From NCBI GenBank assembly GCA_040767965.1, contig JAXGNR010000008.1:1-64000 (forward strand): DNA of 64,000 nucleotides, given 5' to 3'. Position 1 is the stretch's first letter; each line of letters begins with the position of its first letter. The translations under genes and the position numbers were made by a program. The notes below the pieces were generated by a model. The model made no database searches. It had not been told where the DNA came from and worked only from the letters and a program-made list of their open reading frames with translations. Shown here piece by piece: positions 1 to 64,000 of the stretch. The stretch comes from Atribacterota bacterium. Lineage in GTDB: Bacteria > Atribacterota > Phoenicimicrobiia > Phoenicimicrobiales > Stramentimicrobiaceae.

Positions 1-185
1 TTTCTAAAAGGGCAAATCTTCTGAAAAATAAAGCCCACTAAAAATATAATTGCAATAGACCATAAAAAAGACGTAACTGCCTGGTCTTCATTAAAATAAA
101 AAGCTACCAGAAGCGGTAAAATCATTAATAAGCTTAAATACACTAACAATTTACCTAATAAATTAACAACTACTTTGAAGTTCAT
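1..185 (-). CDS. trkH: TrkH-family potassium uptake membrane protein, N-terminal part (runs off window)
   Basis: Manual translation from ATG at 185: MNFKVVVNLLGKLLVYLSLLMIFTASGSFYFNEDQAVTSFLWSIAIIFLVG..., resembling TrkH N-termini; downstream of kdpE-like gene. Confidence 0.65.
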   Translation of the reverse strand, partial: MNFKVVVNLLGKLLVYLSLLMILPLLVAFYFNEDQAVTSFLWSIAIIFLVGFIFQKICPFR

Positions 186-244
186 ATAAATAAAAAACCT
201 CGTTCTTCTTTGTTTTAATACCGCAGTAATTATAACGAGGATCT

Positions 245-293
245 TATAAAGGAAGTATTAATGTTTTTTTATTTATATAAAGATTCTATAAAG
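245..293 (-). promoter_or_regulatory. Putative KdpE/OmpR-type binding site (CTTTATA direct repeats) upstream of trkH
   Basis: TATAAAG at 245-251, 276-282 and 287-293; the last two are 11 bp apart, as expected for winged-helix tandem binding. Confidence 0.4.
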
Positions 294-309
294 AAAACAG
301 GCCTGTATT

Positions 310-993
310 CTATTCATCAGTAAATCGATATCCAATACCTACTTCAGTAAAAACATATCTGGGTTTGGCTGGATTTATTTCTAATTTTCTTCTGATATTA
401 GCCATAAATACTCTTAAAGACTGAACATCACTCTCCAGATAAGTGCCCCATACATTTTTCAAAATATATTTATGGGTTAAAACTTTACCGGAATTTTTTA
501 CCAGTAGTGTCAAAATGTTGTATTCCATGGGAGTAAAATGTACTTCTTCACCATTCCTGATTACCTTATGTTTATCTAAATCAACTTCTAAGTCTGCTAT
601 TTTATATAAAACTATTTTTTCTTCTTTTTTATCATTTTGATGATGACGGAAGATAACTCTAATTCTTGCCAATAATTCCTTTATACTAAACGGTTTTGTC
701 AGATAATCATCAGCTCCTGCATCTAATGCTTCTACCTTTTCACTATCCTGGTCACGTGCAGAAACAACAACGATGGGGATGTCTGAAAATTCACGAACTT
801 TTTTTATAATTTCCAATCCATCCATATCAGGCAAGCCTAAATCTAATATGATGGCTTTTAAATTTGGTTGGGTTGCTATTAAATTCATGGCTTCTTTTCC
901 GGTAGCTGCTTCTATGCATTCATATTCCTGGGATTTAAGGGAAAAATCAATGAATTTTCTAATTTTTGTGTCATCTTCAACAATTAAAAACAT
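310..993 (-). CDS. kdpE: KdpE-like OmpR-family response regulator
   Basis: LDLGLPDMDG receiver motif, ALDAGADDYLTKPF, C-terminal LRVFMANIRRKLEINPAKPRYVFTEVGIGYR typical of KdpE. Confidence 0.9.
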   Translation of the reverse strand: MFLIVEDDTKIRKFIDFSLKSQEYECIEAATGKEAMNLIATQPNLKAIILDLGLPDMDGLEIIKKVREFSDIPIVVVSARDQDSEKVEALDAGADDYLTKPFSIKELLARIRVIFRHHQNDKKEEKIVLYKIADLEVDLDKHKVIRNGEEVHFTPMEYNILTLLVKNSGKVLTHKYILKNVWGTYLESDVQSLRVFMANIRRKLEINPAKPRYVFTEVGIGYRFTDE

Positions 994-996
994 CTT

Positions 997-2481
997 TTAC
1001 CTCTTCTGCTCTATATCATTTTTAAGATTTAAATAAAAACGAAAGGTAGAACCTTTTATATTATTATTTTCACCTAAAATTTCTCCGCCATGCAAATTTA
1101 CAATAGCCTTGCAAATTGCCAGACCAAGACCTATACCATGCTTTGCATCAATATGGGAATCGCGGGCAGTAAAAAATATGTCAAATAATTTTGGCAGGTC
1201 ATTCTCATTAATTCCAGTTCCTTCGTCAATTACTTCAAACCAGACTTTTTCTTTTTCTTTATGAACACAAATAGTAATTTCTTCAGAAGGCAGAGTATGT
1301 TTAATAGCATTATCAAGGAGGTTTATCAATACCTGAATAATCAATTTCCCATCCATGGAAATAAATAATGGTTCCTCAGGGACTGAAATTGAAATTTTAT
1401 GATTAGAAGCATATTTGGAAGCCCGGCTGACAGCTTCTGCTACAATTTCTTCAGCTACTTCAGGTTGGATGTTTAAAGCCAGCTTCCCCTCCTGGATTTT
1501 GGTCAGACTTAAAATATTCTCCACTAAACGGATAAGCCAGCCTGATTCCTCAAATATATCCTGCAGCAGTTTTATATTTTCTTCGTCATTTAACCTCTGG
1601 AGCAGCATTTCAGCTGCACCCATAATCCCTGTTAATGGGGTTCTCAGATCATGAGAAATAGCCCTTAAGAGATTACTCCTTAACCGCTCCCTTTCAGTTT
1701 CAGCTTTAGCAGCCTCTTTTTCTGCTGTCAGGATTTCTCGTTGAATAGCAATAGCGATTTGCATAATAACAGAATCTAACAAAATACGATCCTCTTTATT
1801 CATTTCTTTGAAATCGTCAGGAAAACAGATATAACCCACAATTCTATCTCTAACTGTAATCGGGAAGGAAAAATGATTGGCAACAATTTTTTTAATATCG
1901 TTCATTTCGATATATCTGGTGCTAATCCCATAACCTGCCACTGCAGGAGCCAGTTCTTTGACTGTATTATCTTTGTGGTTAATAATAATAAAAATAATAT
2001 CACTTTTAAACAAATCTACCAGGCATTGTACTGATACCAGAGCAACATCTTCTACACCACCTGTTTTGGCCAGAGTGCTGGTAATTTGATATAAAGTTTG
2101 TGATTGTTTTTCCCTCTCATCAGCAAGCTCTTTGGAATAAATTAATTTACTGGTAATAGCGCTGGTAAAAATTGCAGCAAACAGAATTACTGTAAAAGTA
2201 AAAATGTAACTGGGATCATTTACGCTAAAACTATATAGCGGGTCTGTAAAAAAGAAATTAAAAGATAACATAGAAATAATCGAGGCAGCAATTCCGTAAA
2301 AATAGCCTTTGGTATATCGGGAAGTAACTAATACTGACAGTATATAGATAACTACAAAATTAACCTCGGTAAAGCCTAAATGCTGTACCAATAAAGATAA
2401 AACTGTTGCTAAAACATTTAATAAAACGGTAATTGCTATATTTATAGTTATAGTTTTATTTTTAAACAGCACTTTTCTCAC
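997..2481 (-). CDS. kdpD: KdpD-like sensor histidine kinase (4-TM DUF4118 + GAF-like + HisKA + HATPase), lacking N-terminal KdpD/Usp domains
   Basis: FNFFFTDPLYSF TM motif, RSNLLRAISHDLRTPLT H-box, NLLDNAIKH, GIGLGLAICKAIV. Confidence 0.85.
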   Translation of the reverse strand: MRKVLFKNKTITINIAITVLLNVLATVLSLLVQHLGFTEVNFVVIYILSVLVTSRYTKGYFYGIAASIISMLSFNFFFTDPLYSFSVNDPSYIFTFTVILFAAIFTSAITSKLIYSKELADEREKQSQTLYQITSTLAKTGGVEDVALVSVQCLVDLFKSDIIFIIINHKDNTVKELAPAVAGYGISTRYIEMNDIKKIVANHFSFPITVRDRIVGYICFPDDFKEMNKEDRILLDSVIMQIAIAIQREILTAEKEAAKAETERERLRSNLLRAISHDLRTPLTGIMGAAEMLLQRLNDEENIKLLQDIFEESGWLIRLVENILSLTKIQEGKLALNIQPEVAEEIVAEAVSRASKYASNHKISISVPEEPLFISMDGKLIIQVLINLLDNAIKHTLPSEEITICVHKEKEKVWFEVIDEGTGINENDLPKLFDIFFTARDSHIDAKHGIGLGLAICKAIVNLHGGEILGENNNIKGSTFRFYLNLKNDIEQKR

Positions 2482-2589
2482 CGCAGAATCTTATATAATA
2501 CTTCAAAAAATCTCTTTTATAATTATTAAATATTTTTAAAATAAGATTAAAATACGAAAGAGTACAGATAGATAATACCATTTTTTAAT

Positions 2590-3450
2590 GGTAATGGTAA
2601 AAGAAACTTGCACCTAGAACCTTGAAAAACTGTTGATATATCAGTATAAAGAGAGTATGAAAACATGTCCTCGATGCGGCAGTAAAAAATTCTGGTCTCT
2701 TTCTACCGGTCAGATCCGTTGCAGCATGTGCGGACTAACCATAAAAGCGTCTAGAAATCTATGGAGTAAAACCCGGATTTCGCCTTATTGGAAAGGTAGA
2801 CTAGTAGATTATTTTTCTTTAGGTGTTCCAGCCTATAGACTACGTTTTCGGATCCCTTACAGTAAACCAACAATTCTCAGATGGTTTAGGATACTTAGAG
2901 AAATCATTTTCTATGATTGTATTAAAGATTTAAAGCCCCTATCTGGTGAGATTGAAATGGATGAAACCATGTTCGGTGGCAGAAGACCAGGTAAGCGTGG
3001 CTGGGGTGCATCTGGCAAAAACATTGTCTTTGGTATTTATCAAAGAAACGGCAAAGTCCTTACTTTTCCTATCACATCACGTGCTAAAGAGACTATGCAG
3101 CCTTATATTAACAAATATACCAAGGCTGGGAGCCTCTACTATACCGATGACTGGTTTGCCTATGCCTTTTTACCTGTAAGAGGGAACCATGTGGTAGTAT
3201 TAAAAGACAAAGGCGTTCCAAAAGGCAGAGATCATATCAATGGCATTGAAGGCTTTTGGTCATTTGCCAAACATTGGCTGTATCAGTATAGGGGTATTCC
3301 CAATGCTTATTTTCCACTCTATCTAAAGGAAGTAGAATGGAGATTCAACCATCGTAATGAGAATCTTGTTATCCTATTAAGGAAGTTACTGAATCAACAG
3401 ATTTCCATTTTCAAAGAGCAAATTTAGTGCATTTAAGTTTAGCCATTACC
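2590..3450 (+). mobile_element. IS1595-family insertion sequence
   Basis: Imperfect terminal IRs GGTAATGGTAAAAGAAACTTGCAC (from 2590) and revcomp GGTAATGGCTAAACTTAAATGCAC (ending 3450), 17/24 identical, flanking a transposase. Confidence 0.8.
2657..3427 (+). CDS. IS1595-family transposase
   Basis: Zn ribbon CPRC..CSMC, EMDETMFGG, YTDD, HINGIEGFWS, EWRFNHR; ATG 2657 preferred to TTG 2633. Confidence 0.9.
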   Translation: MKTCPRCGSKKFWSLSTGQIRCSMCGLTIKASRNLWSKTRISPYWKGRLVDYFSLGVPAYRLRFRIPYSKPTILRWFRILREIIFYDCIKDLKPLSGEIEMDETMFGGRRPGKRGWGASGKNIVFGIYQRNGKVLTFPITSRAKETMQPYINKYTKAGSLYYTDDWFAYAFLPVRGNHVVVLKDKGVPKGRDHINGIEGFWSFAKHWLYQYRGIPNAYFPLYLKEVEWRFNHRNENLVILLRKLLNQQISIFKEQI

Positions 3451-3483
3451 TATAATAATATTCTTTTAAATATATTATTTAAA

Positions 3484-3809
3484 TTATTTTTCACAACATT
3501 TTATATTATTCTTTATTATTTCTTTATAATCATAATCGCTTAAAATGTCATGAGTCCAACAATCATCACTATCGGCGCTCTCTCTAAAGGTTAAAGCCAT
3601 GATATAACTAATTTCTTTTAAAGTGGCTCCTGCTTCCAGGGCGCCTTTGAAATGTTTTTTTACACAAGGCGCAGAACGATTCTTAATGGATAAGGATAAA
3701 CAGATGAACTGATATGTTTTTCGTCAATCATTTTATTTTCTTGGTACAAGTTATCAATTTCTTCTAATTTGTTGGCAAATTCTGGAAAATATTTAGCTAA
3801 CAATCTCAT
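3484..3809 (-). pseudogene. Carboxymuconolactone decarboxylase (CMD/AhpD-like) family protein, frameshifted
   Basis: GAGGGGAG RBS then MRLLAKYFPEFANKLEEIDNLYQENKMIDEK; one A missing in an A5 run (~3717-3721); other frame continues TYQFICLSLSIKNRSAPCVKKHFKGALEAGATLKEI...DDCWTHDIL...KCCEK*. Confidence 0.7.
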
Positions 3810-3820
3810 TTTCTCCCCTC

Positions 3821-4033
3821 TTATTCCTTCCTTCCTTCCTTGTAGATATTTTTTATCTTTTCTTTCTTGTTCAGAACATTTTTTATTTCTTCAGCAGCAA
3901 AAACTCTTTCTGCAGCAATCACTTCTCTGTTAACAACTATTGAAGGATCATCATAACTCCTTATTAAGTAATTTTATCAAGATCCTCAACCTTTCTAATT
4001 TCAGTATCTATGCCTGCTGAAGCAACAGCTTGC
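3821..4033 (-). pseudogene. Small thioredoxin-like (MTH895-type redox-active disulfide) protein remnant
   Basis: QAVASAGIDTEIRKVEDLDKIT**GVMMI / SIVVNREVIAAERVFAAEEIKNVL: two stops, a frameshift, and no N-terminal CxxC. Confidence 0.65.
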
Positions 4034-4065
4034 TACTCTACTCACTAATCAAAGTCTAACTTCAA

Positions 4066-4400
4066 TATACAAGATTGCAAACATTTTCTCCCTTTATTTT
4101 TTTGGCTTTTTGTAAATCCAATAGTATAATTGATTTTTAATTAAGCCAACCACTAAGATTGCCCATAACTATCCTTCTATATTCATTAGCATTTCTATTG
4201 ATATAATATTCATTCCAACGCTTATCAGGCCGAAAACAGATAATCTCAGCATCTTTCATCTTTTTCAAATGTCTGGATACACTCGGCTGTTTTATACCTA
4301 CAATAAACTTTAATTCACAGACACACATGGGCTTATATTCCAGCAAATTTAATATTCTTAGCCTATTTTGATCTGAAAGCATATTATAAATCGCTGTTGA
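4066..4400 (-). pseudogene. arsR: ArsR/SmtB-family repressor, degraded
   Basis: LSDQNRLRILNLL, MCVCEL, QPSVSRHLKKM; no good start codon for the upstream NKSTAIYN; in-frame stops in the C-terminal continuation (WLN*KSIILLDLQKAKK*REKMFC). Confidence 0.7.
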
Positions 4401-4428
4401 TTTATTCTTAGAATAAATCTCCCATTTA

Positions 4429-4452
4429 ATATATAGCCATTTTGCTATATAT
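4429..4452. promoter_or_regulatory. ArsR-type operator (9-6-9 inverted repeat)
   Basis: ATATATAGC-CATTTT-GCTATATAT directly upstream of the arsR remnant. Confidence 0.6.
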
Positions 4453-4569
4453 AAAAGTCAAATAGTATTTGTCAATACCTGTTTTATAAAAAACTTCAAA
4501 GCTGTCCAGATTTACAATTATTCTTTAAAAAGGTATATTTATAGATAACTATTATATATAAACAAATAA

Positions 4570-6192
4570 ATGAGGTTTGCTTTTATGATTTTTCAGATTA
4601 TTGGTATTTTTGGTGGTTTAGTAATTTTTTTATATGGTCTGCAAAAAACTAACTTGAATATCAGACAAGCATTTGGAAATAAACTACAGTCCTGGATTAA
4701 TAAAATTACCTGCTTTCCATCTCTTTCGATTTTTTTTGGTATATTCCTTACTTTTACCATGCAAAGCAGCACTGCTGCTACTTCTCTACTTGTTGGGCTT
4801 ATAAATACTGGAATGATGAATTTATTCCAGGCATTACAAATTTTAATTGGAACCAGTATAGGAACTACTATAGCTACTCAAATTATAACCTTTAATATTG
4901 CCCAGTATTCCTTTGCTTTAATTTTAGCAGGATATGGTCTTAACACTCTCAGTAAAAAGCGCCGCTATCAATTCTTTGGTTCTGTCATACTGGGAATTGG
5001 TTTTATTTTCCTGGGAATGAACCTGATTTCAGATTTTTCTGAACCTTTAAAAAATAGCCCGGCCTTGCTCGATATTATTTTTCATTTGAAAGGAAATCCT
5101 TTTTTAACTTTATTACTTTCAATCATCATAACAAGTATTTTGCAGAGCAGCACAGCAATGATGGGTCTGACCATCTCTTTATCAGTGCAGGGAATTATTC
5201 CTTTTGAACTGGCAATCCCTATTATCCTTGGTTCCCATTTAGGATCTTGCACAACTGTGCTTTTTGTTGGTCTTGGAAAAACAAGTCAAGCCAAAACTTT
5301 AACTTTTGGAAATTTACTTTATAAAGTTATTGCCGTAGTTTTCTTTTTTTTCCTGATTAACCCACTTTCTTCAATTACAAGTTTTTTAACTTCAAACCTA
5401 CCACGGCAAATTGCCCTTGCCCATACTATTATTGTGCTTGGAAATGCATTATTAGTTTATCCCTTTCTTCCCTTGTTTGCTTCTATATTACAAAAAATGT
5501 TTCCAAAATCTAAACAAGAAGAATCTCTCTATCAAACAAAATTTTTGGATAATAACGTCCTGGAGACCCCTGATTTAGCTCTTTATCTAGCTAGAAAAGA
5601 ATTAGTTAGAATGGCCAATATTGTAGATGAAATGTTTTTAGGAATTATGAAAGTATTTTTTAATCAAGATGAAAATTTGTTGTATAAACTATGTAAATTA
5701 GATAGAATAGTTGACACTTTATCAAATGCCATAATTCGTTATTTAACAGATATGAAACTTGAAAATCTAACTCCCGAACAATCCCGAGAGACTTATGCTC
5801 TTTTAAATATTGTTAATGATTTTGAACATATAGGTGATTTGATTGATAAAGATATTATTCCTATAATTGAAAAACAAATTGATAATGAACTAAATTTATC
5901 AGAAGCCGGAGTTGAAGAAATCAAAAAGCTTTATAAAATTGTTTATCAAAATTTTTACCAGGCACTGGGGGCTTTTGCTCTTGGTGATAAACGTATGGCT
6001 CAAAAAGCTTTGCAGCAAAAAACAGTCATAATTGAAAATGAGGTTAAAATGAGAAGAAGTCATATAGATAGATTACATCAGGGAATTGAGCTTTCCAGAC
6101 AGACAAGTTCAATTCATTTTGATATGATCAATATTCTTAAACAAATAAGCGAACATTCTTCATTAATAGCTAAAAATATTCTTAGTAGCTAA
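4570..6192 (+). CDS. Na+/phosphate cotransporter family protein with C-terminal PhoU-like domains
   Basis: Two QSSTA repeats, GTSIGTT and GSHLGSC motifs, many TMs, helical C-terminus with FEHIGD and HIDRL. Confidence 0.9.
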   Translation: MRFAFMIFQIIGIFGGLVIFLYGLQKTNLNIRQAFGNKLQSWINKITCFPSLSIFFGIFLTFTMQSSTAATSLLVGLINTGMMNLFQALQILIGTSIGTTIATQIITFNIAQYSFALILAGYGLNTLSKKRRYQFFGSVILGIGFIFLGMNLISDFSEPLKNSPALLDIIFHLKGNPFLTLLLSIIITSILQSSTAMMGLTISLSVQGIIPFELAIPIILGSHLGSCTTVLFVGLGKTSQAKTLTFGNLLYKVIAVVFFFFLINPLSSITSFLTSNLPRQIALAHTIIVLGNALLVYPFLPLFASILQKMFPKSKQEESLYQTKFLDNNVLETPDLALYLARKELVRMANIVDEMFLGIMKVFFNQDENLLYKLCKLDRIVDTLSNAIIRYLTDMKLENLTPEQSRETYALLNIVNDFEHIGDLIDKDIIPIIEKQIDNELNLSEAGVEEIKKLYKIVYQNFYQALGAFALGDKRMAQKALQQKTVIIENEVKMRRSHIDRLHQGIELSRQTSSIHFDMINILKQISEHSSLIAKNILSS

Positions 6193-6250
6193 TGATAAGC
6201 TACAAAAAATACAAAAACAAATAATGAAACAAGAGGAGAACATATTTTAC

Positions 6251-6919
6251 ATGGCAACAATAATAGCTTTTGGAATACAGCCAGACCAGGTAGAATCTGG
6301 TATGGGTGGAACAATCTTAAAATTAACAGAATCAACTCATCAGGTTACAATTATTGACCTAACAAATGGAGAATACTTGAAAAATCATCAAAATGATTTT
6401 TATAAAAAAGAGGCAATCCAATCCAGTCGAATATTAGGAATTGACGAAAGAATAACCTTGGATTATTTATATTCGGAACTGGAAATGAATCAGGAAATCA
6501 AAGATGAAATTGTTGAAATTTACCAAAACACCTCCCCCAGTATTGTTTTTGTTCCTTATCCTTCAGATGCTGTTCCTGAAAGCAAAATTGCTGCAGAAGT
6601 ATGCAGTTCCGCATTGATTAATTATTGTCAGCAATCTTCTTCCTTCAATAAGCCAAAATTTTTCTATTACTTTGCAACACCTTATATATATTATTCTCAG
6701 CCTGTTTTCATAATTGATATTAGTAAAGAAATTGAAATGAAAGTTGAAGCTTTAAAATGTTATGAATCACGATTTGGAAAAAATCTGCAAGAAAGCCTGT
6801 TGTTCGAAAACATTCTGAACATAAACAGATACCATGGAATGTTAATTAATAAAAAATTTGGTGAATCTTTCATTCCTAAGGAACCTTTTGAAATAGAGAA
6901 TATTGACTATTTGCTATAG
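6251..6919 (+). CDS. BshB1/PIG-L (LmbE) deacetylase-fold protein with degenerate metal site
   Basis: AFGIQPDQVESGMGGTI, IDLTNGE, IDISKEIEMKVEALKCYESRF, GESF; HPDD is QPDQ and HPDH is VPES; GAGGAG RBS favours ATG 6251. Confidence 0.75.
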   Translation: MATIIAFGIQPDQVESGMGGTILKLTESTHQVTIIDLTNGEYLKNHQNDFYKKEAIQSSRILGIDERITLDYLYSELEMNQEIKDEIVEIYQNTSPSIVFVPYPSDAVPESKIAAEVCSSALINYCQQSSSFNKPKFFYYFATPYIYYSQPVFIIDISKEIEMKVEALKCYESRFGKNLQESLLFENILNINRYHGMLINKKFGESFIPKEPFEIENIDYLL

Positions 6920-6950
6920 ATTAAAATTATTTAAGCTAAATTTAAGAAAG

Positions 6951-8450
6951 TTATTTCATAGATCCTTTTTCCATAAACTTTTGATGCCATGATAAAGATT
7001 CGTCTAACAAATGGGGAGTTTGACCACCACTCTTCTTAATTGCTTTATTATAGTAACTTATTAATTTGGGTTGGTACTCCTTGTATGCACAAGTCTTAAT
7101 TATTTTTCTGGCCCTTTCTCGTGGTGATAAGCCTCTTAAATCAGCTAATCCTTGTTCGGTTACAATGACGTGAACGTCATGCTCGGTATGATCTACATGG
7201 GAAACCATTGGCACTATACAAGAAATATTTCCATCCTTAGCAATAGAAGGAGTCATAAAAATTGACAGGTATGCGTTTCTGGTAAAATCTCCCGATCCTC
7301 CAATTCCATTAACTATGCTTGTCCCCATAATATTAGTTGAATTTACATTACCATAAATATCAACTTCCACTGCTGTATTCATGGTAATGGAACCAAGTCT
7401 TCTTATGATTTCTGGATTGTTGCTTATTTCTTGAGGGCGTAAAATAATTTTCTCTTTATATGCTTGTAAATTATTTCTAAATTTCTGCTGTCCTTCTTTT
7501 GATAGAGTTAAGGAAGTCCCTGAAACTATCCTGAATACTCCTTGATCAATTAAATTTAAAACAGAATCCTGAATTACTTCAGAATAAAAATCAAGATTTT
7601 TAAAAGATGAAGAAAGCAATCCTGAAAGTACTGCATTGGCAACACTTCCAACTCCAGATTGAAGTGGAAGAAGATTTGATGGTAATTTGCCAAGCTGTAC
7701 TTCCTTTTTAAAAAATTCAATTATATGATCAGCAATTTTTACACAGTCTTGACTGATACTGGTTGCCAGAGAACCCTGATCGCTGATATCCGAAAAAACA
7801 ATAGCTTTAATTTTTTTAGGATCTGTTGAAATATAAGTTTTCCCTATTCTGTCTTTTGCATTGACTAATGGAATTGGTTGGCGATAAGGAGGATCATCAG
7901 GTTGGTAAATATCATGTATCCCTTCCAATTCAACAGGATGAGATTGATTTATTTCTACAATTATATTCTTTGCTTTCGCTGCTATAGTTGGTGAAATACC
8001 AACTGAGGTCGTAGGGATAATGTTTCCTTCTTTATCTATTCCTATAGCTTCAATAATACCCAAATCAATATCTCCAAAAAAATTATAACGAATTTGTTGT
8101 GGAAAATGACTTAGGTGGATGTCAGAATAAATTGTTTTGCCAGCATTTATATTGTTCCTTAACAATTTATTAGTTTGATAAGGATAACGTCTTTTAATAA
8201 TACCTGCCTCTGTAAACAATCCGTCCAGTTCTTCTCCTACAGAAGCTCCGGTTATTAGTGTGATGTTAATTTTTTCTTGAGTCTTTTTCAGTCTTTGGGC
8301 AAGAGCCTTTGGAACTGCTTTTGGATAACCTGCTGGTGTAAAACCACTTGTTGCAATAGTCATTTTATCTTTTATTAAAAAAGAGGCCTGTTCAGCAGTC
8401 ATTATTTTCTTTAAAAGCCCATTATATCTAATTCTTTCATGCATAGACAA
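6951..8450 (-). CDS. Acetyl-CoA hydrolase/transferase (succinate CoA-transferase type)
   Basis: SGFTPAGYPKAVP, QSGVGSVANA, YSEVIQD, NGIGGSGDFTRNA, VSHVDHTEHDV, VTEQGLADLRG. Confidence 0.92.
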   Translation of the reverse strand: MSMHERIRYNGLLKKIMTAEQASFLIKDKMTIATSGFTPAGYPKAVPKALAQRLKKTQEKINITLITGASVGEELDGLFTEAGIIKRRYPYQTNKLLRNNINAGKTIYSDIHLSHFPQQIRYNFFGDIDLGIIEAIGIDKEGNIIPTTSVGISPTIAAKAKNIIVEINQSHPVELEGIHDIYQPDDPPYRQPIPLVNAKDRIGKTYISTDPKKIKAIVFSDISDQGSLATSISQDCVKIADHIIEFFKKEVQLGKLPSNLLPLQSGVGSVANAVLSGLLSSSFKNLDFYSEVIQDSVLNLIDQGVFRIVSGTSLTLSKEGQQKFRNNLQAYKEKIILRPQEISNNPEIIRRLGSITMNTAVEVDIYGNVNSTNIMGTSIVNGIGGSGDFTRNAYLSIFMTPSIAKDGNISCIVPMVSHVDHTEHDVHVIVTEQGLADLRGLSPRERARKIIKTCAYKEYQPKLISYYNKAIKKSGGQTPHLLDESLSWHQKFMEKGSMK

Positions 8451-8454
8451 CTCC

Positions 8455-9783
8455 TTAATTATAATTCCTATAAATTTTAATAATTTTCTTTAATTTATTT
8501 TTTTTGTTTATTGCAGGATTAACCAATACTTCCTGTAATAATATTCTTAGTATCTTGCCAATTTCTTCCCCTTCACAAATACCCATTTGAATTAAATCAA
8601 CTCCAGTGATATCTAAATCAGCTAAATTAAGAGGATGTTTTTTTATGATTTCTTCTTCCAGTAATATTTTTTCTTTTTTATAATTTTCTTTTCCATATTT
8701 TTTGCTTTTTAATAATAAATTTTTTTTCAATATAAGCAACCTTCTGCAGTTATTTTCACCAAATCTGGCTAGCAAAAAGCGAATTTTAACAGGAGAATCA
8801 AATTCAACCTGTTCCCATTCCCGGCTTAATAATAATTTAACTTCTTGTAAGATCTTTTTTTGAAACTTTAGATGGTCAATTGCCGGAAAATAAAAGATTC
8901 TGGCTAAAGAACATGATCCAAATCTTATTCTGCCCCAGAAGGCAAGTTGGGCCGAAAGGTCTTCCTTAATATCCTTAAATGATAACTTATCTACTCCATA
9001 ATCTGTGATAATAGTTTTTTTAAACCTATCAAGAGTAAAAATATTTTTTTCTAAATTTAAGACATTTAAAAAATAGATACCCATTTCCAGGTTAATACTG
9101 GAAAAAATCTTATAAATTTCGTATCTTATTCTCTCTACGCTAACAAATTGTATTAAAAAGGAGTTTTTGATTATATTTTTTTGTAACTGCAAATCTATTT
9201 TAAATCCCAATTCACAGGCAATTCGGATTGCTCTTAACATCCTAAGCGGATCCTCTTGAAGTCTTTTAAAGGAATCCGTACTGGTAATTTTTTTTTGCTG
9301 TAAATCCTTTAAACCACAGCAGGGATCATATAATCCTATTTTTTGACTCCATGCCAGTGCATTTATGGTAAAATCTCTTGAAGCTAGATTCTTTTTTAAT
9401 GCTGGTAAAAGTTCTTTTTCTCTGGCAAAAACATTTCCCGGAAGATATTGTTTTTGATTTTGTTTTATTTTCATAGTTGTCAGCTGAATTATTTTTTTCT
9501 GTAAAATAATAGTAGCTGTTATTTTCTTTTTCCCCAGCAGAAAGACTCTAAATTGATTGAAAACTGCTATAATCTGATTGATATTTGCATCAGTTAAGAT
9601 ATCCCAATCATTTACTTTCCTGTTCAGAAGTAAATCTCTAATGCATCCACCTACCAAAAATGCAACAAAACCTGCATTATTTAATTTTTCCATTATTAAA
9701 TAAACTTCTGAGGGGATTTCATTTTTCCAGCTTGTTTTTTTCCCAAGAAAAACCAAATTTTGCAATTCACTTTTCTTTCTCAA
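8455..9783 (-). CDS. cca: Class II tRNA nucleotidyltransferase (CCA/CC-adding family)
   Basis: VGGCIRDLLL..DWDILT, SRDFTINALA, EDPLRMLRAIR, VSVERIRYE, C-terminal LDITGVDLI..GEEIGKIL. Confidence 0.8.
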   Translation of the reverse strand: MRKKSELQNLVFLGKKTSWKNEIPSEVYLIMEKLNNAGFVAFLVGGCIRDLLLNRKVNDWDILTDANINQIIAVFNQFRVFLLGKKKITATIILQKKIIQLTTMKIKQNQKQYLPGNVFAREKELLPALKKNLASRDFTINALAWSQKIGLYDPCCGLKDLQQKKITSTDSFKRLQEDPLRMLRAIRIACELGFKIDLQLQKNIIKNSFLIQFVSVERIRYEIYKIFSSINLEMGIYFLNVLNLEKNIFTLDRFKKTIITDYGVDKLSFKDIKEDLSAQLAFWGRIRFGSCSLARIFYFPAIDHLKFQKKILQEVKLLLSREWEQVEFDSPVKIRFLLARFGENNCRRLLILKKNLLLKSKKYGKENYKKEKILLEEEIIKKHPLNLADLDITGVDLIQMGICEGEEIGKILRILLQEVLVNPAINKKNKLKKIIKIYRNYN

Positions 9784-9889
9784 GATAAATTACTCTTTTC
9801 TGTAAAAATTGGATGATTTATAAATTTTCTTTTTAATTACTACAATTGTATTCATTTTCAATATAAAAAACAAAAATTCTTTATTTATC

Positions 9890-9944
9890 TTGACAAATCT
9901 ATAATCATAGATATAATTGCTATAAGAAACATTTGCTATAAGCA
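9890..9944 (+). promoter_or_regulatory. sigma70 promoter with putative MarR operator
   Basis: TTGACA 9890-9895, TATAAT 9912-9917; TTGCTATAAG repeated at 9917 and 9933. Confidence 0.55.
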
Positions 9945-9974
9945 TATAATTATTAATTTATTTTTATTTAAGGA

Positions 9975-10412
9975 TTGAATATGTCTGGTATTTATTCATC
10001 TATCATAAGAATTAAATATTTTTGCAAGTGCAATGAAAGTAATATGAGTGCATCTTGTAAATTAAATACAGCTGAGCTGAATGGTCTTAGAGTTATGGAA
10101 GAAAGTGCGGTTCTAAATTGCTCCCAGTTTTCAGACAAAGTAGGACTTTCTGCTTCCAGAGGAAGCAGAATTATTGATAGTCTGGTAAAAAAAGGTTATA
10201 TTTTAAGAATAACAAAAAAAGAAGACCGTCGAACCACTTTACTTGTTTTAACAGAAAAAGGTAAAAAAATTAAAAATAAGGTGTTTTCCCAGCAAACTGA
10301 ATTTGAAAAAAAATTGGCAGCTGAAATGAGTAAACAAGAAATAGATAGCATCAATCTAGGCTTAAAACTATTAGAAAAATTTTTTAATAAATCAAACCAA
10401 AAAGGAGATTAA
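9975..10412 (+). CDS. MarR-family transcriptional regulator (Cys-rich)
   Basis: SRIIDSLVKKGYI, EDRR wing, LTEKG; four Cys in the N-terminal half. Confidence 0.85.
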   Translation: MNMSGIYSSIIRIKYFCKCNESNMSASCKLNTAELNGLRVMEESAVLNCSQFSDKVGLSASRGSRIIDSLVKKGYILRITKKEDRRTTLLVLTEKGKKIKNKVFSQQTEFEKKLAAEMSKQEIDSINLGLKLLEKFFNKSNQKGD

Positions 10413-10413
10413 A

Positions 10414-10740
10414 ATGTCAGAAAATGTAATTGAAATAAATGAAGACAATTTTCAGAAAGAAGTTCTTGATTCCACAATACCAGTGTTAGTAGATATGTGG
10501 GCACCCTGGTGCATGCCCTGTAAGATGGTTGCTCCGGCAGTGGAGAAAATTGCTCAGGAAAATAGCGGTAAAATAAAAGTTTGTAAGGTAAATGTTGATA
10601 ACAATCAGACAATTGCAGCAAAGCACAATATTCAAGGAATACCTGCTCTGTTAATTTTTAAAGAAGGTAAAGAAGTTGATCGTATTGTGGGAGCAGTGCC
10701 TGCTCAATCGATTCAAGCAAAGATAGACTCTTTTTTATAA
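10414..10740 (+). CDS. trxA: Thioredoxin
   Basis: PVLVDMWAPWCMPCK, KVNVD, IQGIPALLIFKEG. Confidence 0.95.
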   Translation: MSENVIEINEDNFQKEVLDSTIPVLVDMWAPWCMPCKMVAPAVEKIAQENSGKIKVCKVNVDNNQTIAAKHNIQGIPALLIFKEGKEVDRIVGAVPAQSIQAKIDSFL

Positions 10741-10759
10741 GAGGTAATTGGTAATTTTA

Positions 10760-10799
10760 AAGACAGAGCACAGTTTATAAGTAACCTGTGCTCTGTCTT
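10760..10799. terminator. Bidirectional terminator between trxA and the beta-CASP gene
   Basis: AAGACAGAGCACAG...CTGTGCTCTGTCTT hairpin between convergent genes. Confidence 0.75.
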
Positions 10800-10803
10800 A
10801 TTC

Positions 10804-12471
10804 TTATTTATTTTCTTGTTTAGACTTGTTTTTATCAGTCATTAACATACTTAATTCCAGACTTTCTTTCCTTAATTCCATTACCTTGTTTCTTATTTTT
10901 GATAAGTCTTCTCTGGTCATTTCTGTCTTTGTTTTTTGTTCCAGCTGTTCTAGAAGAGATGACATAATCTCTCTTAACTGTTCTGATTCATCTTCAAACA
11001 ACTGCTTTTCTCTTAAGCTTTTTTCTTTGACAACTTCTTCTGAAATTGCTTCTCTGGTACCTTTTACAATAAAATGTTCACCTAATTGGGGAACAATTGT
11101 TTTTATATTTAATCCTTTTTCGATTAAATTTGACAAAGTATCCAAGGCTTCCCCTTCTCCATGAACTAAAAATATTTTTTGTGGTTTTTTCTTAAAATTT
11201 TTAACCCATTGAATTAATTCCCCCTGATCGGCATGACCAGAAAATCCTTCTAAAACATGTATCTGAGCATTTATTTTTATTTCTTCTCCGAAAATTTTAA
11301 CTTGTTTTGCACCATCTTTTATTCTTCTACCTAAAGTACCCTCAGCTTGATATCCTACAAATACAATACTGGATTCTTCTCTCCACAGATTATGTTTTAA
11401 ATGATGTTTAATTCTTCCAGCTGTACACATGCCGCTGGCAGAAATAATTACTTTGCTTTCCCTGGATGCATTTAATTCTTTAGATTCTTGTGCTGTTTTA
11501 GTAAAATGAAGGTTTTTAAAATCGAGAGGATTATAACCTTGTTTAATTAGTTCTAAAGTATCTGCATCAAAACAATCCGGATTTCTTCTAAAAATCTCAG
11601 TTGCTGAAATAGTAAGAGGGCTATCTATATATACTGGTATGTCTAAATAGCTTTTATCCTTTACGGCAATAATCTGATCATAATATTGATTTAGTTCATA
11701 AATTATATCTTGAGCCCTTTGGACTGCAAAAGAAGGAATCACTACATTTCCTCCTTTTTCCCTTGTTTCAATCATAATTGGAATTAATTGTGATGCTTCA
11801 TTGTCTAAGGAAGGATGTACTCGATGTCCATAAGTAGATTCCAGAATTAAATAGTCTGCTTCTTCAATAATTGCGGGATCTCTGATAATAGGCTTGTTTT
11901 TTCTACCCAAATCCCCGCTGAAAACTAATTTAATAGTCTCGCTTCCCTCTTTAATCCATAATTCTACTATTGAGGACCCAAGAATATGCCCTGCATCTTG
12001 AAAGCGTATTGTCAAACTGTCATCAATAACAATTCTTTGATTATACAAAACAGGTGAAAAATATTTTAGACTCTCTAAAGCCTCATCAACTGTATAAAGA
12101 GGTTCTCGTAAAGATTTTCCTGCACGACTTCTTTTTCGGTTATCCCATTCAGTTTCCATCTCCTGTATATGTCCACTATCAGGCAACATAATTGTACATA
12201 AATCATGGGTTGCCTTAGTGCTGTATATTTTCCCCTTGAACCCGTTTTTTATTAAATTTGGAATTCTGCCACTATGATCAATATGGGCATGTGACAAGAT
12301 TGCCAGGTCTATCTCTTCCGGGTTAAAAGAAAAAGGTTCAAAGTTTAATTTATTTAATTGCCTGCTTCCTTGAAACATACCGCAGTCAATCAATATTTTT
12401 TTGTTTTCAGTTTCTAATAAGATATTCGAACCGGTGACCACCTGGGCAGCCCCTAAGAAATTAATTTTCAT
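10804..12471 (-). CDS. MBL-fold beta-CASP ribonuclease (RNA-specificity domain)
   Basis: SHAHIDHSG, DAGHILGS, FSGDLG, ESTYG, SASGMCTAGRI, FSGHADQ, LVHGE. Confidence 0.92.
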   Translation of the reverse strand: MKINFLGAAQVVTGSNILLETENKKILIDCGMFQGSRQLNKLNFEPFSFNPEEIDLAILSHAHIDHSGRIPNLIKNGFKGKIYSTKATHDLCTIMLPDSGHIQEMETEWDNRKRSRAGKSLREPLYTVDEALESLKYFSPVLYNQRIVIDDSLTIRFQDAGHILGSSIVELWIKEGSETIKLVFSGDLGRKNKPIIRDPAIIEEADYLILESTYGHRVHPSLDNEASQLIPIMIETREKGGNVVIPSFAVQRAQDIIYELNQYYDQIIAVKDKSYLDIPVYIDSPLTISATEIFRRNPDCFDADTLELIKQGYNPLDFKNLHFTKTAQESKELNASRESKVIISASGMCTAGRIKHHLKHNLWREESSIVFVGYQAEGTLGRRIKDGAKQVKIFGEEIKINAQIHVLEGFSGHADQGELIQWVKNFKKKPQKIFLVHGEGEALDTLSNLIEKGLNIKTIVPQLGEHFIVKGTREAISEEVVKEKSLREKQLFEDESEQLREIMSSLLEQLEQKTKTEMTREDLSKIRNKVMELRKESLELSMLMTDKNKSKQENK

Positions 12472-12545
12472 CTATAGTCCACCTTTCATTATTGTTTTCA
12501 TATATTTTATTTTCTTCAACACTCTTTTATATAATTTTTTTTACT

Positions 12546-13787
12546 TTAATTTAAAATATGCATTAGTAAAATGTAATATATTATGGAAGTTACCGCCAAT
12601 ATTGCTAATTGCTTTATTAATATAACATAAAAATCTCCCATTTTAATGTTAAAATAATCCTTTGTTATGGCCATACAAAGATGGATGGGTGTAGCCATTA
12701 ACCCAATATAGCTTGATATATAAAAAAGAATTACCCGGCTTGCAATTATCCCATTTGCCCCTATTAAAAAAGCAATAAAAACAGGAACACAAATACCTAC
12801 ACTGGCAGTAGCGCTTCCTGTAAAGAAGCTAACTAAAAAAGGAACTAAAACTAAAATTCCTACCAGGGGGACTCCGATAGACAAAAAATACCCAGGTAAA
12901 ATATCTACTACCCCTGTATGCTCAAGCATTCCTTGAAAAATAAATACTCCAAAAATTATTAAAAGAGTTTTATGGCTTGTTTTTCCTGACTCTTTTAGTA
13001 GTTTAATAATCTGAGAATTCAATTCAATATTAATTATTAATAAGATAGCAATTACCAGAAAAAGAGAGACAAGGAGATTGATATCAAAAAACAATACTAG
13101 CAGAATAACTGCTAAGACAGGCCAGGAGCTGTTTAAAAATTCTTTTAATGCAGCTTTTTTATTGTTTTTTTCTGCTGAAAAAGAAATAAAATTTTTATCT
13201 AGATTTTTAAATACCCATATTGCACCGCTTACAAAAGCAGCCAGAGCAAGGGGTGAAAAAAGAAATATTAAATTTTTAAGAGGAACATCTATCAAAGATG
13301 CATAAAGAATAACTTCTGGATAAAGAGGCCATATAAATAACCAGATATGTCGAAACCAATAATTTATAAACATGTTTTTTTCTGGTTTTATCTGATTATT
13401 TTCCCCCATCGATTTAACCATGGGGGCAGAAAAGATTGCCCCTCCTTGAATAGGAAGTAAAGCAACGAATGCTGAAATTAGCATCATTACAAATCTGTAA
13501 TCCTGAATTAATTTTTGTAAAGAATAAGACATTCTTTCAAATTTTTTTAATTTTTCCAGAATAATACTCAACAAATAAACTAAATAAATTATTCCTAATA
13601 AAGAAAGAGTTGTGGGTTTTAAGGAAACATTTTTCCAGATTATAAGTATTTCACCTATTTTAATTTGAAAAAACAACCCCAATAAAAATGAATTCAAAAG
13701 CAGGTTAAATCCTAAGTCTACCTTTTTTTTCAATAAAAATATAATAAAGACCATTATTATTAATAATTTCAATATTTCTATAGGCAT
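12546..13787 (-). CDS. DUF401-family membrane protein
   Basis: LPIQGGAIFSAPMV, INYWFRHIW..WPLYP, TPIHLC; polytopic. Confidence 0.8.
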   Translation of the reverse strand: MPIEILKLLIIMVFIIFLLKKKVDLGFNLLLNSFLLGLFFQIKIGEILIIWKNVSLKPTTLSLLGIIYLVYLLSIILEKLKKFERMSYSLQKLIQDYRFVMMLISAFVALLPIQGGAIFSAPMVKSMGENNQIKPEKNMFINYWFRHIWLFIWPLYPEVILYASLIDVPLKNLIFLFSPLALAAFVSGAIWVFKNLDKNFISFSAEKNNKKAALKEFLNSSWPVLAVILLVLFFDINLLVSLFLVIAILLIINIELNSQIIKLLKESGKTSHKTLLIIFGVFIFQGMLEHTGVVDILPGYFLSIGVPLVGILVLVPFLVSFFTGSATASVGICVPVFIAFLIGANGIIASRVILFYISSYIGLMATPIHLCMAITKDYFNIKMGDFYVILIKQLAILAVTSIIYYILLMHILN

Positions 13788-13923
13788 AATCCACCACTAT
13801 TCAATATATTTTGATTTCATTTTAATCCAATTTTAAAATTTAAATAACTTTTTACAATTTCAAAATAGGTAAATAATATGCAGCAATGTTTAAAAATAGT
13901 TCAAATTATTTTCCGTCTATCTT

Positions 13924-13976
13924 AAAGTAAAAATATTCCATAAAACTTTCCATGTTTTATGGAATATTTTTACTTT
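13924..13976 (-). terminator. Long hairpin terminator after asp23
   Basis: 23-bp perfect stem AAAGTAAAAATATTCCATAAAAC / GTTTTATGGAATATTTTTACTTT with a 7-nt loop. Confidence 0.7.
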
Positions 13977-14003
13977 TTTCTATTTTTAATGTCTAATTTT
14001 CAT

Positions 14004-14474
14004 TTATTTTTTATTTTTTAAATCAGTTTCTTTTATATTTTCTTCTTTTTCTTCTTTTTTAAGTTCTTTTTTGTCTTTTTCTTCTTTTTCTTCTTTAAAT
14101 TTAACGTCCAGGACATGGACGTCTACTTTAGAAACACTTAATCCTGCCATATTCTCAATAGCCTTTTTAACATTTTTCTGAGTTTCCCTTGCTGTTTGAT
14201 AGATTCCTGTATTATAATCAGCTACTATAGAAATAGTGATTGCCACTTCTTTCTGATTCATTGCTACTTCCACACCTTTTGTCAAGCTGCTTTTGTCTAA
14301 TAGTGGAGCAGACATGCCTTTTCTGCCAGCAGTCAAACCTACCACGCCATTTATTTTCATCGTCTCCATGGCAACAATAATTGCAACCACATCTTTTGAA
14401 ACTGATATATTTCCTAGTTCTGTATTTTGTTCTTCTAAATCATTATCTTTTTCTATTTTTTCATTTTCAGACAT
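14004..14474 (-). CDS. Asp23/Gls24-family envelope stress protein
   Basis: GNISVSKDVVAIIV, KGVEV, QKNVKKAIENMAGLSVSKVDVHV; charged C-terminal tail. Confidence 0.88.
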   Translation of the reverse strand: MSENEKIEKDNDLEEQNTELGNISVSKDVVAIIVAMETMKINGVVGLTAGRKGMSAPLLDKSSLTKGVEVAMNQKEVAITISIVADYNTGIYQTARETQKNVKKAIENMAGLSVSKVDVHVLDVKFKEEKEEKDKKELKKEEKEENIKETDLKNKK

Positions 14475-14510
14475 AAAGAAAACCTCCTTTTTAAAAAAAT
14501 ACTAGTGACT

Positions 14511-15089
14511 TTAATATTCAATCTTAGAAACATTTATTTTAACTTCTTTAGCATTAATTCCGCTTTTCTTTGGTAGTTCTTCTTTTAATTTTTGTTGAAT
14601 ATAGTGTGCTGTTTCAGGTATATTGCAGTTGGGTGTTACAACGAGATCTAAAATTGTGTTTATTTCTGAATTTTTAATTATTTTTATACTTGGTTTAATC
14701 TCTTTTACCTCTGCAATATTTTCCAGTACATTTAAAATTATATTATTCAAAGAATCAGTAGATACATTAATTTCCCCATCTTCGGTAGATATTTTTACAG
14801 CTGGTATTTGATGTATCATTTTTTGTTTGATCCAAAGCAAATAAAGTGCAATAAATAGTAATATTAAACCCATTGCTGCCAGAACAGCTTGATTGATATA
14901 ACTCTCATACACAAGATTGAGGCCATTTTGGATTATGCTAAATAAAAAATCTTTTTTTATAATATTAAATGCTACTAAAAAGCATTTTAAAGAAAAAACT
15001 AATAATAAAACAATAAATAACACAAAAATTATATTATTAAATATTTTTTCTTTCATTCTGAACCTCTCTACTAATTTATTTAGATTCAC
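14511..15089 (-). CDS. amaP: AmaP-like alkaline shock membrane anchor protein
   Basis: Two N-terminal TMs, TEDGEINVSTDSL, Asp23-like C-terminus; adjacent to asp23. Confidence 0.75.
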   Translation of the reverse strand: MNLNKLVERFRMKEKIFNNIIFVLFIVLLLVFSLKCFLVAFNIIKKDFLFSIIQNGLNLVYESYINQAVLAAMGLILLFIALYLLWIKQKMIHQIPAVKISTEDGEINVSTDSLNNIILNVLENIAEVKEIKPSIKIIKNSEINTILDLVVTPNCNIPETAHYIQQKLKEELPKKSGINAKEVKINVSKIEY

Positions 15090-15104
15090 TATAAATTATA
15101 TTTT

Positions 15105-15947
15105 TCAATCTAGCAGAAGATTTGAAATTCTGTACAAATCTTCATCACTATAAAATTCTATTGATAAGCTTCCTTTTTTCCCATTAAAATCAACCTTAAC
15201 CTTTGTTCCAAATTTATCTACTAATTTTTTTTCTAAATCAGGAAAAGTCTTCTTTTCATTTTTCTGAAAAAAATCCTTTTTGGGCTTTTTTTTCAGCCAA
15301 CGAGCAATCATTCTTTCCAGATCTCTGACTGATAATGATTGTTCAATGGTTTTTTGAGCAAATTCTTGTTGCAACTGCGTATTTTCTAATGATAAAAGAA
15401 CTTTAGCATGTCCTAAACTGATTTTTCCTGAGCCTATCCTTTCTTTGACCCAATTATCTAAATTCAAAAGGCGGATAATATTGCTGACAAATGCTCTACT
15501 TTTACCGGTTATATCAGCCAATTCCTGATGTGTTAAGCTAAATTCGTCAGTTAGCCTTTTAAAAGCCAGGGCTTGGTCAATAGGATTTAGGTCTTCTCTT
15601 TGAATATTTTCCACTAAGGCTATTTCAAAAGTTTTTAAATCATTAAATTGTCTTATAATCACAGGAACTTTGTCTAATCCCACATCCCTTGCTGCTCTTA
15701 ATCTTCTTTCACCAGCTACAATTTCATATCCTTTACTTGATTCGCGTACAATAATTGGCTGAATTATGCCATGTGTTTTTATAGACTCTTTTAACTCATC
15801 CATTTTTTCCTGGTTAAAATCCTGTCTTGGCTGATACAAATTAGGAGTCAATTCATTTATATCAATTTCTGTTACATAAGAGCGATCTTTAATATTAGAA
15901 ATAGGAATAAGGGATTCCAATCCCTTTCCTAAACCCTTTTTAGCCAT
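15105..15947 (-). CDS. parB: ParB/Spo0J chromosome partition protein
   Basis: KGLGKGLESLI, QPRQDF, GIIQPIIVR, AGERRLRA, ALVENIQREDLNPI, HTH. Confidence 0.96.
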   Translation of the reverse strand: MAKKGLGKGLESLIPISNIKDRSYVTEIDINELTPNLYQPRQDFNQEKMDELKESIKTHGIIQPIIVRESSKGYEIVAGERRLRAARDVGLDKVPVIIRQFNDLKTFEIALVENIQREDLNPIDQALAFKRLTDEFSLTHQELADITGKSRAFVSNIIRLLNLDNWVKERIGSGKISLGHAKVLLSLENTQLQQEFAQKTIEQSLSVRDLERMIARWLKKKPKKDFFQKNEKKTFPDLEKKLVDKFGTKVKVDFNGKKGSLSIEFYSDEDLYRISNLLLD

Positions 15948-16701
15948 GTGATATTACCTCCTGGGCTAATTTTCGGTAAGCTTGGGCACCTTTTGATTTT
16001 AATTCATATAAAGCAATTGGTTGGCCATAGCTTGGTGCCTCACTTAAACGAACATTCCTGGGAATAATAGAATTAAAAATGCTGCCTTTAAAATGTTTAT
16101 AAATCTCTTCCATCACCTCTTTTGACAAATTATTACGCTTATCATACATTGTTAACAATATACCCTCAATTGAAAGATTAGGATTTAAGTTTTCTTTTAC
16201 TAAAGTGATTGTATTAAGCAATTGGCCTACTCCTTCAAGGGCATAGTACTCACACTGTACTGGAATTATAACAGAATCAGCAGCATTAAGAGAATTCAAG
16301 GTAAGCAACCCTAGAGATGGAGGAGTATCAATAATAATATAGTCATATTTTTCTTTAATAGGTCTAATTAGTTGTTTAAGTCGATTTTCTCTAGAAATAT
16401 AATTAACTAATTCTACTTCTGCACCAGCTAATTGTAGGGTTGATGGTAAAACATCAAGATTTTCAATCTGACTGGGAAGCAAAACATCTTGAATGGGAAC
16501 TTGGTTAATAAGACTATCATATATATTTTTTTCTATCTTTGCTCTTTCTACTCCTATTCCACTACTGGCGTTTCCTTGTGGGTCAATGTCTATTAACAAA
16601 ACTTTCTTTTTTTCAATTGCCAAAAAAGCACTTAAGTTAATAGCTGTGGTTGTTTTTCCAACTCCGCCCTTTTGATTGCTTATAGACATAATCTTGCTCA
16701 T
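15940..16701 (-). CDS. parA: ParA/Soj ATPase
   Basis: NQKGGVGKTTT, DIDPQGNASSG, DTPPSLG, PVQCEYYALEG, IPRNVRLSEAPSYG. Confidence 0.96.
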   Translation of the reverse strand: MSKIMSISNQKGGVGKTTTAINLSAFLAIEKKKVLLIDIDPQGNASSGIGVERAKIEKNIYDSLINQVPIQDVLLPSQIENLDVLPSTLQLAGAEVELVNYISRENRLKQLIRPIKEKYDYIIIDTPPSLGLLTLNSLNAADSVIIPVQCEYYALEGVGQLLNTITLVKENLNPNLSIEGILLTMYDKRNNLSKEVMEEIYKHFKGSIFNSIIPRNVRLSEAPSYGQPIALYELKSKGAQAYRKLAQEVISHG

Positions 16702-16734
16702 ATTAACCAATCCCTTCTATTTTTGTAAAATAAA

Positions 16735-16750
16735 TGTTCCACGTGGAACA
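16735..16750. promoter_or_regulatory. parS: parS centromere site
   Basis: Perfect TGTTCCACGTGGAACA just upstream of parA. Confidence 0.95.
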
Positions 16751-16873
16751 ATCAGAAGTATTTTAATTCTCGATAATCTATTTTATTGCGATATTCTATC
16801 TCTTAATAGTAGTATTTTTGTTTAAGTTAGTTTTAAATTTAATAAGAATTAATTCAATATTACCAAAATTAAC

Positions 16874-17665
16874 TTAAAAACACAAAGGTCTTTTTTGTGG
16901 AATTCCATTTCTTCTGGGATACCTGTCAGGGGTAGATTTAATTTTACGAAAAACTAAAATGGAGCGTATTTTTGTTGAATCGGGTAATTTTAAAATATTT
17001 ATTTCTTCTAATTTTGCACCTAGCTCTTCTACAACTTTTATATTGGAATAAAGTTCTTTTTGATAAGTATTTCCCTTATAAGCTATAAAAATACCATTTT
17101 TAGAACACAAAGGAAGACAATATTCGCTTAACACATCTAAAGAAGCAACTGCTCTTGAAAGCACTACTTCATACTTCTCTCTATGTTCAACTTTTCTTCC
17201 TATATTTTCAGCTCTATCTTGAATTGTTTCAATCTTTTCCAACTGCAACTTTTCAATTGTTCTATCTAAAAAATCTTTTTTGTTTTTTCTTGCTTCTAAA
17301 AGAATCACTTTAGTTTGTGGAAAAACAATATTAATTGGTATTCCTGGAAAACCTGCACCACTCCCAACATCAATAATTTTTACATTTTCGTTACTTTTTT
17401 CTATTAAAATATTTTTTAGATAATTAAAGATAGATAAGGAATCAAGAAAATGTTTTTTGATTATTAGATAAGGATCTGTGATAGCTGTAATGTTTATTTT
17501 TTTTTGGTAATATTCTAGTATTTTTAAATATTCAAAAAATTTTAAAATACTATTTTTCTCTAATCTAATCCCAAATGATAAAAAACTGACATCAATATAC
17601 TTTATATAATGTTTTTCTAATTCATTACTGTAAACGCCTTTTTCAACAAGTTTTCCACAATCCAT
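16874..17665 (-). CDS. rsmG: 16S rRNA m7G527 methyltransferase (start uncertain)
   Basis: HFLDSL, IDVGSGAGFPGIP, RAE, SRAVA, TPDRYPRRNGIPQKRPL. Confidence 0.93.
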   Translation of the reverse strand: MDCGKLVEKGVYSNELEKHYIKYIDVSFLSFGIRLEKNSILKFFEYLKILEYYQKKINITAITDPYLIIKKHFLDSLSIFNYLKNILIEKSNENVKIIDVGSGAGFPGIPINIVFPQTKVILLEARKNKKDFLDRTIEKLQLEKIETIQDRAENIGRKVEHREKYEVVLSRAVASLDVLSEYCLPLCSKNGIFIAYKGNTYQKELYSNIKVVEELGAKLEEINILKLPDSTKIRSILVFRKIKSTPDRYPRRNGIPQKRPLCF

Positions 17666-17868
17666 TTTTTTGTTCTCTTTTCATATTTTTAAAAAAATAA
17701 TAACATAAACTTCCAGGTAATTCATAATAATTTTTTAAACCTCTAAAACCCTTATATTTACTTGGCTTTACAACAAAACAAAAAACAATATTTTGTTTTG
17801 TTTTTTCAATTGTACTAAATAGGCAAAATATTAATATTTTAAATTAGTTTATTCACAACTTTTCCACA
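17651..17868 (+). promoter_or_regulatory. DnaA-box-like cluster outside oriC
   Basis: TTTTCCACA 17651-17659, TTATTCACA 17849-17857, TTTTCCACA 17860-17868; the same variants occur in oriC. Confidence 0.55.
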
Positions 17869-17916
17869 ATATCAGCTTGTTGTATTTTAGAGGATATTTT
17901 TGAAGTTAAAAGATTT

Positions 17917-17976
17917 AAAAACAGCACTTTCTATAAAATGTTCCACGTGGAACATTTTATAGAAAGTGCTGTTTTT
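17917..17976. repeat. parS: Perfect 60-bp palindrome centred on a parS site (parS 17939-17954)
   Basis: AAAAACAGCACTTTCTATAAAATGTTCCAC|GTGGAACATTTTATAGAAAGTGCTGTTTTT. Confidence 0.95.
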
Positions 17977-17983
17977 TTTATAA

Positions 17984-19417
17984 TTATTTCCCAATACAAA
18001 ATCTTGAAAAAATATTATTTATAATTTCTTCATCACAAGAATCACCTGTAATTCTTCCTAATTGACCAATGATGTATTGTAGATCCATTGCAATAAAATC
18101 TTCTTGCAATCCACTATCCATTTTTGAAATAATGTCGGCAATTCTATCTCTGGCTTGAATTAAATAATACTGGTGTCTTTCATTATTAATAATAACATCA
18201 CCACCAGGGATATTAATATTTTCCAAAACAGAATCAGTCATTTGTCTTAACAATTCCTTTACACCTCTTTTATCTTTAAGAGATATTTTCACTGATGTGT
18301 CTAATTCTACTTTTTCATATATTTCAGACGATAGCATCTTTCTAGGTAAATCAATTTTATTTTCAACAATAATTACCTTTGTATTACGATTAATGTATTT
18401 TTTCAATTTATCAATTAATAAATAATCTTGCATATCCATCGGTCTGCTTATATCAAACATTAAAATAAATAACTGGCTGTATTCCATATACTTATTGGCT
18501 TTATCTAAACTAATTTTTTCAACAATGTTTTCCGGATTTTTCATTCCCGCAGTGTCGATCAAATTAAAGACCATTCCATCTATTGTGATATTCTCTTCAA
18601 TAACATCTCGGGTAGTACCAGGCATAGAAGTAACAATAGCTCTATTTTTTTTTAGAAGTGTATTGAAGAGGCTTGATTTTCCAACATTTGCTTTGCCTAA
18701 TATCAGGCAATTAATTCCTTCTTTTATGATTTGACCATATTTCACTGTATCCAGGAGTTCATTTATTTTAGTTAATATTTTTTGTAAAGATATTTTGATT
18801 TGTTTTTTTTCAATTATTTCAATTCCTTGATCTGGAAAATCCATTGGTGCTTCAATTTTTATATTTAATTCAATAGTGTTTTCAATCAATTTCCTGATTT
18901 TTGTTTTTAATCCGCCTGAAAGCTGATAAAGGGAAGATTTTAAATTTTGTTCACAGTTAGCATTGATTATATCAATAACTGCTTCAGCCTGACTTAAATC
19001 TACTCTTCCATTCAAAAAAGCATTTTTCGTAAATTCTCCTGGTTCTGCAAGCCTAGCCCCTAAGCCAATAATAAGCTCTAGAACTTTTTTCAAAACAAAC
19101 AGTCCACCATGACAATTAATTTCTACCATATCTTCTCTAGTATAGGTTTTTGGTGCCCTCATAACCACCATCATCACCTCATCTAAAACAATTTCTTTTT
19201 CAGGAACAACAATAATTCCATAGTAAAATTTATGTGAAATATATTTTTCTGGCTCAATTACATTTTTTCTTTTATATCGAAATATTTTACTTGCAATAGA
19301 AATTGACAAAGGACCGCTAATTCTTACTATTCCGATACCTCCTAACCCTAAAGGTGTTGAAATAGCAGCAATTGTATCCTCTTCACTTGTTTGATTGTTC
19401 GAAAAAACGTCAGTCAT
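17984..19417 (-). CDS. mnmE: tRNA modification GTPase MnmE
   Basis: DTIAAISTP, GIVRISG, GKANVGKSSL, PGTTRD, DTAG, NKID, FSRFCIGK. Confidence 0.96.
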   Translation of the reverse strand: MTDVFSNNQTSEEDTIAAISTPLGLGGIGIVRISGPLSISIASKIFRYKRKNVIEPEKYISHKFYYGIIVVPEKEIVLDEVMMVVMRAPKTYTREDMVEINCHGGLFVLKKVLELIIGLGARLAEPGEFTKNAFLNGRVDLSQAEAVIDIINANCEQNLKSSLYQLSGGLKTKIRKLIENTIELNIKIEAPMDFPDQGIEIIEKKQIKISLQKILTKINELLDTVKYGQIIKEGINCLILGKANVGKSSLFNTLLKKNRAIVTSMPGTTRDVIEENITIDGMVFNLIDTAGMKNPENIVEKISLDKANKYMEYSQLFILMFDISRPMDMQDYLLIDKLKKYINRNTKVIIVENKIDLPRKMLSSEIYEKVELDTSVKISLKDKRGVKELLRQMTDSVLENINIPGGDVIINNERHQYYLIQARDRIADIISKMDSGLQEDFIAMDLQYIIGQLGRITGDSCDEEIINNIFSRFCIGK

Positions 19418-19619
19418 TTCAATACTCTCCGTTTGGTATTCTTAAAAATATAGACATAACAAGATTAGATATTAATTTATTTATAAATCTAATAATGCCA
19501 TGTCTATTTAATAGTGATAATTCTATTAGTTTTAACTTAATTTAAAATACTTTTTTATTAAAATAATTTTGATTATACTCTTCTAAATTGCAATACATCT
19601 ATCTATTAAGAGTTAATAA

Positions 19620-20159
19620 TTAAACATCAACTAATCCGTTATTGTTTCTTTTAACCGGGGAAATAATTACCCTTCTAAAAGGCTCTTTCCCTTCACTGGA
19701 AGTAATAACATCAGAGTCCTCTTTTAAGGCTAAATGAATAATTCTTCTTTCCACGCTATTCATAAAATATAAAGAAATCGGGTTATTGTTTCTTTTAACA
19801 ATATTTGCTTTTTCATGGGCATATCTTTGTAGAGAGTCAACTCTTCTTTTTCTATATCCGTCAATATCAATAATGTACAATTTATTTTCTGCTGATTGTT
19901 TTTTTTCTCTGCTTGCAACCATATTAACCAGGTATTGAATAGCATCCAGCGTATGTCCGTGCTTTCCTATAATTATCCCTGGATCTGCCTTTTTAATTTC
20001 AAGAATAACATTGTCTTCATCAGAATATTTTTTTTCGATTTCTACCTCATCAACAATGTTATATAATATTTTTGATAAAACTTTTATTGCCAATTTGTCT
20101 ATGCTATTAATTTCGGCTGTAAATTCATTTTTAAAATCTTCTGGGTTCAATAAAAACAA
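19620..20159 (-). CDS. jag: Jag/EloR/KhpB RNA-binding protein (KH + R3H only)
   Basis: IIGKHGHTLDAIQYL (KH), MNSVERRIIHLAL (R3H), SEGKEPFRRV; conserved position. Confidence 0.88.
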   Translation of the reverse strand: MFLLNPEDFKNEFTAEINSIDKLAIKVLSKILYNIVDEVEIEKKYSDEDNVILEIKKADPGIIIGKHGHTLDAIQYLVNMVASREKKQSAENKLYIIDIDGYRKRRVDSLQRYAHEKANIVKRNNNPISLYFMNSVERRIIHLALKEDSDVITSSEGKEPFRRVIISPVKRNNNGLVDV

Positions 20160-20209
20160 ACCTGTTCTTTCTATATAAATATCTTTTTAATTACTTTAAT
20201 ATTAATATT

Positions 20210-21175
20210 TTATTTTTTATTATCTTCATTTTTTTTTACTTTTGATGGTGCTGATGAAGTATTTTCATATCCCGGGATCCAAGAAACATCTTTTTCCTGT
20301 TTAACAGTATTTTTTTCAATATTATTAGTTTTATTAGGTGTTTGTTTTTCTTTCTTATTGTTTTCCTGTTTTTCTTTTGTTTTTTCTTGTACCAATATCA
20401 AAGAATCCTGATTTTTTGCCTGACCATCTTTTTTATTTATAAGCAATTGTTGTCCAATACCGAAAACAGTTGATATCACCCAATACAGGCTCAACCCGGA
20501 AGGAAGACTAAAACTAATAAAGGTAATCATTAAAGGCATAACTGTGGTCATTATTTTTTGAGTATTGGCTGCAGGATTAGATGCATTGCCGCCTTGGCTG
20601 GCAACTGGCATTGAAGGAGTGGTTAGTTTTTGCTGGATATACATGGTCACTCCAACCAAAATGGGTAAAATTCCTATGCTGTGTCCGGCAATTTCAAACA
20701 ACTTTTCTGGAGCAGCTAAACCTGCAATAATTCTGGTAATCTCTGCGCCATTTTCAACTATCGTATGGGTCACCGTATTTGGTATCCACAAAAATCCGCC
20801 ATCAATAATATCTGTATTAGGAATATAATATTTAAATTCCCTTAATACCTGAAAAAACAAAATTAAGATAGGCATTTGAATAATAAGAGGCAAACAACCT
20901 CCCATTGGATTTACATTATGTTCTCGATACAATCTCATTAATTCCTTATTCAGCATTTCTTTATCGTTTTTATACTTTTTTTGAATCTCTTGCATTAATG
21001 GCTGAATTTTTTGCGTTTCCTTCATAGAAGTCATTTGTTTTTGCATAAGAGGATACATAACAATTCTTATGATAATAGTAAGCAAAATAATTGCTAGTCC
21101 ATAATTATGTGTAAAACCATATAAAAAACGAAGTATTTCTTCGACAAAACCAATCAATGAACTCCAAATTCCCAA
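20210..21175 (-). CDS. yidC: Membrane protein insertase YidC (short type)
   Basis: YGLAIILLTIIIR, NPMGGCLPLIIQMPI, GFLWI, LPSGLSLYW. Confidence 0.95.
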   Translation of the reverse strand: MGIWSSLIGFVEEILRFLYGFTHNYGLAIILLTIIIRIVMYPLMQKQMTSMKETQKIQPLMQEIQKKYKNDKEMLNKELMRLYREHNVNPMGGCLPLIIQMPILILFFQVLREFKYYIPNTDIIDGGFLWIPNTVTHTIVENGAEITRIIAGLAAPEKLFEIAGHSIGILPILVGVTMYIQQKLTTPSMPVASQGGNASNPAANTQKIMTTVMPLMITFISFSLPSGLSLYWVISTVFGIGQQLLINKKDGQAKNQDSLILVQEKTKEKQENNKKEKQTPNKTNNIEKNTVKQEKDVSWIPGYENTSSAPSKVKKNEDNKK

Positions 21176-21290
21176 AATATTTATCTCCTTTTTTGCTTTT
21201 ACTAATCATACAGGTAAAATTTTCAAAATAAAAGCACTGCGTTATATTTTTTATTATTTTATGTTATGAGTTTATGGGTTTTAACTTTTT

Positions 21291-21500
21291 CTAAGGAACA
21301 GGATCAAACCCTCCTTTATGAAAAGGGTGACATTTTAAAATTCTTTTAATTGAAAAAAATAATCCCTTTAAAAATCCATATTTTTGGAAAGCCTGAATAG
21401 AATAGTCTGAACAGGTAGGATAAAATCGACAACTTGCTATTTTTAAAGGTGAAACATATTTTTGATATAACCGAATAAAAAAAATTAATACTTTACTCAT
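21291..21500 (-). CDS. yidD: Membrane protein insertion efficiency factor YidD
   Basis: [27 protein letters not shown]. Confidence 0.95.
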
Positions 21501-21536
21501 CTTATTTTTTAAATATCTTTATTTTTATTTGTCTCA

Positions 21537-21872
21537 TTATTTTTTTTCTGTGTAATATAAAAATATTTTTCTTAATTCATTAAATATTTCTTGAAAAGTA
21601 ACTTTTAAAATATCACTTCTAGCTATAATAATAAAATCATATTTTTTTTCTTGTGAATATTTGTCACATTTATAAAATATTTCTCTTAAAATCCTTTTAA
21701 TCCTGTTTCTCTGAACGGCATTGCCTATTCTTTTTCTAACTATAATCCCGAATCTGTTACATTCTTGTTCTTTAGGCATAATATAAAGTATTGCATATTT
21801 ACTTATTATTTTTTTGCCACGTAGAAAAACTTTTTTAAATTCATTACTTTTCTTTAATGTGTGATTAGTCAA
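21537..21872 (-). CDS. rnpA: Ribonuclease P protein component
   Basis: LKKSNEFKKVF, KRIGNAVQRNRIKRILRE (RNR motif). Confidence 0.95.
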   Translation of the reverse strand: MTNHTLKKSNEFKKVFLRGKKIISKYAILYIMPKEQECNRFGIIVRKRIGNAVQRNRIKRILREIFYKCDKYSQEKKYDFIIIARSDILKVTFQEIFNELRKIFLYYTEKK

Positions 21873-21878
21873 AATATT

Positions 21879-22019
21879 TTAACCAGAAACAGTTAATTTT
21901 TTTCTACCCTTTTTTCTTCTCCTTTTTAAGATAAGTCTACCGCTACGAGTACTCATACGGCTACGAAAGCCATGTACTTTTAATTTTTTACGAGTATTTG
22001 GTTGATAAGTACGTTTCAT
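21879..22019 (-). CDS. rpmH: 50S ribosomal protein L34 (46 aa, not in ORF track)
   Basis: Manual translation [46 protein letters not shown]; AAGGAG RBS. Confidence 0.97.
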
Positions 22020-22281
22020 TAGAAACTGTTCTCCTTTTGCAAAATTCTTGTTATCAAGTTTTTATAAAAATTATATAATTTATAAAATAAATTATATCTT
22101 TGCTAATATTAATAAAATATATTAAACAAATCAATAGTTTATACTATTTTTATTTCTATTGCAAGTTATCTTCTGACATGAACAAAAAGTTCACAAGAAA
22201 CGGCATTTTAAATATTCTTTATTTTTATATTTATATTTGTTATTATTAGTATTAGTAAAAATTGAAAATTTTTCATTATAG

Positions 22282-22452
22282 TTTTCCACAATTGTTAATA
22301 AATTGTGAATAAATAAAAATCCCCTTGTTTTAAAAGGCTTTTATTAAAAATATATCACAATAATAAAAAAATCAATCTTGGGAAACGATATATTTTACTA
22401 GAAAACTGCAAAGAGCATGTTTTCCACAACAAATTGTGAACAATGTGGATAT
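22282..22452. promoter_or_regulatory. oriC: oriC part 1 (rpmH-dnaA DnaA-box cluster)
   Basis: TTTTCCACA 22282 and 22420; reverse boxes TGTTAATAA 22293, TGTGAATAA 22304, TGTGAACAA 22435, TGTGGATAT 22444; gene orientation flips here. Confidence 0.8.
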
Positions 22453-22560
22453 TTATATTTCCTTTTTCGATATTTTACTGAATTAGTTTTCTTATAAAAC
22501 ATAAAGCATGTTAAAATTAAAAAATAAATTTAATATATTGAAAATTAAAAAAAGGGAAAA

Positions 22561-23880
22561 ATGAGTTACTCAAAATTAAACAATAAATGGGATGAAATTT
22601 TAAAAATAATGCAGGAAAACCTGACCCCACAAATTTATAACACATGGTTTTCCGGATTAAAATTTGTTGAATTTAAAAATAACGAGCTTATTCTGACGGT
22701 TCCTCATTTGTTTTGTAAAAACTGGCTGGAAAAAAATTATTATCAGTTTTTGAAAGAAATTATAACTGAACAGGCTGAATTTAATGATGACATATTAATA
22801 AAATTCCAGGTAGATATAAATAATACTCAGATTAAGGGTAAAAACAGCAAAGAAAATAATAAACAGGAAGATTTACAGAAAAAATACAATAAAACAGGTC
22901 TGAATACAGCATATACTTTTAAAAATTTTGTAATTGGAGACAGCAACAGATTTGCTCATGCTGCTTGTATGGCAGTAGCTCAGGCACCTGCAAAATCATA
23001 CAATCCTTTGTTTGTATATGGAGGAGTAGGGCTGGGAAAAACTCATTTAATGAATGCTATTGGCAATGAAATAATCGATAAAAATTCACTGTCTTCAGTA
23101 AATATTGCCTACATATCCTCAGAGAAGTTTACCAATGAACTTATCAATGCCATAAGAGAAGATGCAACAGAATCATTCCGGGACAAATACCGTAATTTTG
23201 ATATTTTATTAATTGACGATATCCAGTTTTTAGCAGGAAAAGAAAAAACCCAGGAGGAATTCTTTCATACCTTTAATGCCCTTTACAATGCAGGTAAACA
23301 GATTGTAATTACCTCAGACAGACCACCGAAAGAAATCACCAATTTAGAAAACAGACTAATCTCCCGTTTTGAATGGGGTTTAATAACAGATATCTCTGCA
23401 CCTGATCTGGAGACCAGAATAGCAATTCTGCAGAAAAAGGCACAAACCTGCAAGCTGGAGATTTCAGATGAGATAATCCAGTACATTGCCCAAAAAATAC
23501 CTTCCAATATTCGTCAATTAGAAGGAGCTTTAAATAAACTAGAGGCTTATTCTACCTTAACCCAGACAGAAATTGACTTTCCATTAGCCAAACAGATCTT
23601 AAGAGATTTTATCACCATTGAAGAAAAAGAAATATCAGTTCAGTTAATTCAAAAGGTAACAGCAGAATACTTTAGTATAAAAACATCTGTTTTATTATCT
23701 AAAAAAAGAAACAGAAACATTGTTACAGCAAGGCATATTGCCATGTATCTGGCCAAAGAATTAACAGATTTGCCTTTAATGTCTATCGGCGATTCTTTTG
23801 GCGGGAAGGATCATACAACAGTAATCCATTCCTGTAATAAGATAAAAGAATTAATAAAAAGCGATAAAAAATTAAAATAA
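22561..23880 (+). CDS. dnaA: Chromosomal replication initiator DnaA (TAA at 23878-23880 may be premature; frame continues to 23919)
   Basis: YNPLFVYGGVGLGKTHL, LLIDDIQF, RLISRFEWG, NIRQLEG, GGKDHTTVIH. Confidence 0.97.
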   Translation: MSYSKLNNKWDEILKIMQENLTPQIYNTWFSGLKFVEFKNNELILTVPHLFCKNWLEKNYYQFLKEIITEQAEFNDDILIKFQVDINNTQIKGKNSKENNKQEDLQKKYNKTGLNTAYTFKNFVIGDSNRFAHAACMAVAQAPAKSYNPLFVYGGVGLGKTHLMNAIGNEIIDKNSLSSVNIAYISSEKFTNELINAIREDATESFRDKYRNFDILLIDDIQFLAGKEKTQEEFFHTFNALYNAGKQIVITSDRPPKEITNLENRLISRFEWGLITDISAPDLETRIAILQKKAQTCKLEISDEIIQYIAQKIPSNIRQLEGALNKLEAYSTLTQTEIDFPLAKQILRDFITIEEKEISVQLIQKVTAEYFSIKTSVLLSKKRNRNIVTARHIAMYLAKELTDLPLMSIGDSFGGKDHTTVIHSCNKIKELIKSDKKLK

Positions 23881-23976
23881 AATATAGATAGAATAACAAA
23901 CCAAATACAGAATAGTTAACCATTGCTAATGATTACAAAGCAACTAAAAAATAGCTTTTCTAAACATTGTTAACTT

Positions 23977-24090
23977 TGTTAATAATGACATTTTTTATTA
24001 ACAAAGTTTTTCACACTATTAGTTCTTATAAAATAAGAGAAAAATCTAATAATTGACAATATTAACAATACTATTACTACTAGGACTATA
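23977..24090 (+). promoter_or_regulatory. oriC: oriC part 2: DnaA boxes plus DnaA-trios (unwinding site)
   Basis: TGTTAATAA 23977, TTATTAACA 23995, TTTTTCACA 24007, ATATTAACA 24059, followed by trio-like TACTATTACTACTA 24069-24082 and an AT-rich tract. Confidence 0.75.
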
Positions 24091-24134
24091 TTTTTACTTT
24101 AAATATAAAATAGTGGTTTTGAAGGAGAAAAAGA

Positions 24135-25307
24135 ATGAAAATAATCTGTTCACAGACAAGTCTTTTTAACGGAATTCAAAAAGTTCAAAAAGCTATTTCC
24201 AGTAAAATCAGCTTACCTATTTATAACGGTATATTATTTGAAATTATTGGAAATAATAAGATACATCTTTTTTCTACAGATTTAGAAATCGGTATTGATT
24301 GTTATATTCCTGCGCAAATAATTGAAAGTGGATCTGTAGTAATACCAAACAAAATATTCAGTGATTTGATAAGAAAATTCCCGGAAGGCAATATAGAAAT
24401 AGAAGCAGGGGATGATAATATAATATACCTTAAAGAAGAAGATTCTTCTAACTATAAAATATTTGGATTTTCAGCTGAGGATTTTTCTCCATTTCCAGAA
24501 ATAAAAAGCGAAACAAAAATCAAATTATCCAAATCAATTTTAAAAGACGCTATTCAAGAGGTTATTTTAGCTTCTTCAAAAGATGAAAATCGTTCTTTTT
24601 TGAATGGAATTTTATTTAAAAGAATAAATAAAAAAGAATTAGAAATCGCTGCTACTGATAGTCATAGATTAGCGGTAAAAAGGATAAAAATTTCTAATGA
24701 CCAGGAAACAAATGAGGAGAAATTTGAAGTAATCATACCCCAAAGGGCATTATCAGAGTTATCGAAATTATTATCGTTTGGAGAAGAAGGTATAGTAGAA
24801 TTAATAGTAGGAGAAAAACAGGTTATTTTTATTTTAGATCCCGAAAATGAAAAAAATGAAATTAGATTATTTTCCAGAATAATTGACGGTCAATTCCCGG
24901 ACTATAATCAAATAATTCCTAAAAGTTTCAAAACTACTATTAAAATAGACACCGAAGAACTTAAACAAAGAATGGAACGTATTATTTTGTTTGTAAAAGA
25001 AGATTTTAATACTGTAAAAATGGAAGTTCATAGTATTCAACAAAACAAAAAAGAAAACAGAGGAGAAATAATAATCAAAGCAAATACTCCTGATTTAGGA
25101 GATGCTTTTGAACAAATTCCTTGTCTGGTAGAAGGAGAATATGTTGAGATAGCTTTTAATTCCCGTTATATTATAGACGTATTAAGAGTTATCAAAGAAG
25201 AAAATACTGAAATAAAGCTAAACGAAAATTTAAACCCTGCCATGATTAGACCAGTTAATAAAGAAGAAAACTATGATTACATATTAATGCCGGTAAGAAT
25301 GGATTAA
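24135..25307 (+). CDS. dnaN: DNA polymerase III beta clamp
   Basis: STDLEIGI, AATDSHRLA, SRIIDGQFPDY, IAFNSRY, ILMPVR. Confidence 0.96.
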   Translation: MKIICSQTSLFNGIQKVQKAISSKISLPIYNGILFEIIGNNKIHLFSTDLEIGIDCYIPAQIIESGSVVIPNKIFSDLIRKFPEGNIEIEAGDDNIIYLKEEDSSNYKIFGFSAEDFSPFPEIKSETKIKLSKSILKDAIQEVILASSKDENRSFLNGILFKRINKKELEIAATDSHRLAVKRIKISNDQETNEEKFEVIIPQRALSELSKLLSFGEEGIVELIVGEKQVIFILDPENEKNEIRLFSRIIDGQFPDYNQIIPKSFKTTIKIDTEELKQRMERIILFVKEDFNTVKMEVHSIQQNKKENRGEIIIKANTPDLGDAFEQIPCLVEGEYVEIAFNSRYIIDVLRVIKEENTEIKLNENLNPAMIRPVNKEENYDYILMPVRMD

Positions 25308-25324
25308 ACAGGAAGGAATACTTT

Positions 25325-26470
25325 TTGAATGTAACTAAAATTAACCTAATCTATTTTAGAAATTTAACTAAAATTAATATTGACTTTAATTCTTCTTTAA
25401 ATATTTTTTTAGGAAATAATGCTCAAGGAAAATCAAACATTATCGAAGCAATTTATTTTTTATTGAAAGGAAGTTCATACAGAACCAACGAAGATAAAAA
25501 TTTAATTAATTGGAACAAAAAAAGAAGCTTTATTTTAGGTGAAGTTAATACTAAAAGAGATGAAATCTATAATATTAATATTTTATTAGAAGAAAATATT
25601 GAAAATAATCAACTTAAGAAAAGTATTAAAATAAATAAAAAAAACAAAAATAAGAAATGGTTAAATAAGAAATTTAAACCGGTTATTTTTATGCCTGAAG
25701 ATTTACAGATTATAAAAAATTCACCTGTTTTTCGTAGAAGATTTCTAGATGAGGTAATTATAAGTATTAAACCAATTTATTATAAATATTTAAAAGATTA
25801 TAATCATATTTTATTTCAAAGAAATACCTTATTGAAAACTGAAAAAAATAAAGAAAAAATTGACAGGATGTTAGTTGTATGGGATCAAAAATTAGTAGAA
25901 GCAGGAACTTTAATTATTTTAAATAGAATTATGTTTTTGAAAAAAATAAACCAAAAGGCAAAACTATTTCATCAGACAATGACTAAAAACAAAGAGACAA
26001 TAAAATTAATATATAACAGTAATGTTTTAGATAATTATACTGAAGACAAAAATGAAATAATCCAAATTTTAATAAATAAAATAGAAAAAAATAGACAAAA
26101 AGACATTCAACTTAAAATGTCTTCCATTGGACCCCACAGAGATGATTTTTTTGTAATGAATGAAAATATAGATTTAGGTATTTTTGGTTCTCAAGGGCAA
26201 CAAAGAACAGCAGTTTTATCACTTAAACTTGCTGAGCTAGAGCTTTTTAAAGAAGAAGATGATGACTATCCCCCTTTGTTGCTGGATGACGTTATGTCTG
26301 AACTAGACACAGACAGAAGAATATATTTAATTAAATTAATACAAGATAGAAAGATACAAACATTTATTACAAGCATAAATATAAATAGCCTTACAAAAAT
26401 GAACATCGAAAATGAAAAGATTTTTTCTGTATCCCAGGGAGCCGTAACGGTTGGTTATAATGAAAAATAA
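25325..26470 (+). CDS. recF: DNA replication/repair protein RecF
   Basis: GNNAQGKSN, GPHRDD, GSQGQQR, LLLDDVMSELD. Confidence 0.96.
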   Translation: MNVTKINLIYFRNLTKINIDFNSSLNIFLGNNAQGKSNIIEAIYFLLKGSSYRTNEDKNLINWNKKRSFILGEVNTKRDEIYNINILLEENIENNQLKKSIKINKKNKNKKWLNKKFKPVIFMPEDLQIIKNSPVFRRRFLDEVIISIKPIYYKYLKDYNHILFQRNTLLKTEKNKEKIDRMLVVWDQKLVEAGTLIILNRIMFLKKINQKAKLFHQTMTKNKETIKLIYNSNVLDNYTEDKNEIIQILINKIEKNRQKDIQLKMSSIGPHRDDFFVMNENIDLGIFGSQGQQRTAVLSLKLAELELFKEEDDDYPPLLLDDVMSELDTDRRIYLIKLIQDRKIQTFITSININSLTKMNIENEKIFSVSQGAVTVGYNEK

Positions 26471-26780
26471 AATTCCCAAACATATAAGCGAAATAATTAA
26501 AAATTATTTTGAAGATCGTAACTGGGAGCAGAGAATAGATGGATCTAGTATTTTTGATTCCTGGGAGGAAATAATACCAGTTAAAATTTCTTTAAATACC
26601 AAGCCTGAGAAAATTCAAAACAACAAACTTTTTATCAAAGTGAAAAATCACGTTTGGGCAAACGAGTTAAAAATTAAAAAAGGCGAAATTATAAATTTAG
26701 TTAATAAAAATATGGGATATAATTTAATAAATGATTTAATAATCAAGATAGATAGTAAATATTTTAAAAATAATCAATAA
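26460..26780 (+). CDS. dciA: DUF721/DciA-family helicase loader-associated protein
   Basis: WEEII..NTKPEKIQNNKLFIKVKNHVWANEL; typical recF-gyrB position. Confidence 0.75.
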   Translation: MKNKIPKHISEIIKNYFEDRNWEQRIDGSSIFDSWEEIIPVKISLNTKPEKIQNNKLFIKVKNHVWANELKIKKGEIINLVNKNMGYNLINDLIIKIDSKYFKNNQ

Positions 26781-26865
26781 ACAAATATTTATGATATATA
26801 AATATATTAAATAATATTAAAACAAATATAAGCATATAATATGATTATTGGAAAGATAGTATTTA

Positions 26866-26894
26866 TTGACAATAATACTAATATCTAGTATTAT
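26866..26894 (+). promoter_or_regulatory. gyrB promoter overlapped by a palindrome
   Basis: TTGACA-17-TATTAT; inverted repeat AATAATACTA-ATATC-TAGTATTATT (26871-26895). Confidence 0.6.
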
Positions 26895-26982
26895 TAATAT
26901 AAATAAACTACTAAATATATTGATTGTTAATAAGCCGTGACGGCCAGTCACGGTTTAATTTTGTCTATGGAGTACAATCGAA

Positions 26983-28923
26983 ATGGTTAAAAAGATATTA
27001 TCAAACCAATCTCAATATACTGCTAAAGAGATACAGGTTTTAGAAGGCCTAGAAGCCGTAAGAAAAAGACCAGGAATGTATATTGGCACTACTGGCAGCA
27101 AAGGATTACATCATTTAATTGATGAAGTGGTTGACAATAGTATTGACGAGGCAATGTCAGGGTATTGTAATAAAATTCAAATAATAATACATGAAGGTAA
27201 TAGCGTTACTGTTATTGATGATGGCAGAGGAATACCTGTTGATATACACAGCAACACTAATTTACCAGCAGTTACTACTGTTTTAACCAGATTACATGCC
27301 GGAGGGAAGTTTGGTAGCGGGAGTTATCAGGTTTCTGGCGGCTTGCATGGAGTTGGAATCTCAGTGGTAAACGCATTATCAGACTGGCTTGAGGTAACAG
27401 TAAGCAGAGACAATAAAATATACTATCAAAAATTTCAAAGAGGAACCCCTGTTAGTGAATTAGAAATTATTGGGAATACTAAAAAAACAGGAACAAAAAT
27501 TACTTATCATCCTGATCCTGAAATATTTGAAGATATACATGTAAGTTTTGAAGTTGTTGCTCATCGATTGAGAGAGCTTGCTTTTCTTAATGCTGGTATT
27601 AAAATAGAATTGTCTGACGAAAGAAACAATAAGTCTGTTGTTTATAAATATGATGGGGGTATTGTTGAATTTGTAAAACATCTTAACAAGAACAGAGACG
27701 TTTTGTTTAGTAAGCCATTCTATGTTAGTGGTAAAAAAGATGATGTGGAAGTTGAAATTGCGGTACAGTATAATACTGGATATTTGGAAAATATCCTTTC
27801 TTTTGCTAATAATATTCATACAGAAGAGGGAGGAACCCATTTATCTGGTTTTAAAACAGCCTTAACTAAAACGATAAATGATTATACTAAAAATGAAAGC
27901 ATACCGAACCAGAAAAAGTTTTCCCTAAAGGGATTAGAGCAGGGGCTTTCAGGAAACGATGTCCGTGAAGGACTAACCGCAGTAATTAGTGTTAAATTAC
28001 TAAATCCCCAGTTTGAAGGCCAAACCAAAACAAAACTTGGAAATAGTGAAGTAAAAGGCATTGTTTCTTCTATCGTAAACGACAAGCTAAGCACATATTT
28101 TATTGAAAATCCCGATACGATCCAAAAAATATTAGAAAAATCCATATCTGCCTATAAAGCTAGAGAGGCAGCCAGGAGAGCCAGAGAGCTAGTAAGACAA
28201 AAGAATGGTATTGGATTAGGGGCATTACCGGGAAAATTAGCAGATTGTTCAGAAAAAGACCCGATGCATCGAGAGATATTCATAGTAGAAGGAGATTCGG
28301 CAGGTGGTTCAGCCAAGCAGGGTAGAGATCGAAAATTTCAAGCCATTCTTCCTTTAAGGGGTAAAATATTAAATGTAGAGAAGGCTCGTTTACATAGAAT
28401 ATTATCTAATAATGAAATAAAGTCAATTATTACCGCTTCCGGATTTCAGATAAATGATGAGGACGAGTTTGATCTTTCACAGTTAAGATACCATAAAATT
28501 ATTATTATGACTGATGCAGATGTGGATGGTGAGCATATAAAAACTCTTTTATTAACATTATTTTATCGCTATATGAGGCCTTTGATTGAAAAGGGAAAGA
28601 TTTTTGTTGCCATGCCTCCTCTCTTTAAATTAAGCTATAACAAGAAGAATGATTATATTTTTAATGAAGAAGAATTAAATAAGAAACTAAAAGAAATAAA
28701 CAGCAGTTATTCTTTGCAGAGATATAAAGGATTAGGAGAAATGAATCCTTCTCAATTATGGGATACAACTATGAACCCTGAGACTAGAATGTTAAAGAAA
28801 ATTGAGCTGGAAGATGCAATTGAAGCAGACGAAATGTTTAATATTTTAATGGGTGATAAAGTAGAGCCCAGAAAAGAGTTTATCTATTTGCATAGTGCTG
28901 AAGTAAAAGATTTAGATGTTTAA
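26983..28923 (+). CDS. gyrB: DNA gyrase subunit B
   Basis: [50 protein letters not shown]. Confidence 0.97.
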
Positions 28924-28961
28924 ATTGTATTAATTAAGAAAAATAAGTGGGTTATTATAAG

Positions 28962-31517
28962 ATGAATGATCATATAAATGTAAATGATGAAAATAACTTA
29001 AACAAAAAAAACCAGGAACAAGAGGAGCTGGAAAAAGAAGAGAATGCTCTTAGCAACCCTCGGGAAATTAGTGCAGATGTTACCGAAGAGATAAAAACAG
29101 CTTATATTAATTATGCAATGAGTGTAATTGTTGGGCGTGCCATTCCCGATGTTAGAGATGGATTAAAACCAGTACACAGAAGAGCCCTTTATTCTATGTA
29201 TAAATTAGGGAATACACACGATAAACCCTATAAAAAGTCAGCTAGAATCGTAGGGGATACTTTGGGGAAATATCACCCTCATGGTGATACAGCTGTTTAT
29301 GATACGATTGTCAGGATGGCTCAGGATTTCTCCTTTAGATATCCATTAGTTGATGGGCAGGGTAACTTTGGATCAATTGATGGAGATTCTGCAGCTGCTA
29401 TGAGATACACAGAAGTAAGAATGTCTTCTTTGGCAGAAGAATTATTAGTTGATATCAGAAAAGATACAGTTGACATGATACCAAATTTTGATAATTCTCT
29501 TGAAGAACCATCAATCTTGCCTGCTCCTTTCCCGCAACTGTTAATTAATGGTTCTTCTGGAATTGCAGTAGGTATGGCGACTAATATACCTCCTCACAAT
29601 CTGGGAGAAACAATTGATGCCTGTATTTTGTTGATAGATAAACCAGAGGTATCAATTAAAGAAATTATGAAAGTTTTACCAGGCCCTGATTTTCCTACAG
29701 GAGGAATAATCTATGGAGTTTCCGGGATACAGGAAGCTTATAAGTCAGGCAAAGGTATTATTACGCTAAAAGCCAGAGTTGTTACTGAAAATTTTGAGAA
29801 AAAAAGCAAATCAGCACCTGTTTTGATTGTAAAAGAATTACCATATCAGGTTAATAAGGCAAAGCTGGTTGAAGAAATTGCAAACCTGGTTCAAGATAAA
29901 AAAATTAATGATATTACTGCTCTTAGAGATGAATCAGACAGGAATGGTATGCGCGTTGTTATAGAGTTAAAGAAATATGCTAATACAAATGTTGTGTTAA
30001 ACAATTTATATAAACATACCAAACTGCAAACCTCTTTTGGTATAAATATGTTGGCTATTGTGGATGGGAGACCAAAACAATTAAATATTAAAGAAGCCCT
30101 GGAATGTTTTTTAAGGCATCGCAAGGTTGTAGTTGAAAGGCGTTCTCGTTTTGAATTAAAACAGGCAAGAGCTAGAGCTCATATTTTAGAAGGTTTAAAA
30201 GTTGCTCTATCTAATATTGATGAAGTTGTCCAGATTATAAAAAAATCTAAAAATGTAGAAGAGGCACATAAATCTTTAAGAAATCGTTTTCAATTAAGTG
30301 ATAAACAAGCACAGGCTATTTTGGATATGCGTCTGCAGAAACTCACATCGTTGGAAACCGAAAAATTAGAAGAAGAATATCGTGAATTGATAAAAAAGAT
30401 TGCTTATTTACAGGACATACTGGAAAATGAAAAAAAATTAATGTCAACAATTAAAGAGGAATTAATAGATTTAAAAAATAAATATGTTGATAATCGCCTT
30501 TCACAGATTGTATTAGAAGAAAAAGAGCTGGAAGTAGAAGATTTTATAGCAGAAGAAGATATTGTTATCACTTATACCAAGGATGGTTATTTAAAGAGAT
30601 TACCATTAAATACCTATAGAAAACAAAGAAGGGGCGGCCGTGGAGTGATAGGTATGGGTGTCAAAAAAGAAGATCTGGTAGACAATCTTTATATTACTAC
30701 CAACCTGCATGATATTTTGTTCTTTTCAAGTGATGGCACTGTTTATAGAAGAAAAGCCTATCAGATTCCCGAAGGAGGAAGAACTTCTCGTGGGATTGCT
30801 GTTGTTAACCTCTTAGGGATTAGCAAGAATGAAAGGATTACAACTGTTATTCCTATCAGAAGAGATGATATTGACAATTCTTCTCAGGAAAACAAATGGT
30901 ATCTTTATATGGCTACAAAACGCGGGAAAGTTAAAAAAGTCCCCTTAAGCGCTTTCTCAAATTTAAAGAATAAGGAAATTGTTGCTATTTCATTAGTAAA
31001 AGATGATGAATTAATCAGGGTTCGATTAGCAGGTGATGAAGACAATGTAATTTTAAGCACCAGAAAAGGGAAATCTACTTACTTTTCTGGCAGTAACGTC
31101 CGTTCCATGGGTAGAACAGCAATGGGGTGCAGGGGGATGATTTTAACAAAAGATGACTATCTTATTGATATTAGTTTGGTAAATCCTGATACTAAAGAGG
31201 ATCTTCTTTTAATAACTGAAAACGGATCAGGGAAAAGAACTCCTTTAAAATCTTATCGATTATCTAAAGCAAGAGGATGTAAAGGGGTTAAATCGATAAG
31301 GCCAAGCAAAGATCGTGGAGAGGTTGTCTCGGTGAAAGTAGTGAACGAAAGAGATGAACTGGTAATTATTAGTCAAAAAGGAATTATAATAAGAGTTCCA
31401 GTCAAAGAAATTAGCCAAACCGGAAGAAATTCCATGGGTGTAAAGGTTATGAATTTAGATGAAGACGATAAAGTGGCCAGTGTAGCTACTGTTCCTCAAT
31501 CCCAGGTGATTGATTAA
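28962..31517 (+). CDS. gyrA: DNA gyrase subunit A
   Basis: [23 protein letters not shown], GyrA-box QRRGGRG; ATG 28962 (GTG 28947 alternative). Confidence 0.97.
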
Positions 31518-31551
31518 TATTATAATTGTTACAGGATTAAATATCTAAGAT

Positions 31552-31589
31552 AAAAAAACCCCAATAATCTTATATTTATTGGGTTTTTT
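31552..31589. terminator. Bidirectional terminator (gyrA / M20 peptidase)
   Basis: AAAAAAACCCCAATAA...TTATTGGGTTTTTT between convergent genes. Confidence 0.7.
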
Positions 31590-32787
31590 ATCTTGTCAGC
31601 CATTGAAGTGCTATATTTTTATAGATACGATAGGCGCTTAATAAAGATTCAATTTCTACAAACTCATCTTTTTGGTGAGCCTGTTTAATGTCTCCAGGGC
31701 CAATTATTACCACAGGCATATTACCTTCGTTTCTTAGGAAGGTCATATCACAACAGGCTGTAAAGCCAGCAGGCTGAATTGTTTTCTGTAATTCTTCACT
31801 GGCCACTTTTAAAGAAACTTTTCCAATTAACTCATCAGGTTCGGTAAAGGCAGGCTGGGTACTTCTAATTTTTTTTAAAAAAACTTTGACTGTAGGATTT
31901 TTGTCCTGAAATTCCTGTAAAACTTTTTTTATTTGACTTATTATATATTCTTCCTGCTGACCAGGAATAATTCTTCTATCAATTGAAACCACGCATTGAT
32001 CAGGAATAACATTAACTGCTGTTCCTCCATTAATAGTAGTAATAGCCATTGATGCATGCCCTGTATAAGGTTCTGTTTCTTTTTCTACTGTCAAAGATAG
32101 TTTGTCCAGTAAAGGTATTAATTTTGCCATATAGGAAATTGAATTAACTCCTTTGCGTGGACTGCTGGCATGAGCAGCGTTTCCTTTTATTGTTATTTCT
32201 AATCTTATTACTCCTTTATGGGCAAATTTAGGTTCAAGGTTTGTTGGTTCTCCTAAAACAGCCGCCTCTGCTTTATATCCTTTCTGCATTGCTATTTGTG
32301 AACCAATACCGCCTCTTTCTTCTCCGCCTACCACCATTAAAAGCAAACGACCATTCAGGTCTTCGATTACCGGAATTAAACTTTCAAAAGTTACCAGCAT
32401 TGCAGCCAGGGATCCTTTATCATCACAAGCACCAAGTCCAAATATTTTTTTTGTTTTAATAGAAGGCTGAAAAGGATTTTTGGTCCAATTATTTTCATCT
32501 GCTGGTGGCACAGTGTCTAGATGTGAGTGTAAAATTAATGAATTCTCACCTGTTCCGATTGAAGCAACAATGCCTATTTTGTGGTTTTTATAATAAAGTA
32601 AATCATATTCTACTTGCATTTTTTTTAATCTTTTTTCCAGGTATTCAACCCCATCCTGCTCCATCCCGCCTTCCTGGTAAGTCTTTATTTTAATTAAATC
32701 CTGTAATGTGTTAATAATATTTTCTTTTATTGACAGAGAATCATTTTCTAACAATCTGGAGTAACTGGATGAATCTTCTTTTTTCAT
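31588..32787 (-). CDS. M20-family metallopeptidase (ArgE/DapE-like deacylase)
   Basis: HSHLDTVP, GLGACDDKG, GGEERGG, GEPT, HKG, GPGDIKQAHQKDE. Confidence 0.9.
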   Translation of the reverse strand: MKKEDSSSYSRLLENDSLSIKENIINTLQDLIKIKTYQEGGMEQDGVEYLEKRLKKMQVEYDLLYYKNHKIGIVASIGTGENSLILHSHLDTVPPADENNWTKNPFQPSIKTKKIFGLGACDDKGSLAAMLVTFESLIPVIEDLNGRLLLMVVGGEERGGIGSQIAMQKGYKAEAAVLGEPTNLEPKFAHKGVIRLEITIKGNAAHASSPRKGVNSISYMAKLIPLLDKLSLTVEKETEPYTGHASMAITTINGGTAVNVIPDQCVVSIDRRIIPGQQEEYIISQIKKVLQEFQDKNPTVKVFLKKIRSTQPAFTEPDELIGKVSLKVASEELQKTIQPAGFTACCDMTFLRNEGNMPVVIIGPGDIKQAHQKDEFVEIESLLSAYRIYKNIALQWLTR

Positions 32788-32800
32788 ATAATAGTCCTTT

Positions 32801-33844
32801 TTAATTAATTCCTAATATTTCAAATACTACATTTAAAACAATTTCTATATCTTTTTTTTCAATTCCCAGGTGGGTGACAAATCTGATTTTTTTACCATTT
32901 GCGGGAGCATTAACCTTGATATTTTTTTCAAGGAGCTTACTGCAAAAAAGATCATTTTGAATATGCGGAGGAGTGTTGGCATAAACCATATTTGTTTGAA
33001 CATTTTCTAAATCTAGATTAAATCCTAAATTTAGAAGTCCTTCGGCAAGCAAAATAGCATTTTTATGATCATCAATTAATCTATTTATATTATTTTTTAG
33101 TGCATAGATACCAGCAGCAGCCATTAGCCCGCCTTGTCTTAATCCTCCTCCTAACATTTGTCTGTTTTTTCGAGCCTTGGCAATAAAATCTTTAGTACCA
33201 ACCACAATTGATCCATAAGGACACCCTAAGTCTTTTGAGAGGCAAAAGGTAATCGAATCAGCTTCTTTCACGAGGTCCGAAGCTTCAGTCTGAGAACAAA
33301 TAGCAGCATTAAATATTCTTGCACCATCAATATGTATTTTTAGACCGTTTTGATGTGCAGCAAGACATAAACTATTAAATAACTTCTTTTTTAAGATAGT
33401 ACCGCCAGCAGCATTATGTGGGTTTTCAATACACAGCAGAGTGGTTTTTGAAGATAGAATTCTGTTATCGCTTATATTTTCAGCAATATCCTCTATACCA
33501 AAAAAACCATTTTTGCCTATAATACATTTAGGAAGCAATCCGGCAATTGCACTTATATTACCGCTTTCACAGCGAAAGATATGGGAGTCTTTTTCCAGCA
33601 AGACAGATTCACCACGGTTAGTATGACTCATTATTGATACCAGGTTACCCATAGTACCGCTTGTTACAAACAATCCGGCTTCTTTGCCTAAAAGATGGGC
33701 AGACAATTCTTCTAATTCTTTAACAGCAGCATCATCACCATAAAAATCATCACCAATCTGGGCATTGTTTATAGCAACCAGCATTTCTTTTGTTGGCATT
33801 GTAACTGTATCGCTTCTTAAATCAATTACCTTATTCTTGATCAT
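32801..33844 (-). CDS. ltaE: Low-specificity L-threonine aldolase
   Basis: DLRSDTVT, SGTMGN, HIDGARIFNA, CLSKDLGCP, GGGLRQ, RFVTH. Confidence 0.9.
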   Translation of the reverse strand: MIKNKVIDLRSDTVTMPTKEMLVAINNAQIGDDFYGDDAAVKELEELSAHLLGKEAGLFVTSGTMGNLVSIMSHTNRGESVLLEKDSHIFRCESGNISAIAGLLPKCIIGKNGFFGIEDIAENISDNRILSSKTTLLCIENPHNAAGGTILKKKLFNSLCLAAHQNGLKIHIDGARIFNAAICSQTEASDLVKEADSITFCLSKDLGCPYGSIVVGTKDFIAKARKNRQMLGGGLRQGGLMAAAGIYALKNNINRLIDDHKNAILLAEGLLNLGFNLDLENVQTNMVYANTPPHIQNDLFCSKLLEKNIKVNAPANGKKIRFVTHLGIEKKDIEIVLNVVFEILGIN

Positions 33845-33992
33845 CTAATTCTCCATTCGATATTTTTCCAATTTTTTCTAAAGAATTACTTCATAAACTA
33901 TATCAAACCATTCTTTAATTTTCCAGTATATCTGTTTTGAAAAAATTATGAAACCAAAAATAAAAGAAGTAAACAGCAGGAGCATTCATTAA

Positions 33993-34021
33993 TTGACATA
34001 AAAAGTGGAAAAACTTATAAT
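33993..34021 (+). promoter_or_regulatory. Consensus sigma70 promoter of the T-box leader
   Basis: TTGACA 33993-33998, 17 bp, TATAAT 34016-34021. Confidence 0.85.
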
Positions 34022-34029
34022 TAAAAATG

Positions 34030-34298
34030 AAAGAATGCTTTTAAGGAAAACTAAATCTTTTTATCTTATACAGAGAACCGCAGTTGGTGTAAAGGCGGTT
34101 AAGAAAAATGATTAAATTCCACCTTAAATGTAGTTCCAGTCTACAAAATATTTTTGTTATTTGTTTAACTTTATAAAACATAATAAAGATTATTATTCAG
34201 AAAGAGCAGTTCACTCTGTTGAATTAGGGTGGTACCACGTGATTAAACTCTCGTCCCTAGGATTTTACAGTCTATAGACGGGGGTTTTTTGTTTTTTT
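34030..34298 (+). ncRNA. T-box riboswitch, serine specifier (UCC)
   Basis: Stem I TTTAAGG/CCTTAAA, AG box CAGAGA, GGTGTAA loop, specifier TCC at 34118-34120 followed by A; T-box AATTAGGGTGGTACCACG 34222-34239; antiterminator partner CGTCCCT; terminator with U-tract to 34298. Confidence 0.9.
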
Positions 34299-34314
34299 CA
34301 GAGGGATATTTGTC

Positions 34315-34743
34315 ATGGAAAAATATATAGTTATTGAACATACTGCAGATATAGGGTTAAAAGTATTAGGTAATACTAAAAAGGAATTATTCATAAATGC
34401 TGCCAGAGGAATGTTTTTTCTTATTACCGGATTGTCTCTGGATAAGAAACCTTTTAAAAAACAATATTTACCAGTTGAATGCAATGCAGCAGGACTAGAG
34501 GATTTACTGGTTGCCTGGTTAAATGAACTGCTTTTTATCCATAACACCGATTTTCTTTTTTTAAATGAATTTAAGATAGAAAGCCTGACAGGTAATTTTC
34601 TTAAATCTCAAGTAGGAGGATTTAGATTAAAGGAGTTTCCTTGTAAAATAAACAATGAAATCAAAGCAGTAACTTATCATAATTTAAATATTTCTAAAAA
34701 TAAAAAGAAACAATGGGAAACTTCAGTAATATTTGATATTTAA
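34315..34743 (+). CDS. Archease (RtcB activator)
   Basis: EHTADIG, LLVAWLNELLF, EIKAVTYH, C-terminal IFDI. Confidence 0.93.
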   Translation: MEKYIVIEHTADIGLKVLGNTKKELFINAARGMFFLITGLSLDKKPFKKQYLPVECNAAGLEDLLVAWLNELLFIHNTDFLFLNEFKIESLTGNFLKSQVGGFRLKEFPCKINNEIKAVTYHNLNISKNKKKQWETSVIFDI

Positions 34744-34808
34744 AATATTCTCAATATTTAATTTATAGTTCATTATTACAAGTGGTATTTTGGAAAGGGT
34801 TTATTAGA

Positions 34809-36266
34809 ATGGGAACAAACTGGGAAGAAATATTAATACAAAAAAATGAAGTTATATGGGATATACCAAAAGAAATTTTTTCAGGGATGATGGTAGATGG
34901 ACGTATCTATGCTTCTATAGGATTGATAAACCAGATAGTCCAAGATCAATCATTACAACAGGTAGTTAATGTTGCTTTTTTACCAGGTATAGTCGGTTAT
35001 TCCTTGGCAATGCCAGATATTCATTGGGGATATGGTTTCCCTATTGGCGGAGTTGCTGCTACCCGAGTTGAAGATGGGGTTATTTCACCTGGAGGTGTTG
35101 GTTTTGATATTAATTGCGGGGTAAGATTAATCAGGTCCAATTTATTTATTAATGATCTTAAAAGTAAATTAGAAACCCTATTGGAATTGCTCTATAAAAA
35201 AATTCCTTCTGGTGTAGGAGCAGAAGGCAATCTTAAATTAACCCCTTCTGAATTAAAACAGGTTTTGGCAGAAGGAGCACAGTGGGTTATTAAAAAAGGA
35301 TATGGGGAAAAAGACGATTTTTTGTTTAGTGAAGAAAAAGGGAAAATGATTCATGCCAATCCAGAGATAATTAGCAAAAAAGCTTTACAAAGAAGTGCTA
35401 CTCAACTGGGAACATTGGGTTCAGGAAATCATTTTTTAGAAATACAGATTGTTGATAAAATTTATCAACCGAAAATAGCACAATCTTTTGGTCTGGAAAA
35501 AGATATGGTTGTTATTGCCATTCATACAGGATCCAGAGGATTTGGTCACCAGGTCTGTACTGATTATTTATCAAAAATGCAGAAGGCTGTACAAAAATAT
35601 CATCTTAGTTTACCAGATAAACAGCTAGCTTGTGCACCGATAAATTCACCGGAAGGTCTGGAATATTATCAGGCAATGTGTTGTGCAGCTAATTTTGCCT
35701 GGGCTAATCGCCAATATATAACTTATTGGATTAGAGAAATTTTTGAAAATGTTTTTCGTATGACAGCTGACCAAATAGGACTGAATCTGGTTTATGATGT
35801 TGCCCATAACATTGCTAAAAAGGAAATGCATCGATTTGCTGGAAAAGAAATGCAATTATGTGTACATAGAAAAGGAGCAACCAGGGCTTTTCCGCCAGAT
35901 CATCCTGATTTGCCTGCAAAATATCAGCAAGCTGGACAGCCTGTACTTGTTCCAGGGGATATGGGAAGATATTCATACTGTTTAGCCGGCAAAAAAGAGG
36001 CGATGGAAAATACTTTTGGGTCAGCTTGTCATGGAGCAGGCAGGATATTAAGCAGGGGAGCTGCCAAAAAAGAAACTGAAGGCAGAAATATCAGTGCAGA
36101 ATTAAAAGAAAAAAATATTTTAGTTAAAGCAAGAAATAGAAATACTCTGCGAGAAGAGTTTCCCGCTGCCTATAAAGATGTTTCAGAGGTAGTAAAAGTA
36201 ATAGAAGTTAGCAATATATGTGAAAAAGTAGCCAGAATGCGCCCCTTAGGAGTTATCAAGGGTTAA
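34809..36266 (+). CDS. rtcB: RNA-splicing/repair ligase RtcB (archaeal/eukaryote-like long form)
   Basis: MPDIHWGYGFPIG, GFDINCG, GSGNHF, HTGSRG, AHN, HRKGATRAF, CHGAGR, C-terminal KG; all metal/GMP residues intact. Confidence 0.96.
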   Translation: MGTNWEEILIQKNEVIWDIPKEIFSGMMVDGRIYASIGLINQIVQDQSLQQVVNVAFLPGIVGYSLAMPDIHWGYGFPIGGVAATRVEDGVISPGGVGFDINCGVRLIRSNLFINDLKSKLETLLELLYKKIPSGVGAEGNLKLTPSELKQVLAEGAQWVIKKGYGEKDDFLFSEEKGKMIHANPEIISKKALQRSATQLGTLGSGNHFLEIQIVDKIYQPKIAQSFGLEKDMVVIAIHTGSRGFGHQVCTDYLSKMQKAVQKYHLSLPDKQLACAPINSPEGLEYYQAMCCAANFAWANRQYITYWIREIFENVFRMTADQIGLNLVYDVAHNIAKKEMHRFAGKEMQLCVHRKGATRAFPPDHPDLPAKYQQAGQPVLVPGDMGRYSYCLAGKKEAMENTFGSACHGAGRILSRGAAKKETEGRNISAELKEKNILVKARNRNTLREEFPAAYKDVSEVVKVIEVSNICEKVARMRPLGVIKG

Positions 36267-36275
36267 AGCAATTAA

Positions 36276-37601
<1,326 letters not shown>

Positions 37602-37689
37602 GGTAAAATTTGGTTGCTAATATAATACATGTCTGTTAATATTATTTATTGTTAAACTAACAACCAGATCAACAGATTTTATTTTTTGC

Positions 37690-37775
37690 GGAGGGATGTC
37701 CGAATGGCAAGGGGCCGGTCTTGAAAACCGGTGTAGGCGTAAGCTGTCTGGGTTCGAATCCCAGTCCCTCCGCCA
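37690..37775 (+). tRNA. tRNA-Ser(TGA)
   Basis: Acceptor GGAGGGA/TCCCTCC, G discriminator, encoded CCA; anticodon arm CCGGT-CTTGAAA-ACCGG; long variable arm; T-arm CTGGG-TTCGAAT-CCCAG. Confidence 0.95.
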
Positions 37776-37997
37776 GTTTAATTACTTTTAAATAAAATAA
37801 TTAATCCACATAAAAAACTTAATAAAACTTCAAATTTATAAAAAAATACTTTCTAAGAGTTTCCAAATCCATTTTGCATTTACTTGTAATAACATAAAAA
37901 TCGTACGATGTGAAAAGAAAAGAATATATTCACAAAATATTTTTTCCCGGAAATAAGAACAAATAACAAATATTATAAAGAATACAGGTGGATTGGA

Positions 37998-39359
37998 ATG
38001 CAGTTTAAAACAATTAGAATAATAATAGTTTTCTCAATTATATTATTTTCTTTTTACTCCTTATCTTCAGCACAGGAATTCATGGAATCATCTTCAAATG
38101 AAGTAGCAATTAATACAATTTGGACTTTACTTGCAGCATTTTTAGTATTTTTTATGCAACCAGGTTTTGCAATGGTAGAAACAGGGTTAACCAGAGCAAA
38201 AAATGCTGCCAACATTTTAATGAAAAATCTAATGGATTTCTGTATTGGATCCATTGCCTACTGGATAATCGGATTTGGAATAATGTTTGGAATGGATAAA
38301 ATCGGATTATTTGGAATTAGTGGTTTTTTGTTAAGTGATGCTACTCCTTTAACAGAAGAAGGTATGTGGAATTTTGCTTTTTGGATGTTTCAAGTAGTAT
38401 TTGCAGCAACTGCTGCTACTATTGTTTCAGGTACTTTAGCTGAAAGAACTAAGTATATTTCTTATTTAATTTATTCTTTCTTTATTTGTGCCTTTATTTA
38501 CCCGGTTGTAGGTCATTGGATTTGGGGAGGAGGTTGGCTTTCTAATAGAGGTATTATTGATTTTGCTGGTTCTACAGTTGTTCATTCGGTAGGAGGATGG
38601 ACTGGTTTGGCTGGAGCTATAGTTTTAGGTCCACGTTTAGGTAAATATAATAAAGATGGAACTTCTAATGCAATCCCAGGGCATAACCTACCATTGGCAG
38701 CCTTGGGAGTCTTTATACTTTGGTTTGGCTGGTTTGGTTTTAATCCAGGAAGCACTATTTCTGGTACAAATTTAAGCATTGCGATTATTGCAGTAACAAC
38801 CAATTTGTCAGCCTCAGCCGGTGCTTTATCAGCAATGATTACCTCCTGGTTCAGATTTAGCAAGCCAGACACTGGCATGTCCTTAAACGGGGCATTAGCT
38901 GGTTTAGTAGCGATTACTGCTCCTTGTGCAAGCGTATCACCACTAAGTGCAGTAATTATAGGTTTTGTTGCAGGAATTATTGTTGTGCTAAGTGTTGAGT
39001 TTATTGATAAAGTACTTCATATTGATGACCCTGTTGGAGCCATATCTGTCCATGGATTGTGTGGAGCTTGGGGGACATTATCAGTAGGCCTTTTTGCACA
39101 AGCATCTTATGGAAAAGCAAGCGGGGTTGGTGCTGTAAATGGGCTATTTTTTGGAGGAGGATTTAGTCAACTCTCTTCTCAATTGACTGGAATAATAATA
39201 GTATTTCTGTATGTATTTGTTTCAGGATATATTCTTTTTTATTTAATTGATAAATTAATTGGATTAAGGGCTTCTGATGAAGAACAATTAAAAGGATTAG
39301 ACTTAAGTGAACATGGGAATGAATCTTATGCAGGATTCCAGATTTTTACTACTGAGTAA
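37998..39359 (+). CDS. amtB: Ammonium transporter
   Basis: FMQPGFAMVE, DFAGSTVVHSVGG, WFGWFGFNPGS, DDPVGAISVHG, GLDLSEHG. Confidence 0.95.
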   Translation: MQFKTIRIIIVFSIILFSFYSLSSAQEFMESSSNEVAINTIWTLLAAFLVFFMQPGFAMVETGLTRAKNAANILMKNLMDFCIGSIAYWIIGFGIMFGMDKIGLFGISGFLLSDATPLTEEGMWNFAFWMFQVVFAATAATIVSGTLAERTKYISYLIYSFFICAFIYPVVGHWIWGGGWLSNRGIIDFAGSTVVHSVGGWTGLAGAIVLGPRLGKYNKDGTSNAIPGHNLPLAALGVFILWFGWFGFNPGSTISGTNLSIAIIAVTTNLSASAGALSAMITSWFRFSKPDTGMSLNGALAGLVAITAPCASVSPLSAVIIGFVAGIIVVLSVEFIDKVLHIDDPVGAISVHGLCGAWGTLSVGLFAQASYGKASGVGAVNGLFFGGGFSQLSSQLTGIIIVFLYVFVSGYILFYLIDKLIGLRASDEEQLKGLDLSEHGNESYAGFQIFTTE

Positions 39360-39374
39360 AGGAGACAGGCGAAA

Positions 39375-39716
39375 ATGAAATTAATAACTTGCATGATACA
39401 ACCGCACAAGCTTCCTGATGTTAAAAAAGAATTATATAATGCAAAAGTGTTTAAAATGACTGTTACTAATGCGCTGGGGTGTGGACAACAAAAAGGTTAT
39501 ACTAAAACCTATAGAGGAGTGATAACTAAAGTAAATTTATTAAAAAAGGTAAAATTAGAAATTGCAGTAAATAATGACTTTGTAGAAACTGCAATAGAAG
39601 CAATTATTAAAGGAGCAAGGACAGGAGAAATCGGTGATGGAAAAATTTTTATCCAGGATCTTCTAGATTGTATTAGAATTAGAACAGGCGAGTCTGGAGA
39701 AACTGCTATTGGGTAA
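39375..39716 (+). CDS. glnK: P-II nitrogen regulatory protein
   Basis: [11 protein letters not shown]-loop, [20 protein letters not shown]; adjacent to amt. Confidence 0.9.
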
Positions 39717-39789
39717 CAATAATTTCAAAAAAATAGTAGTTGACAAAAAATTTATTCTTTAAAAAAGAAAAAGGCTGTTATTTAAAATA

Positions 39790-39954
39790 CAGAAGTGTAC
39801 CTAGGGTTCCGCTTTAAGTTTAGATAAAAATAGATTAAACATAAAGGGCTGGTCCAAGCGGTACAGACATCAATATAATTATGTTACACTTTTGGGGAAA
39901 AAGCCCAAAGGAGAGGTTCTGTGAAAGAATTTCTTCTTTGGGCTTTTTCTATTT
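39790..39954 (+). ncRNA. ykkC-type riboswitch (probably ppGpp subtype) with overlapping terminator
   Basis: CAGAAGTGTACCTAGGGTTCCG...CTGGTCCAAGCGGTACA...ACAC...GGGGAAAAAGCCCAAAGGAGAGGTTCTG; P0 CAGAA/TTCTG; the aptamer 3' end forms the terminator stem with TTCTTCTTTGGGCTTTTT. Confidence 0.85.
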
Positions 39955-40024
39955 TATAAAATATAAAGCAAAACAATTTAAAAAGTTTAAAACAAAAAAT
40001 AAGCAGGGATGGTATCTAAATAAC

Positions 40025-43000
40025 ATGAAGCATTTAAAACAAATTGGATTATATCAAAAGGATTTTGAACATGACAATTGTGGCGTTGGTTTTATCGCAT
40101 CAACAGATGGAGTAAAATCTCATCAAATAGTAAGAGATGGTATTTCAATTCTCAAAAATTTAGTTCATAGAGGAGCGTTGGGTGGTGATTTAATGACTGG
40201 AGATGGTGCTGGAATGCTTATTCAAATTCCTCATAAGTTTTTTTTAAAAAAGACTTTAGAACTTGGATTTGACATTGGAGAAAAAGGTAGTTACGGAGTA
40301 GGTTTTTTATTTATGCCCAACAAAAAAGTTTTACGCGAACGGATTAAAAAAATAATTGAGAATACTCTACAAAAAGAAGGTGTAGAAATATTTGGTTGGC
40401 GTAAAGTTCCTCTGAACTTAAATTGTATTGGTCAGATTGCCAAAGAAAAAGTTCCATATATGGAACAAATTTTTCTTGATTTATCTGAAAAACCCAAAGA
40501 ATATCTAGAACAGACTCTTTATATTATAAGAAAATGTATTGAAAAAAATGTAAAAACAATTGGCGTTTCTACAGAAGATTTTTATATTCCCAGTTTTTCT
40601 TCCAGGACTATTATTTATAAAGGAATGTTCGTTGCACCTCAGTTTGAGAGTTTTTATCCTGATTTAATTGATGATGATTTTGCAAGTTCCTTTTCCATTG
40701 TTCATCAAAGATATAGCACTAATACTTTTCCTTCATGGGCTTTAGCCCATCCTTTTAGATTTCTTGCTCATAATGGAGAAATAAATACATTGAGGGGAAA
40801 TATTAACCATATAAATGCACGATTAGGAACACTTTTTTCCAAAATATTTGGGGAAAATATAAAAAAATTATTTCCTTTAATTAATGAAGAGGGAAGTGAT
40901 TCAGCTGTTTTTGATAATGTTTTTGAACTTTTAGTTCTGGCCGGAAGATCCATAGAACATACCATGATGATGATGATACCTGAAGCATTTGGAACAAAAT
41001 TTCATATTAGTGCTGACAAAAGAGCTTTTTATGAATTTCATTCTGCTTTTATGGAGCCATGGGATGGTCCGGCTGCTATTGTATTTACTGATGGTTATAA
41101 AATAGGTGCAGCTTTAGACAGAAACGGTTTAAGACCTTTAAGATATGTTATTACCAAGAATAAAAAAGTGGTGCTTGCCTCAGAAATTGGAGTTTTGGAT
41201 ATTCCTCAGGAAGATATTTTAGAAAAAGGACGGCTGGCTCCCGGGAAAATGTTTTTAGTAGATACAATTGAAAAAAGGATCAAGAAAGACAATGAAATTA
41301 AGGCTTTAGTTTCAAGACAGAAACCTTATCGCAGATGGCTGGAACAGAATAAAATAGAGTTACATGGATTGCTTCAGCATCCTGGTCCGATTAAAGCACA
41401 GCAAAATTCATTACTTGTTCGACAAAAAGCTTTTGGTTATACTCTAGAGGATCTAAACATGATAATTGTACCTATGGCAAAAAACGCACAAGAACCAATT
41501 GGTTCAATGGGAGATGACCAGGCATTAAGTGTTTTATCTGATAGACCACAACTTCTATATCGGTATTTTAAACAACTTTTTGCTCAAGTAACAAATCCTC
41601 CTATCGACCCTTATAGAGAAAATCTGGTTATGTCTTTAATGAGTTTTGTGGGGAAAGAGCAGAATTTACTTGAAGAATCACCTACGCATTGCCAACAACT
41701 TAAACTGGCTCATCCAATTCTTACTAATGAGGATATGAAAAAATTAATCCACTTTAATGAAAATGGTTTTAAAACAAGTATTGTGTATGCACTTTCTGAA
41801 ATAGAAAAAGGGAAAGTAAATTTTAAAGCTTCCCTTGTTAGTCTTTGTGAGCAAGTAGAAAAAAAAATTGATGAAGGTTATTCAATTGTTGTTATAAGTG
41901 ATCAGAATATGGATAAAGATCATATTCCTATTCCTGCCCTTTTAGCTACTTCAGCAGTTAATAATTATCTGGTAAAGAAAGAAAAGAGGCATCTGGTAGG
42001 TTTGGTTATTCAATCAGGAGAAGTAAAAGAGGTAATGGATTATGCTTTACTTATCGGCTATGGGGCTAGCGCCATAAATCCTTATTTAGTTTTTGAAACA
42101 ATTGCCAATATAAAAAACGAAATGAAGGTTTTTGATGGAAATAAATTAGAAACAGTTATAGACAATTATATAACAGCAGTAAAAAAAGGTCTTCTTAAAA
42201 TTATGTCTAAAATGGGAGTTTCAACTATTAGAAGCTACAAGAGTGCCCAGTTGTTTGAGGCAATTGGCTTAAACAAAGATTTTATAGATAAATATTTTAA
42301 GGGTACTGTTTCTAGAATTGGTGGAATTGGGTTAGATGTTGTAGAAGAAGAATCTTTGAGAAGGCATTTTTCAGCTTATCAAGAAGGAATGGAATCATTG
42401 GCTCTCGATCCAGGAGGAAGTTATCGATACAGGAAATCTTCAGAGAAACATTTATTAATTCCAGAAGCAATTGTTGCAATCCAAAAAGCTGTTAGGAGCA
42501 ATGACTATATGTTATATGGTAAATATGCACAACTAATAAATGATCAGAGCCGTCGCTTGTGTACATTGAGAGGTCTTTTTAAATTTAAAAATAAAAAACC
42601 AATACCAATAGAGGAAGTGGAAAATATTGATTCAATCGTAAAACGTTTTACTGCCTCAGGAATGAGTTTTGGGAGTCTTAGCAAAGAAGCCCATGAAACA
42701 ATTGCAATTGCTATGAATAGATTAGGGGCAAACAGTAATTCAGGTGAGGGAGGAGAAGATGAAGAGAGATACAAGCTGTTGCCAAACGGAGATTGTTGTT
42801 CCAGTATGGTTAAACAGGTTGCATCAGCCCGGTTTGGAGTTACCAGTAATTACTTGGCTAACGCAAGAGAAATACAAATAAAGATGGCTCAAGGGGCAAA
42901 ACCCGGAGAAGGAGGACAGCTCCCTGGAGAAAAAGTTGATAAAGTAATTGCTAAAGTAAGGCATTCAACTCCAGTAGTAATGCTGATATCTCCCCCTCCT

Positions 43001-44563
43001 CACCATGACATTTACTCAATTGAGGATTTAGCACAATTAATATTTGATTTAAAAAATGCAAATCCAAAAGCCCGAATTTCAGTGAAATTGGTATCAGAAG
43101 TCGGAGTAGGTACAGTAGCAGCAGGAGTAGCAAAAGGAAAAGCAGATACAGTTTTAATAAGCGGAGGAGATGGTGGTACAGGTGCGTCGCCTCTTTCTTC
43201 AATTAAACATGTTGGAATTCCCTGGGAAATTGGATTGTCAGAAACACAACAGACTCTGGTATTAAACAATCTAAGAGATCGAATACGAGTTCAGGTTGAT
43301 GGTCAATTAAGAACAGGCAGGGATGTTGTTATTGCTGCTTTATTAGGTGCTGAAGAATTTGGTTTTGGGACAATTGCTTTGGTTAGTTTAGGGTGTGTTC
43401 TTGTGAGAAAATGCCATCTAAATACATGTTTAATGGGAATAGCTACGCAAGACGAAAAACTAAGAAAAAAATTTAAAGGGAAACCCGAGCATTTAGTTAA
43501 TTTTATGAGATTTATAGCACAAGAAACCAGAGAAATTATGGCAGAATTAGGATTTAGAACTTTCGATGAAATGGTTGGACAATCAGATAAATTAGAAATT
43601 AATAATACAATAAATCACTGGAAAGCAAACCAGCTGGATTTAAGCAATATTTTTGTAAAACCAAAAATTAAAAAGAACCAATCTTATTATTGCACAAAAA
43701 AACAGGAGAACAATTTTACCTCACTAGTTGATGATAGTTTAATAAAAAAAGCTCAAGAAGTTCTAGAAAATAAGAAAAATCAAGTAAAAATATATTCAAA
43801 TATAAGAAATAACAACAGAAGTGTAGGAGCTAAACTAAGTTATGAAATATCAAAAAAGTTCGGTTCTTGTGGATTAAAAGATGACAGTATTTATTGTAAG
43901 TTTGAAGGGGTTGCCGGAGAAAGTTTTGCTGCCTTTTTAACCAAAGGAATTACTTTTGAGCTAATTGGTGATGCCAATAATTTTCTTGGAAAAGGGCTTT
44001 CAGGGGGTAAAATAATTTTGTATCCCCCAAAAGATTTTAATTCAAAATATCATTTTAACATTATAACAGGCAATGTAAATTTGTTTGGTGCAACATCAGG
44101 AGAGGCTTATATTCGTGGTATGGCTGGAGAAAGGTTTGCAGTTCGAAACAGCGGTGCTATTGCAGTTGTAGAAGGATTAGGGGATCATGGTTGTGAGTAT
44201 ATGACTGGTGGATGTGTGGTAGTGCTTGGTAACACCGGGGTAAATTTTGGTGCAGGGATGAGCGGAGGAATAGCTTATGTTCTTGATATAGATCAATTGT
44301 TTGATACCAGATGCAACTTAGAAATGATAGAATTGGAATCATTATCAGATTCAGAAGATATTGGTTTTTTACAAAAATTAATTAAACAGCATATTAAATA
44401 CACAGATAGTCCTTATGCAAAGACAATTATTAATGATTGGGAAGAAATATTGCCAAAATTTGTTAAAGTATATCCTATTGATTATCGGAAAGCGATAGAA
44501 AGAATAAAAGAAGAACAAACCAGAGAGTCTGAGGTGCTTACTATAACTGAAGAAGTATACTGA
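40025..44563 (+). CDS. gltB: Glutamate synthase large subunit
   Basis: EHDNCGVGF, HQRYSTNT, EPWDGPA, QIKMAQGAKPGEGGQLPG, 3Fe-4S CVLVRKCHLNTC; true start ATG 40025, because the ORF-track 5' extension overlaps the riboswitch. Confidence 0.95.
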   Translation: MKHLKQIGLYQKDFEHDNCGVGFIASTDGVKSHQIVRDGISILKNLVHRGALGGDLMTGDGAGMLIQIPHKFFLKKTLELGFDIGEKGSYGVGFLFMPNKKVLRERIKKIIENTLQKEGVEIFGWRKVPLNLNCIGQIAKEKVPYMEQIFLDLSEKPKEYLEQTLYIIRKCIEKNVKTIGVSTEDFYIPSFSSRTIIYKGMFVAPQFESFYPDLIDDDFASSFSIVHQRYSTNTFPSWALAHPFRFLAHNGEINTLRGNINHINARLGTLFSKIFGENIKKLFPLINEEGSDSAVFDNVFELLVLAGRSIEHTMMMMIPEAFGTKFHISADKRAFYEFHSAFMEPWDGPAAIVFTDGYKIGAALDRNGLRPLRYVITKNKKVVLASEIGVLDIPQEDILEKGRLAPGKMFLVDTIEKRIKKDNEIKALVSRQKPYRRWLEQNKIELHGLLQHPGPIKAQQNSLLVRQKAFGYTLEDLNMIIVPMAKNAQEPIGSMGDDQALSVLSDRPQLLYRYFKQLFAQVTNPPIDPYRENLVMSLMSFVGKEQNLLEESPTHCQQLKLAHPILTNEDMKKLIHFNENGFKTSIVYALSEIEKGKVNFKASLVSLCEQVEKKIDEGYSIVVISDQNMDKDHIPIPALLATSAVNNYLVKKEKRHLVGLVIQSGEVKEVMDYALLIGYGASAINPYLVFETIANIKNEMKVFDGNKLETVIDNYITAVKKGLLKIMSKMGVSTIRSYKSAQLFEAIGLNKDFIDKYFKGTVSRIGGIGLDVVEEESLRRHFSAYQEGMESLALDPGGSYRYRKSSEKHLLIPEAIVAIQKAVRSNDYMLYGKYAQLINDQSRRLCTLRGLFKFKNKKPIPIEEVENIDSIVKRFTASGMSFGSLSKEAHETIAIAMNRLGANSNSGEGGEDEERYKLLPNGDCCSSMVKQVASARFGVTSNYLANAREIQIKMAQGAKPGEGGQLPGEKVDKVIAKVRHSTPVVMLISPPPHHDIYSIEDLAQLIFDLKNANPKARISVKLVSEVGVGTVAAGVAKGKADTVLISGGDGGTGASPLSSIKHVGIPWEIGLSETQQTLVLNNLRDRIRVQVDGQLRTGRDVVIAALLGAEEFGFGTIALVSLGCVLVRKCHLNTCLMGIATQDEKLRKKFKGKPEHLVNFMRFIAQETREIMAELGFRTFDEMVGQSDKLEINNTINHWKANQLDLSNIFVKPKIKKNQSYYCTKKQENNFTSLVDDSLIKKAQEVLENKKNQVKIYSNIRNNNRSVGAKLSYEISKKFGSCGLKDDSIYCKFEGVAGESFAAFLTKGITFELIGDANNFLGKGLSGGKIILYPPKDFNSKYHFNIITGNVNLFGATSGEAYIRGMAGERFAVRNSGAIAVVEGLGDHGCEYMTGGCVVVLGNTGVNFGAGMSGGIAYVLDIDQLFDTRCNLEMIELESLSDSEDIGFLQKLIKQHIKYTDSPYAKTIINDWEEILPKFVKVYPIDYRKAIERIKEEQTRESEVLTITEEVY

Positions 44564-44796
44564 ATTAAATTTCATAAAATAGAATATTTAAAAGATGATT
44601 AATAAAATATGAAGAAAACAAATTCTTTCCTTGTAATTAATTCTTAGTAAGAACTGAATAGTTTTAAGGTAAGGATCTGAATACTTATTTATCAGCAAAA
44701 AATAAAGAACAGATTAGTAATTAATAAAAATTGTAAAAAAGCTTAAAAAATAGTATAGTAAATAAGCCAAAATAATTTCTATTAAGTAATTAAAAA

Positions 44797-45603
44797 ATGA
44801 AAAAAAATGAAAATTCTATTGGAATACTGGATTCTGGTTCAGGTGGATTAAGTGTATACAGGGAAATTAAAAAACAACTACCTCAAGAGCACGTTATATA
44901 TTTTGGAGATACTTTTTATTCTCCTTATGGAGGGAAAAAAGAACAGCAAATTTTTGAGAGAGTAAAGATTATTCTAGAGTATCTTATTGCACAAAATATA
45001 AAAACAATTATCATTGCCTGTAATACTGCTGATGTAATTACATTAAATATGCTGCAGGATATATATGAATTTCCTCTTTTTGGAGTAATTCTTCCCGGGG
45101 TCATTGAAGCAATCTCTGCAACTAAAAATAAAAGAATAGCTATTATTGGGACAGAAGTGACCATTCGAAGCAAAATACATACTCAGTTAATTAACAAGAT
45201 TAATCCATCAGTTGCTGTTTTTACTAATCCCTGCAATAATCAAATAATTAAAGAAATGGAAGAAAATTCCTTAAAAGATGTGGAGAAAATAACAGTTTTG
45301 ATAAAAGAATGCCTAAATCCATTCAAAAACAAGAATATCGATACACTTCTGCTAGGATGTACTCACTATCCTTTTTTAAGAAAATATATAAAAAAGGAGT
45401 GTAAGTCCGATATAAATATAGTTGATCCAGCAGGTTTTACAGTAAAACAGGTTTCTTATTGGCTCGCCAAAAATAACCTGTTCAATAGCTTTAAAGACCT
45501 CCCTGATTTATTTTATATCAGTGGTAATCCAGATATATTTTTAGAAACAGCAACAAATCTTTTAGGTTACAAACCAGGAGAGATCAAAAAAATAGATATT
45601 TAA
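44797..45603 (+). CDS. murI: Glutamate racemase
   Basis: DSGSGGLSV, PYG, ACNTA, LGCTHYP. Confidence 0.92.
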   Translation: MKKNENSIGILDSGSGGLSVYREIKKQLPQEHVIYFGDTFYSPYGGKKEQQIFERVKIILEYLIAQNIKTIIIACNTADVITLNMLQDIYEFPLFGVILPGVIEAISATKNKRIAIIGTEVTIRSKIHTQLINKINPSVAVFTNPCNNQIIKEMEENSLKDVEKITVLIKECLNPFKNKNIDTLLLGCTHYPFLRKYIKKECKSDINIVDPAGFTVKQVSYWLAKNNLFNSFKDLPDLFYISGNPDIFLETATNLLGYKPGEIKKIDI

Positions 45604-45703
45604 AGTACGTTAATGAATGCCACAATAAATATTGCTCAAACAAAAGGTTTGTTGTATGCTTTTAAAAACTATTTTGATATTTACAATAATTGGGAAACTT
45701 CAA

Positions 45704-45790
45704 TTCCTTTAATGTTAGTCCAGTGAGGCTGATAAGGAAATAAATAATTAGACCCCCTTGTCAGTTTATACTGAAGGGGGGTTTTATTAT
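45704..45790 (+). ncRNA. PyrR-binding attenuator leader
   Basis: TTCCTTTAA..AGTCCAGTGAGGCT..AAGGAA binding loop; terminator GACCCCCTT...AAGGGGGGTTTTATT. Confidence 0.85.
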
Positions 45791-45871
45791 TTAATAATAT
45801 GCATTGAGAAAAATTACATTTTATTCAGATATTTATAAAAAATCTAAAAAAAAGAAAGAAGGAAGATAATT

Positions 45872-47089
45872 ATGAATTCAAAACATCAACAAGAAGTTGT
45901 TGATTATACCGAACAAGGCTTAATGCAAACCATTATTCTTGGTTTGCAACACGGTTTCACTATGTTTAGTGCTACAGTTTTAGTGCCGATAATCACCGGT
46001 TTAGATATTTCTGTTGCTTTATTGATGGCTGGTATTGGCACTTTGGTTTTCCATTTTGTGACAAAAAACAAAGTTCCTGCTTTTTTAGGATCATCTTTTG
46101 CTTTTATCGCTCCTATCCTTCTGGTTACAGAAAGATTTGGAATGGCATATGCCCTAGGAGGTATTGTAGTTGCCGGGTTAATTTATCTGCTTTTTTCTTT
46201 CCTGGTGAATAATTTTGGACCAGAAAAAATTATTTCTTTTTTCCCGCCGGTTGTAACTGGTCCTGTAATAATGGTTATTGGTTTAAAATTAGCACCCACT
46301 GCAATAGGAATGGCCAGTGAAAATTGGTGGCTTGCTTTGGTAGGATTTGCAATTGTAGTTGTAGTAAGTACTTTTACCCGTGGATTTCTAAAAGTTATTC
46401 CTGTTCTCATGGGTATTGTTGTTGGGTATCTGGTGGCAATGATATTTGGACAGGTTGATTTTTCTTCTGTGATAGAAGCAAAATGGATAGGTTTTCCTCA
46501 GTTTACTATTGCGAAATTTAACTGGAATGCGATTATGATTGTAGCCCCGGTGGCCATTGTAACTGTTATTGAACATATTGGTGACGTGTTAGCAATCGGA
46601 GCAACTACCGAAAAAGATTATGCAAAAGATCCAGGCTTAAACAGAACTTTATTAGGTGATGGTTTGGCAACATCTTTATCGGCTCTTTTAGGTGGACCGG
46701 CAAATACTACTTATTCTGAAAACACCGGAGTATTGGCATTAACAAAAGTATATAATCCTGTAGTAATGCGCATTGCTGCGGTATTTGCCATTATTATTGG
46801 TTTAATACCAAAACTGGGAGCCATTATAGCAACAATTCCCGGTTCTTTAATAGGAGGGATTTCAATTATTCTTTTTGGTATGATTGCTGCGGTTGGTGTC
46901 AGGACTGTAGTAGAAAACAAGGTCAATTTTGAAAAATCCAGAAATTTAATAATTGCAGCCACTATATTAATTTTATCTCTAGGAGGAGTATCAATACCAA
47001 TAGCTCTTGGCAATGGCAGTATTGAAATTGAAGGGATGGCTTTGGGAGCATTGGTGGGTATTGTTTTAAACAAAATAATGCCTGAATAA
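45872..47089 (+). CDS. uraA: Uracil permease (NCS2 family)
   Basis: LGLQH, LGSSFAF, EHIGD, GGPANTTYSENTG. Confidence 0.92.
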   Translation: MNSKHQQEVVDYTEQGLMQTIILGLQHGFTMFSATVLVPIITGLDISVALLMAGIGTLVFHFVTKNKVPAFLGSSFAFIAPILLVTERFGMAYALGGIVVAGLIYLLFSFLVNNFGPEKIISFFPPVVTGPVIMVIGLKLAPTAIGMASENWWLALVGFAIVVVVSTFTRGFLKVIPVLMGIVVGYLVAMIFGQVDFSSVIEAKWIGFPQFTIAKFNWNAIMIVAPVAIVTVIEHIGDVLAIGATTEKDYAKDPGLNRTLLGDGLATSLSALLGGPANTTYSENTGVLALTKVYNPVVMRIAAVFAIIIGLIPKLGAIIATIPGSLIGGISIILFGMIAAVGVRTVVENKVNFEKSRNLIIAATILILSLGGVSIPIALGNGSIEIEGMALGALVGIVLNKIMPE

Positions 47090-47167
47090 AGAATTTATCT
47101 ATCCATAATAAATCGATAATCTTAAAGAAACAAGTCTTTGCTGTTTGTACAAAAGAGTTCTTTTTCA

Positions 47168-47196
47168 TTGACTTGTAAATAGATTTTCATTATAAT
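47168..47196 (+). promoter_or_regulatory. sigma70 promoter of the TTT cluster
   Basis: TTGACT-17-TATAAT followed by the palindrome CACATGTG. Confidence 0.6.
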
Positions 47197-47250
47197 TTCA
47201 CATGTGTGCTAAAACAATAAATTTTTTAAAAAGAAAGGTATTGGATTAAA

Positions 47251-47751
47251 ATGGTTTCCTGGAAAAGAGAAGTTATTGTAGGTATTTGTATAATTTTAGT
47301 ATCAGTTTTTCTTATTATTGATACTAATATAACCGGCGACAGAGTTGGTATAATGCTTGCTGCCCGCAGCAGTACTTATGTTAAACTCTGGATTTATATT
47401 TTAATGTCCTTAACAATGATTTTAATAATAAAGGCAATTCTGAAAAGAGATAACACTAAACCAGTGGCTATTTTTTCATCCACTGTAATAACTAGTGCAA
47501 TTTTGCTTTTTCTTTATATCTATGCCATGCCTAAAATTGGATTTTTTATTTCTACAATGCTTTTTATATTTATGCTGACATCTTATTATGATCTTTATCC
47601 TGTTACAACTTTTTTTAAAACAAAGAAAGCTACTACTAAAATTACTACAGTCATAAAATTGTTTGTATTTTCTCTAGTGATAACTTTCTTTGTACAGTAT
47701 GCTTTTGCAAATATTCTAAGAGTGCGCCTACCACAGGGAATACTTTTTTAA
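47251..47751 (+). CDS. tctB: Tripartite tricarboxylate transporter small TM subunit (TctB family)
   Basis: 4 TMs, IGFFISTMLF, C-terminal LRVRLPQG; next to tctC and tctA. Confidence 0.8.
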   Translation: MVSWKREVIVGICIILVSVFLIIDTNITGDRVGIMLAARSSTYVKLWIYILMSLTMILIIKAILKRDNTKPVAIFSSTVITSAILLFLYIYAMPKIGFFISTMLFIFMLTSYYDLYPVTTFFKTKKATTKITTVIKLFVFSLVITFFVQYAFANILRVRLPQGILF

Positions 47752-47997
47752 TTTAAAAATATTTGCTAAAGAAGATTTAAACCCTTTTTTCGTTTCAAAA
47801 GCGATGAAGATGAAAATGAAATATGTATTAAATATTTAACTGAAATCTGAATTGATTATTCAAAAAAGATCAAAAGAAAGGAGGCGTGTAAAATCTTTTA
47901 AAACAATATTAAGTTAGATTTGTCTAACTTATCTAAAAATAAAACTTATGAAAGATAAATAGTAAAAAGAAAAATAGAGAAAAAAAGGAGATAAATT

Positions 47998-48969
47998 ATG
48001 AAAAATAAAAATTTATTATTTGCCATCATTGTTTTGACAGTTGTCCTTATTACAAGTATAGCTGTTTCGGCACAAGATTATCCAAACCCCAGACAGACTA
48101 TTGAAATAATAGTTCCTTATGCTGCTGGTGGTGGTTCTGATACCCTTACTCGAGTTTCTATGAAATATTTAGATGTTCCTTCACCAATAGCGGTTATAAA
48201 TATTTCAGGTGCAGCTTCAGCAATAGGTACTATGGAAGCTTACAATTCTGTAGCTGATGGATATAGATTGCTATGCCACAATGCTGAAAACTTGGTAGAT
48301 GGTTATCTGGTAGGAACCATGCCTGCCCCAGTCTTTGAAGACCTTGAACCTCTTGCCTGTGTGGTTGATGACCCATATGTCATAGTAGCACCAAAAGATT
48401 CAAAATTTAAAACCTGGGATGAATTTGTAGCTTATGCCAAAGAAAATCCTGGCATTATGTCTTATGCAGGTGGCGGAGTAGGCGGACTTCTTCATTTAAA
48501 TTCCATAAAAATATTCCAGGATGTAGGGATCGAAGTTAATATTGTTCCCACTCAAGGTGGAGCACAAACAAGAACAGCAGTGGCCGGTTCTCATGTTGAT
48601 GCCGGAATCTTAAATGTGTCTGAAGCAAAAGATATGATTGAAGCAGGTGATTTTATTCCTTTATTGGTAAGCTCGCAAGAACGTTCTAAATATTTACCAG
48701 ATGTTCCTTCTGCCGGGGATATAGGTTCAAGTGTAAATTATAGAATTCACAGAGGTTTTTTTGCTCCTCCAGGAACACCTCAGGAAGTAGTAGATTATTG
48801 GGAAGCACAGCTTAAAAGCATAAATGAAAATCCAGAATTCGTAAAAGAAATAGAAGAAACCTTTAATTTCAGCACCAGTTTCCTTAGTGCACAAGAAACC
48901 AAAGAAATGTTAAATGAAATGTATCCAACATGGAAAGCCTTCATGGAAGAAGTTGAAGGAGCAAAATAA
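47998..48969 (+). CDS. tctC: TTT substrate-binding protein (TctC/Bug)
   Basis: Signal peptide, DYP..IIVPYAAGGGSDT, DGY, GG..AVAGSHVD, LPDVP, APPGTP. Confidence 0.92.
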   Translation: MKNKNLLFAIIVLTVVLITSIAVSAQDYPNPRQTIEIIVPYAAGGGSDTLTRVSMKYLDVPSPIAVINISGAASAIGTMEAYNSVADGYRLLCHNAENLVDGYLVGTMPAPVFEDLEPLACVVDDPYVIVAPKDSKFKTWDEFVAYAKENPGIMSYAGGGVGGLLHLNSIKIFQDVGIEVNIVPTQGGAQTRTAVAGSHVDAGILNVSEAKDMIEAGDFIPLLVSSQERSKYLPDVPSAGDIGSSVNYRIHRGFFAPPGTPQEVVDYWEAQLKSINENPEFVKEIEETFNFSTSFLSAQETKEMLNEMYPTWKAFMEEVEGAK

Positions 48970-49000
48970 TAAAAAACACCTATCTGATAAATAGGTAAAA

Positions 49001-49040
49001 TTCGAACCCAGGAAAAATTAAATTACTTCCTGGGTTCGAA
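49001..49040 (+). terminator. Intergenic stem-loop (mRNA stabiliser or attenuator) after tctC
   Basis: TTCGAACCCAGGAA...TTCCTGGGTTCGAA, 14-bp stem. Confidence 0.6.
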
Positions 49041-49136
49041 AAAATATCTCAATTTTAGATATAAAGTTGTACAAGTTTAATATTTTAATCTACTACATTA
49101 TTATTAAAATAAAAATAAAGAATAACAAAATAGAAG

Positions 49137-50660
49137 GTGATACAATTGGCAGATATTTTTGAACTAGTAGGGCTTGGCTTAAAATATTATACAGCAGACC
49201 TGGGTGGAATTATGTTTGTAATGGCAATGGGAACATTGATAGGTCTAATTTTTGGATGCATTCCTGGTCTGACTGCTGCTTTAGCGGTTACTTTATTACT
49301 TCCATTTACTTATGCTATGACTGCTGAAATGGGAATTTCTTTACTTATTGCCTTGTATGTAGGAGGAGTTTCTGGAGGTATATACGCTGCATCATTATTA
49401 AATATTCCAGGTACTCCAGGTTCGCTGGTCACTATTTTCGATGCATATCCTCTGGCAAAGCAAGGCTATGCATCTTTATCCTTAACGGTTAGTCTATTTT
49501 CTTCATTTGTAGGAGGAATCTTTAGCTTTTTTGTGTTGATTTCTCTTGCACCCCAATTATCAAAAATAGCCCTTATGTTTGGTTATTGGGAGTATTTTGC
49601 CATGGGAATACTAGGATTGTGTGTGGTAGTTTCTTTTACTTCAGGGGACACTATTAAAGGACTAATCGGTACTGTCTTGGGGAGCATCATGGCTATGGTC
49701 GGAATGGACCCTTTGACCGGATTAGGTAGGTTTACCTTTGGTCAATGGCAACTTTCAGGCGGATTACCTTTGCTGGCAACACTGATGGGATTTTTTGCTA
49801 TTTGTGAAATTTTCAATCAAATGAAAAATTTGAACATGAAAAAAGAAATGATTACCTTGAAAGAAAAAATAAGAATGTTCCCTCCATTTAATCTGATTAA
49901 ACAGCATAAAATTGTGTTTCTGGTTTCTGCAATAATTGGGACCTGGATTGGCATTCTGCCTGGTATCGGTCAGTCAACAGGCTCTCTGGTTGCTTATAAC
50001 CAGGTAAAACAGATGTCTAAAACTCCTGAAAAATTTGGTAATGGAGCAATTGAGGGTGTTATGGCATCAGAAACAGCCAATAATGCGGTAAACGGGGGAG
50101 CTTTAATCCCTATGATAACGCTGGGTATTCCGGGAGATTTGGTTACTTCAATTTTATTAGGCGGTTTAATTATCCATGGATTACAACCCGGACCAATGCT
50201 ATTTAGAAATAGCAGAGAGCTGGTAGGAGTAATTTTTGTATCTTATTTTTTTGCTAATATTTTAATGTTAATTATTGGTTTTGCCTTAATTAAATTTTTT
50301 ATTTATCTATTAAGAATTTCAGCAAGCAAGCTTTTTCCGATTATTATGGTGATGTGTGTCTTGGGGACCTTTACAGTAAATAACCGCATATTTGATGTCT
50401 GGATACTATTAGCTGCTGGAATAATAGGGTATATTCTTACTGAGATTGGATTTAAGCTGCCACCAATAATTTTGGGATATATCTTGTCCCCTATTATTGA
50501 ACATAATTTTAGAACAGGTATTATAAATTCAAGAGGAAGTTTTTTACCTTTTATTACCAGACCTATTTCAGCAGTAATCCTAGTATTAGCCTTAATTCTT
50601 CTTGTTTACCCGGCAATAGTAGAAAGAAAGAGAAAGAAGTTCAACGCCAGTACCGGTTAG
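49137..50660 (+). CDS. tctA: TTT large TM subunit (TctA)
   Basis: GCIPGLT, NIPGTPGS, GMDP..RFTFG, ASETANNA, LGIPG, GLQPGP. Confidence 0.93.
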   Translation: MIQLADIFELVGLGLKYYTADLGGIMFVMAMGTLIGLIFGCIPGLTAALAVTLLLPFTYAMTAEMGISLLIALYVGGVSGGIYAASLLNIPGTPGSLVTIFDAYPLAKQGYASLSLTVSLFSSFVGGIFSFFVLISLAPQLSKIALMFGYWEYFAMGILGLCVVVSFTSGDTIKGLIGTVLGSIMAMVGMDPLTGLGRFTFGQWQLSGGLPLLATLMGFFAICEIFNQMKNLNMKKEMITLKEKIRMFPPFNLIKQHKIVFLVSAIIGTWIGILPGIGQSTGSLVAYNQVKQMSKTPEKFGNGAIEGVMASETANNAVNGGALIPMITLGIPGDLVTSILLGGLIIHGLQPGPMLFRNSRELVGVIFVSYFFANILMLIIGFALIKFFIYLLRISASKLFPIIMVMCVLGTFTVNNRIFDVWILLAAGIIGYILTEIGFKLPPIILGYILSPIIEHNFRTGIINSRGSFLPFITRPISAVILVLALILLVYPAIVERKRKKFNASTG

Positions 50661-50773
50661 ATGTTTTATATAAAAAATGTGATATTTTTGATTCAAAATA
50701 ATAAAAATAAACATATACCAGGTTAGAAAATGAAGGTCATTTTAGTGAATATATTTTTAATCCTGTTTATTTT

Positions 50774-50820
50774 AACAATAGCAGATGATAGTTTTAAACT
50801 GTCATCTGCTATTGTTTTTT
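50774..50820 (+). terminator. Intrinsic terminator after tctA
   Basis: AACAATAGCAGATGA...TCATCTGCTATTGTT followed by a T tract. Confidence 0.75.
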
Positions 50821-50920
50821 AGATTATTCTTAAAAATAAACTAAAAATTCTTGTAAATTAATCTTTCAAAAGAAGAAAAGGATAAAATAAATTAAAGAAA
50901 AGAGATGTTATCAAATAGGG

Positions 50921-52159
50921 ATGTTATTTCCAAAAAGCAATAGCAAAGAAAAAAAAGAAAATACTGCTTTAATGATTGTTATTTTAATACTTTCAATACC
51001 CTGTTTTGCCTTAAGCTTGGTGCATAATGGTTTTCTTTCATTGCTTCCTTTTGTAAGAGATGATTTTTTACTGACTAGATCGCAAATTGGCTATTATTCT
51101 ACTTTTATCTTTATCAGTGCTTCTCTATTAGCAATTTTTACTGGTGATATTGTTGATAAATTTGGTCCCAAAAAAAGTGTAATAGCCGGAATAATAAGCA
51201 TGAGCTTTCTCTGGCTACTCTATGGGTTTTCCGTTAATTATAACATGCTTTTATTTTTAGCTCTGATAGCAGGAATAGGTTTTAGTATAATAACACCTTC
51301 AGTTAATAAAGGAGTTATGCTGGCAGTTTCTCCTGGCAAAAGAGCAATATCAATGGGAATTACCCAAATGGGATTTGGCTTAGGAGGCATTTTGGGGACC
51401 AGTTTTTTACCACTTTTGGCCAGGATCTATGGCTGGCGATTTGCAGTACAAATTGCGGCTATTTTTGCAATGATAACAGGAGTTCTGGTTTTCAAATATT
51501 ATCAGGAAGTAGATATCCAACAAAAAACAATAATAGAAAGTGATAAAAAAGATACACAAAAATCCTTTAAAGAGAATCTTTGTTTTATTATTAAAAATAA
51601 AAAATTGCTAAAAATCTGCATAGTAGGTACTATTTTTGGTATTTCTGTTGGTGCTGTCCTACCTCACTTTTCAGTATTTCTTACTGAAGACCTTCGTCTG
51701 GCAGTAACTTCTGCAGGTCTGGCTTTTGCAATAATGCAGCTTGGAGGAATAATAAGTCGCCCATTTTGGGGGTGGATTTCTGATAAAATATTTAAAGGCA
51801 ATAGAAATATAAGCCTTTTTGTAATAGGGATTTCCATTGGAATTGTATATCTTCTTTTTGCATTTTTTATCAGTTTAATGCAGGGTAATTTATTTATCAC
51901 ATTTTTATTTTCATTTCTGCTGGGTTGTACTTCCAGCGGATGGGCTGGGGTACATTTCGTTAGTGTGGTTGAGTTTGCCGGAGACAAGCTGGCTGGAATA
52001 GCCACAGGTTTGTCCCTGGTTTTTCTTAGGATTGGCATGCTGGCTGCACCTCCCATTTTTGGTTTTATTGCTGATATAAATGGTAATTACCAATTTTGCT
52101 GGTTAACTTTTGGAATTTTTATAACAATAGTGTCTTTTTTATTTTTACAAAAAGATTAA
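50921..52159 (+). CDS. MFS transporter
   Basis: GDIVDKFGPK motif A, WGWISDK, PPIFGFIAD; about 12 TMs. Confidence 0.9.
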   Translation: MLFPKSNSKEKKENTALMIVILILSIPCFALSLVHNGFLSLLPFVRDDFLLTRSQIGYYSTFIFISASLLAIFTGDIVDKFGPKKSVIAGIISMSFLWLLYGFSVNYNMLLFLALIAGIGFSIITPSVNKGVMLAVSPGKRAISMGITQMGFGLGGILGTSFLPLLARIYGWRFAVQIAAIFAMITGVLVFKYYQEVDIQQKTIIESDKKDTQKSFKENLCFIIKNKKLLKICIVGTIFGISVGAVLPHFSVFLTEDLRLAVTSAGLAFAIMQLGGIISRPFWGWISDKIFKGNRNISLFVIGISIGIVYLLFAFFISLMQGNLFITFLFSFLLGCTSSGWAGVHFVSVVEFAGDKLAGIATGLSLVFLRIGMLAAPPIFGFIADINGNYQFCWLTFGIFITIVSFLFLQKD

Positions 52160-52263
52160 AAATTAGATTATATTCTTTCTATTAAATTAAAGAGACTAAC
52201 TAAAAAATATAAAATAGGATTATAATAGTAAAAATAATAAAAAAAAGGAGGAATTATAAAAAC

Positions 52264-53322
52264 GTGAGCGGGAAAAGAGTGAATCATAAAACATTAAATG
52301 AATTTTGTGCAAAAGCATTAGAAAAAGCAGGTCTTTCCAAAGAAAATGCCAACATAGCTGCTGATATTTTAGTAGAATGTGATATAAGGGGAGTTTATTC
52401 TCATGGAGTAGTTGCTCTTCCTTATTACATCAAACAGATGAAATTAGGAGGAATTAATGTACAAGCCGAGCCAGCCATTGAAAAAGAAGGCCTCTCTTAT
52501 ACTCTTCTTAACGGCAACGGTGGAATGGGTCAACTAAATGCTTATAAGGCTACCAAAATTGCCATTGAAAAAGCTAAAAAATCTGGAGTTGCAATTTCAA
52601 CTGTTAAAAACAGCAATCATTTTGGTGCCGGGGCAACTTATGCCCTTATGGCTGCCAGAGAAGGAATGATAGGGCAGGCTATTAGTAATGCACCTCCTAC
52701 CATGAGTGTTACCGGAGGAAAAGGAAGAAATATTGGGAATAATCCTTTTTCACTGGCTTCTCCAGCAGGGAAGCATTCTCCTGTAGTGCTGGATATGGCA
52801 ATGAGTGTGGTTGCTGCAGGTAAAATAGCAAATGCTGCTGTTGCCGGAGAGTCAATTCCAAAAGGATGGATGTTAGACAAAGACGGGCATGACACAAGTG
52901 ATCCTAAAGCTTTCCAGGAAGGAGGAGCATTATTACCCTTTGGAGGATATAAAGGTTATGGTCTCGCTGCATTCGTGGAAATATTAGCAGGTATTATGCC
53001 AGGTGCTGGAATTACTCATCAGGTTACAAGCTGGAAAAGAAAACCTGATGCTCCTACTCAAACAGGACATTTTATTCAGGTTATAAATGTGGATGCATTT
53101 ATGCCGATAGCTGAATTCAAGTCCCGTATTGATGAGTTTATTAATGAAATTCACAATTATCCTAGAGTTGATGGCTGTGAAAAAATATTTGTTCCTGGAG
53201 AAATTGAAAATATCACTGCCGAAAAAGCACTTCAGGAAGGTGTTTATTTAGCTGAAGGCACAGCCAAAGGATTAATTGAATTAGCAAAAGAAACAGGTCT
53301 TGATTATTCTTTTCTTTCATGA
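52264..53322 (+). CDS. Ldh_2-family 2-hydroxyacid oxidoreductase (malate/L-lactate/sulfolactate/ureidoglycolate DH family)
   Basis: DIRGVYSHG, SNHFGAG, GNNPFS, LDMAMS, PFGGYKGYGL, PGE. Confidence 0.92.
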   Translation: MSGKRVNHKTLNEFCAKALEKAGLSKENANIAADILVECDIRGVYSHGVVALPYYIKQMKLGGINVQAEPAIEKEGLSYTLLNGNGGMGQLNAYKATKIAIEKAKKSGVAISTVKNSNHFGAGATYALMAAREGMIGQAISNAPPTMSVTGGKGRNIGNNPFSLASPAGKHSPVVLDMAMSVVAAGKIANAAVAGESIPKGWMLDKDGHDTSDPKAFQEGGALLPFGGYKGYGLAAFVEILAGIMPGAGITHQVTSWKRKPDAPTQTGHFIQVINVDAFMPIAEFKSRIDEFINEIHNYPRVDGCEKIFVPGEIENITAEKALQEGVYLAEGTAKGLIELAKETGLDYSFLS

Positions 53323-53343
53323 AAAACATGGTAAGATAAAAAA

Positions 53344-53395
53344 ATAAATGCTTAAGAAAAATTACTCCAAAAATGAATTTTTCTTAAGCATTTAT
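53344..53395 (+). terminator. Hairpin after the Ldh_2 gene
   Basis: ATAAATGCTTAAGAAAAATT...AATTTTTCTTAAGCATTTAT, 20-bp stem. Confidence 0.65.
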
Positions 53396-53631
53396 AAGTA
53401 AAAAAGTTTACACTTGATCTGTTTTCATTTTTTTTAAACTATATTTATAAGTGTAATTTTGTTATACTGCTTATATAAATATTAAATATAAATACAAATA
53501 ACATAAGTTTCTTTCTCAACTAGCTTCATAACCTTATAAAATAAAAATTTAATCAATATTAAAAAAGAAATTTATTTAACTCTTATAATTCAACATTACA
53601 ACAAAACAAAACAGAAAGAAAGGGTAATATA

Positions 53632-55317
53632 ATGAAAACATGGGAATTAATTGCAAATATGATAAAAGAACAAGGGATTGAATATGTATTTGGCATAGGA
53701 GATACCGATTTACAGTTATATGCAGATCAAGTTAAAGGATTAAATGCTATTAACCTCAGATACGAAGGTTCTGCTCCTTTTATGGCAATGGCTTATTCCC
53801 GGTTAACAGGCAAGCCTGGGGTATGTAGCGGCAGCTCTGGCCCGGGTGTAGCGAGTCTGGTGCCAGGAGCATTAGAAGCTTTTTCTGGATGTGTTCCAAT
53901 GATAATTTTTGCACCTTCTATTAATCAAAAAACAGAAGGAATGGGTGAATTCCAGGAATGTGATCAAATAGGAATGATGAAACCTGTTACTAAGTGGAGT
54001 GCTCGTATTACTGACATAGAAAGAATACCATGGTTTGTGGAAAGGGCATTTTCTATTGCCATGAATGGTCAGCCAGGCCCTGTGTTTTTAGAGATGCCTA
54101 TTAACTTAGGAGGCAAATTAACCAGTGGCATTCTTGTTGATGTTGAACCTTTACAAAACTATAAACCAGTTAAAAAGATCAGAACAGCCGGGGATCCTAT
54201 TCTAATAAAAGATGCTGTTGAATTATTACATTCAGCCAAATATCCGGTAATAATTGCCGGAAATGGCCTTGTTTCTGCAAAAGCACATAATAACTTTAGA
54301 AATTTCATAGAATTATTGGGAATTCCCTTTTTAACTACCCCCGGAGGTAGAGGTATTGTAGAAGAAAGTCACCCGCTTTCTTTAGGTGTATGTGGAATTT
54401 ATAGGACAGAACATGCCAAAAATTACTACAAAGTTGCAGATTTGGTAATCTCTATAGGTAGCAGAAACGAAGGATTTCAATCTCACAGCTGGGCTGATTT
54501 TCCACTAGGAGCGAAATTTATACAAATTGATATTTCTCCTTTTGAGATTGGGAGAAACTGGAAACCAGATGTGGCTATTGTTGGAGATGCTGATTTGGTA
54601 TTACAGCAGCTTTTGGAGAACCTTAAAAGTGGATATTCTCATATACTGAATAATCAGAGCTATTTGGAAAGAGAAAGAATTCAAGAATTAGCTAAAAAGA
54701 AAGAAAACTATGAAAAAGAAGTAGATAAAGAATGTTTATCTGAAGAAATTCCTATTCCGGCAAAACGAATTGTTCATGAAGTAAGTAAGGTCTTTGGAGA
54801 AAATACGATCCTGGTAAACGAAAATGGGTCACAAGATACATGGTCATATTGTTACCCTTACTATAAAATACAAAAAGGCTCCTCATGTATACCTGTTGCT
54901 GAACAAACATGCATGGGGATGGGTGTTGTCGGTGCAATTGCAGCCAAACTGGTAAATCCTGACAAAAAAGTTGTTTGTATTGTTGGAGACGGAGCATTCC
55001 AGATGTATATGAAAGAACTGCCTACAGCAGCTCAATACAAAGCAGGTTGTACCTGGATAGTTTTAAATAATTCTGCCTTTGGATGGATTAAATACAATCA
55101 ATTAAAATTCGCAGGAAAAGATATTTCTACATTTAAAATTCAACCTGATTTTGTCAAATGGGCAGAAGCCTGTAATTGTTCCGGGATAAGAGTAGAACAA
55201 CCTTCAGAAACCAAACCAGCTCTGGAAAAAGCATTGCAATTAAACGAAAAGGGAATACCTGTGGTTCTTGATATAATAACCGGCTTAGATCTTTCCCATT
55301 TTGAGAAAGCGCTATAA
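53632..55317 (+). CDS. Thiamine diphosphate-dependent enzyme (AHAS/decarboxylase/Xsc superfamily)
   Basis: RYEGSA (catalytic Glu), GPG, FQECDQ, PGPVFLEMP, GDGAFQM...LNNSAFG ThDP motif. Confidence 0.88.
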   Translation: MKTWELIANMIKEQGIEYVFGIGDTDLQLYADQVKGLNAINLRYEGSAPFMAMAYSRLTGKPGVCSGSSGPGVASLVPGALEAFSGCVPMIIFAPSINQKTEGMGEFQECDQIGMMKPVTKWSARITDIERIPWFVERAFSIAMNGQPGPVFLEMPINLGGKLTSGILVDVEPLQNYKPVKKIRTAGDPILIKDAVELLHSAKYPVIIAGNGLVSAKAHNNFRNFIELLGIPFLTTPGGRGIVEESHPLSLGVCGIYRTEHAKNYYKVADLVISIGSRNEGFQSHSWADFPLGAKFIQIDISPFEIGRNWKPDVAIVGDADLVLQQLLENLKSGYSHILNNQSYLERERIQELAKKKENYEKEVDKECLSEEIPIPAKRIVHEVSKVFGENTILVNENGSQDTWSYCYPYYKIQKGSSCIPVAEQTCMGMGVVGAIAAKLVNPDKKVVCIVGDGAFQMYMKELPTAAQYKAGCTWIVLNNSAFGWIKYNQLKFAGKDISTFKIQPDFVKWAEACNCSGIRVEQPSETKPALEKALQLNEKGIPVVLDIITGLDLSHFEKAL

Positions 55318-55367
55318 ATAAAATTATTTTCTTAAAACGAGAATGAAACAAGGAGGTCTATTAAACA

Positions 55368-57236
55368 ATGACTAATAATTCAGCAATACAGCTAAGAGTA
55401 TCATTAAATGACCAGACTTATAAGGTTGAAAATATTAAAGAAAGCATCCTCAAAGACTATTTAGGAGGCGTAGGTTATGCAGCCAAGCTTTTGTATGATG
55501 AGCTTGAGCCGAAGATAGACCCTTTGAGTGAAAAAAATAAAATAATCTTTGCTGTCGGTCCTTTAACATCATACCAGATTCCAGGAGGGGGAAGTGTTGA
55601 GATTTGTTTTAAATCACCACTTACCAATGCCTGGGGAGAAGCCAGATGTGGGGGAGATTTTGGTCCAGAACTGAAAAAAGCCGGCTATGAATGTCTTATT
55701 CTGGAAGGAAAATCTTCTAAGCCGGTTTATTTAGTTATTGATGATGAAAATGTTTATTTTCGAGATGCCAGTCATTTAACTGGAAAAATGGTTTCTGAAA
55801 AGACCAGGATTATCCTGAACGAATTAAATGATACTAATTTTTCAGTAATGACTATTGGAATAGCAGGAGAGAATTTAGTAAGAATAGCGGCGGTAATGCT
55901 GGAAGGAAGAGCTGCCGGCAGATGTGGCGCCGGAGCAGTAATGGGAGCAAAAAACATTCTGGCTGTTGCTGTTAAAGGTACAAAAAAGATAATTCCTCAG
56001 AATAAAGAAGAATATAATGCTGCTCTCAAAGAAGCACGACAGATAATTAAAGATAGTGATACTGCCAAAGGTTTTCGTGAATTTGGCACTATTGGCGATA
56101 TGGCCGGTAATGATGCTGCTGGTGATTGGCCTACTAAGAATTGGCAATCTAACAGCTGGGGCAAAGGAGAAGAATTATTTGATTATTACAATAAAAATAA
56201 CTTTGTAAGAAATCAGATGTGTTATAAGGGATGTCCTATTGCCTGCGGAAGGATTGCCCGGGTAAAAGAAGGAGTATACAAGACTCCGGAGCATGAAGGG
56301 GCAGAATATGAAACTGTCAGTGCTTTTACAGCCTTTGTGCTTAATCAAGACGTAGATGCTGCTATCAATTGCAGTTATTTATGCAACGAATTTGGCATTG
56401 ATACAATTTCCACAGGGGCACTGATTGCCTTTGCTATGGAATGTTATGAGCATAATCTGCTATCTCCGGCAGAAGTCGAACAACTGGATCTGTCCTGGGG
56501 TAATGCCCAGATCCTGCCTGTCTTGACAGAAAAGATAGCTCGCAGGGATGGCATAGGAAACTTACTGGCAGAAGGAGTTGTCAGAGCTGCCGAAAAAATA
56601 GGACACAATGCCCGGGAATTTGCTATTCATGCCAAAGGATTAGAGGGTCCGGCCCACGATCCCCGTTCAGGGAAACTGCTGGCAGTAACCTATGGTACTG
56701 GAAACAGAGGGATGTGTCATATTCATCCTTTAGAAGGAATGGCTTATGATTCCGGTAAGATGACCTGGGGGATGCTCTCTCATGGAGTACCCGACCCAAA
56801 TCAGCTGCACCGCTGGGATGAGATAGGAAAAGGCAAGATTACCAAGATCCTACAGGATGGCTTAGTCATGCCTGATGTTCTTGGAGTATGTAAATTTTTT
56901 ATGTATGCAGGATTGACTTTAGGAAATTACGCTAAAATATTATCAGCTTTAACCGGCTGGAAAATAGAAGATAAGGATTTGCTCCAAATAGGAGAAAGGG
57001 TGAATAATTTACAAAGATTATTCAATATCAGAGAAGGGTTTAGTAAAAAAGATGACAATATTCCTGATAGAGTAAAAAACCTTCCCTCTTTCGGTATTTA
57101 TCAAAAAGAAGAACGGTGTGCAATTACCCGGTATGATGAGATGCTGGAAGAATATTATATTGCCCGTGGCTGGGATCTGATAACAGGGAAACCGAAAGCT
57201 GAAAAGCTGGCAGAACTTGGATTGTCTGATTATTAA
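55368..57236 (+). CDS. aor: Aldehyde:ferredoxin oxidoreductase (W/Mo-pterin AOR family)
   Basis: KSPLT, RAAGRCGAGAVMGAKN, CYKGCPIAC, EYET, GIDTIS, KGLE..HDPR, YYIARGWD. Confidence 0.93.
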   Translation: MTNNSAIQLRVSLNDQTYKVENIKESILKDYLGGVGYAAKLLYDELEPKIDPLSEKNKIIFAVGPLTSYQIPGGGSVEICFKSPLTNAWGEARCGGDFGPELKKAGYECLILEGKSSKPVYLVIDDENVYFRDASHLTGKMVSEKTRIILNELNDTNFSVMTIGIAGENLVRIAAVMLEGRAAGRCGAGAVMGAKNILAVAVKGTKKIIPQNKEEYNAALKEARQIIKDSDTAKGFREFGTIGDMAGNDAAGDWPTKNWQSNSWGKGEELFDYYNKNNFVRNQMCYKGCPIACGRIARVKEGVYKTPEHEGAEYETVSAFTAFVLNQDVDAAINCSYLCNEFGIDTISTGALIAFAMECYEHNLLSPAEVEQLDLSWGNAQILPVLTEKIARRDGIGNLLAEGVVRAAEKIGHNAREFAIHAKGLEGPAHDPRSGKLLAVTYGTGNRGMCHIHPLEGMAYDSGKMTWGMLSHGVPDPNQLHRWDEIGKGKITKILQDGLVMPDVLGVCKFFMYAGLTLGNYAKILSALTGWKIEDKDLLQIGERVNNLQRLFNIREGFSKKDDNIPDRVKNLPSFGIYQKEERCAITRYDEMLEEYYIARGWDLITGKPKAEKLAELGLSDY

Positions 57237-57271
57237 AAATATTTTATAAATTTTTTTACGAAAGCGAAAAA

Positions 57272-57511
57272 ATGAATATAAAAGTAAAAATTAGACTTTA
57301 TACTAGTTTAAAAAAATATTCAATTAAATTAAATCAAGATAGCACCCTGGTTTTAAATAAAAAAATAACCCTGGAAGATTTATCCCGCTATCTAGAAATA
57401 CCAGAAGACCTAGGCCGGGTATACCTGGTAGATAAATTCCCAAAAGAAAAAGATTATTTTTTAAAAGATGGAGATGAAGTAAAAATATTTCCTTTTTTAG
57501 GTGGAGGGTAA
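57272..57511 (+). CDS. MoaD/ThiS-like sulfur carrier
   Basis: LKDGDEVKIFPFLGGG with C-terminal GG; directly after aor. Confidence 0.88.
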   Translation: MNIKVKIRLYTSLKKYSIKLNQDSTLVLNKKITLEDLSRYLEIPEDLGRVYLVDKFPKEKDYFLKDGDEVKIFPFLGGG

Positions 57512-57708
57512 AAAGTTTTTTTAGAAAATGAAATAATTAAAATTATAAAAAGCTTTTCAGTTGAAGCAAGTAAATATTTATTTCTTTTAAAAGAGAAAGT
57601 TGCCTTAAAAAGGAACAATTTAAAAATATCATCATATAGATAAGAATTTTTTAGACAATATAATTTCTTTGTCAAATAAAATTCACATGATGTGATAATC
57701 AAGAGGAT

Positions 57709-57912
57709 TACATTGGTTTTATTGTATCTTTGGCTCTTTTTTGTGCCATGGTATCTTTTATTTTCAGTGGACTAATCATTCCCTTTATTTTCAGTAAGCT
57801 AAAGCTTGATCCGGCAAATGTAAGTGGTCCAATTGATACAATTATTCAGGATATTATCAGTATTACTATTTATTTTAGCATTGCCCATATCTTACTTTAT
57901 ATTTTCAGATAG
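57709..57912 (+). pseudogene. mgtE: C-terminal fragment of an MgtE-family Mg2+ transporter
   Basis: IPFIFSKLKLDPANVSGPIDTIIQDIISITIYF matches the MgtE DPA..SGP...D motif; N-terminus absent; stop TAG supplied by the IS end. Confidence 0.7.
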
Positions 57913-59638
57913 TGTAAAATTTCAGTAGGTGTTTTAAGGATATCACTTGTCAGTAGGTCAACAAAAAAGGTAGACTTACCTCATAGAACAAAACAATAGA
58001 AAAAGAAGAAACATTCTTTTTCTAAAAGGAGGTAAATCTACCTGATGAAAGACTTATCTTTAACTATTACATTACCGTCTCTACAAGTGACTATAGCAGA
58101 AGACGAGCTGGATTTCCAGCACCTGGAAAAATTTGTTTTTCACCTAACTAAAATTATAGGCCAGCACATTCTAACCAGCATATTGCAGTTCCTTGACAAC
58201 CAATTAAGAAAAGAAAGGCAAAGAGGCAAACTTTCCAACTGTGGAAAGCGCAGCAAATATCTCTTGACCCTTCTGGGCAATATCAGCTATCAGAAGCATC
58301 TCTACCGGGATCAAGAAGGCCAGTACCACTGTCTTTTGGATGAAAAGCTTGGCCTAACACCCAATCAGCGTATGAGCACCCATTATCAGAAGATTACCGG
58401 CTTGTTCTCTTTTCTGGCCGGCAGCTACCGTAATGCCCAGAGATTTCTGGAGTACTGTTATGGGGATTCAGTAAGTTTTGAATGTATGCGCAGACAGGTA
58501 CAATCCCAGGGTACTAGTATTCAACAACTAGAAGAATACGCCTTTGACCAACAATTAGAAGAAACCCTCAAATCAACCTCTATCCCAGTTCAATCAGATC
58601 CCATCTATCTGGAGGTAGACGGTACCATGATTCACCTGCAAAAACAAACAAAGAAAAAGGCAGAACTAAAACTGGCTATCATTCACAAAGGAAAGGAAAA
58701 GAGATACCCTTTGGGAAGCTCGGATGCCAGAAAGCTCAAAGATAAACTAGCCTATGCCGGCCTTGGTCCAGCAGATGAATTTATGGCTAAGGTCAGTCTC
58801 TTAGCCGAAAACAAATACCAGGTGTATGACCATAACCTTATCCTGGTAGGAGGAGATGGGGCCAGCTGGATCAAAGACGGCGCCCAGGATTATTTCCCGA
58901 ACTCCATCTATCAGTTATGCCCCTTTCACCTAAAACGAAAATTAACCCAGAGTCTTTCCTATAACCCTAAAAGAAAATCCCAGATCAGCTCGCTCTTGCA
59001 AGAAGGCAACATCTCAGAAGCGCTCCTTTTATTGGAAGAAGAAAAAACTAAGAATTCTAAGAAAGAAGATGAATTAAATGAGCTGACTACCTATCTTGTC
59101 AACAATTATGATGGAATCAAGGCCATAGATCGCCTGAAAGAGGAAGGATTGCCTGTTGATACCATGGGTGCCATAGAAGGTAATATCGATAAGATCCTGG
59201 CCAACCGCTTCAAGAAACGAGGGATGAGCTGGTCTACTTCCGGGGCACTGAACCTGGCCAAGGTGGGACAGTTGATCGTAAATGATGACTGGGATGACTT
59301 CTGGCCCATAAAAGAGGAGGAGCTGGCCTTCAAACAGGTCAACCCCCAAAAGGGCGTTCACCTACCCCAAGAGAATAAATATGATAAACAGTATTCTCTT
59401 CCGGTATTGGTAGGCCCTCACCAGGATAGAAGCTGGGTAAAACAGTTAAAGGAGCTAATCAGTATTCATTAATCAAAAATTGATAAAAAAAAGAATATAG
59501 GAGCGTATTATTAGAATGTATTGCTATTATTATTCTCGGTTTGCTGTTAGAATTTACCTATAATCACTTACACTTTAACTTAATTTAATTTCCATAATTT
59601 TTGAGGTAAGGAAAAGTACCCACAAGTAGTTGACACTA
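57910..59638 (+). mobile_element. ISLre2-family insertion sequence
   Basis: Imperfect IRs TAGTGTAAAATTTCAGTAGGT (from 57910) and revcomp TAGTGTCAACTACTTGTGGGT (ending 59638), 14/21; higher GC than flanks. Confidence 0.75.
58045..59472 (+). CDS. ISLre2-family (UPF0236) transposase
   Basis: YLEVDG, GGDGASWI, LCPFHL, GAIEGNI..RFKKRGMSWSTSGA. Confidence 0.88.
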   Translation: MKDLSLTITLPSLQVTIAEDELDFQHLEKFVFHLTKIIGQHILTSILQFLDNQLRKERQRGKLSNCGKRSKYLLTLLGNISYQKHLYRDQEGQYHCLLDEKLGLTPNQRMSTHYQKITGLFSFLAGSYRNAQRFLEYCYGDSVSFECMRRQVQSQGTSIQQLEEYAFDQQLEETLKSTSIPVQSDPIYLEVDGTMIHLQKQTKKKAELKLAIIHKGKEKRYPLGSSDARKLKDKLAYAGLGPADEFMAKVSLLAENKYQVYDHNLILVGGDGASWIKDGAQDYFPNSIYQLCPFHLKRKLTQSLSYNPKRKSQISSLLQEGNISEALLLLEEEKTKNSKKEDELNELTTYLVNNYDGIKAIDRLKEEGLPVDTMGAIEGNIDKILANRFKKRGMSWSTSGALNLAKVGQLIVNDDWDDFWPIKEEELAFKQVNPQKGVHLPQENKYDKQYSLPVLVGPHQDRSWVKQLKELISIH

Positions 59639-59772
59639 ACTTTTATACAAAAATGATTGACAGAATAATAAAAGGAAATTTATAATTATAATGTAAAAAA
59701 GAAAACAGTAATTCACAAGAGCATAAGGGGTTCGCCTATAAAGCAAATATAGAGCAAAGAAGCTCTAAGCTG

Positions 59773-59857
59773 AGAAAGGTTAACCATCGGTAACGATGGG
59801 ACGCAAAGTTACGGGTCCCGCTCCATTTAACCCCCTCAATGGGACTGCCGGACTGCC
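59773..59857 (+). ncRNA. c-di-GMP-I (GEMM) riboswitch
   Basis: AAAGGTTAACCATCG-GTAA-CGATGGGACGCAAAGTTACGGGTCCC...GGGACTGCCGGACTGCC; upstream promoter TTGACA 59657 / TATAAT 59681. Confidence 0.8.
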
Positions 59858-60048
59858 TGCTTCCTCTCCCTAATAATCTTTATAAATTTCTTTAAATATA
59901 TTACATTAGAAGCCATTTTTAAGAGCACCATAATATAACCATAGATTGTTTTCTATTTTTTCTGTATATTATTAGACCTAAAAACAGAGGACGGTTATCT
60001 GTTTGACATCTTTTTCGTTTGTTCAGAATCATTTGGTATAGTAGAAAA

Positions 60049-60082
60049 ACCAGCCCCTCAGCTGGATGCTGAGGGGCTGGTT
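60049..60082. terminator. GC-rich stem-loop, terminator-like (T-tract on the minus strand)
   Basis: AACCAGCCCCTCAGC-TGGAT-GCTGAGGGGCTGGTT, preceded by an A-run. Confidence 0.6.
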
Positions 60083-60226
60083 AAGGTTACTTTGATTCTA
60101 TTTTATAATTATTTATGTTTATAGAAACATTTATGCACTCAGGACAATTGTCTTAACAGTATCCCCAACCCGGAATGAACCTGAATGGTTAGTTATATTA
60201 AAATCATTCTTTTAGGAGGTTTGAAT

Positions 60227-61081
60227 ATGAAAAAAATACTTGTATATACATTCATGGTTTTTTTCTTTCTGTTTTTGAGTTTTGTATTGATCACTAATGC
60301 CTCAGCTTCTGAACAATCCCTGGTTTCCCTTTCCTCTGGTGCATTCCTGATAGAAAAACCTGCAGAATACAGTCTCACTTTTTACAGTTTCTATATCATG
60401 GATGAAAATCCTGAAACAGGCTGGTGCTCTCCGGAGGGAGAAATTTCTGACCACACATTTGTCTTTGAACTTGCTGAAGAGACTGTATTGCATAGTCTGG
60501 AGTTTGATACCGCCTATGTAGATACAGAAGGAAGTGGTGTCAAAGATATACTGGTTGAGCTTTCCAAGGAAAATCCCACAGAGGGATTTCATGAGTTGAC
60601 CCGGATATCACTGCAGGACCAGCAGGACAAACAGCAATTTGCCGTTTCTGATAAGCTATCCGGAAGATGGCTTCGATTGACAATTTTAAATAATCATGGT
60701 TCTGCTGAATATACAGAGCTGCTGGATTTTCGTGCCTATGGTGAGCAATTGACCGAAACCCCATTACCCGATGTTTCCGGAACTTATACCAGTGATTTTC
60801 ACAGTGACTTTCACCTCCTGCATCAGGGTACCTCACTTACAGGATGTTATGAATGGGATGAAGGATTACTGAATGGTACCTTTGAAGGAAAAATGGCGAA
60901 ATTGACCTGGGAAGATAGTTACGACAAAGGCCCGGGTATATTGGTTTTTTCTTCAGATGGAGAAAGATTCTTTGGCCTGTGGTGGTATGAGGGTAACGAA
61001 GACTACCAGGCTGAAATGTGGGAAGGTGTAAAACAATCTTCTGATGTGGGCGGCTGTCCACATTGGGATAGTGGTTCATAG
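60227..61081 (+). CDS. Exported protein with discoidin/F5-8 type C-like domain
   Basis: AGGAGG RBS; signal peptide MKKIL...ASA; MDENPETGWCS, FVFEL, GRWLRLTILNNHG..YTEL..FRAYG. Confidence 0.7.
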   Translation: MKKILVYTFMVFFFLFLSFVLITNASASEQSLVSLSSGAFLIEKPAEYSLTFYSFYIMDENPETGWCSPEGEISDHTFVFELAEETVLHSLEFDTAYVDTEGSGVKDILVELSKENPTEGFHELTRISLQDQQDKQQFAVSDKLSGRWLRLTILNNHGSAEYTELLDFRAYGEQLTETPLPDVSGTYTSDFHSDFHLLHQGTSLTGCYEWDEGLLNGTFEGKMAKLTWEDSYDKGPGILVFSSDGERFFGLWWYEGNEDYQAEMWEGVKQSSDVGGCPHWDSGS

Positions 61082-61285
61082 ATATGATGAAAATTTTCTA
61101 CGAAAGGGGTGAGGATATCTTTCGTTTGATAAAAATTTATTTTAGATAAAAAGAAGTAATCGAATATGAAAGGAATATTGCTATTACATAAAAAGCTTGT
61201 AATCTTCTCTTGTTTTATTTTATGGTATTCCTCCGATAACCCAGACACCAAATTAAGATACTTTTTCCTATCTTAACATTTTATA

Positions 61286-61455
61286 TTAATCCAGATTATA
61301 GTATCTTATTGAGGAATACAATCTTTCTATATTGTAATAGATTTTAATGTATTCAGGAATATCCCTTTGCTCATCTCTTCTGGTCTGGTATTTATTCTGA
61401 TAAATTAATTCTATTTTTAATGTGTGGTAGAAACTTTCCATCACTAGATTATGCT
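61286..61455 (-). pseudogene. IS3-family transposase C-terminal remnant
   Basis: NLVMESFYHTLKIELIY...YIKIYYNIERLYSSIRY matches the IS3 integrase-core tail (NA.MESF..TLK.E / YN..R.HS.L.Y). Confidence 0.75.
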
Positions 61456-61475
61456 CTGCTGGGAATAAAAGTCTA

Positions 61476-63002
61476 TTACAGATAATCTTTGTATGGTTCA
61501 AGTTTCTGGATTTTTGCCTGAAGAATTTTATTTGCCTTCATTCGTGATATATTAAAAGACTGCCATTTTGAAAAATAGAGAGAATCATTTTCTTGAGCAT
61601 GCCAGTACAATTCATGAGCCACACTTTTTCTTATTTCTTCATTTGAAAAATTTAATAACTCAATAATAACAGGTATCGCGTCATCTGACAGCTTACATAA
61701 ATAAGAAAGATCGAGCTTTCCGGTAATTTCAAATCTCTCAATATTTTGCCGGGCAATAAAGGCATCTGGATTGAGGAAATTCATAACAACAACAAATAAG
61801 ATAATTGCGGAAAAAACACCTAAAGCAAAAGTATTCTCCTGTCTGTCTTTGTGAATTTTAAAGAGTAATATACCATAAATTACTGCCAGCAAAATAATAA
61901 ATGCGTGACTAAATAATCTCAAAACAGTAAATCCATAAGCTTGTTCATAAAGAAATAAGCGGATAAAAGCAGACGCCATGACCAGCAAAACCTGAATAAT
62001 CAGAGCAGTACTTAATATTTTAAATCCCAACATATGGTCTGTTTTTTCTACAGCAATGTATTTTTCTATAACTAAAAGTAAAAGCAAAGAGATGATTGCA
62101 ACTGCTATCAGTTCAAAAAATCCCCGACGTGCATATTCGGCATAGGTAAAACCCTGAGTGGTTATATTACTTTTACCTCCAAAAAGGTAAGCAAATTGAA
62201 CAAGTATAAAGATAAAAAACAAAAGATTCACAGAACTGAGCAGAATAAAGCTTTCAATGTTCCCAATAATGTAATTTTTACTATTCTGCTGTTTGCTGTT
62301 TTGCTTTGCTTTGTCCCGGAATGAGTGAGCATATGCGCCAACAAAAATAAATGCCACAATTAAAATCAGAATAAGCCTTAAAAATGCTTCCAGTGTATTA
62401 TCAATATTTAAAAAATTCGAAACAATTTTTTGAAAAATTAAATCTGCCGATGAAAAAAGAAGGAAGAAAACAAATAAAATCGGGATTGTTATCAAAATTC
62501 CATTCACAATCTGTGAAAAAACTTTTCGATCTTCTTTTATTTCTTGTTGTGAAAAAAGATGTGATAAGATTTGAAATGATGAAGTGATAAAATTAAAGGG
62601 CAAGAAAAATATATTAACATAATCTTTAAATACAAAATTTTTAATTCTATCACCAAAAGATATCTGGTTTACTATCAATAGCAATATTAACGTAGTAATA
62701 ATATTAAGAAATGTCAGTAAACCGCTGGAGCGGAAAAAAACCATCACGCTAAAAAAAACAAGCAATACCAAGAGAAAAAAGACTTCTTTGTTTATTTTTT
62801 TCTTAAATAATTTTGCAATAATATAAAGGCCTGCAATAACTAAAATATTATATAAAGGAAAAGAAATTCCTGGAATTTTATCATAAAAAAAGTAATCAAA
62901 AAATAAACCCAGAGACAGAGATATTATCGTTATAAGATAAATCTTGTTTATATCAATAGATTGATTTTTATACATATTTTTCTCTTCTTTCCTCATACTC
63001 AT
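61476..63002 (-). CDS. DUF4173/DUF4153-family membrane protein
   Basis: LFSSADLIF, QFAYLFGG, YAEYARRGFFEL, RLFLYEQAYGFTVLR, NPDAFIARQN, LSDDAIP. Confidence 0.85.
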   Translation of the reverse strand: MSMRKEEKNMYKNQSIDINKIYLITIISLSLGLFFDYFFYDKIPGISFPLYNILVIAGLYIIAKLFKKKINKEVFFLLVLLVFFSVMVFFRSSGLLTFLNIITTLILLLIVNQISFGDRIKNFVFKDYVNIFFLPFNFITSSFQILSHLFSQQEIKEDRKVFSQIVNGILITIPILFVFFLLFSSADLIFQKIVSNFLNIDNTLEAFLRLILILIVAFIFVGAYAHSFRDKAKQNSKQQNSKNYIIGNIESFILLSSVNLLFFIFILVQFAYLFGGKSNITTQGFTYAEYARRGFFELIAVAIISLLLLLVIEKYIAVEKTDHMLGFKILSTALIIQVLLVMASAFIRLFLYEQAYGFTVLRLFSHAFIILLAVIYGILLFKIHKDRQENTFALGVFSAIILFVVVMNFLNPDAFIARQNIERFEITGKLDLSYLCKLSDDAIPVIIELLNFSNEEIRKSVAHELYWHAQENDSLYFSKWQSFNISRMKANKILQAKIQKLEPYKDYL

Positions 63003-63225
63003 ATTTTTACAATTTAAATAGATATTTTATTTTATCAATAAGATTATATACCACATTTATAACTTTAAAAAATAAATTCAAAATAGCCATCTATAATTAT
63101 GTTTTTATACATTTCAGATAAGGAAGAAAAATAAATAGATGTAAAATAAAGTACATTTTTTACTTTGTTTAAATTTGTCAATTATGCTATAATTAGTTTA
63201 TAATATAAAACGAAAAGTTTAAATA

Positions 63226-64000
63226 ATGAAACTTTTAAAAAATGATAATTCCTTTAAATATACAATCCGTTCAGTGGAGTTAGCCTTTAATCTGATAGAG
63301 ATACTGGCAAAAGGTAAGATGGAATATACTATATCAGAATTAATGGCAAAAACCCAATTACCAAAAGGAACTGTCTATAGATTATTAGGCACTTTAAATT
63401 CCCTAGGCTATATCACCCACAGCAAAAAGAAGCACACCTATTATTTAACATTTAAATTTTCCAGAATTGGTATAGCGATGAATGAACGAATTCATATTTT
63501 AGAAATTATTCCTCATATGAAAAAACTAGCTAAAGAGTTCAGGGAAATGGTTAATTTGGCTATACTGGATCAAGGTCAGGTAGTCTATCTGTATAGTATT
63601 GAATCTCCTCATACCTTAAAGCTTGACTTTAAAGTTGGCACTTATCAGCCTGCCTATTGCACAGCTTTGGGCAGAGTGCTATTAGCATATCAGGATGAAA
63701 ATATCTTGAAACTTGCTATTGGCGAAAAAAGGCTAACAGCTTATACTTCCAAAACAATAACAGATCCCTATTCTTTAAAAGAAATTTTCCAGAAAACGCG
63801 CGAACAGGGTTACAGTTTTGTTAGCGAAGAATATCGCACTGGAATTTGCTGTCTGGCTGGTCCAATTTTTGATGAAAAAGGGGATATTGCTGCAGCGATA
63901 AGTTTTAGTCTTCCTACAGTCCGTTTGGAAAAGGATATTTTGCAGGATATGATTCAAGCAATTAAAGCTACTACCAGTAAAGTTAAATTACCAAAATTGT
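63226..64000 (+). CDS. IclR-family transcriptional regulator (runs off window)
   Basis: Manual translation MKLLKNDNSFKYTIRSVELAFNLIEIL...LPKGTVYRLLGTL, EMVNLAIL, PAYCTALGRVLLA, EEYRTGICCLAGPIF. Confidence 0.88.
   Translation, partial: MKLLKNDNSFKYTIRSVELAFNLIEILAKGKMEYTISELMAKTQLPKGTVYRLLGTLNSLGYITHSKKKHTYYLTFKFSRIGIAMNERIHILEIIPHMKKLAKEFREMVNLAILDQGQVVYLYSIESPHTLKLDFKVGTYQPAYCTALGRVLLAYQDENILKLAIGEKRLTAYTSKTITDPYSLKEIFQKTREQGYSFVSEEYRTGICCLAGPIFDEKGDIAAAISFSLPTVRLEKDILQDMIQAIKATTSKVKLPKL

Follow-up and report, generated by a model that had tools for sequence, protein, structure and literature searches.

A putative route for 2-hydroxyacid import and oxidation in a three-unit locus of an Atribacterota bacterium

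Positions 47168-57511 of the 64,000-nucleotide stretch of contig JAXGNR010000008.1 analysed here (the window) may encode a system for 2-hydroxy(di)carboxylate import, oxidation by an Ldh_2-family dehydrogenase, aldehyde release by a ThDP enzyme, and ferredoxin-linked oxidation by an aldehyde:ferredoxin oxidoreductase (AOR). We assign this putative pathway a probability of roughly 0.4; the locus is a mosaic of three transcription units, which probably work together in this one organism, a probable member of the Atribacterota living in landfills and digesters. In the proposed scheme, tctBCA would import a carboxylate, Ldh_2 would interconvert a 2-hydroxyacid and a 2-oxoacid with NAD(P), and the ThDP enzyme would free an aldehyde, whether through decarboxylation of that 2-oxoacid or some other C-C cleavage that depends on ThDP. 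The AOR would convert the aldehyde to an acid while reducing ferredoxin, the ThiS/MoaD-like protein would supply its pterin cofactor, and the MFS protein would move an organic anion (product export or antiport). We infer all of the substrates, aldehyde formation by the ThDP enzyme, the direction of MFS transport (import, export or antiport) and the coupling between units. An ordinary 2-hydroxy mono- or dicarboxylate is a more likely substrate than sulfolactate, with 2-hydroxyglutarate/2-oxoglutarate as one candidate.

Domain matches bear out the gene list of the original prediction: tctB-tctC-tctA, MFS, Ldh_2, ThDP enzyme, AOR and MoaD-like genes are all present, intact and co-oriented (Table 1), and every gene of the region lies on the + strand. 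The ThDP stop codon is separated from the AOR gene by 50 nt, and the AOR gene from the MoaD-like gene by 35 nt. Contigs from the X2 DNA metagenome run (which may contain the same population as the source assembly) span the MFS-Ldh_2, Ldh_2-ThDP, ThDP-AOR and AOR-MoaD junctions with 1-4 mismatches each, so the gene order is not an artefact of a single assembly record. The NCS2 permease to the left scores 384 bits with the uracil permease model, under its cut-off of 477. To the right, DNA contig depth in X2 is 65-152 in three of the four bins of 57924-59600, compared with 1-24 over the cluster.

Table 1. Features of the locus and its boundaries, in window coordinates
Feature	Position	Strand	Evidence or remark
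PyrR-binding attenuator (left boundary, outside the system)	45702-45789	+	Rfam RF00515, 61.5 bits (gathering score 54)
NCS2 uracil-type permease (left boundary, outside the system)	45872-47089	+	PF00860, 322 bits
Promoter-like site 5' of tctB	47168-47196	+	TTGACT-17-TATAAT, 11/12 consensus; consensus match only
tctB, TTT small membrane subunit	47251-47751	+	PF07331, 42.5 bits (cut-off 29.1)
tctC, TTT secreted substrate-binding protein	47998-48969	+	PF03401, 135 bits
tctA, TTT large membrane subunit	49137-50660	+	PF01970, 452 bits
Intrinsic-terminator-like hairpin 3' of tctA	50774-50816	+	20-bp stem, 3-nt loop, T run
MFS putative organic-anion transporter	50921-52159	+	PF07690, 168 bits
Ldh_2-family NAD(P)-dependent 2-hydroxyacid/2-oxoacid dehydrogenase	52264-53322	+	PF02615, 397 bits, full length
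AT-rich hairpin 3' of Ldh_2	53344-53395	+	dG -20.9 kcal/mol, z -7.4
ThDP enzyme, three domains	53632-55317	+	PF02776 + PF00205 + PF02775
AOR-type aldehyde:ferredoxin oxidoreductase, single subunit	55368-57236	+	AFOR_N 238 bits, AFOR_C 389 bits, both full length
ThiS/MoaD-family protein, 79 aa, C-terminal GGG	57272-57511	+	PF02597, 30.1 bits (cut-off 22.5)
MgtE C-terminal remnant (right boundary)	57730-57912	+	PF01769, profile positions 75-125 only
ISLre2-family transposase (right boundary)	58045-59472	+	NF033529, 218 bits (cut-off 200)

The hairpins predicted after tctA and Ldh_2 are real, and they divide the locus, which supports the accompanying suggestion of several transcription units. The tctA hairpin (dG -29.2 kcal/mol, z -9.4) is matched by 0 of 200 shuffles. 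The Ldh_2 hairpin is likewise matched by 0 of 200; it has no T run, was not reported by the terminator scan, and is separated from the ThDP gene by approximately 235 nt of intergenic sequence. No significant hairpin was found 3' of the MoaD-like gene in the shuffle test (z -0.75). The locus comprises three units: tctBCA, MFS-Ldh_2 and ThDP-AOR-MoaD. The promoter-like site upstream of tctB is the top-scoring one in 44500-58100 and coincides with the left end of the originally predicted region; as a class, such sites are not enriched in the region (53 found, 56.6 expected). Contigs of two metatranscriptome studies match tctC, tctA and the Ldh_2, ThDP and AOR genes with 0-1 mismatches (at tctC, 47828-48201, 48241-48460 and 48680-49053, with 0 mismatches); such RNA-library matches are no proof of transcription or co-transcription.

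TctC has a hydrophobic, signal-peptide-like N-terminus. Among PDB entries it scores best, at 65-105 bits, with binding proteins of TTT systems, BugD and one for terephthalate among them. The MFS protein has sub-threshold NCBIfam matches only (PgtP, galactonate, lactate and oxalate/formate types). Ldh_2 is one of nine paralogues in the genome and scores under every NCBIfam cut-off (AllD 232/496, PRK10098 202/336, DlgD 167/316). Its best PDB chains are 1v9n (248 bits) and 2x06 (M. jannaschii sulfolactate dehydrogenase, 215 bits). These nearest solved relatives are archaeal and deposited as malate and sulfolactate dehydrogenases, consistent with acidic 2-hydroxyacids and a TTT importer. In 40 relatives, neither an Ldh_2 orthologue above 43% identity nor a TctC orthologue (best 35% identity) was found, and both proteins are peculiar to this genome among the genomes searched.

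The pairing of TTT and Ldh_2 genes is a recurrent design, in the form of paralogues. This genome has 14 intact tctA genes, and six of its nine Ldh_2 paralogues have a TTT gene within 6 kb, compared with a mean of 0.87 under random placement (7 of 100,000 trials reach 6; P = 7e-5), and decayed tctA genes make up two of these six neighbours. In relatives, tctA lies within 4 kb of 8 of 64 Ldh_2 matches. An Ldh_2-TTT-AOR cassette, located on another contig of this genome (C15), is conserved in three relatives (G014:C55, G015:C26 and G017:C4); this cassette type joins Ldh_2 and AOR without a ThDP enzyme. The class-level TTT-Ldh_2(-AOR) link recurs as paralogous cassettes, both here and in relatives.

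The ThDP enzyme belongs to a large, uncharacterised clade of the AHAS/Oxc/Gcl-like superfamily and is closest to its AHAS/Oxc/HACL/Gcl branch. It falls under all NCBIfam cut-offs (best AHAS, 355/538), and over 120 database clusters match it with 60-78% identity, all of them generically named. Among PDB entries, BbmA (8x3x, 8x3y and 8xod; 261 bits over residues 5-553) ranks above Oxc/HACL (233-209 bits), followed by AHAS and Gcl (202-190 bits). BbmA shares the three-domain fold family, and alignment with it reveals a catalytic Glu (YEGSA) and a GDG...NN motif common to both, but the two sequences are divergent; our literature search found nothing relevant on BbmA function. No pyruvate, indolepyruvate or benzoylformate decarboxylase is named among the PDB matches listed (60 of 86). 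By these similarities the enzyme resembles carboligases and acyl-CoA lyases (AHAS, Gcl, Oxc/HACL, BbmA) more than it does the classical decarboxylases of 2-oxoacids, and for this reason simple decarboxylation to an aldehyde is put forward here conditionally.

The AOR is most similar to Pyrococcus furiosus AOR (1aor; 396 bits, residues 8-622 aligned), ahead of 8c0z, titled tungsten-containing aldehyde:ferredoxin oxidoreductase (315 bits). In 10 of 34 loci the AOR orthologue is followed by a homologous gene, likewise of 79 aa, and in 6 more a different ThiS-family gene lies 5' of it; the MoaD-like protein is a conserved companion of this AOR clade. A DHDPS-family gene is present at 13 of the 34 loci, inside D-hydroxyproline-dehydrogenase-like sets, and E1/E2 2-oxoacid or acetoin-type components are present at 5; in G015 and G017 the orthologues follow E1/E2 acetoin-type ThDP systems. 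AOR orthologues thus adjoin enzymes expected to yield aldehydes, consistent with recruitment of the AOR as an aldehyde sink.

Co-conservation of the whole gene set, whose absence the original prediction named as grounds for rejecting it, is lacking at the orthologue level. ThDP orthologues (56-78% identity) are found in numerous MAGs of Atribacterota and Dehalococcoidia, yet none of 69 such loci has Ldh_2 or TTT in the fetched flanks and only one has an orthologous AOR, many of these contigs being short. The ThDP-AOR-MoaD adjacency does recur, in one relative (G001:C58, at 71, 74 and 53% identity), whereas in two of the three relatives having both ThDP and AOR orthologues (G015 and G017) these lie on different contigs, in different clusters. 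Given that the three units are not co-inherited in other genomes, a generic acid-aldehyde-acid route is plausible and sulfolactate is without specific support: of the predicted pathway, the chemistry from hydroxyacid through oxoacid and aldehyde to acid stands as plausible, but neither its sulfolactate version nor conservation of the genes as a set is supported.

In favour of a joint pathway we count the co-orientation, gene content and short gaps, the TTT-Ldh_2 recurrence together with the C15-type cassette and the G001 adjacency, the aldehyde-yielding neighbours expected for AOR orthologues, the retained catalytic Glu and ThDP-binding motif of the ThDP enzyme, the solved relatives of Ldh_2, and the RNA-library matches. 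Against it we count the hairpins between units, the lack of orthologue-level co-conservation, the separate ThDP and AOR contigs in G015 and G017, the restriction of Ldh_2 and TctC to this genome among those searched, the carboligase/lyase affinity and sugar-type contexts of the ThDP enzyme, the lack of a ThDP gene in the C15-type cassette, and the two decayed tctA neighbours. Several of the latter points would also fit three functionally unrelated neighbours, with a mobile ThDP-AOR-MoaD module inserted beside one of many TTT importers and one of many Ldh_2 dehydrogenases and no pathway common to the units on either side of the hairpins, which is a real possibility if not a favoured one. The MgtE remnant and ISLre2 transposase directly downstream, and an integrase-core ORF downstream of the G001 copy (rve, 28.7 bits, below the Pfam cut-off of 32.6), are consistent with recent juxtaposition. 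Contigs from two DNA metagenomes match from 57521 onward but differ from the window to the left of that point, which hints weakly at strains whose left neighbour is not the same. Given approximately 17 TTT loci in 2.33 Mb, chance proximity to TTT is not rare; however, the observed Ldh_2-TTT proximity is far over chance and recurs in relatives, Ldh_2-TTT-AOR is a conserved cassette type, and the genes here are all co-oriented with complementary chemistry.

It is unlikely, but worth weighing, that the ThDP enzyme, instead of decarboxylating a 2-oxoacid, acts as a carboligase or lyase (resembling 2-hydroxyacyl-CoA lyase or AHAS/Gcl, or cleaving acyloins or 1,2-diones) and that the AOR handles its aldehyde substrate or product, with Ldh_2 and TTT serving another step or pathway. 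Beyond the ranking of its solved relatives and the acetoin-type neighbours of AOR orthologues, this would agree with the neighbours of ThDP orthologues (TIM barrel, KduI/IolB, Gfo/Idh/MocA, Zn-ADH, TRAP and a UxaA-like dehydratase), which are sugar-type rather than hydroxyacid genes. In relatives, the set of TIM barrel, KduI/IolB, Gfo/Idh/MocA and Zn-ADH resembles cyclitol or sugar catabolism, where IolD is a ThDP hydrolase making an aldehyde. A family III CoA-transferase lies near the orthologue in two Dehalococcoidia loci (L030 and L043), and methylmalonyl-CoA mutase in four (L014, L026, L029 and L030, so that L030 has both). However, the window cluster has no CoA-transferase, CoA-ligase, IolE, IolB or IolG-type gene, three queries found no TIM-barrel homologue in this genome, and cyclohexane-1,2-dione hydrolase scores only 130 bits, far under AHAS or Oxc. 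The catalytic Glu is also kept, whereas genuine Gcl is not known to have it.

Sulfolactate as the substrate (TTT import, oxidation by a ComC-type Ldh_2 to sulfopyruvate, decarboxylation to sulfoacetaldehyde, oxidation by AOR to sulfoacetate, then MFS export) is very improbable. The gene families match known users, SlcHFG being a TTT system for sulfolactate and ComC belonging to Ldh_2; sulfolactate dehydrogenase is the top NCBIfam model for Ldh_2, and the M. jannaschii enzyme is its second-best solved relative. However, that model gives 276-277 bits against a cut-off of 500, and with all nine paralogues scoring 226-316 bits the cluster Ldh_2 ranks fourth. A ComD-type sulfopyruvate decarboxylase was not found in this 98%-complete genome, nor was any Xsc over cut-off; with the Xsc model the ThDP enzyme reaches 284 bits (cut-off 676), below two other paralogues. 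The cluster contains no sulfo-lyase, sulfite-handling or sulfite exporter gene, the four TauE-family genes over cut-off are all on other contigs, and ThDP and AOR orthologues occur in sugar-, hydroxyproline- or acetoin-type contexts.

The preferred 2-hydroxy(di)carboxylate pathway partly resembles several known systems. In the sulfolactate degradation system of Chromohalobacter salexigens (SlcHFG-SlcC/ComC-SuyAB), as here, the TTT importer gene adjoins Ldh_2, and import of an acidic 2-hydroxyacid precedes NAD(P)-linked oxidation. Unlike that system, the present cluster has an Ldh_2 that fails the sulfolactate dehydrogenase cut-off, lacks sulfo-lyase and sulfite exporter, and continues with a ThDP enzyme and AOR. 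Anaerobic phenylalanine degradation in Aromatoleum aromaticum, which uses phenylpyruvate decarboxylase and a tungsten AOR, runs, like the route proposed here, from 2-oxoacid to aldehyde by a ThDP step and to acid without CoA by an AOR-family enzyme, and a MoaD-like gene accompanies the AOR. In contrast, the ThDP enzyme here is AHAS/Oxc-like and not an indolepyruvate/phenylpyruvate decarboxylase by type, the single-subunit AOR has its best solved match in the P. furiosus enzyme, and the oxoacid would come from Ldh_2, not a transaminase. The cyanobacterial bypass, with an AHAS-like 2-oxoglutarate decarboxylase and succinic semialdehyde dehydrogenase, is a precedent for pairing a decarboxylase of AHAS-like type with an enzyme that oxidises its aldehyde product: there, an enzyme annotated as acetolactate synthase decarboxylates a 2-oxoacid and the semialdehyde becomes a dicarboxylate, but the oxidiser here would be a ferredoxin-linked AOR, not an NAD(P) dehydrogenase. 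P. furiosus AOR has the same two Pfam domains over its full length, whereas the present AOR is bacterial and encoded beside ThDP and ThiS/MoaD-like genes, in a host from a likely mesophilic habitat.

All of the genes named in the original prediction were recovered by ORF listing and by Pfam and NCBIfam scans, and all lie on the + strand (see table). Of the promoter-like sites in this region, the best one, matching 11 of 12 positions, is at 47168, which is also the coordinate at which the original prediction starts. The two proposed hairpins are likewise borne out: one after tctA (50774-50816) has a 20-bp stem and a T run (dG -29.2, z -9.4), and one after the Ldh_2 gene (53344-53395) is AT-rich (dG -20.9, z -7.4). 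These hairpins therefore divide the cluster into three units: tctBCA, MFS-Ldh_2 and ThDP-AOR-MoaD. In the third unit the intergenic gaps are 50 and 35 nt, and the hairpin folding test gave no comparable structure downstream of the MoaD-like gene.

Genes of the cluster, with tctA loci and a related cassette elsewhere in the same genome (G000)
Feature	Location	Strand	Evidence or content
tctB	47251-47751	+	ORF listing and Pfam; PF07331 42.5 bits, above cut-off
tctC	47998-48969	+	PF03401 135 bits, above cut-off; signal-like N-terminus
tctA	49137-50660	+	PF01970 452 bits, above cut-off
MFS transporter	50921-52159	+	ORF listing and Pfam/NCBIfam scans
Ldh_2 dehydrogenase	52264-53322	+	PF02615 396.6 bits
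Three-domain ThDP enzyme, 561 aa	53632-55317	+	PF02776 84.5, PF00205 133.5, PF02775 117.3 bits
AOR	55368-57236	+	AFOR_N 238.3, AFOR_C 389.1 bits
ThiS/MoaD-family protein, 79 aa, C-terminal GGG	57272-57511	+	Pfam/NCBIfam scans
Intact tctA genes	C4:121575, C4:394423, C6:27068, C6:114958, C7:56073, C7:71942, C7:83368, C7:91699, C8:49215 (window), C12:41510, C15:10133, C15:21670, C15:27756, C15:29880
Decayed tctA	C18:896-2161		8 in-frame stops
Decayed tctA	C4:243039-244128		9 in-frame stops
Decayed tctA	C9:32338-33195		9 in-frame stops
C15 cassette (L184)	C15:4693-14697		Zn-ADH, creatininase-family, Ldh_2, nitroreductase, unknown 150-aa protein, two tctC, tctB, tctA, AOR, GntR/FCD

TTT systems combine a 12-TM TctA with a small TctB and a secreted binding protein, TctC. 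The cluster encodes TctA, TctB and a secreted-type TctC together, all above their Pfam cut-offs, in the order B-C-A, whereas the usual order is C-B-A. TctC matched solved TTT binding proteins at only 65-105 bits in a PDB search, and no orthologue of it was found in 40 relative genomes (best match 35%). Ldh_2, which like the ThDP enzyme was assessed by HMM cut-offs, aligns over its full length with PF02615 (residues 7-336 to profile positions 2-331 of 333). Among solved structures it is closest to a 'malate dehydrogenase' of P. horikoshii and then to the sulfolactate dehydrogenase of M. jannaschii. No orthologue is present in the 40 relatives (best 43%), and a scan of the genome collection likewise gave none above 43%. 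The protein falls below every curated NCBIfam cut-off, and it was rejected both as a ComC-type sulfolactate dehydrogenase (NF040650, 276-277 bits vs. an equivalog cut-off of 500) and as the ureidoglycolate dehydrogenase AllD (232 vs. 496 bits with TIGR03175; 233 vs. 356 with PRK15025); PRK10098 gave 202 of 336 bits and DlgD 167 of 316.

The ThDP enzyme is a member of the POX/AHAS-like three-domain superfamily, with Pyr, middle and PP domains all present. Alignment to BbmA, its closest solved relative, shows that the catalytic Glu, in YEGSA, and the ThDP/Mg motif GDG...NN are both kept. Structures rank in the order BbmA (261 bits), Oxc and 2-hydroxyacyl-CoA lyase (233-209 bits), AHAS and Gcl (202-190 bits), with pyruvate oxidase and cyclohexanedione hydrolase lower (140-128 bits); no chain named as a pyruvate, indolepyruvate or benzoylformate decarboxylase occurs in the best 60 of 86 PDB matches (E <= 2.9e-33). 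A full-text literature search gave nothing relevant on the function of BbmA/CsmA, known from PDB titles only. The clade itself comprises more than 120 database clusters at 60-78% identity, whose names go no further than 'acetolactate synthase' or 'ThDP-binding protein', and Protein Atlas returned only generic acetolactate-synthase-like clusters.

As with Ldh_2, all curated NCBIfam scores of the ThDP enzyme are below cut-off. A biosynthetic AHAS large subunit was rejected (TIGR00118, 355.5 bits vs. 538): the gene is preceded by intergenic DNA and followed by AOR, no ilvN-like gene adjoins it, and the genome holds three further AHAS-like paralogues. Glyoxylate carboligase, suggested by TIM-barrel neighbours in relatives, was also rejected (PRK11269, 275.8 bits vs. 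791), since the catalytic Glu, which genuine glyoxylate carboligases lack, is retained; the TIM barrel of relative G001 scored just 51 bits against the hydroxypyruvate isomerase model.

AOR spans both domains of its family (AFOR_N positions 4-199 of 199, AFOR_C 2-385 of 385), and among solved chains P. furiosus AOR comes closest to it (396 bits). Family membership predicts a tungsten pterin cofactor and ferredoxin as acceptor. The genome carries five full-length AOR-family genes and one partial gene, plus a pseudogene with several in-frame stops (C4:762876-763985). A census gave 34 orthologue loci at 54-74% identity (33 from the collection search and one from relative G017). The 79-aa ThiS/MoaD gene follows AOR in 10 of these; in six more, a second ThiS-family gene lies in front of AOR.

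The surroundings of these AOR genes are varied. A DHDPS-family gene is present in 13 of the 34 loci (L207, L212-L217, L222, L223, L227-L229 and L231), usually with a DAO flavoprotein, Pyr_redox_2/BFD and a 2Fe-2S protein, a set characteristic of D-hydroxyproline dehydrogenase; genes of the proline-racemase family and AcnX also occur. At L207, a locus of this hydroxyproline type, AOR is 72% identical to that of the window. The aldehyde of the bacterial hydroxyproline pathway is 2-oxoglutarate semialdehyde, and this would be the aldehyde at the DHDPS-type loci, where most NCBIfam scores are below cut-off. In anaerobes, an AOR may take the place of the NAD(P)-dependent 2-oxoglutarate semialdehyde dehydrogenase in a hydroxyproline-type pathway. 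The AOR-MoaD pair of G015 and G017 comes after E1alpha, E1beta, SDR, E2 and a TRAP transporter. The window aside, an AHAS-like ThDP gene is found in only one of the 34 loci. Given these contexts, the AOR clade looks like a portable aldehyde sink for different aldehyde-forming enzymes, only exceptionally partnered by an AHAS-like ThDP enzyme.

The ThDP gene also keeps varied company. The genome collection gave 69 ThDP loci, 47 of them at 56-77% identity (Atribacterota, Dehalococcoidia, Aerophobetes, Spirochaetota), with Bathyarchaeia at about 49% and the remainder lower. These were searched with ten window proteins over flanks of up to 10 kb, many contigs being shorter, and an Ldh_2 or TTT gene lay beside ThDP in none of the 69. 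An orthologous AOR with MoaD was found in L001 (the same sequence as G001:C58, counted once), a 39% identical AOR paralogue in L013, and an MFS protein of 26-27% identity in three loci. Among the 40 relatives, six have ThDP orthologues of at least 71% identity (G001, G003, G009, G015, G017 and G019) and three have AOR orthologues of at least 72% (G001, G015 and G017), with the two genes adjacent only in G001, one of the three genomes holding both.

In G015, the ThDP gene belongs to a LacI/IclR-type cluster with URO-D-like, Gfo/Idh/MocA, Zn-ADH, creatininase-family, xylose-isomerase-like TIM-barrel, TRAP DctPQM and KduI/IolB genes, and the immediate flanks in G009 and G017 carry the same genes (TRAP-to-Zn-ADH, TIM barrel). 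Directly upstream of ThDP, G001, G015 and G009 carry the TIM-barrel gene, which is intact in the latter two; in G017 it is a remnant of the first 47 and last 72 residues (L164, G017:C12, approximately 3582-3939), and three queries gave no homologue in the genome of the window. In G003, a further TTT system (48% TctA) precedes ThDP by 9 kb, and the genes in between code for a TIM barrel, a Liv-type ABC system, a cyclase, a racemase and an M20 peptidase. Neighbouring clusters were compared for those 47 of the 69 loci whose ThDP identity is 55% or more. Dehalococcoidia loci have a two-subunit UxaA/GarD-like dehydratase (nine loci) and a PGDH_C dehydrogenase (seven loci), as well as methylmalonyl-CoA mutase, lactate/oxalate-formate-type MFS, family III CoA-transferase, DUF1614 and phosphotriesterase genes. 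The dehydratase was considered as SuyAB-like; NCBIfam gave just a sub-threshold match to galactarate dehydratase.

Within the genome of the window, the TTT family shows a striking expansion: 18 TctA matches represent 14 intact genes and three decayed loci (0-8 matches in the 40 relatives), and there are 24 tctC candidates in 2.33 Mb. With its decayed loci, this expanded transporter set is also undergoing erosion. A search of full-text literature, with few subscription journals among it, returned nothing on TTT expansion in Atribacter(ota) or on Ldh_2-TTT pairing. A TTT gene lies within 6 kb of six of the nine Ldh_2 genes (for two of these, on C18 and C4, a decayed tctA), while random placement gave a mean of 0.87 and reached six in 7 of 100,000 trials. 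In the relatives, tctA is within 4 kb of 8 of 64 Ldh_2 matches. The cassette on contig C15 adds an AOR 37-40% identical to that of the window, and its Ldh_2-tctA-AOR order recurs in G014:C55, G015:C26 and G017:C4. Cassettes of this type have no ThDP enzyme as an aldehyde source for their AOR. TTT import with Ldh_2, sometimes with AOR, is a real theme of this bacterial family.

Our main reading, to which we assign a probability of about 0.4, is that a lineage-specific TTT and Ldh_2 cassette stands beside a portable ThDP-AOR-MoaD module and that the two jointly convert an imported 2-hydroxy(di)carboxylate. The products would be the acid with one carbon fewer, together with CO2, NAD(P)H and reduced ferredoxin. 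Orthologues of the TTT, Ldh_2, ThDP and AOR genes are not co-conserved across the ThDP loci, AOR loci and relatives, and the idea of a single conserved hydroxyacid operon is not supported. That the neighbourhood is an accident of an IS-rich genome is accordingly a serious, if tentative, alternative. Against it, the recurrent TTT-Ldh_2(-AOR) cassettes support a functional link between tctBCA and MFS-Ldh_2 and make the AOR link believable, although the genes of this particular cluster lack orthologous counterparts. The generic part of the original prediction, hydroxyacid to aldehyde to acid, is partly upheld, whereas its sulfonate form is not.

An unlikely rival reading gives the ThDP enzyme lyase or carboligase activity in place of decarboxylation, as the order of its solved relatives might suggest. 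These relatives belong to reaction classes that all produce or consume an aldehyde or activated aldehyde, which fits an AOR partner and is no proof of simple decarboxylation. An IolD/Cdh-like dione hydrolase, raised by IolB, IolE and IolG-like neighbours in relatives, was rejected (Cdh 130 bits; no such neighbours in the window) and may survive only within this lyase or carboligase alternative. A sulfolactate route through the TTT importer, Ldh_2, ThDP enzyme and AOR, as originally suggested, is very improbable, and nothing specific for it was found. On NF040650, which is above cut-off in 1 of 14 named control genomes, the nine Ldh_2 paralogues score 226-316 bits and that of the window ranks fourth. 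ComDE sulfopyruvate decarboxylase (TIGR03845) had no match at E <= 0.001 in this 98% complete genome, and the ThDP enzyme, in contrast to the split alpha/beta ComDE, joins its three domains in one chain of 561 aa. It was also rejected as Xsc (TIGR03457, 284-285 bits vs. 676); paralogues on C4 (315) and C5 (306) score higher, and none in the genome passes. Neither a sulfo-lyase nor a sulfite exporter was found in the cluster by ORF listing and Pfam. Four TauE-family genes exceed the cut-off on other contigs, and the family is uninformative, being matched in 13 of 14 control genomes.

On a wider scale, it is doubtful, though conceivable, that a lineage of landfill and digester Atribacterota ties multiplied TTT importers (14 intact tctA, approximately 17 loci) to Ldh_2 and, at this locus, passes an imported 2-hydroxy(di)carboxylate through CoA-free oxidative decarboxylation. 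The AHAS-like clade would serve as 2-oxoacid decarboxylase and a tungsten AOR would convert the aldehyde to acid and reduced ferredoxin, with energy gained via ferredoxin and hydrogen or Rnf, bypassing 2-oxoacid:ferredoxin oxidoreductases. What is new is a combination of known families centred on a widespread, uncharacterised ThDP clade, and the novelty is modest. If the three units cooperate, CoA-independent hydroxyacid oxidation would give an uncultured fermenter low-potential electrons, and a first function would be assigned to this large clade, which is frequent in subsurface Dehalococcoidia and shared with them, Aerophobetes and Spirochaetota at 56-78% identity. If they are merely neighbours, the locus is ordinary, and chemically tidy gene strings in IS-rich MAGs require co-conservation checks. 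Whatever the substrate, 14 intact tctA and nine Ldh_2 genes, most of the latter beside TTT genes, tell about the food of the organism.

The window corresponds to positions 1-64000 of contig C8. The nearest named relatives of the ThDP and AOR proteins are in MAGs labelled Atribacterota. The stretch is nearly identical, whole or in part, in 20 runs from 13 studies of landfill, leachate, bioreactor, digester and wastewater metagenomes. Each of the four junctions between the MFS and MoaD-like genes is spanned by contigs of one DNA run (X2), with 1-4 mismatches. RNA-library contigs of two metatranscriptome studies, which are no proof of transcription, strand or co-transcription and whose uncovered stretches are uninformative, cover parts of tctC, ThDP and AOR with 0-1 mismatches, and tctA and Ldh_2 in one run only (X15); one (53607-53831) crosses the ThDP start codon. 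Read-contig joints were set aside as evidence, all having sides of 20-26 letters at 90% likeness.

The cluster is bounded on the left by a PyrR attenuator and an uracil-type NCS2 permease and, further left, by glutamate racemase and the glutamate synthase large subunit. The attenuator (45702-45789; Rfam RF00515 at 61.5 bits, over the gathering score) precedes the permease and marks it as a pyrimidine transporter without relation to the cluster. On the right, 57517-59600 holds a 60-aa remnant of the MgtE C-terminus (57730-57912) and a transposase of the ISLre2 family (58045-59472). X2 depth is 65-152 in three of four bins of 57924-59600 vs. 1-24 across the cluster. In two DNA runs, contigs match from 57521 rightward with different sequence to the left, which hints at strains with another left neighbour. 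No riboswitch or other RNA family was matched in 47168-57511 in the Rfam scan of the window, both matches lying outside. The second, at 59769-59861, is of the c-di-GMP-I type (RF03167, 55.7 bits, just below the gathering score of 59, E 4.9e-11) and is upstream of a 298-aa protein (60185-61081) with Sad1/UNC and F5/8 type C domains.
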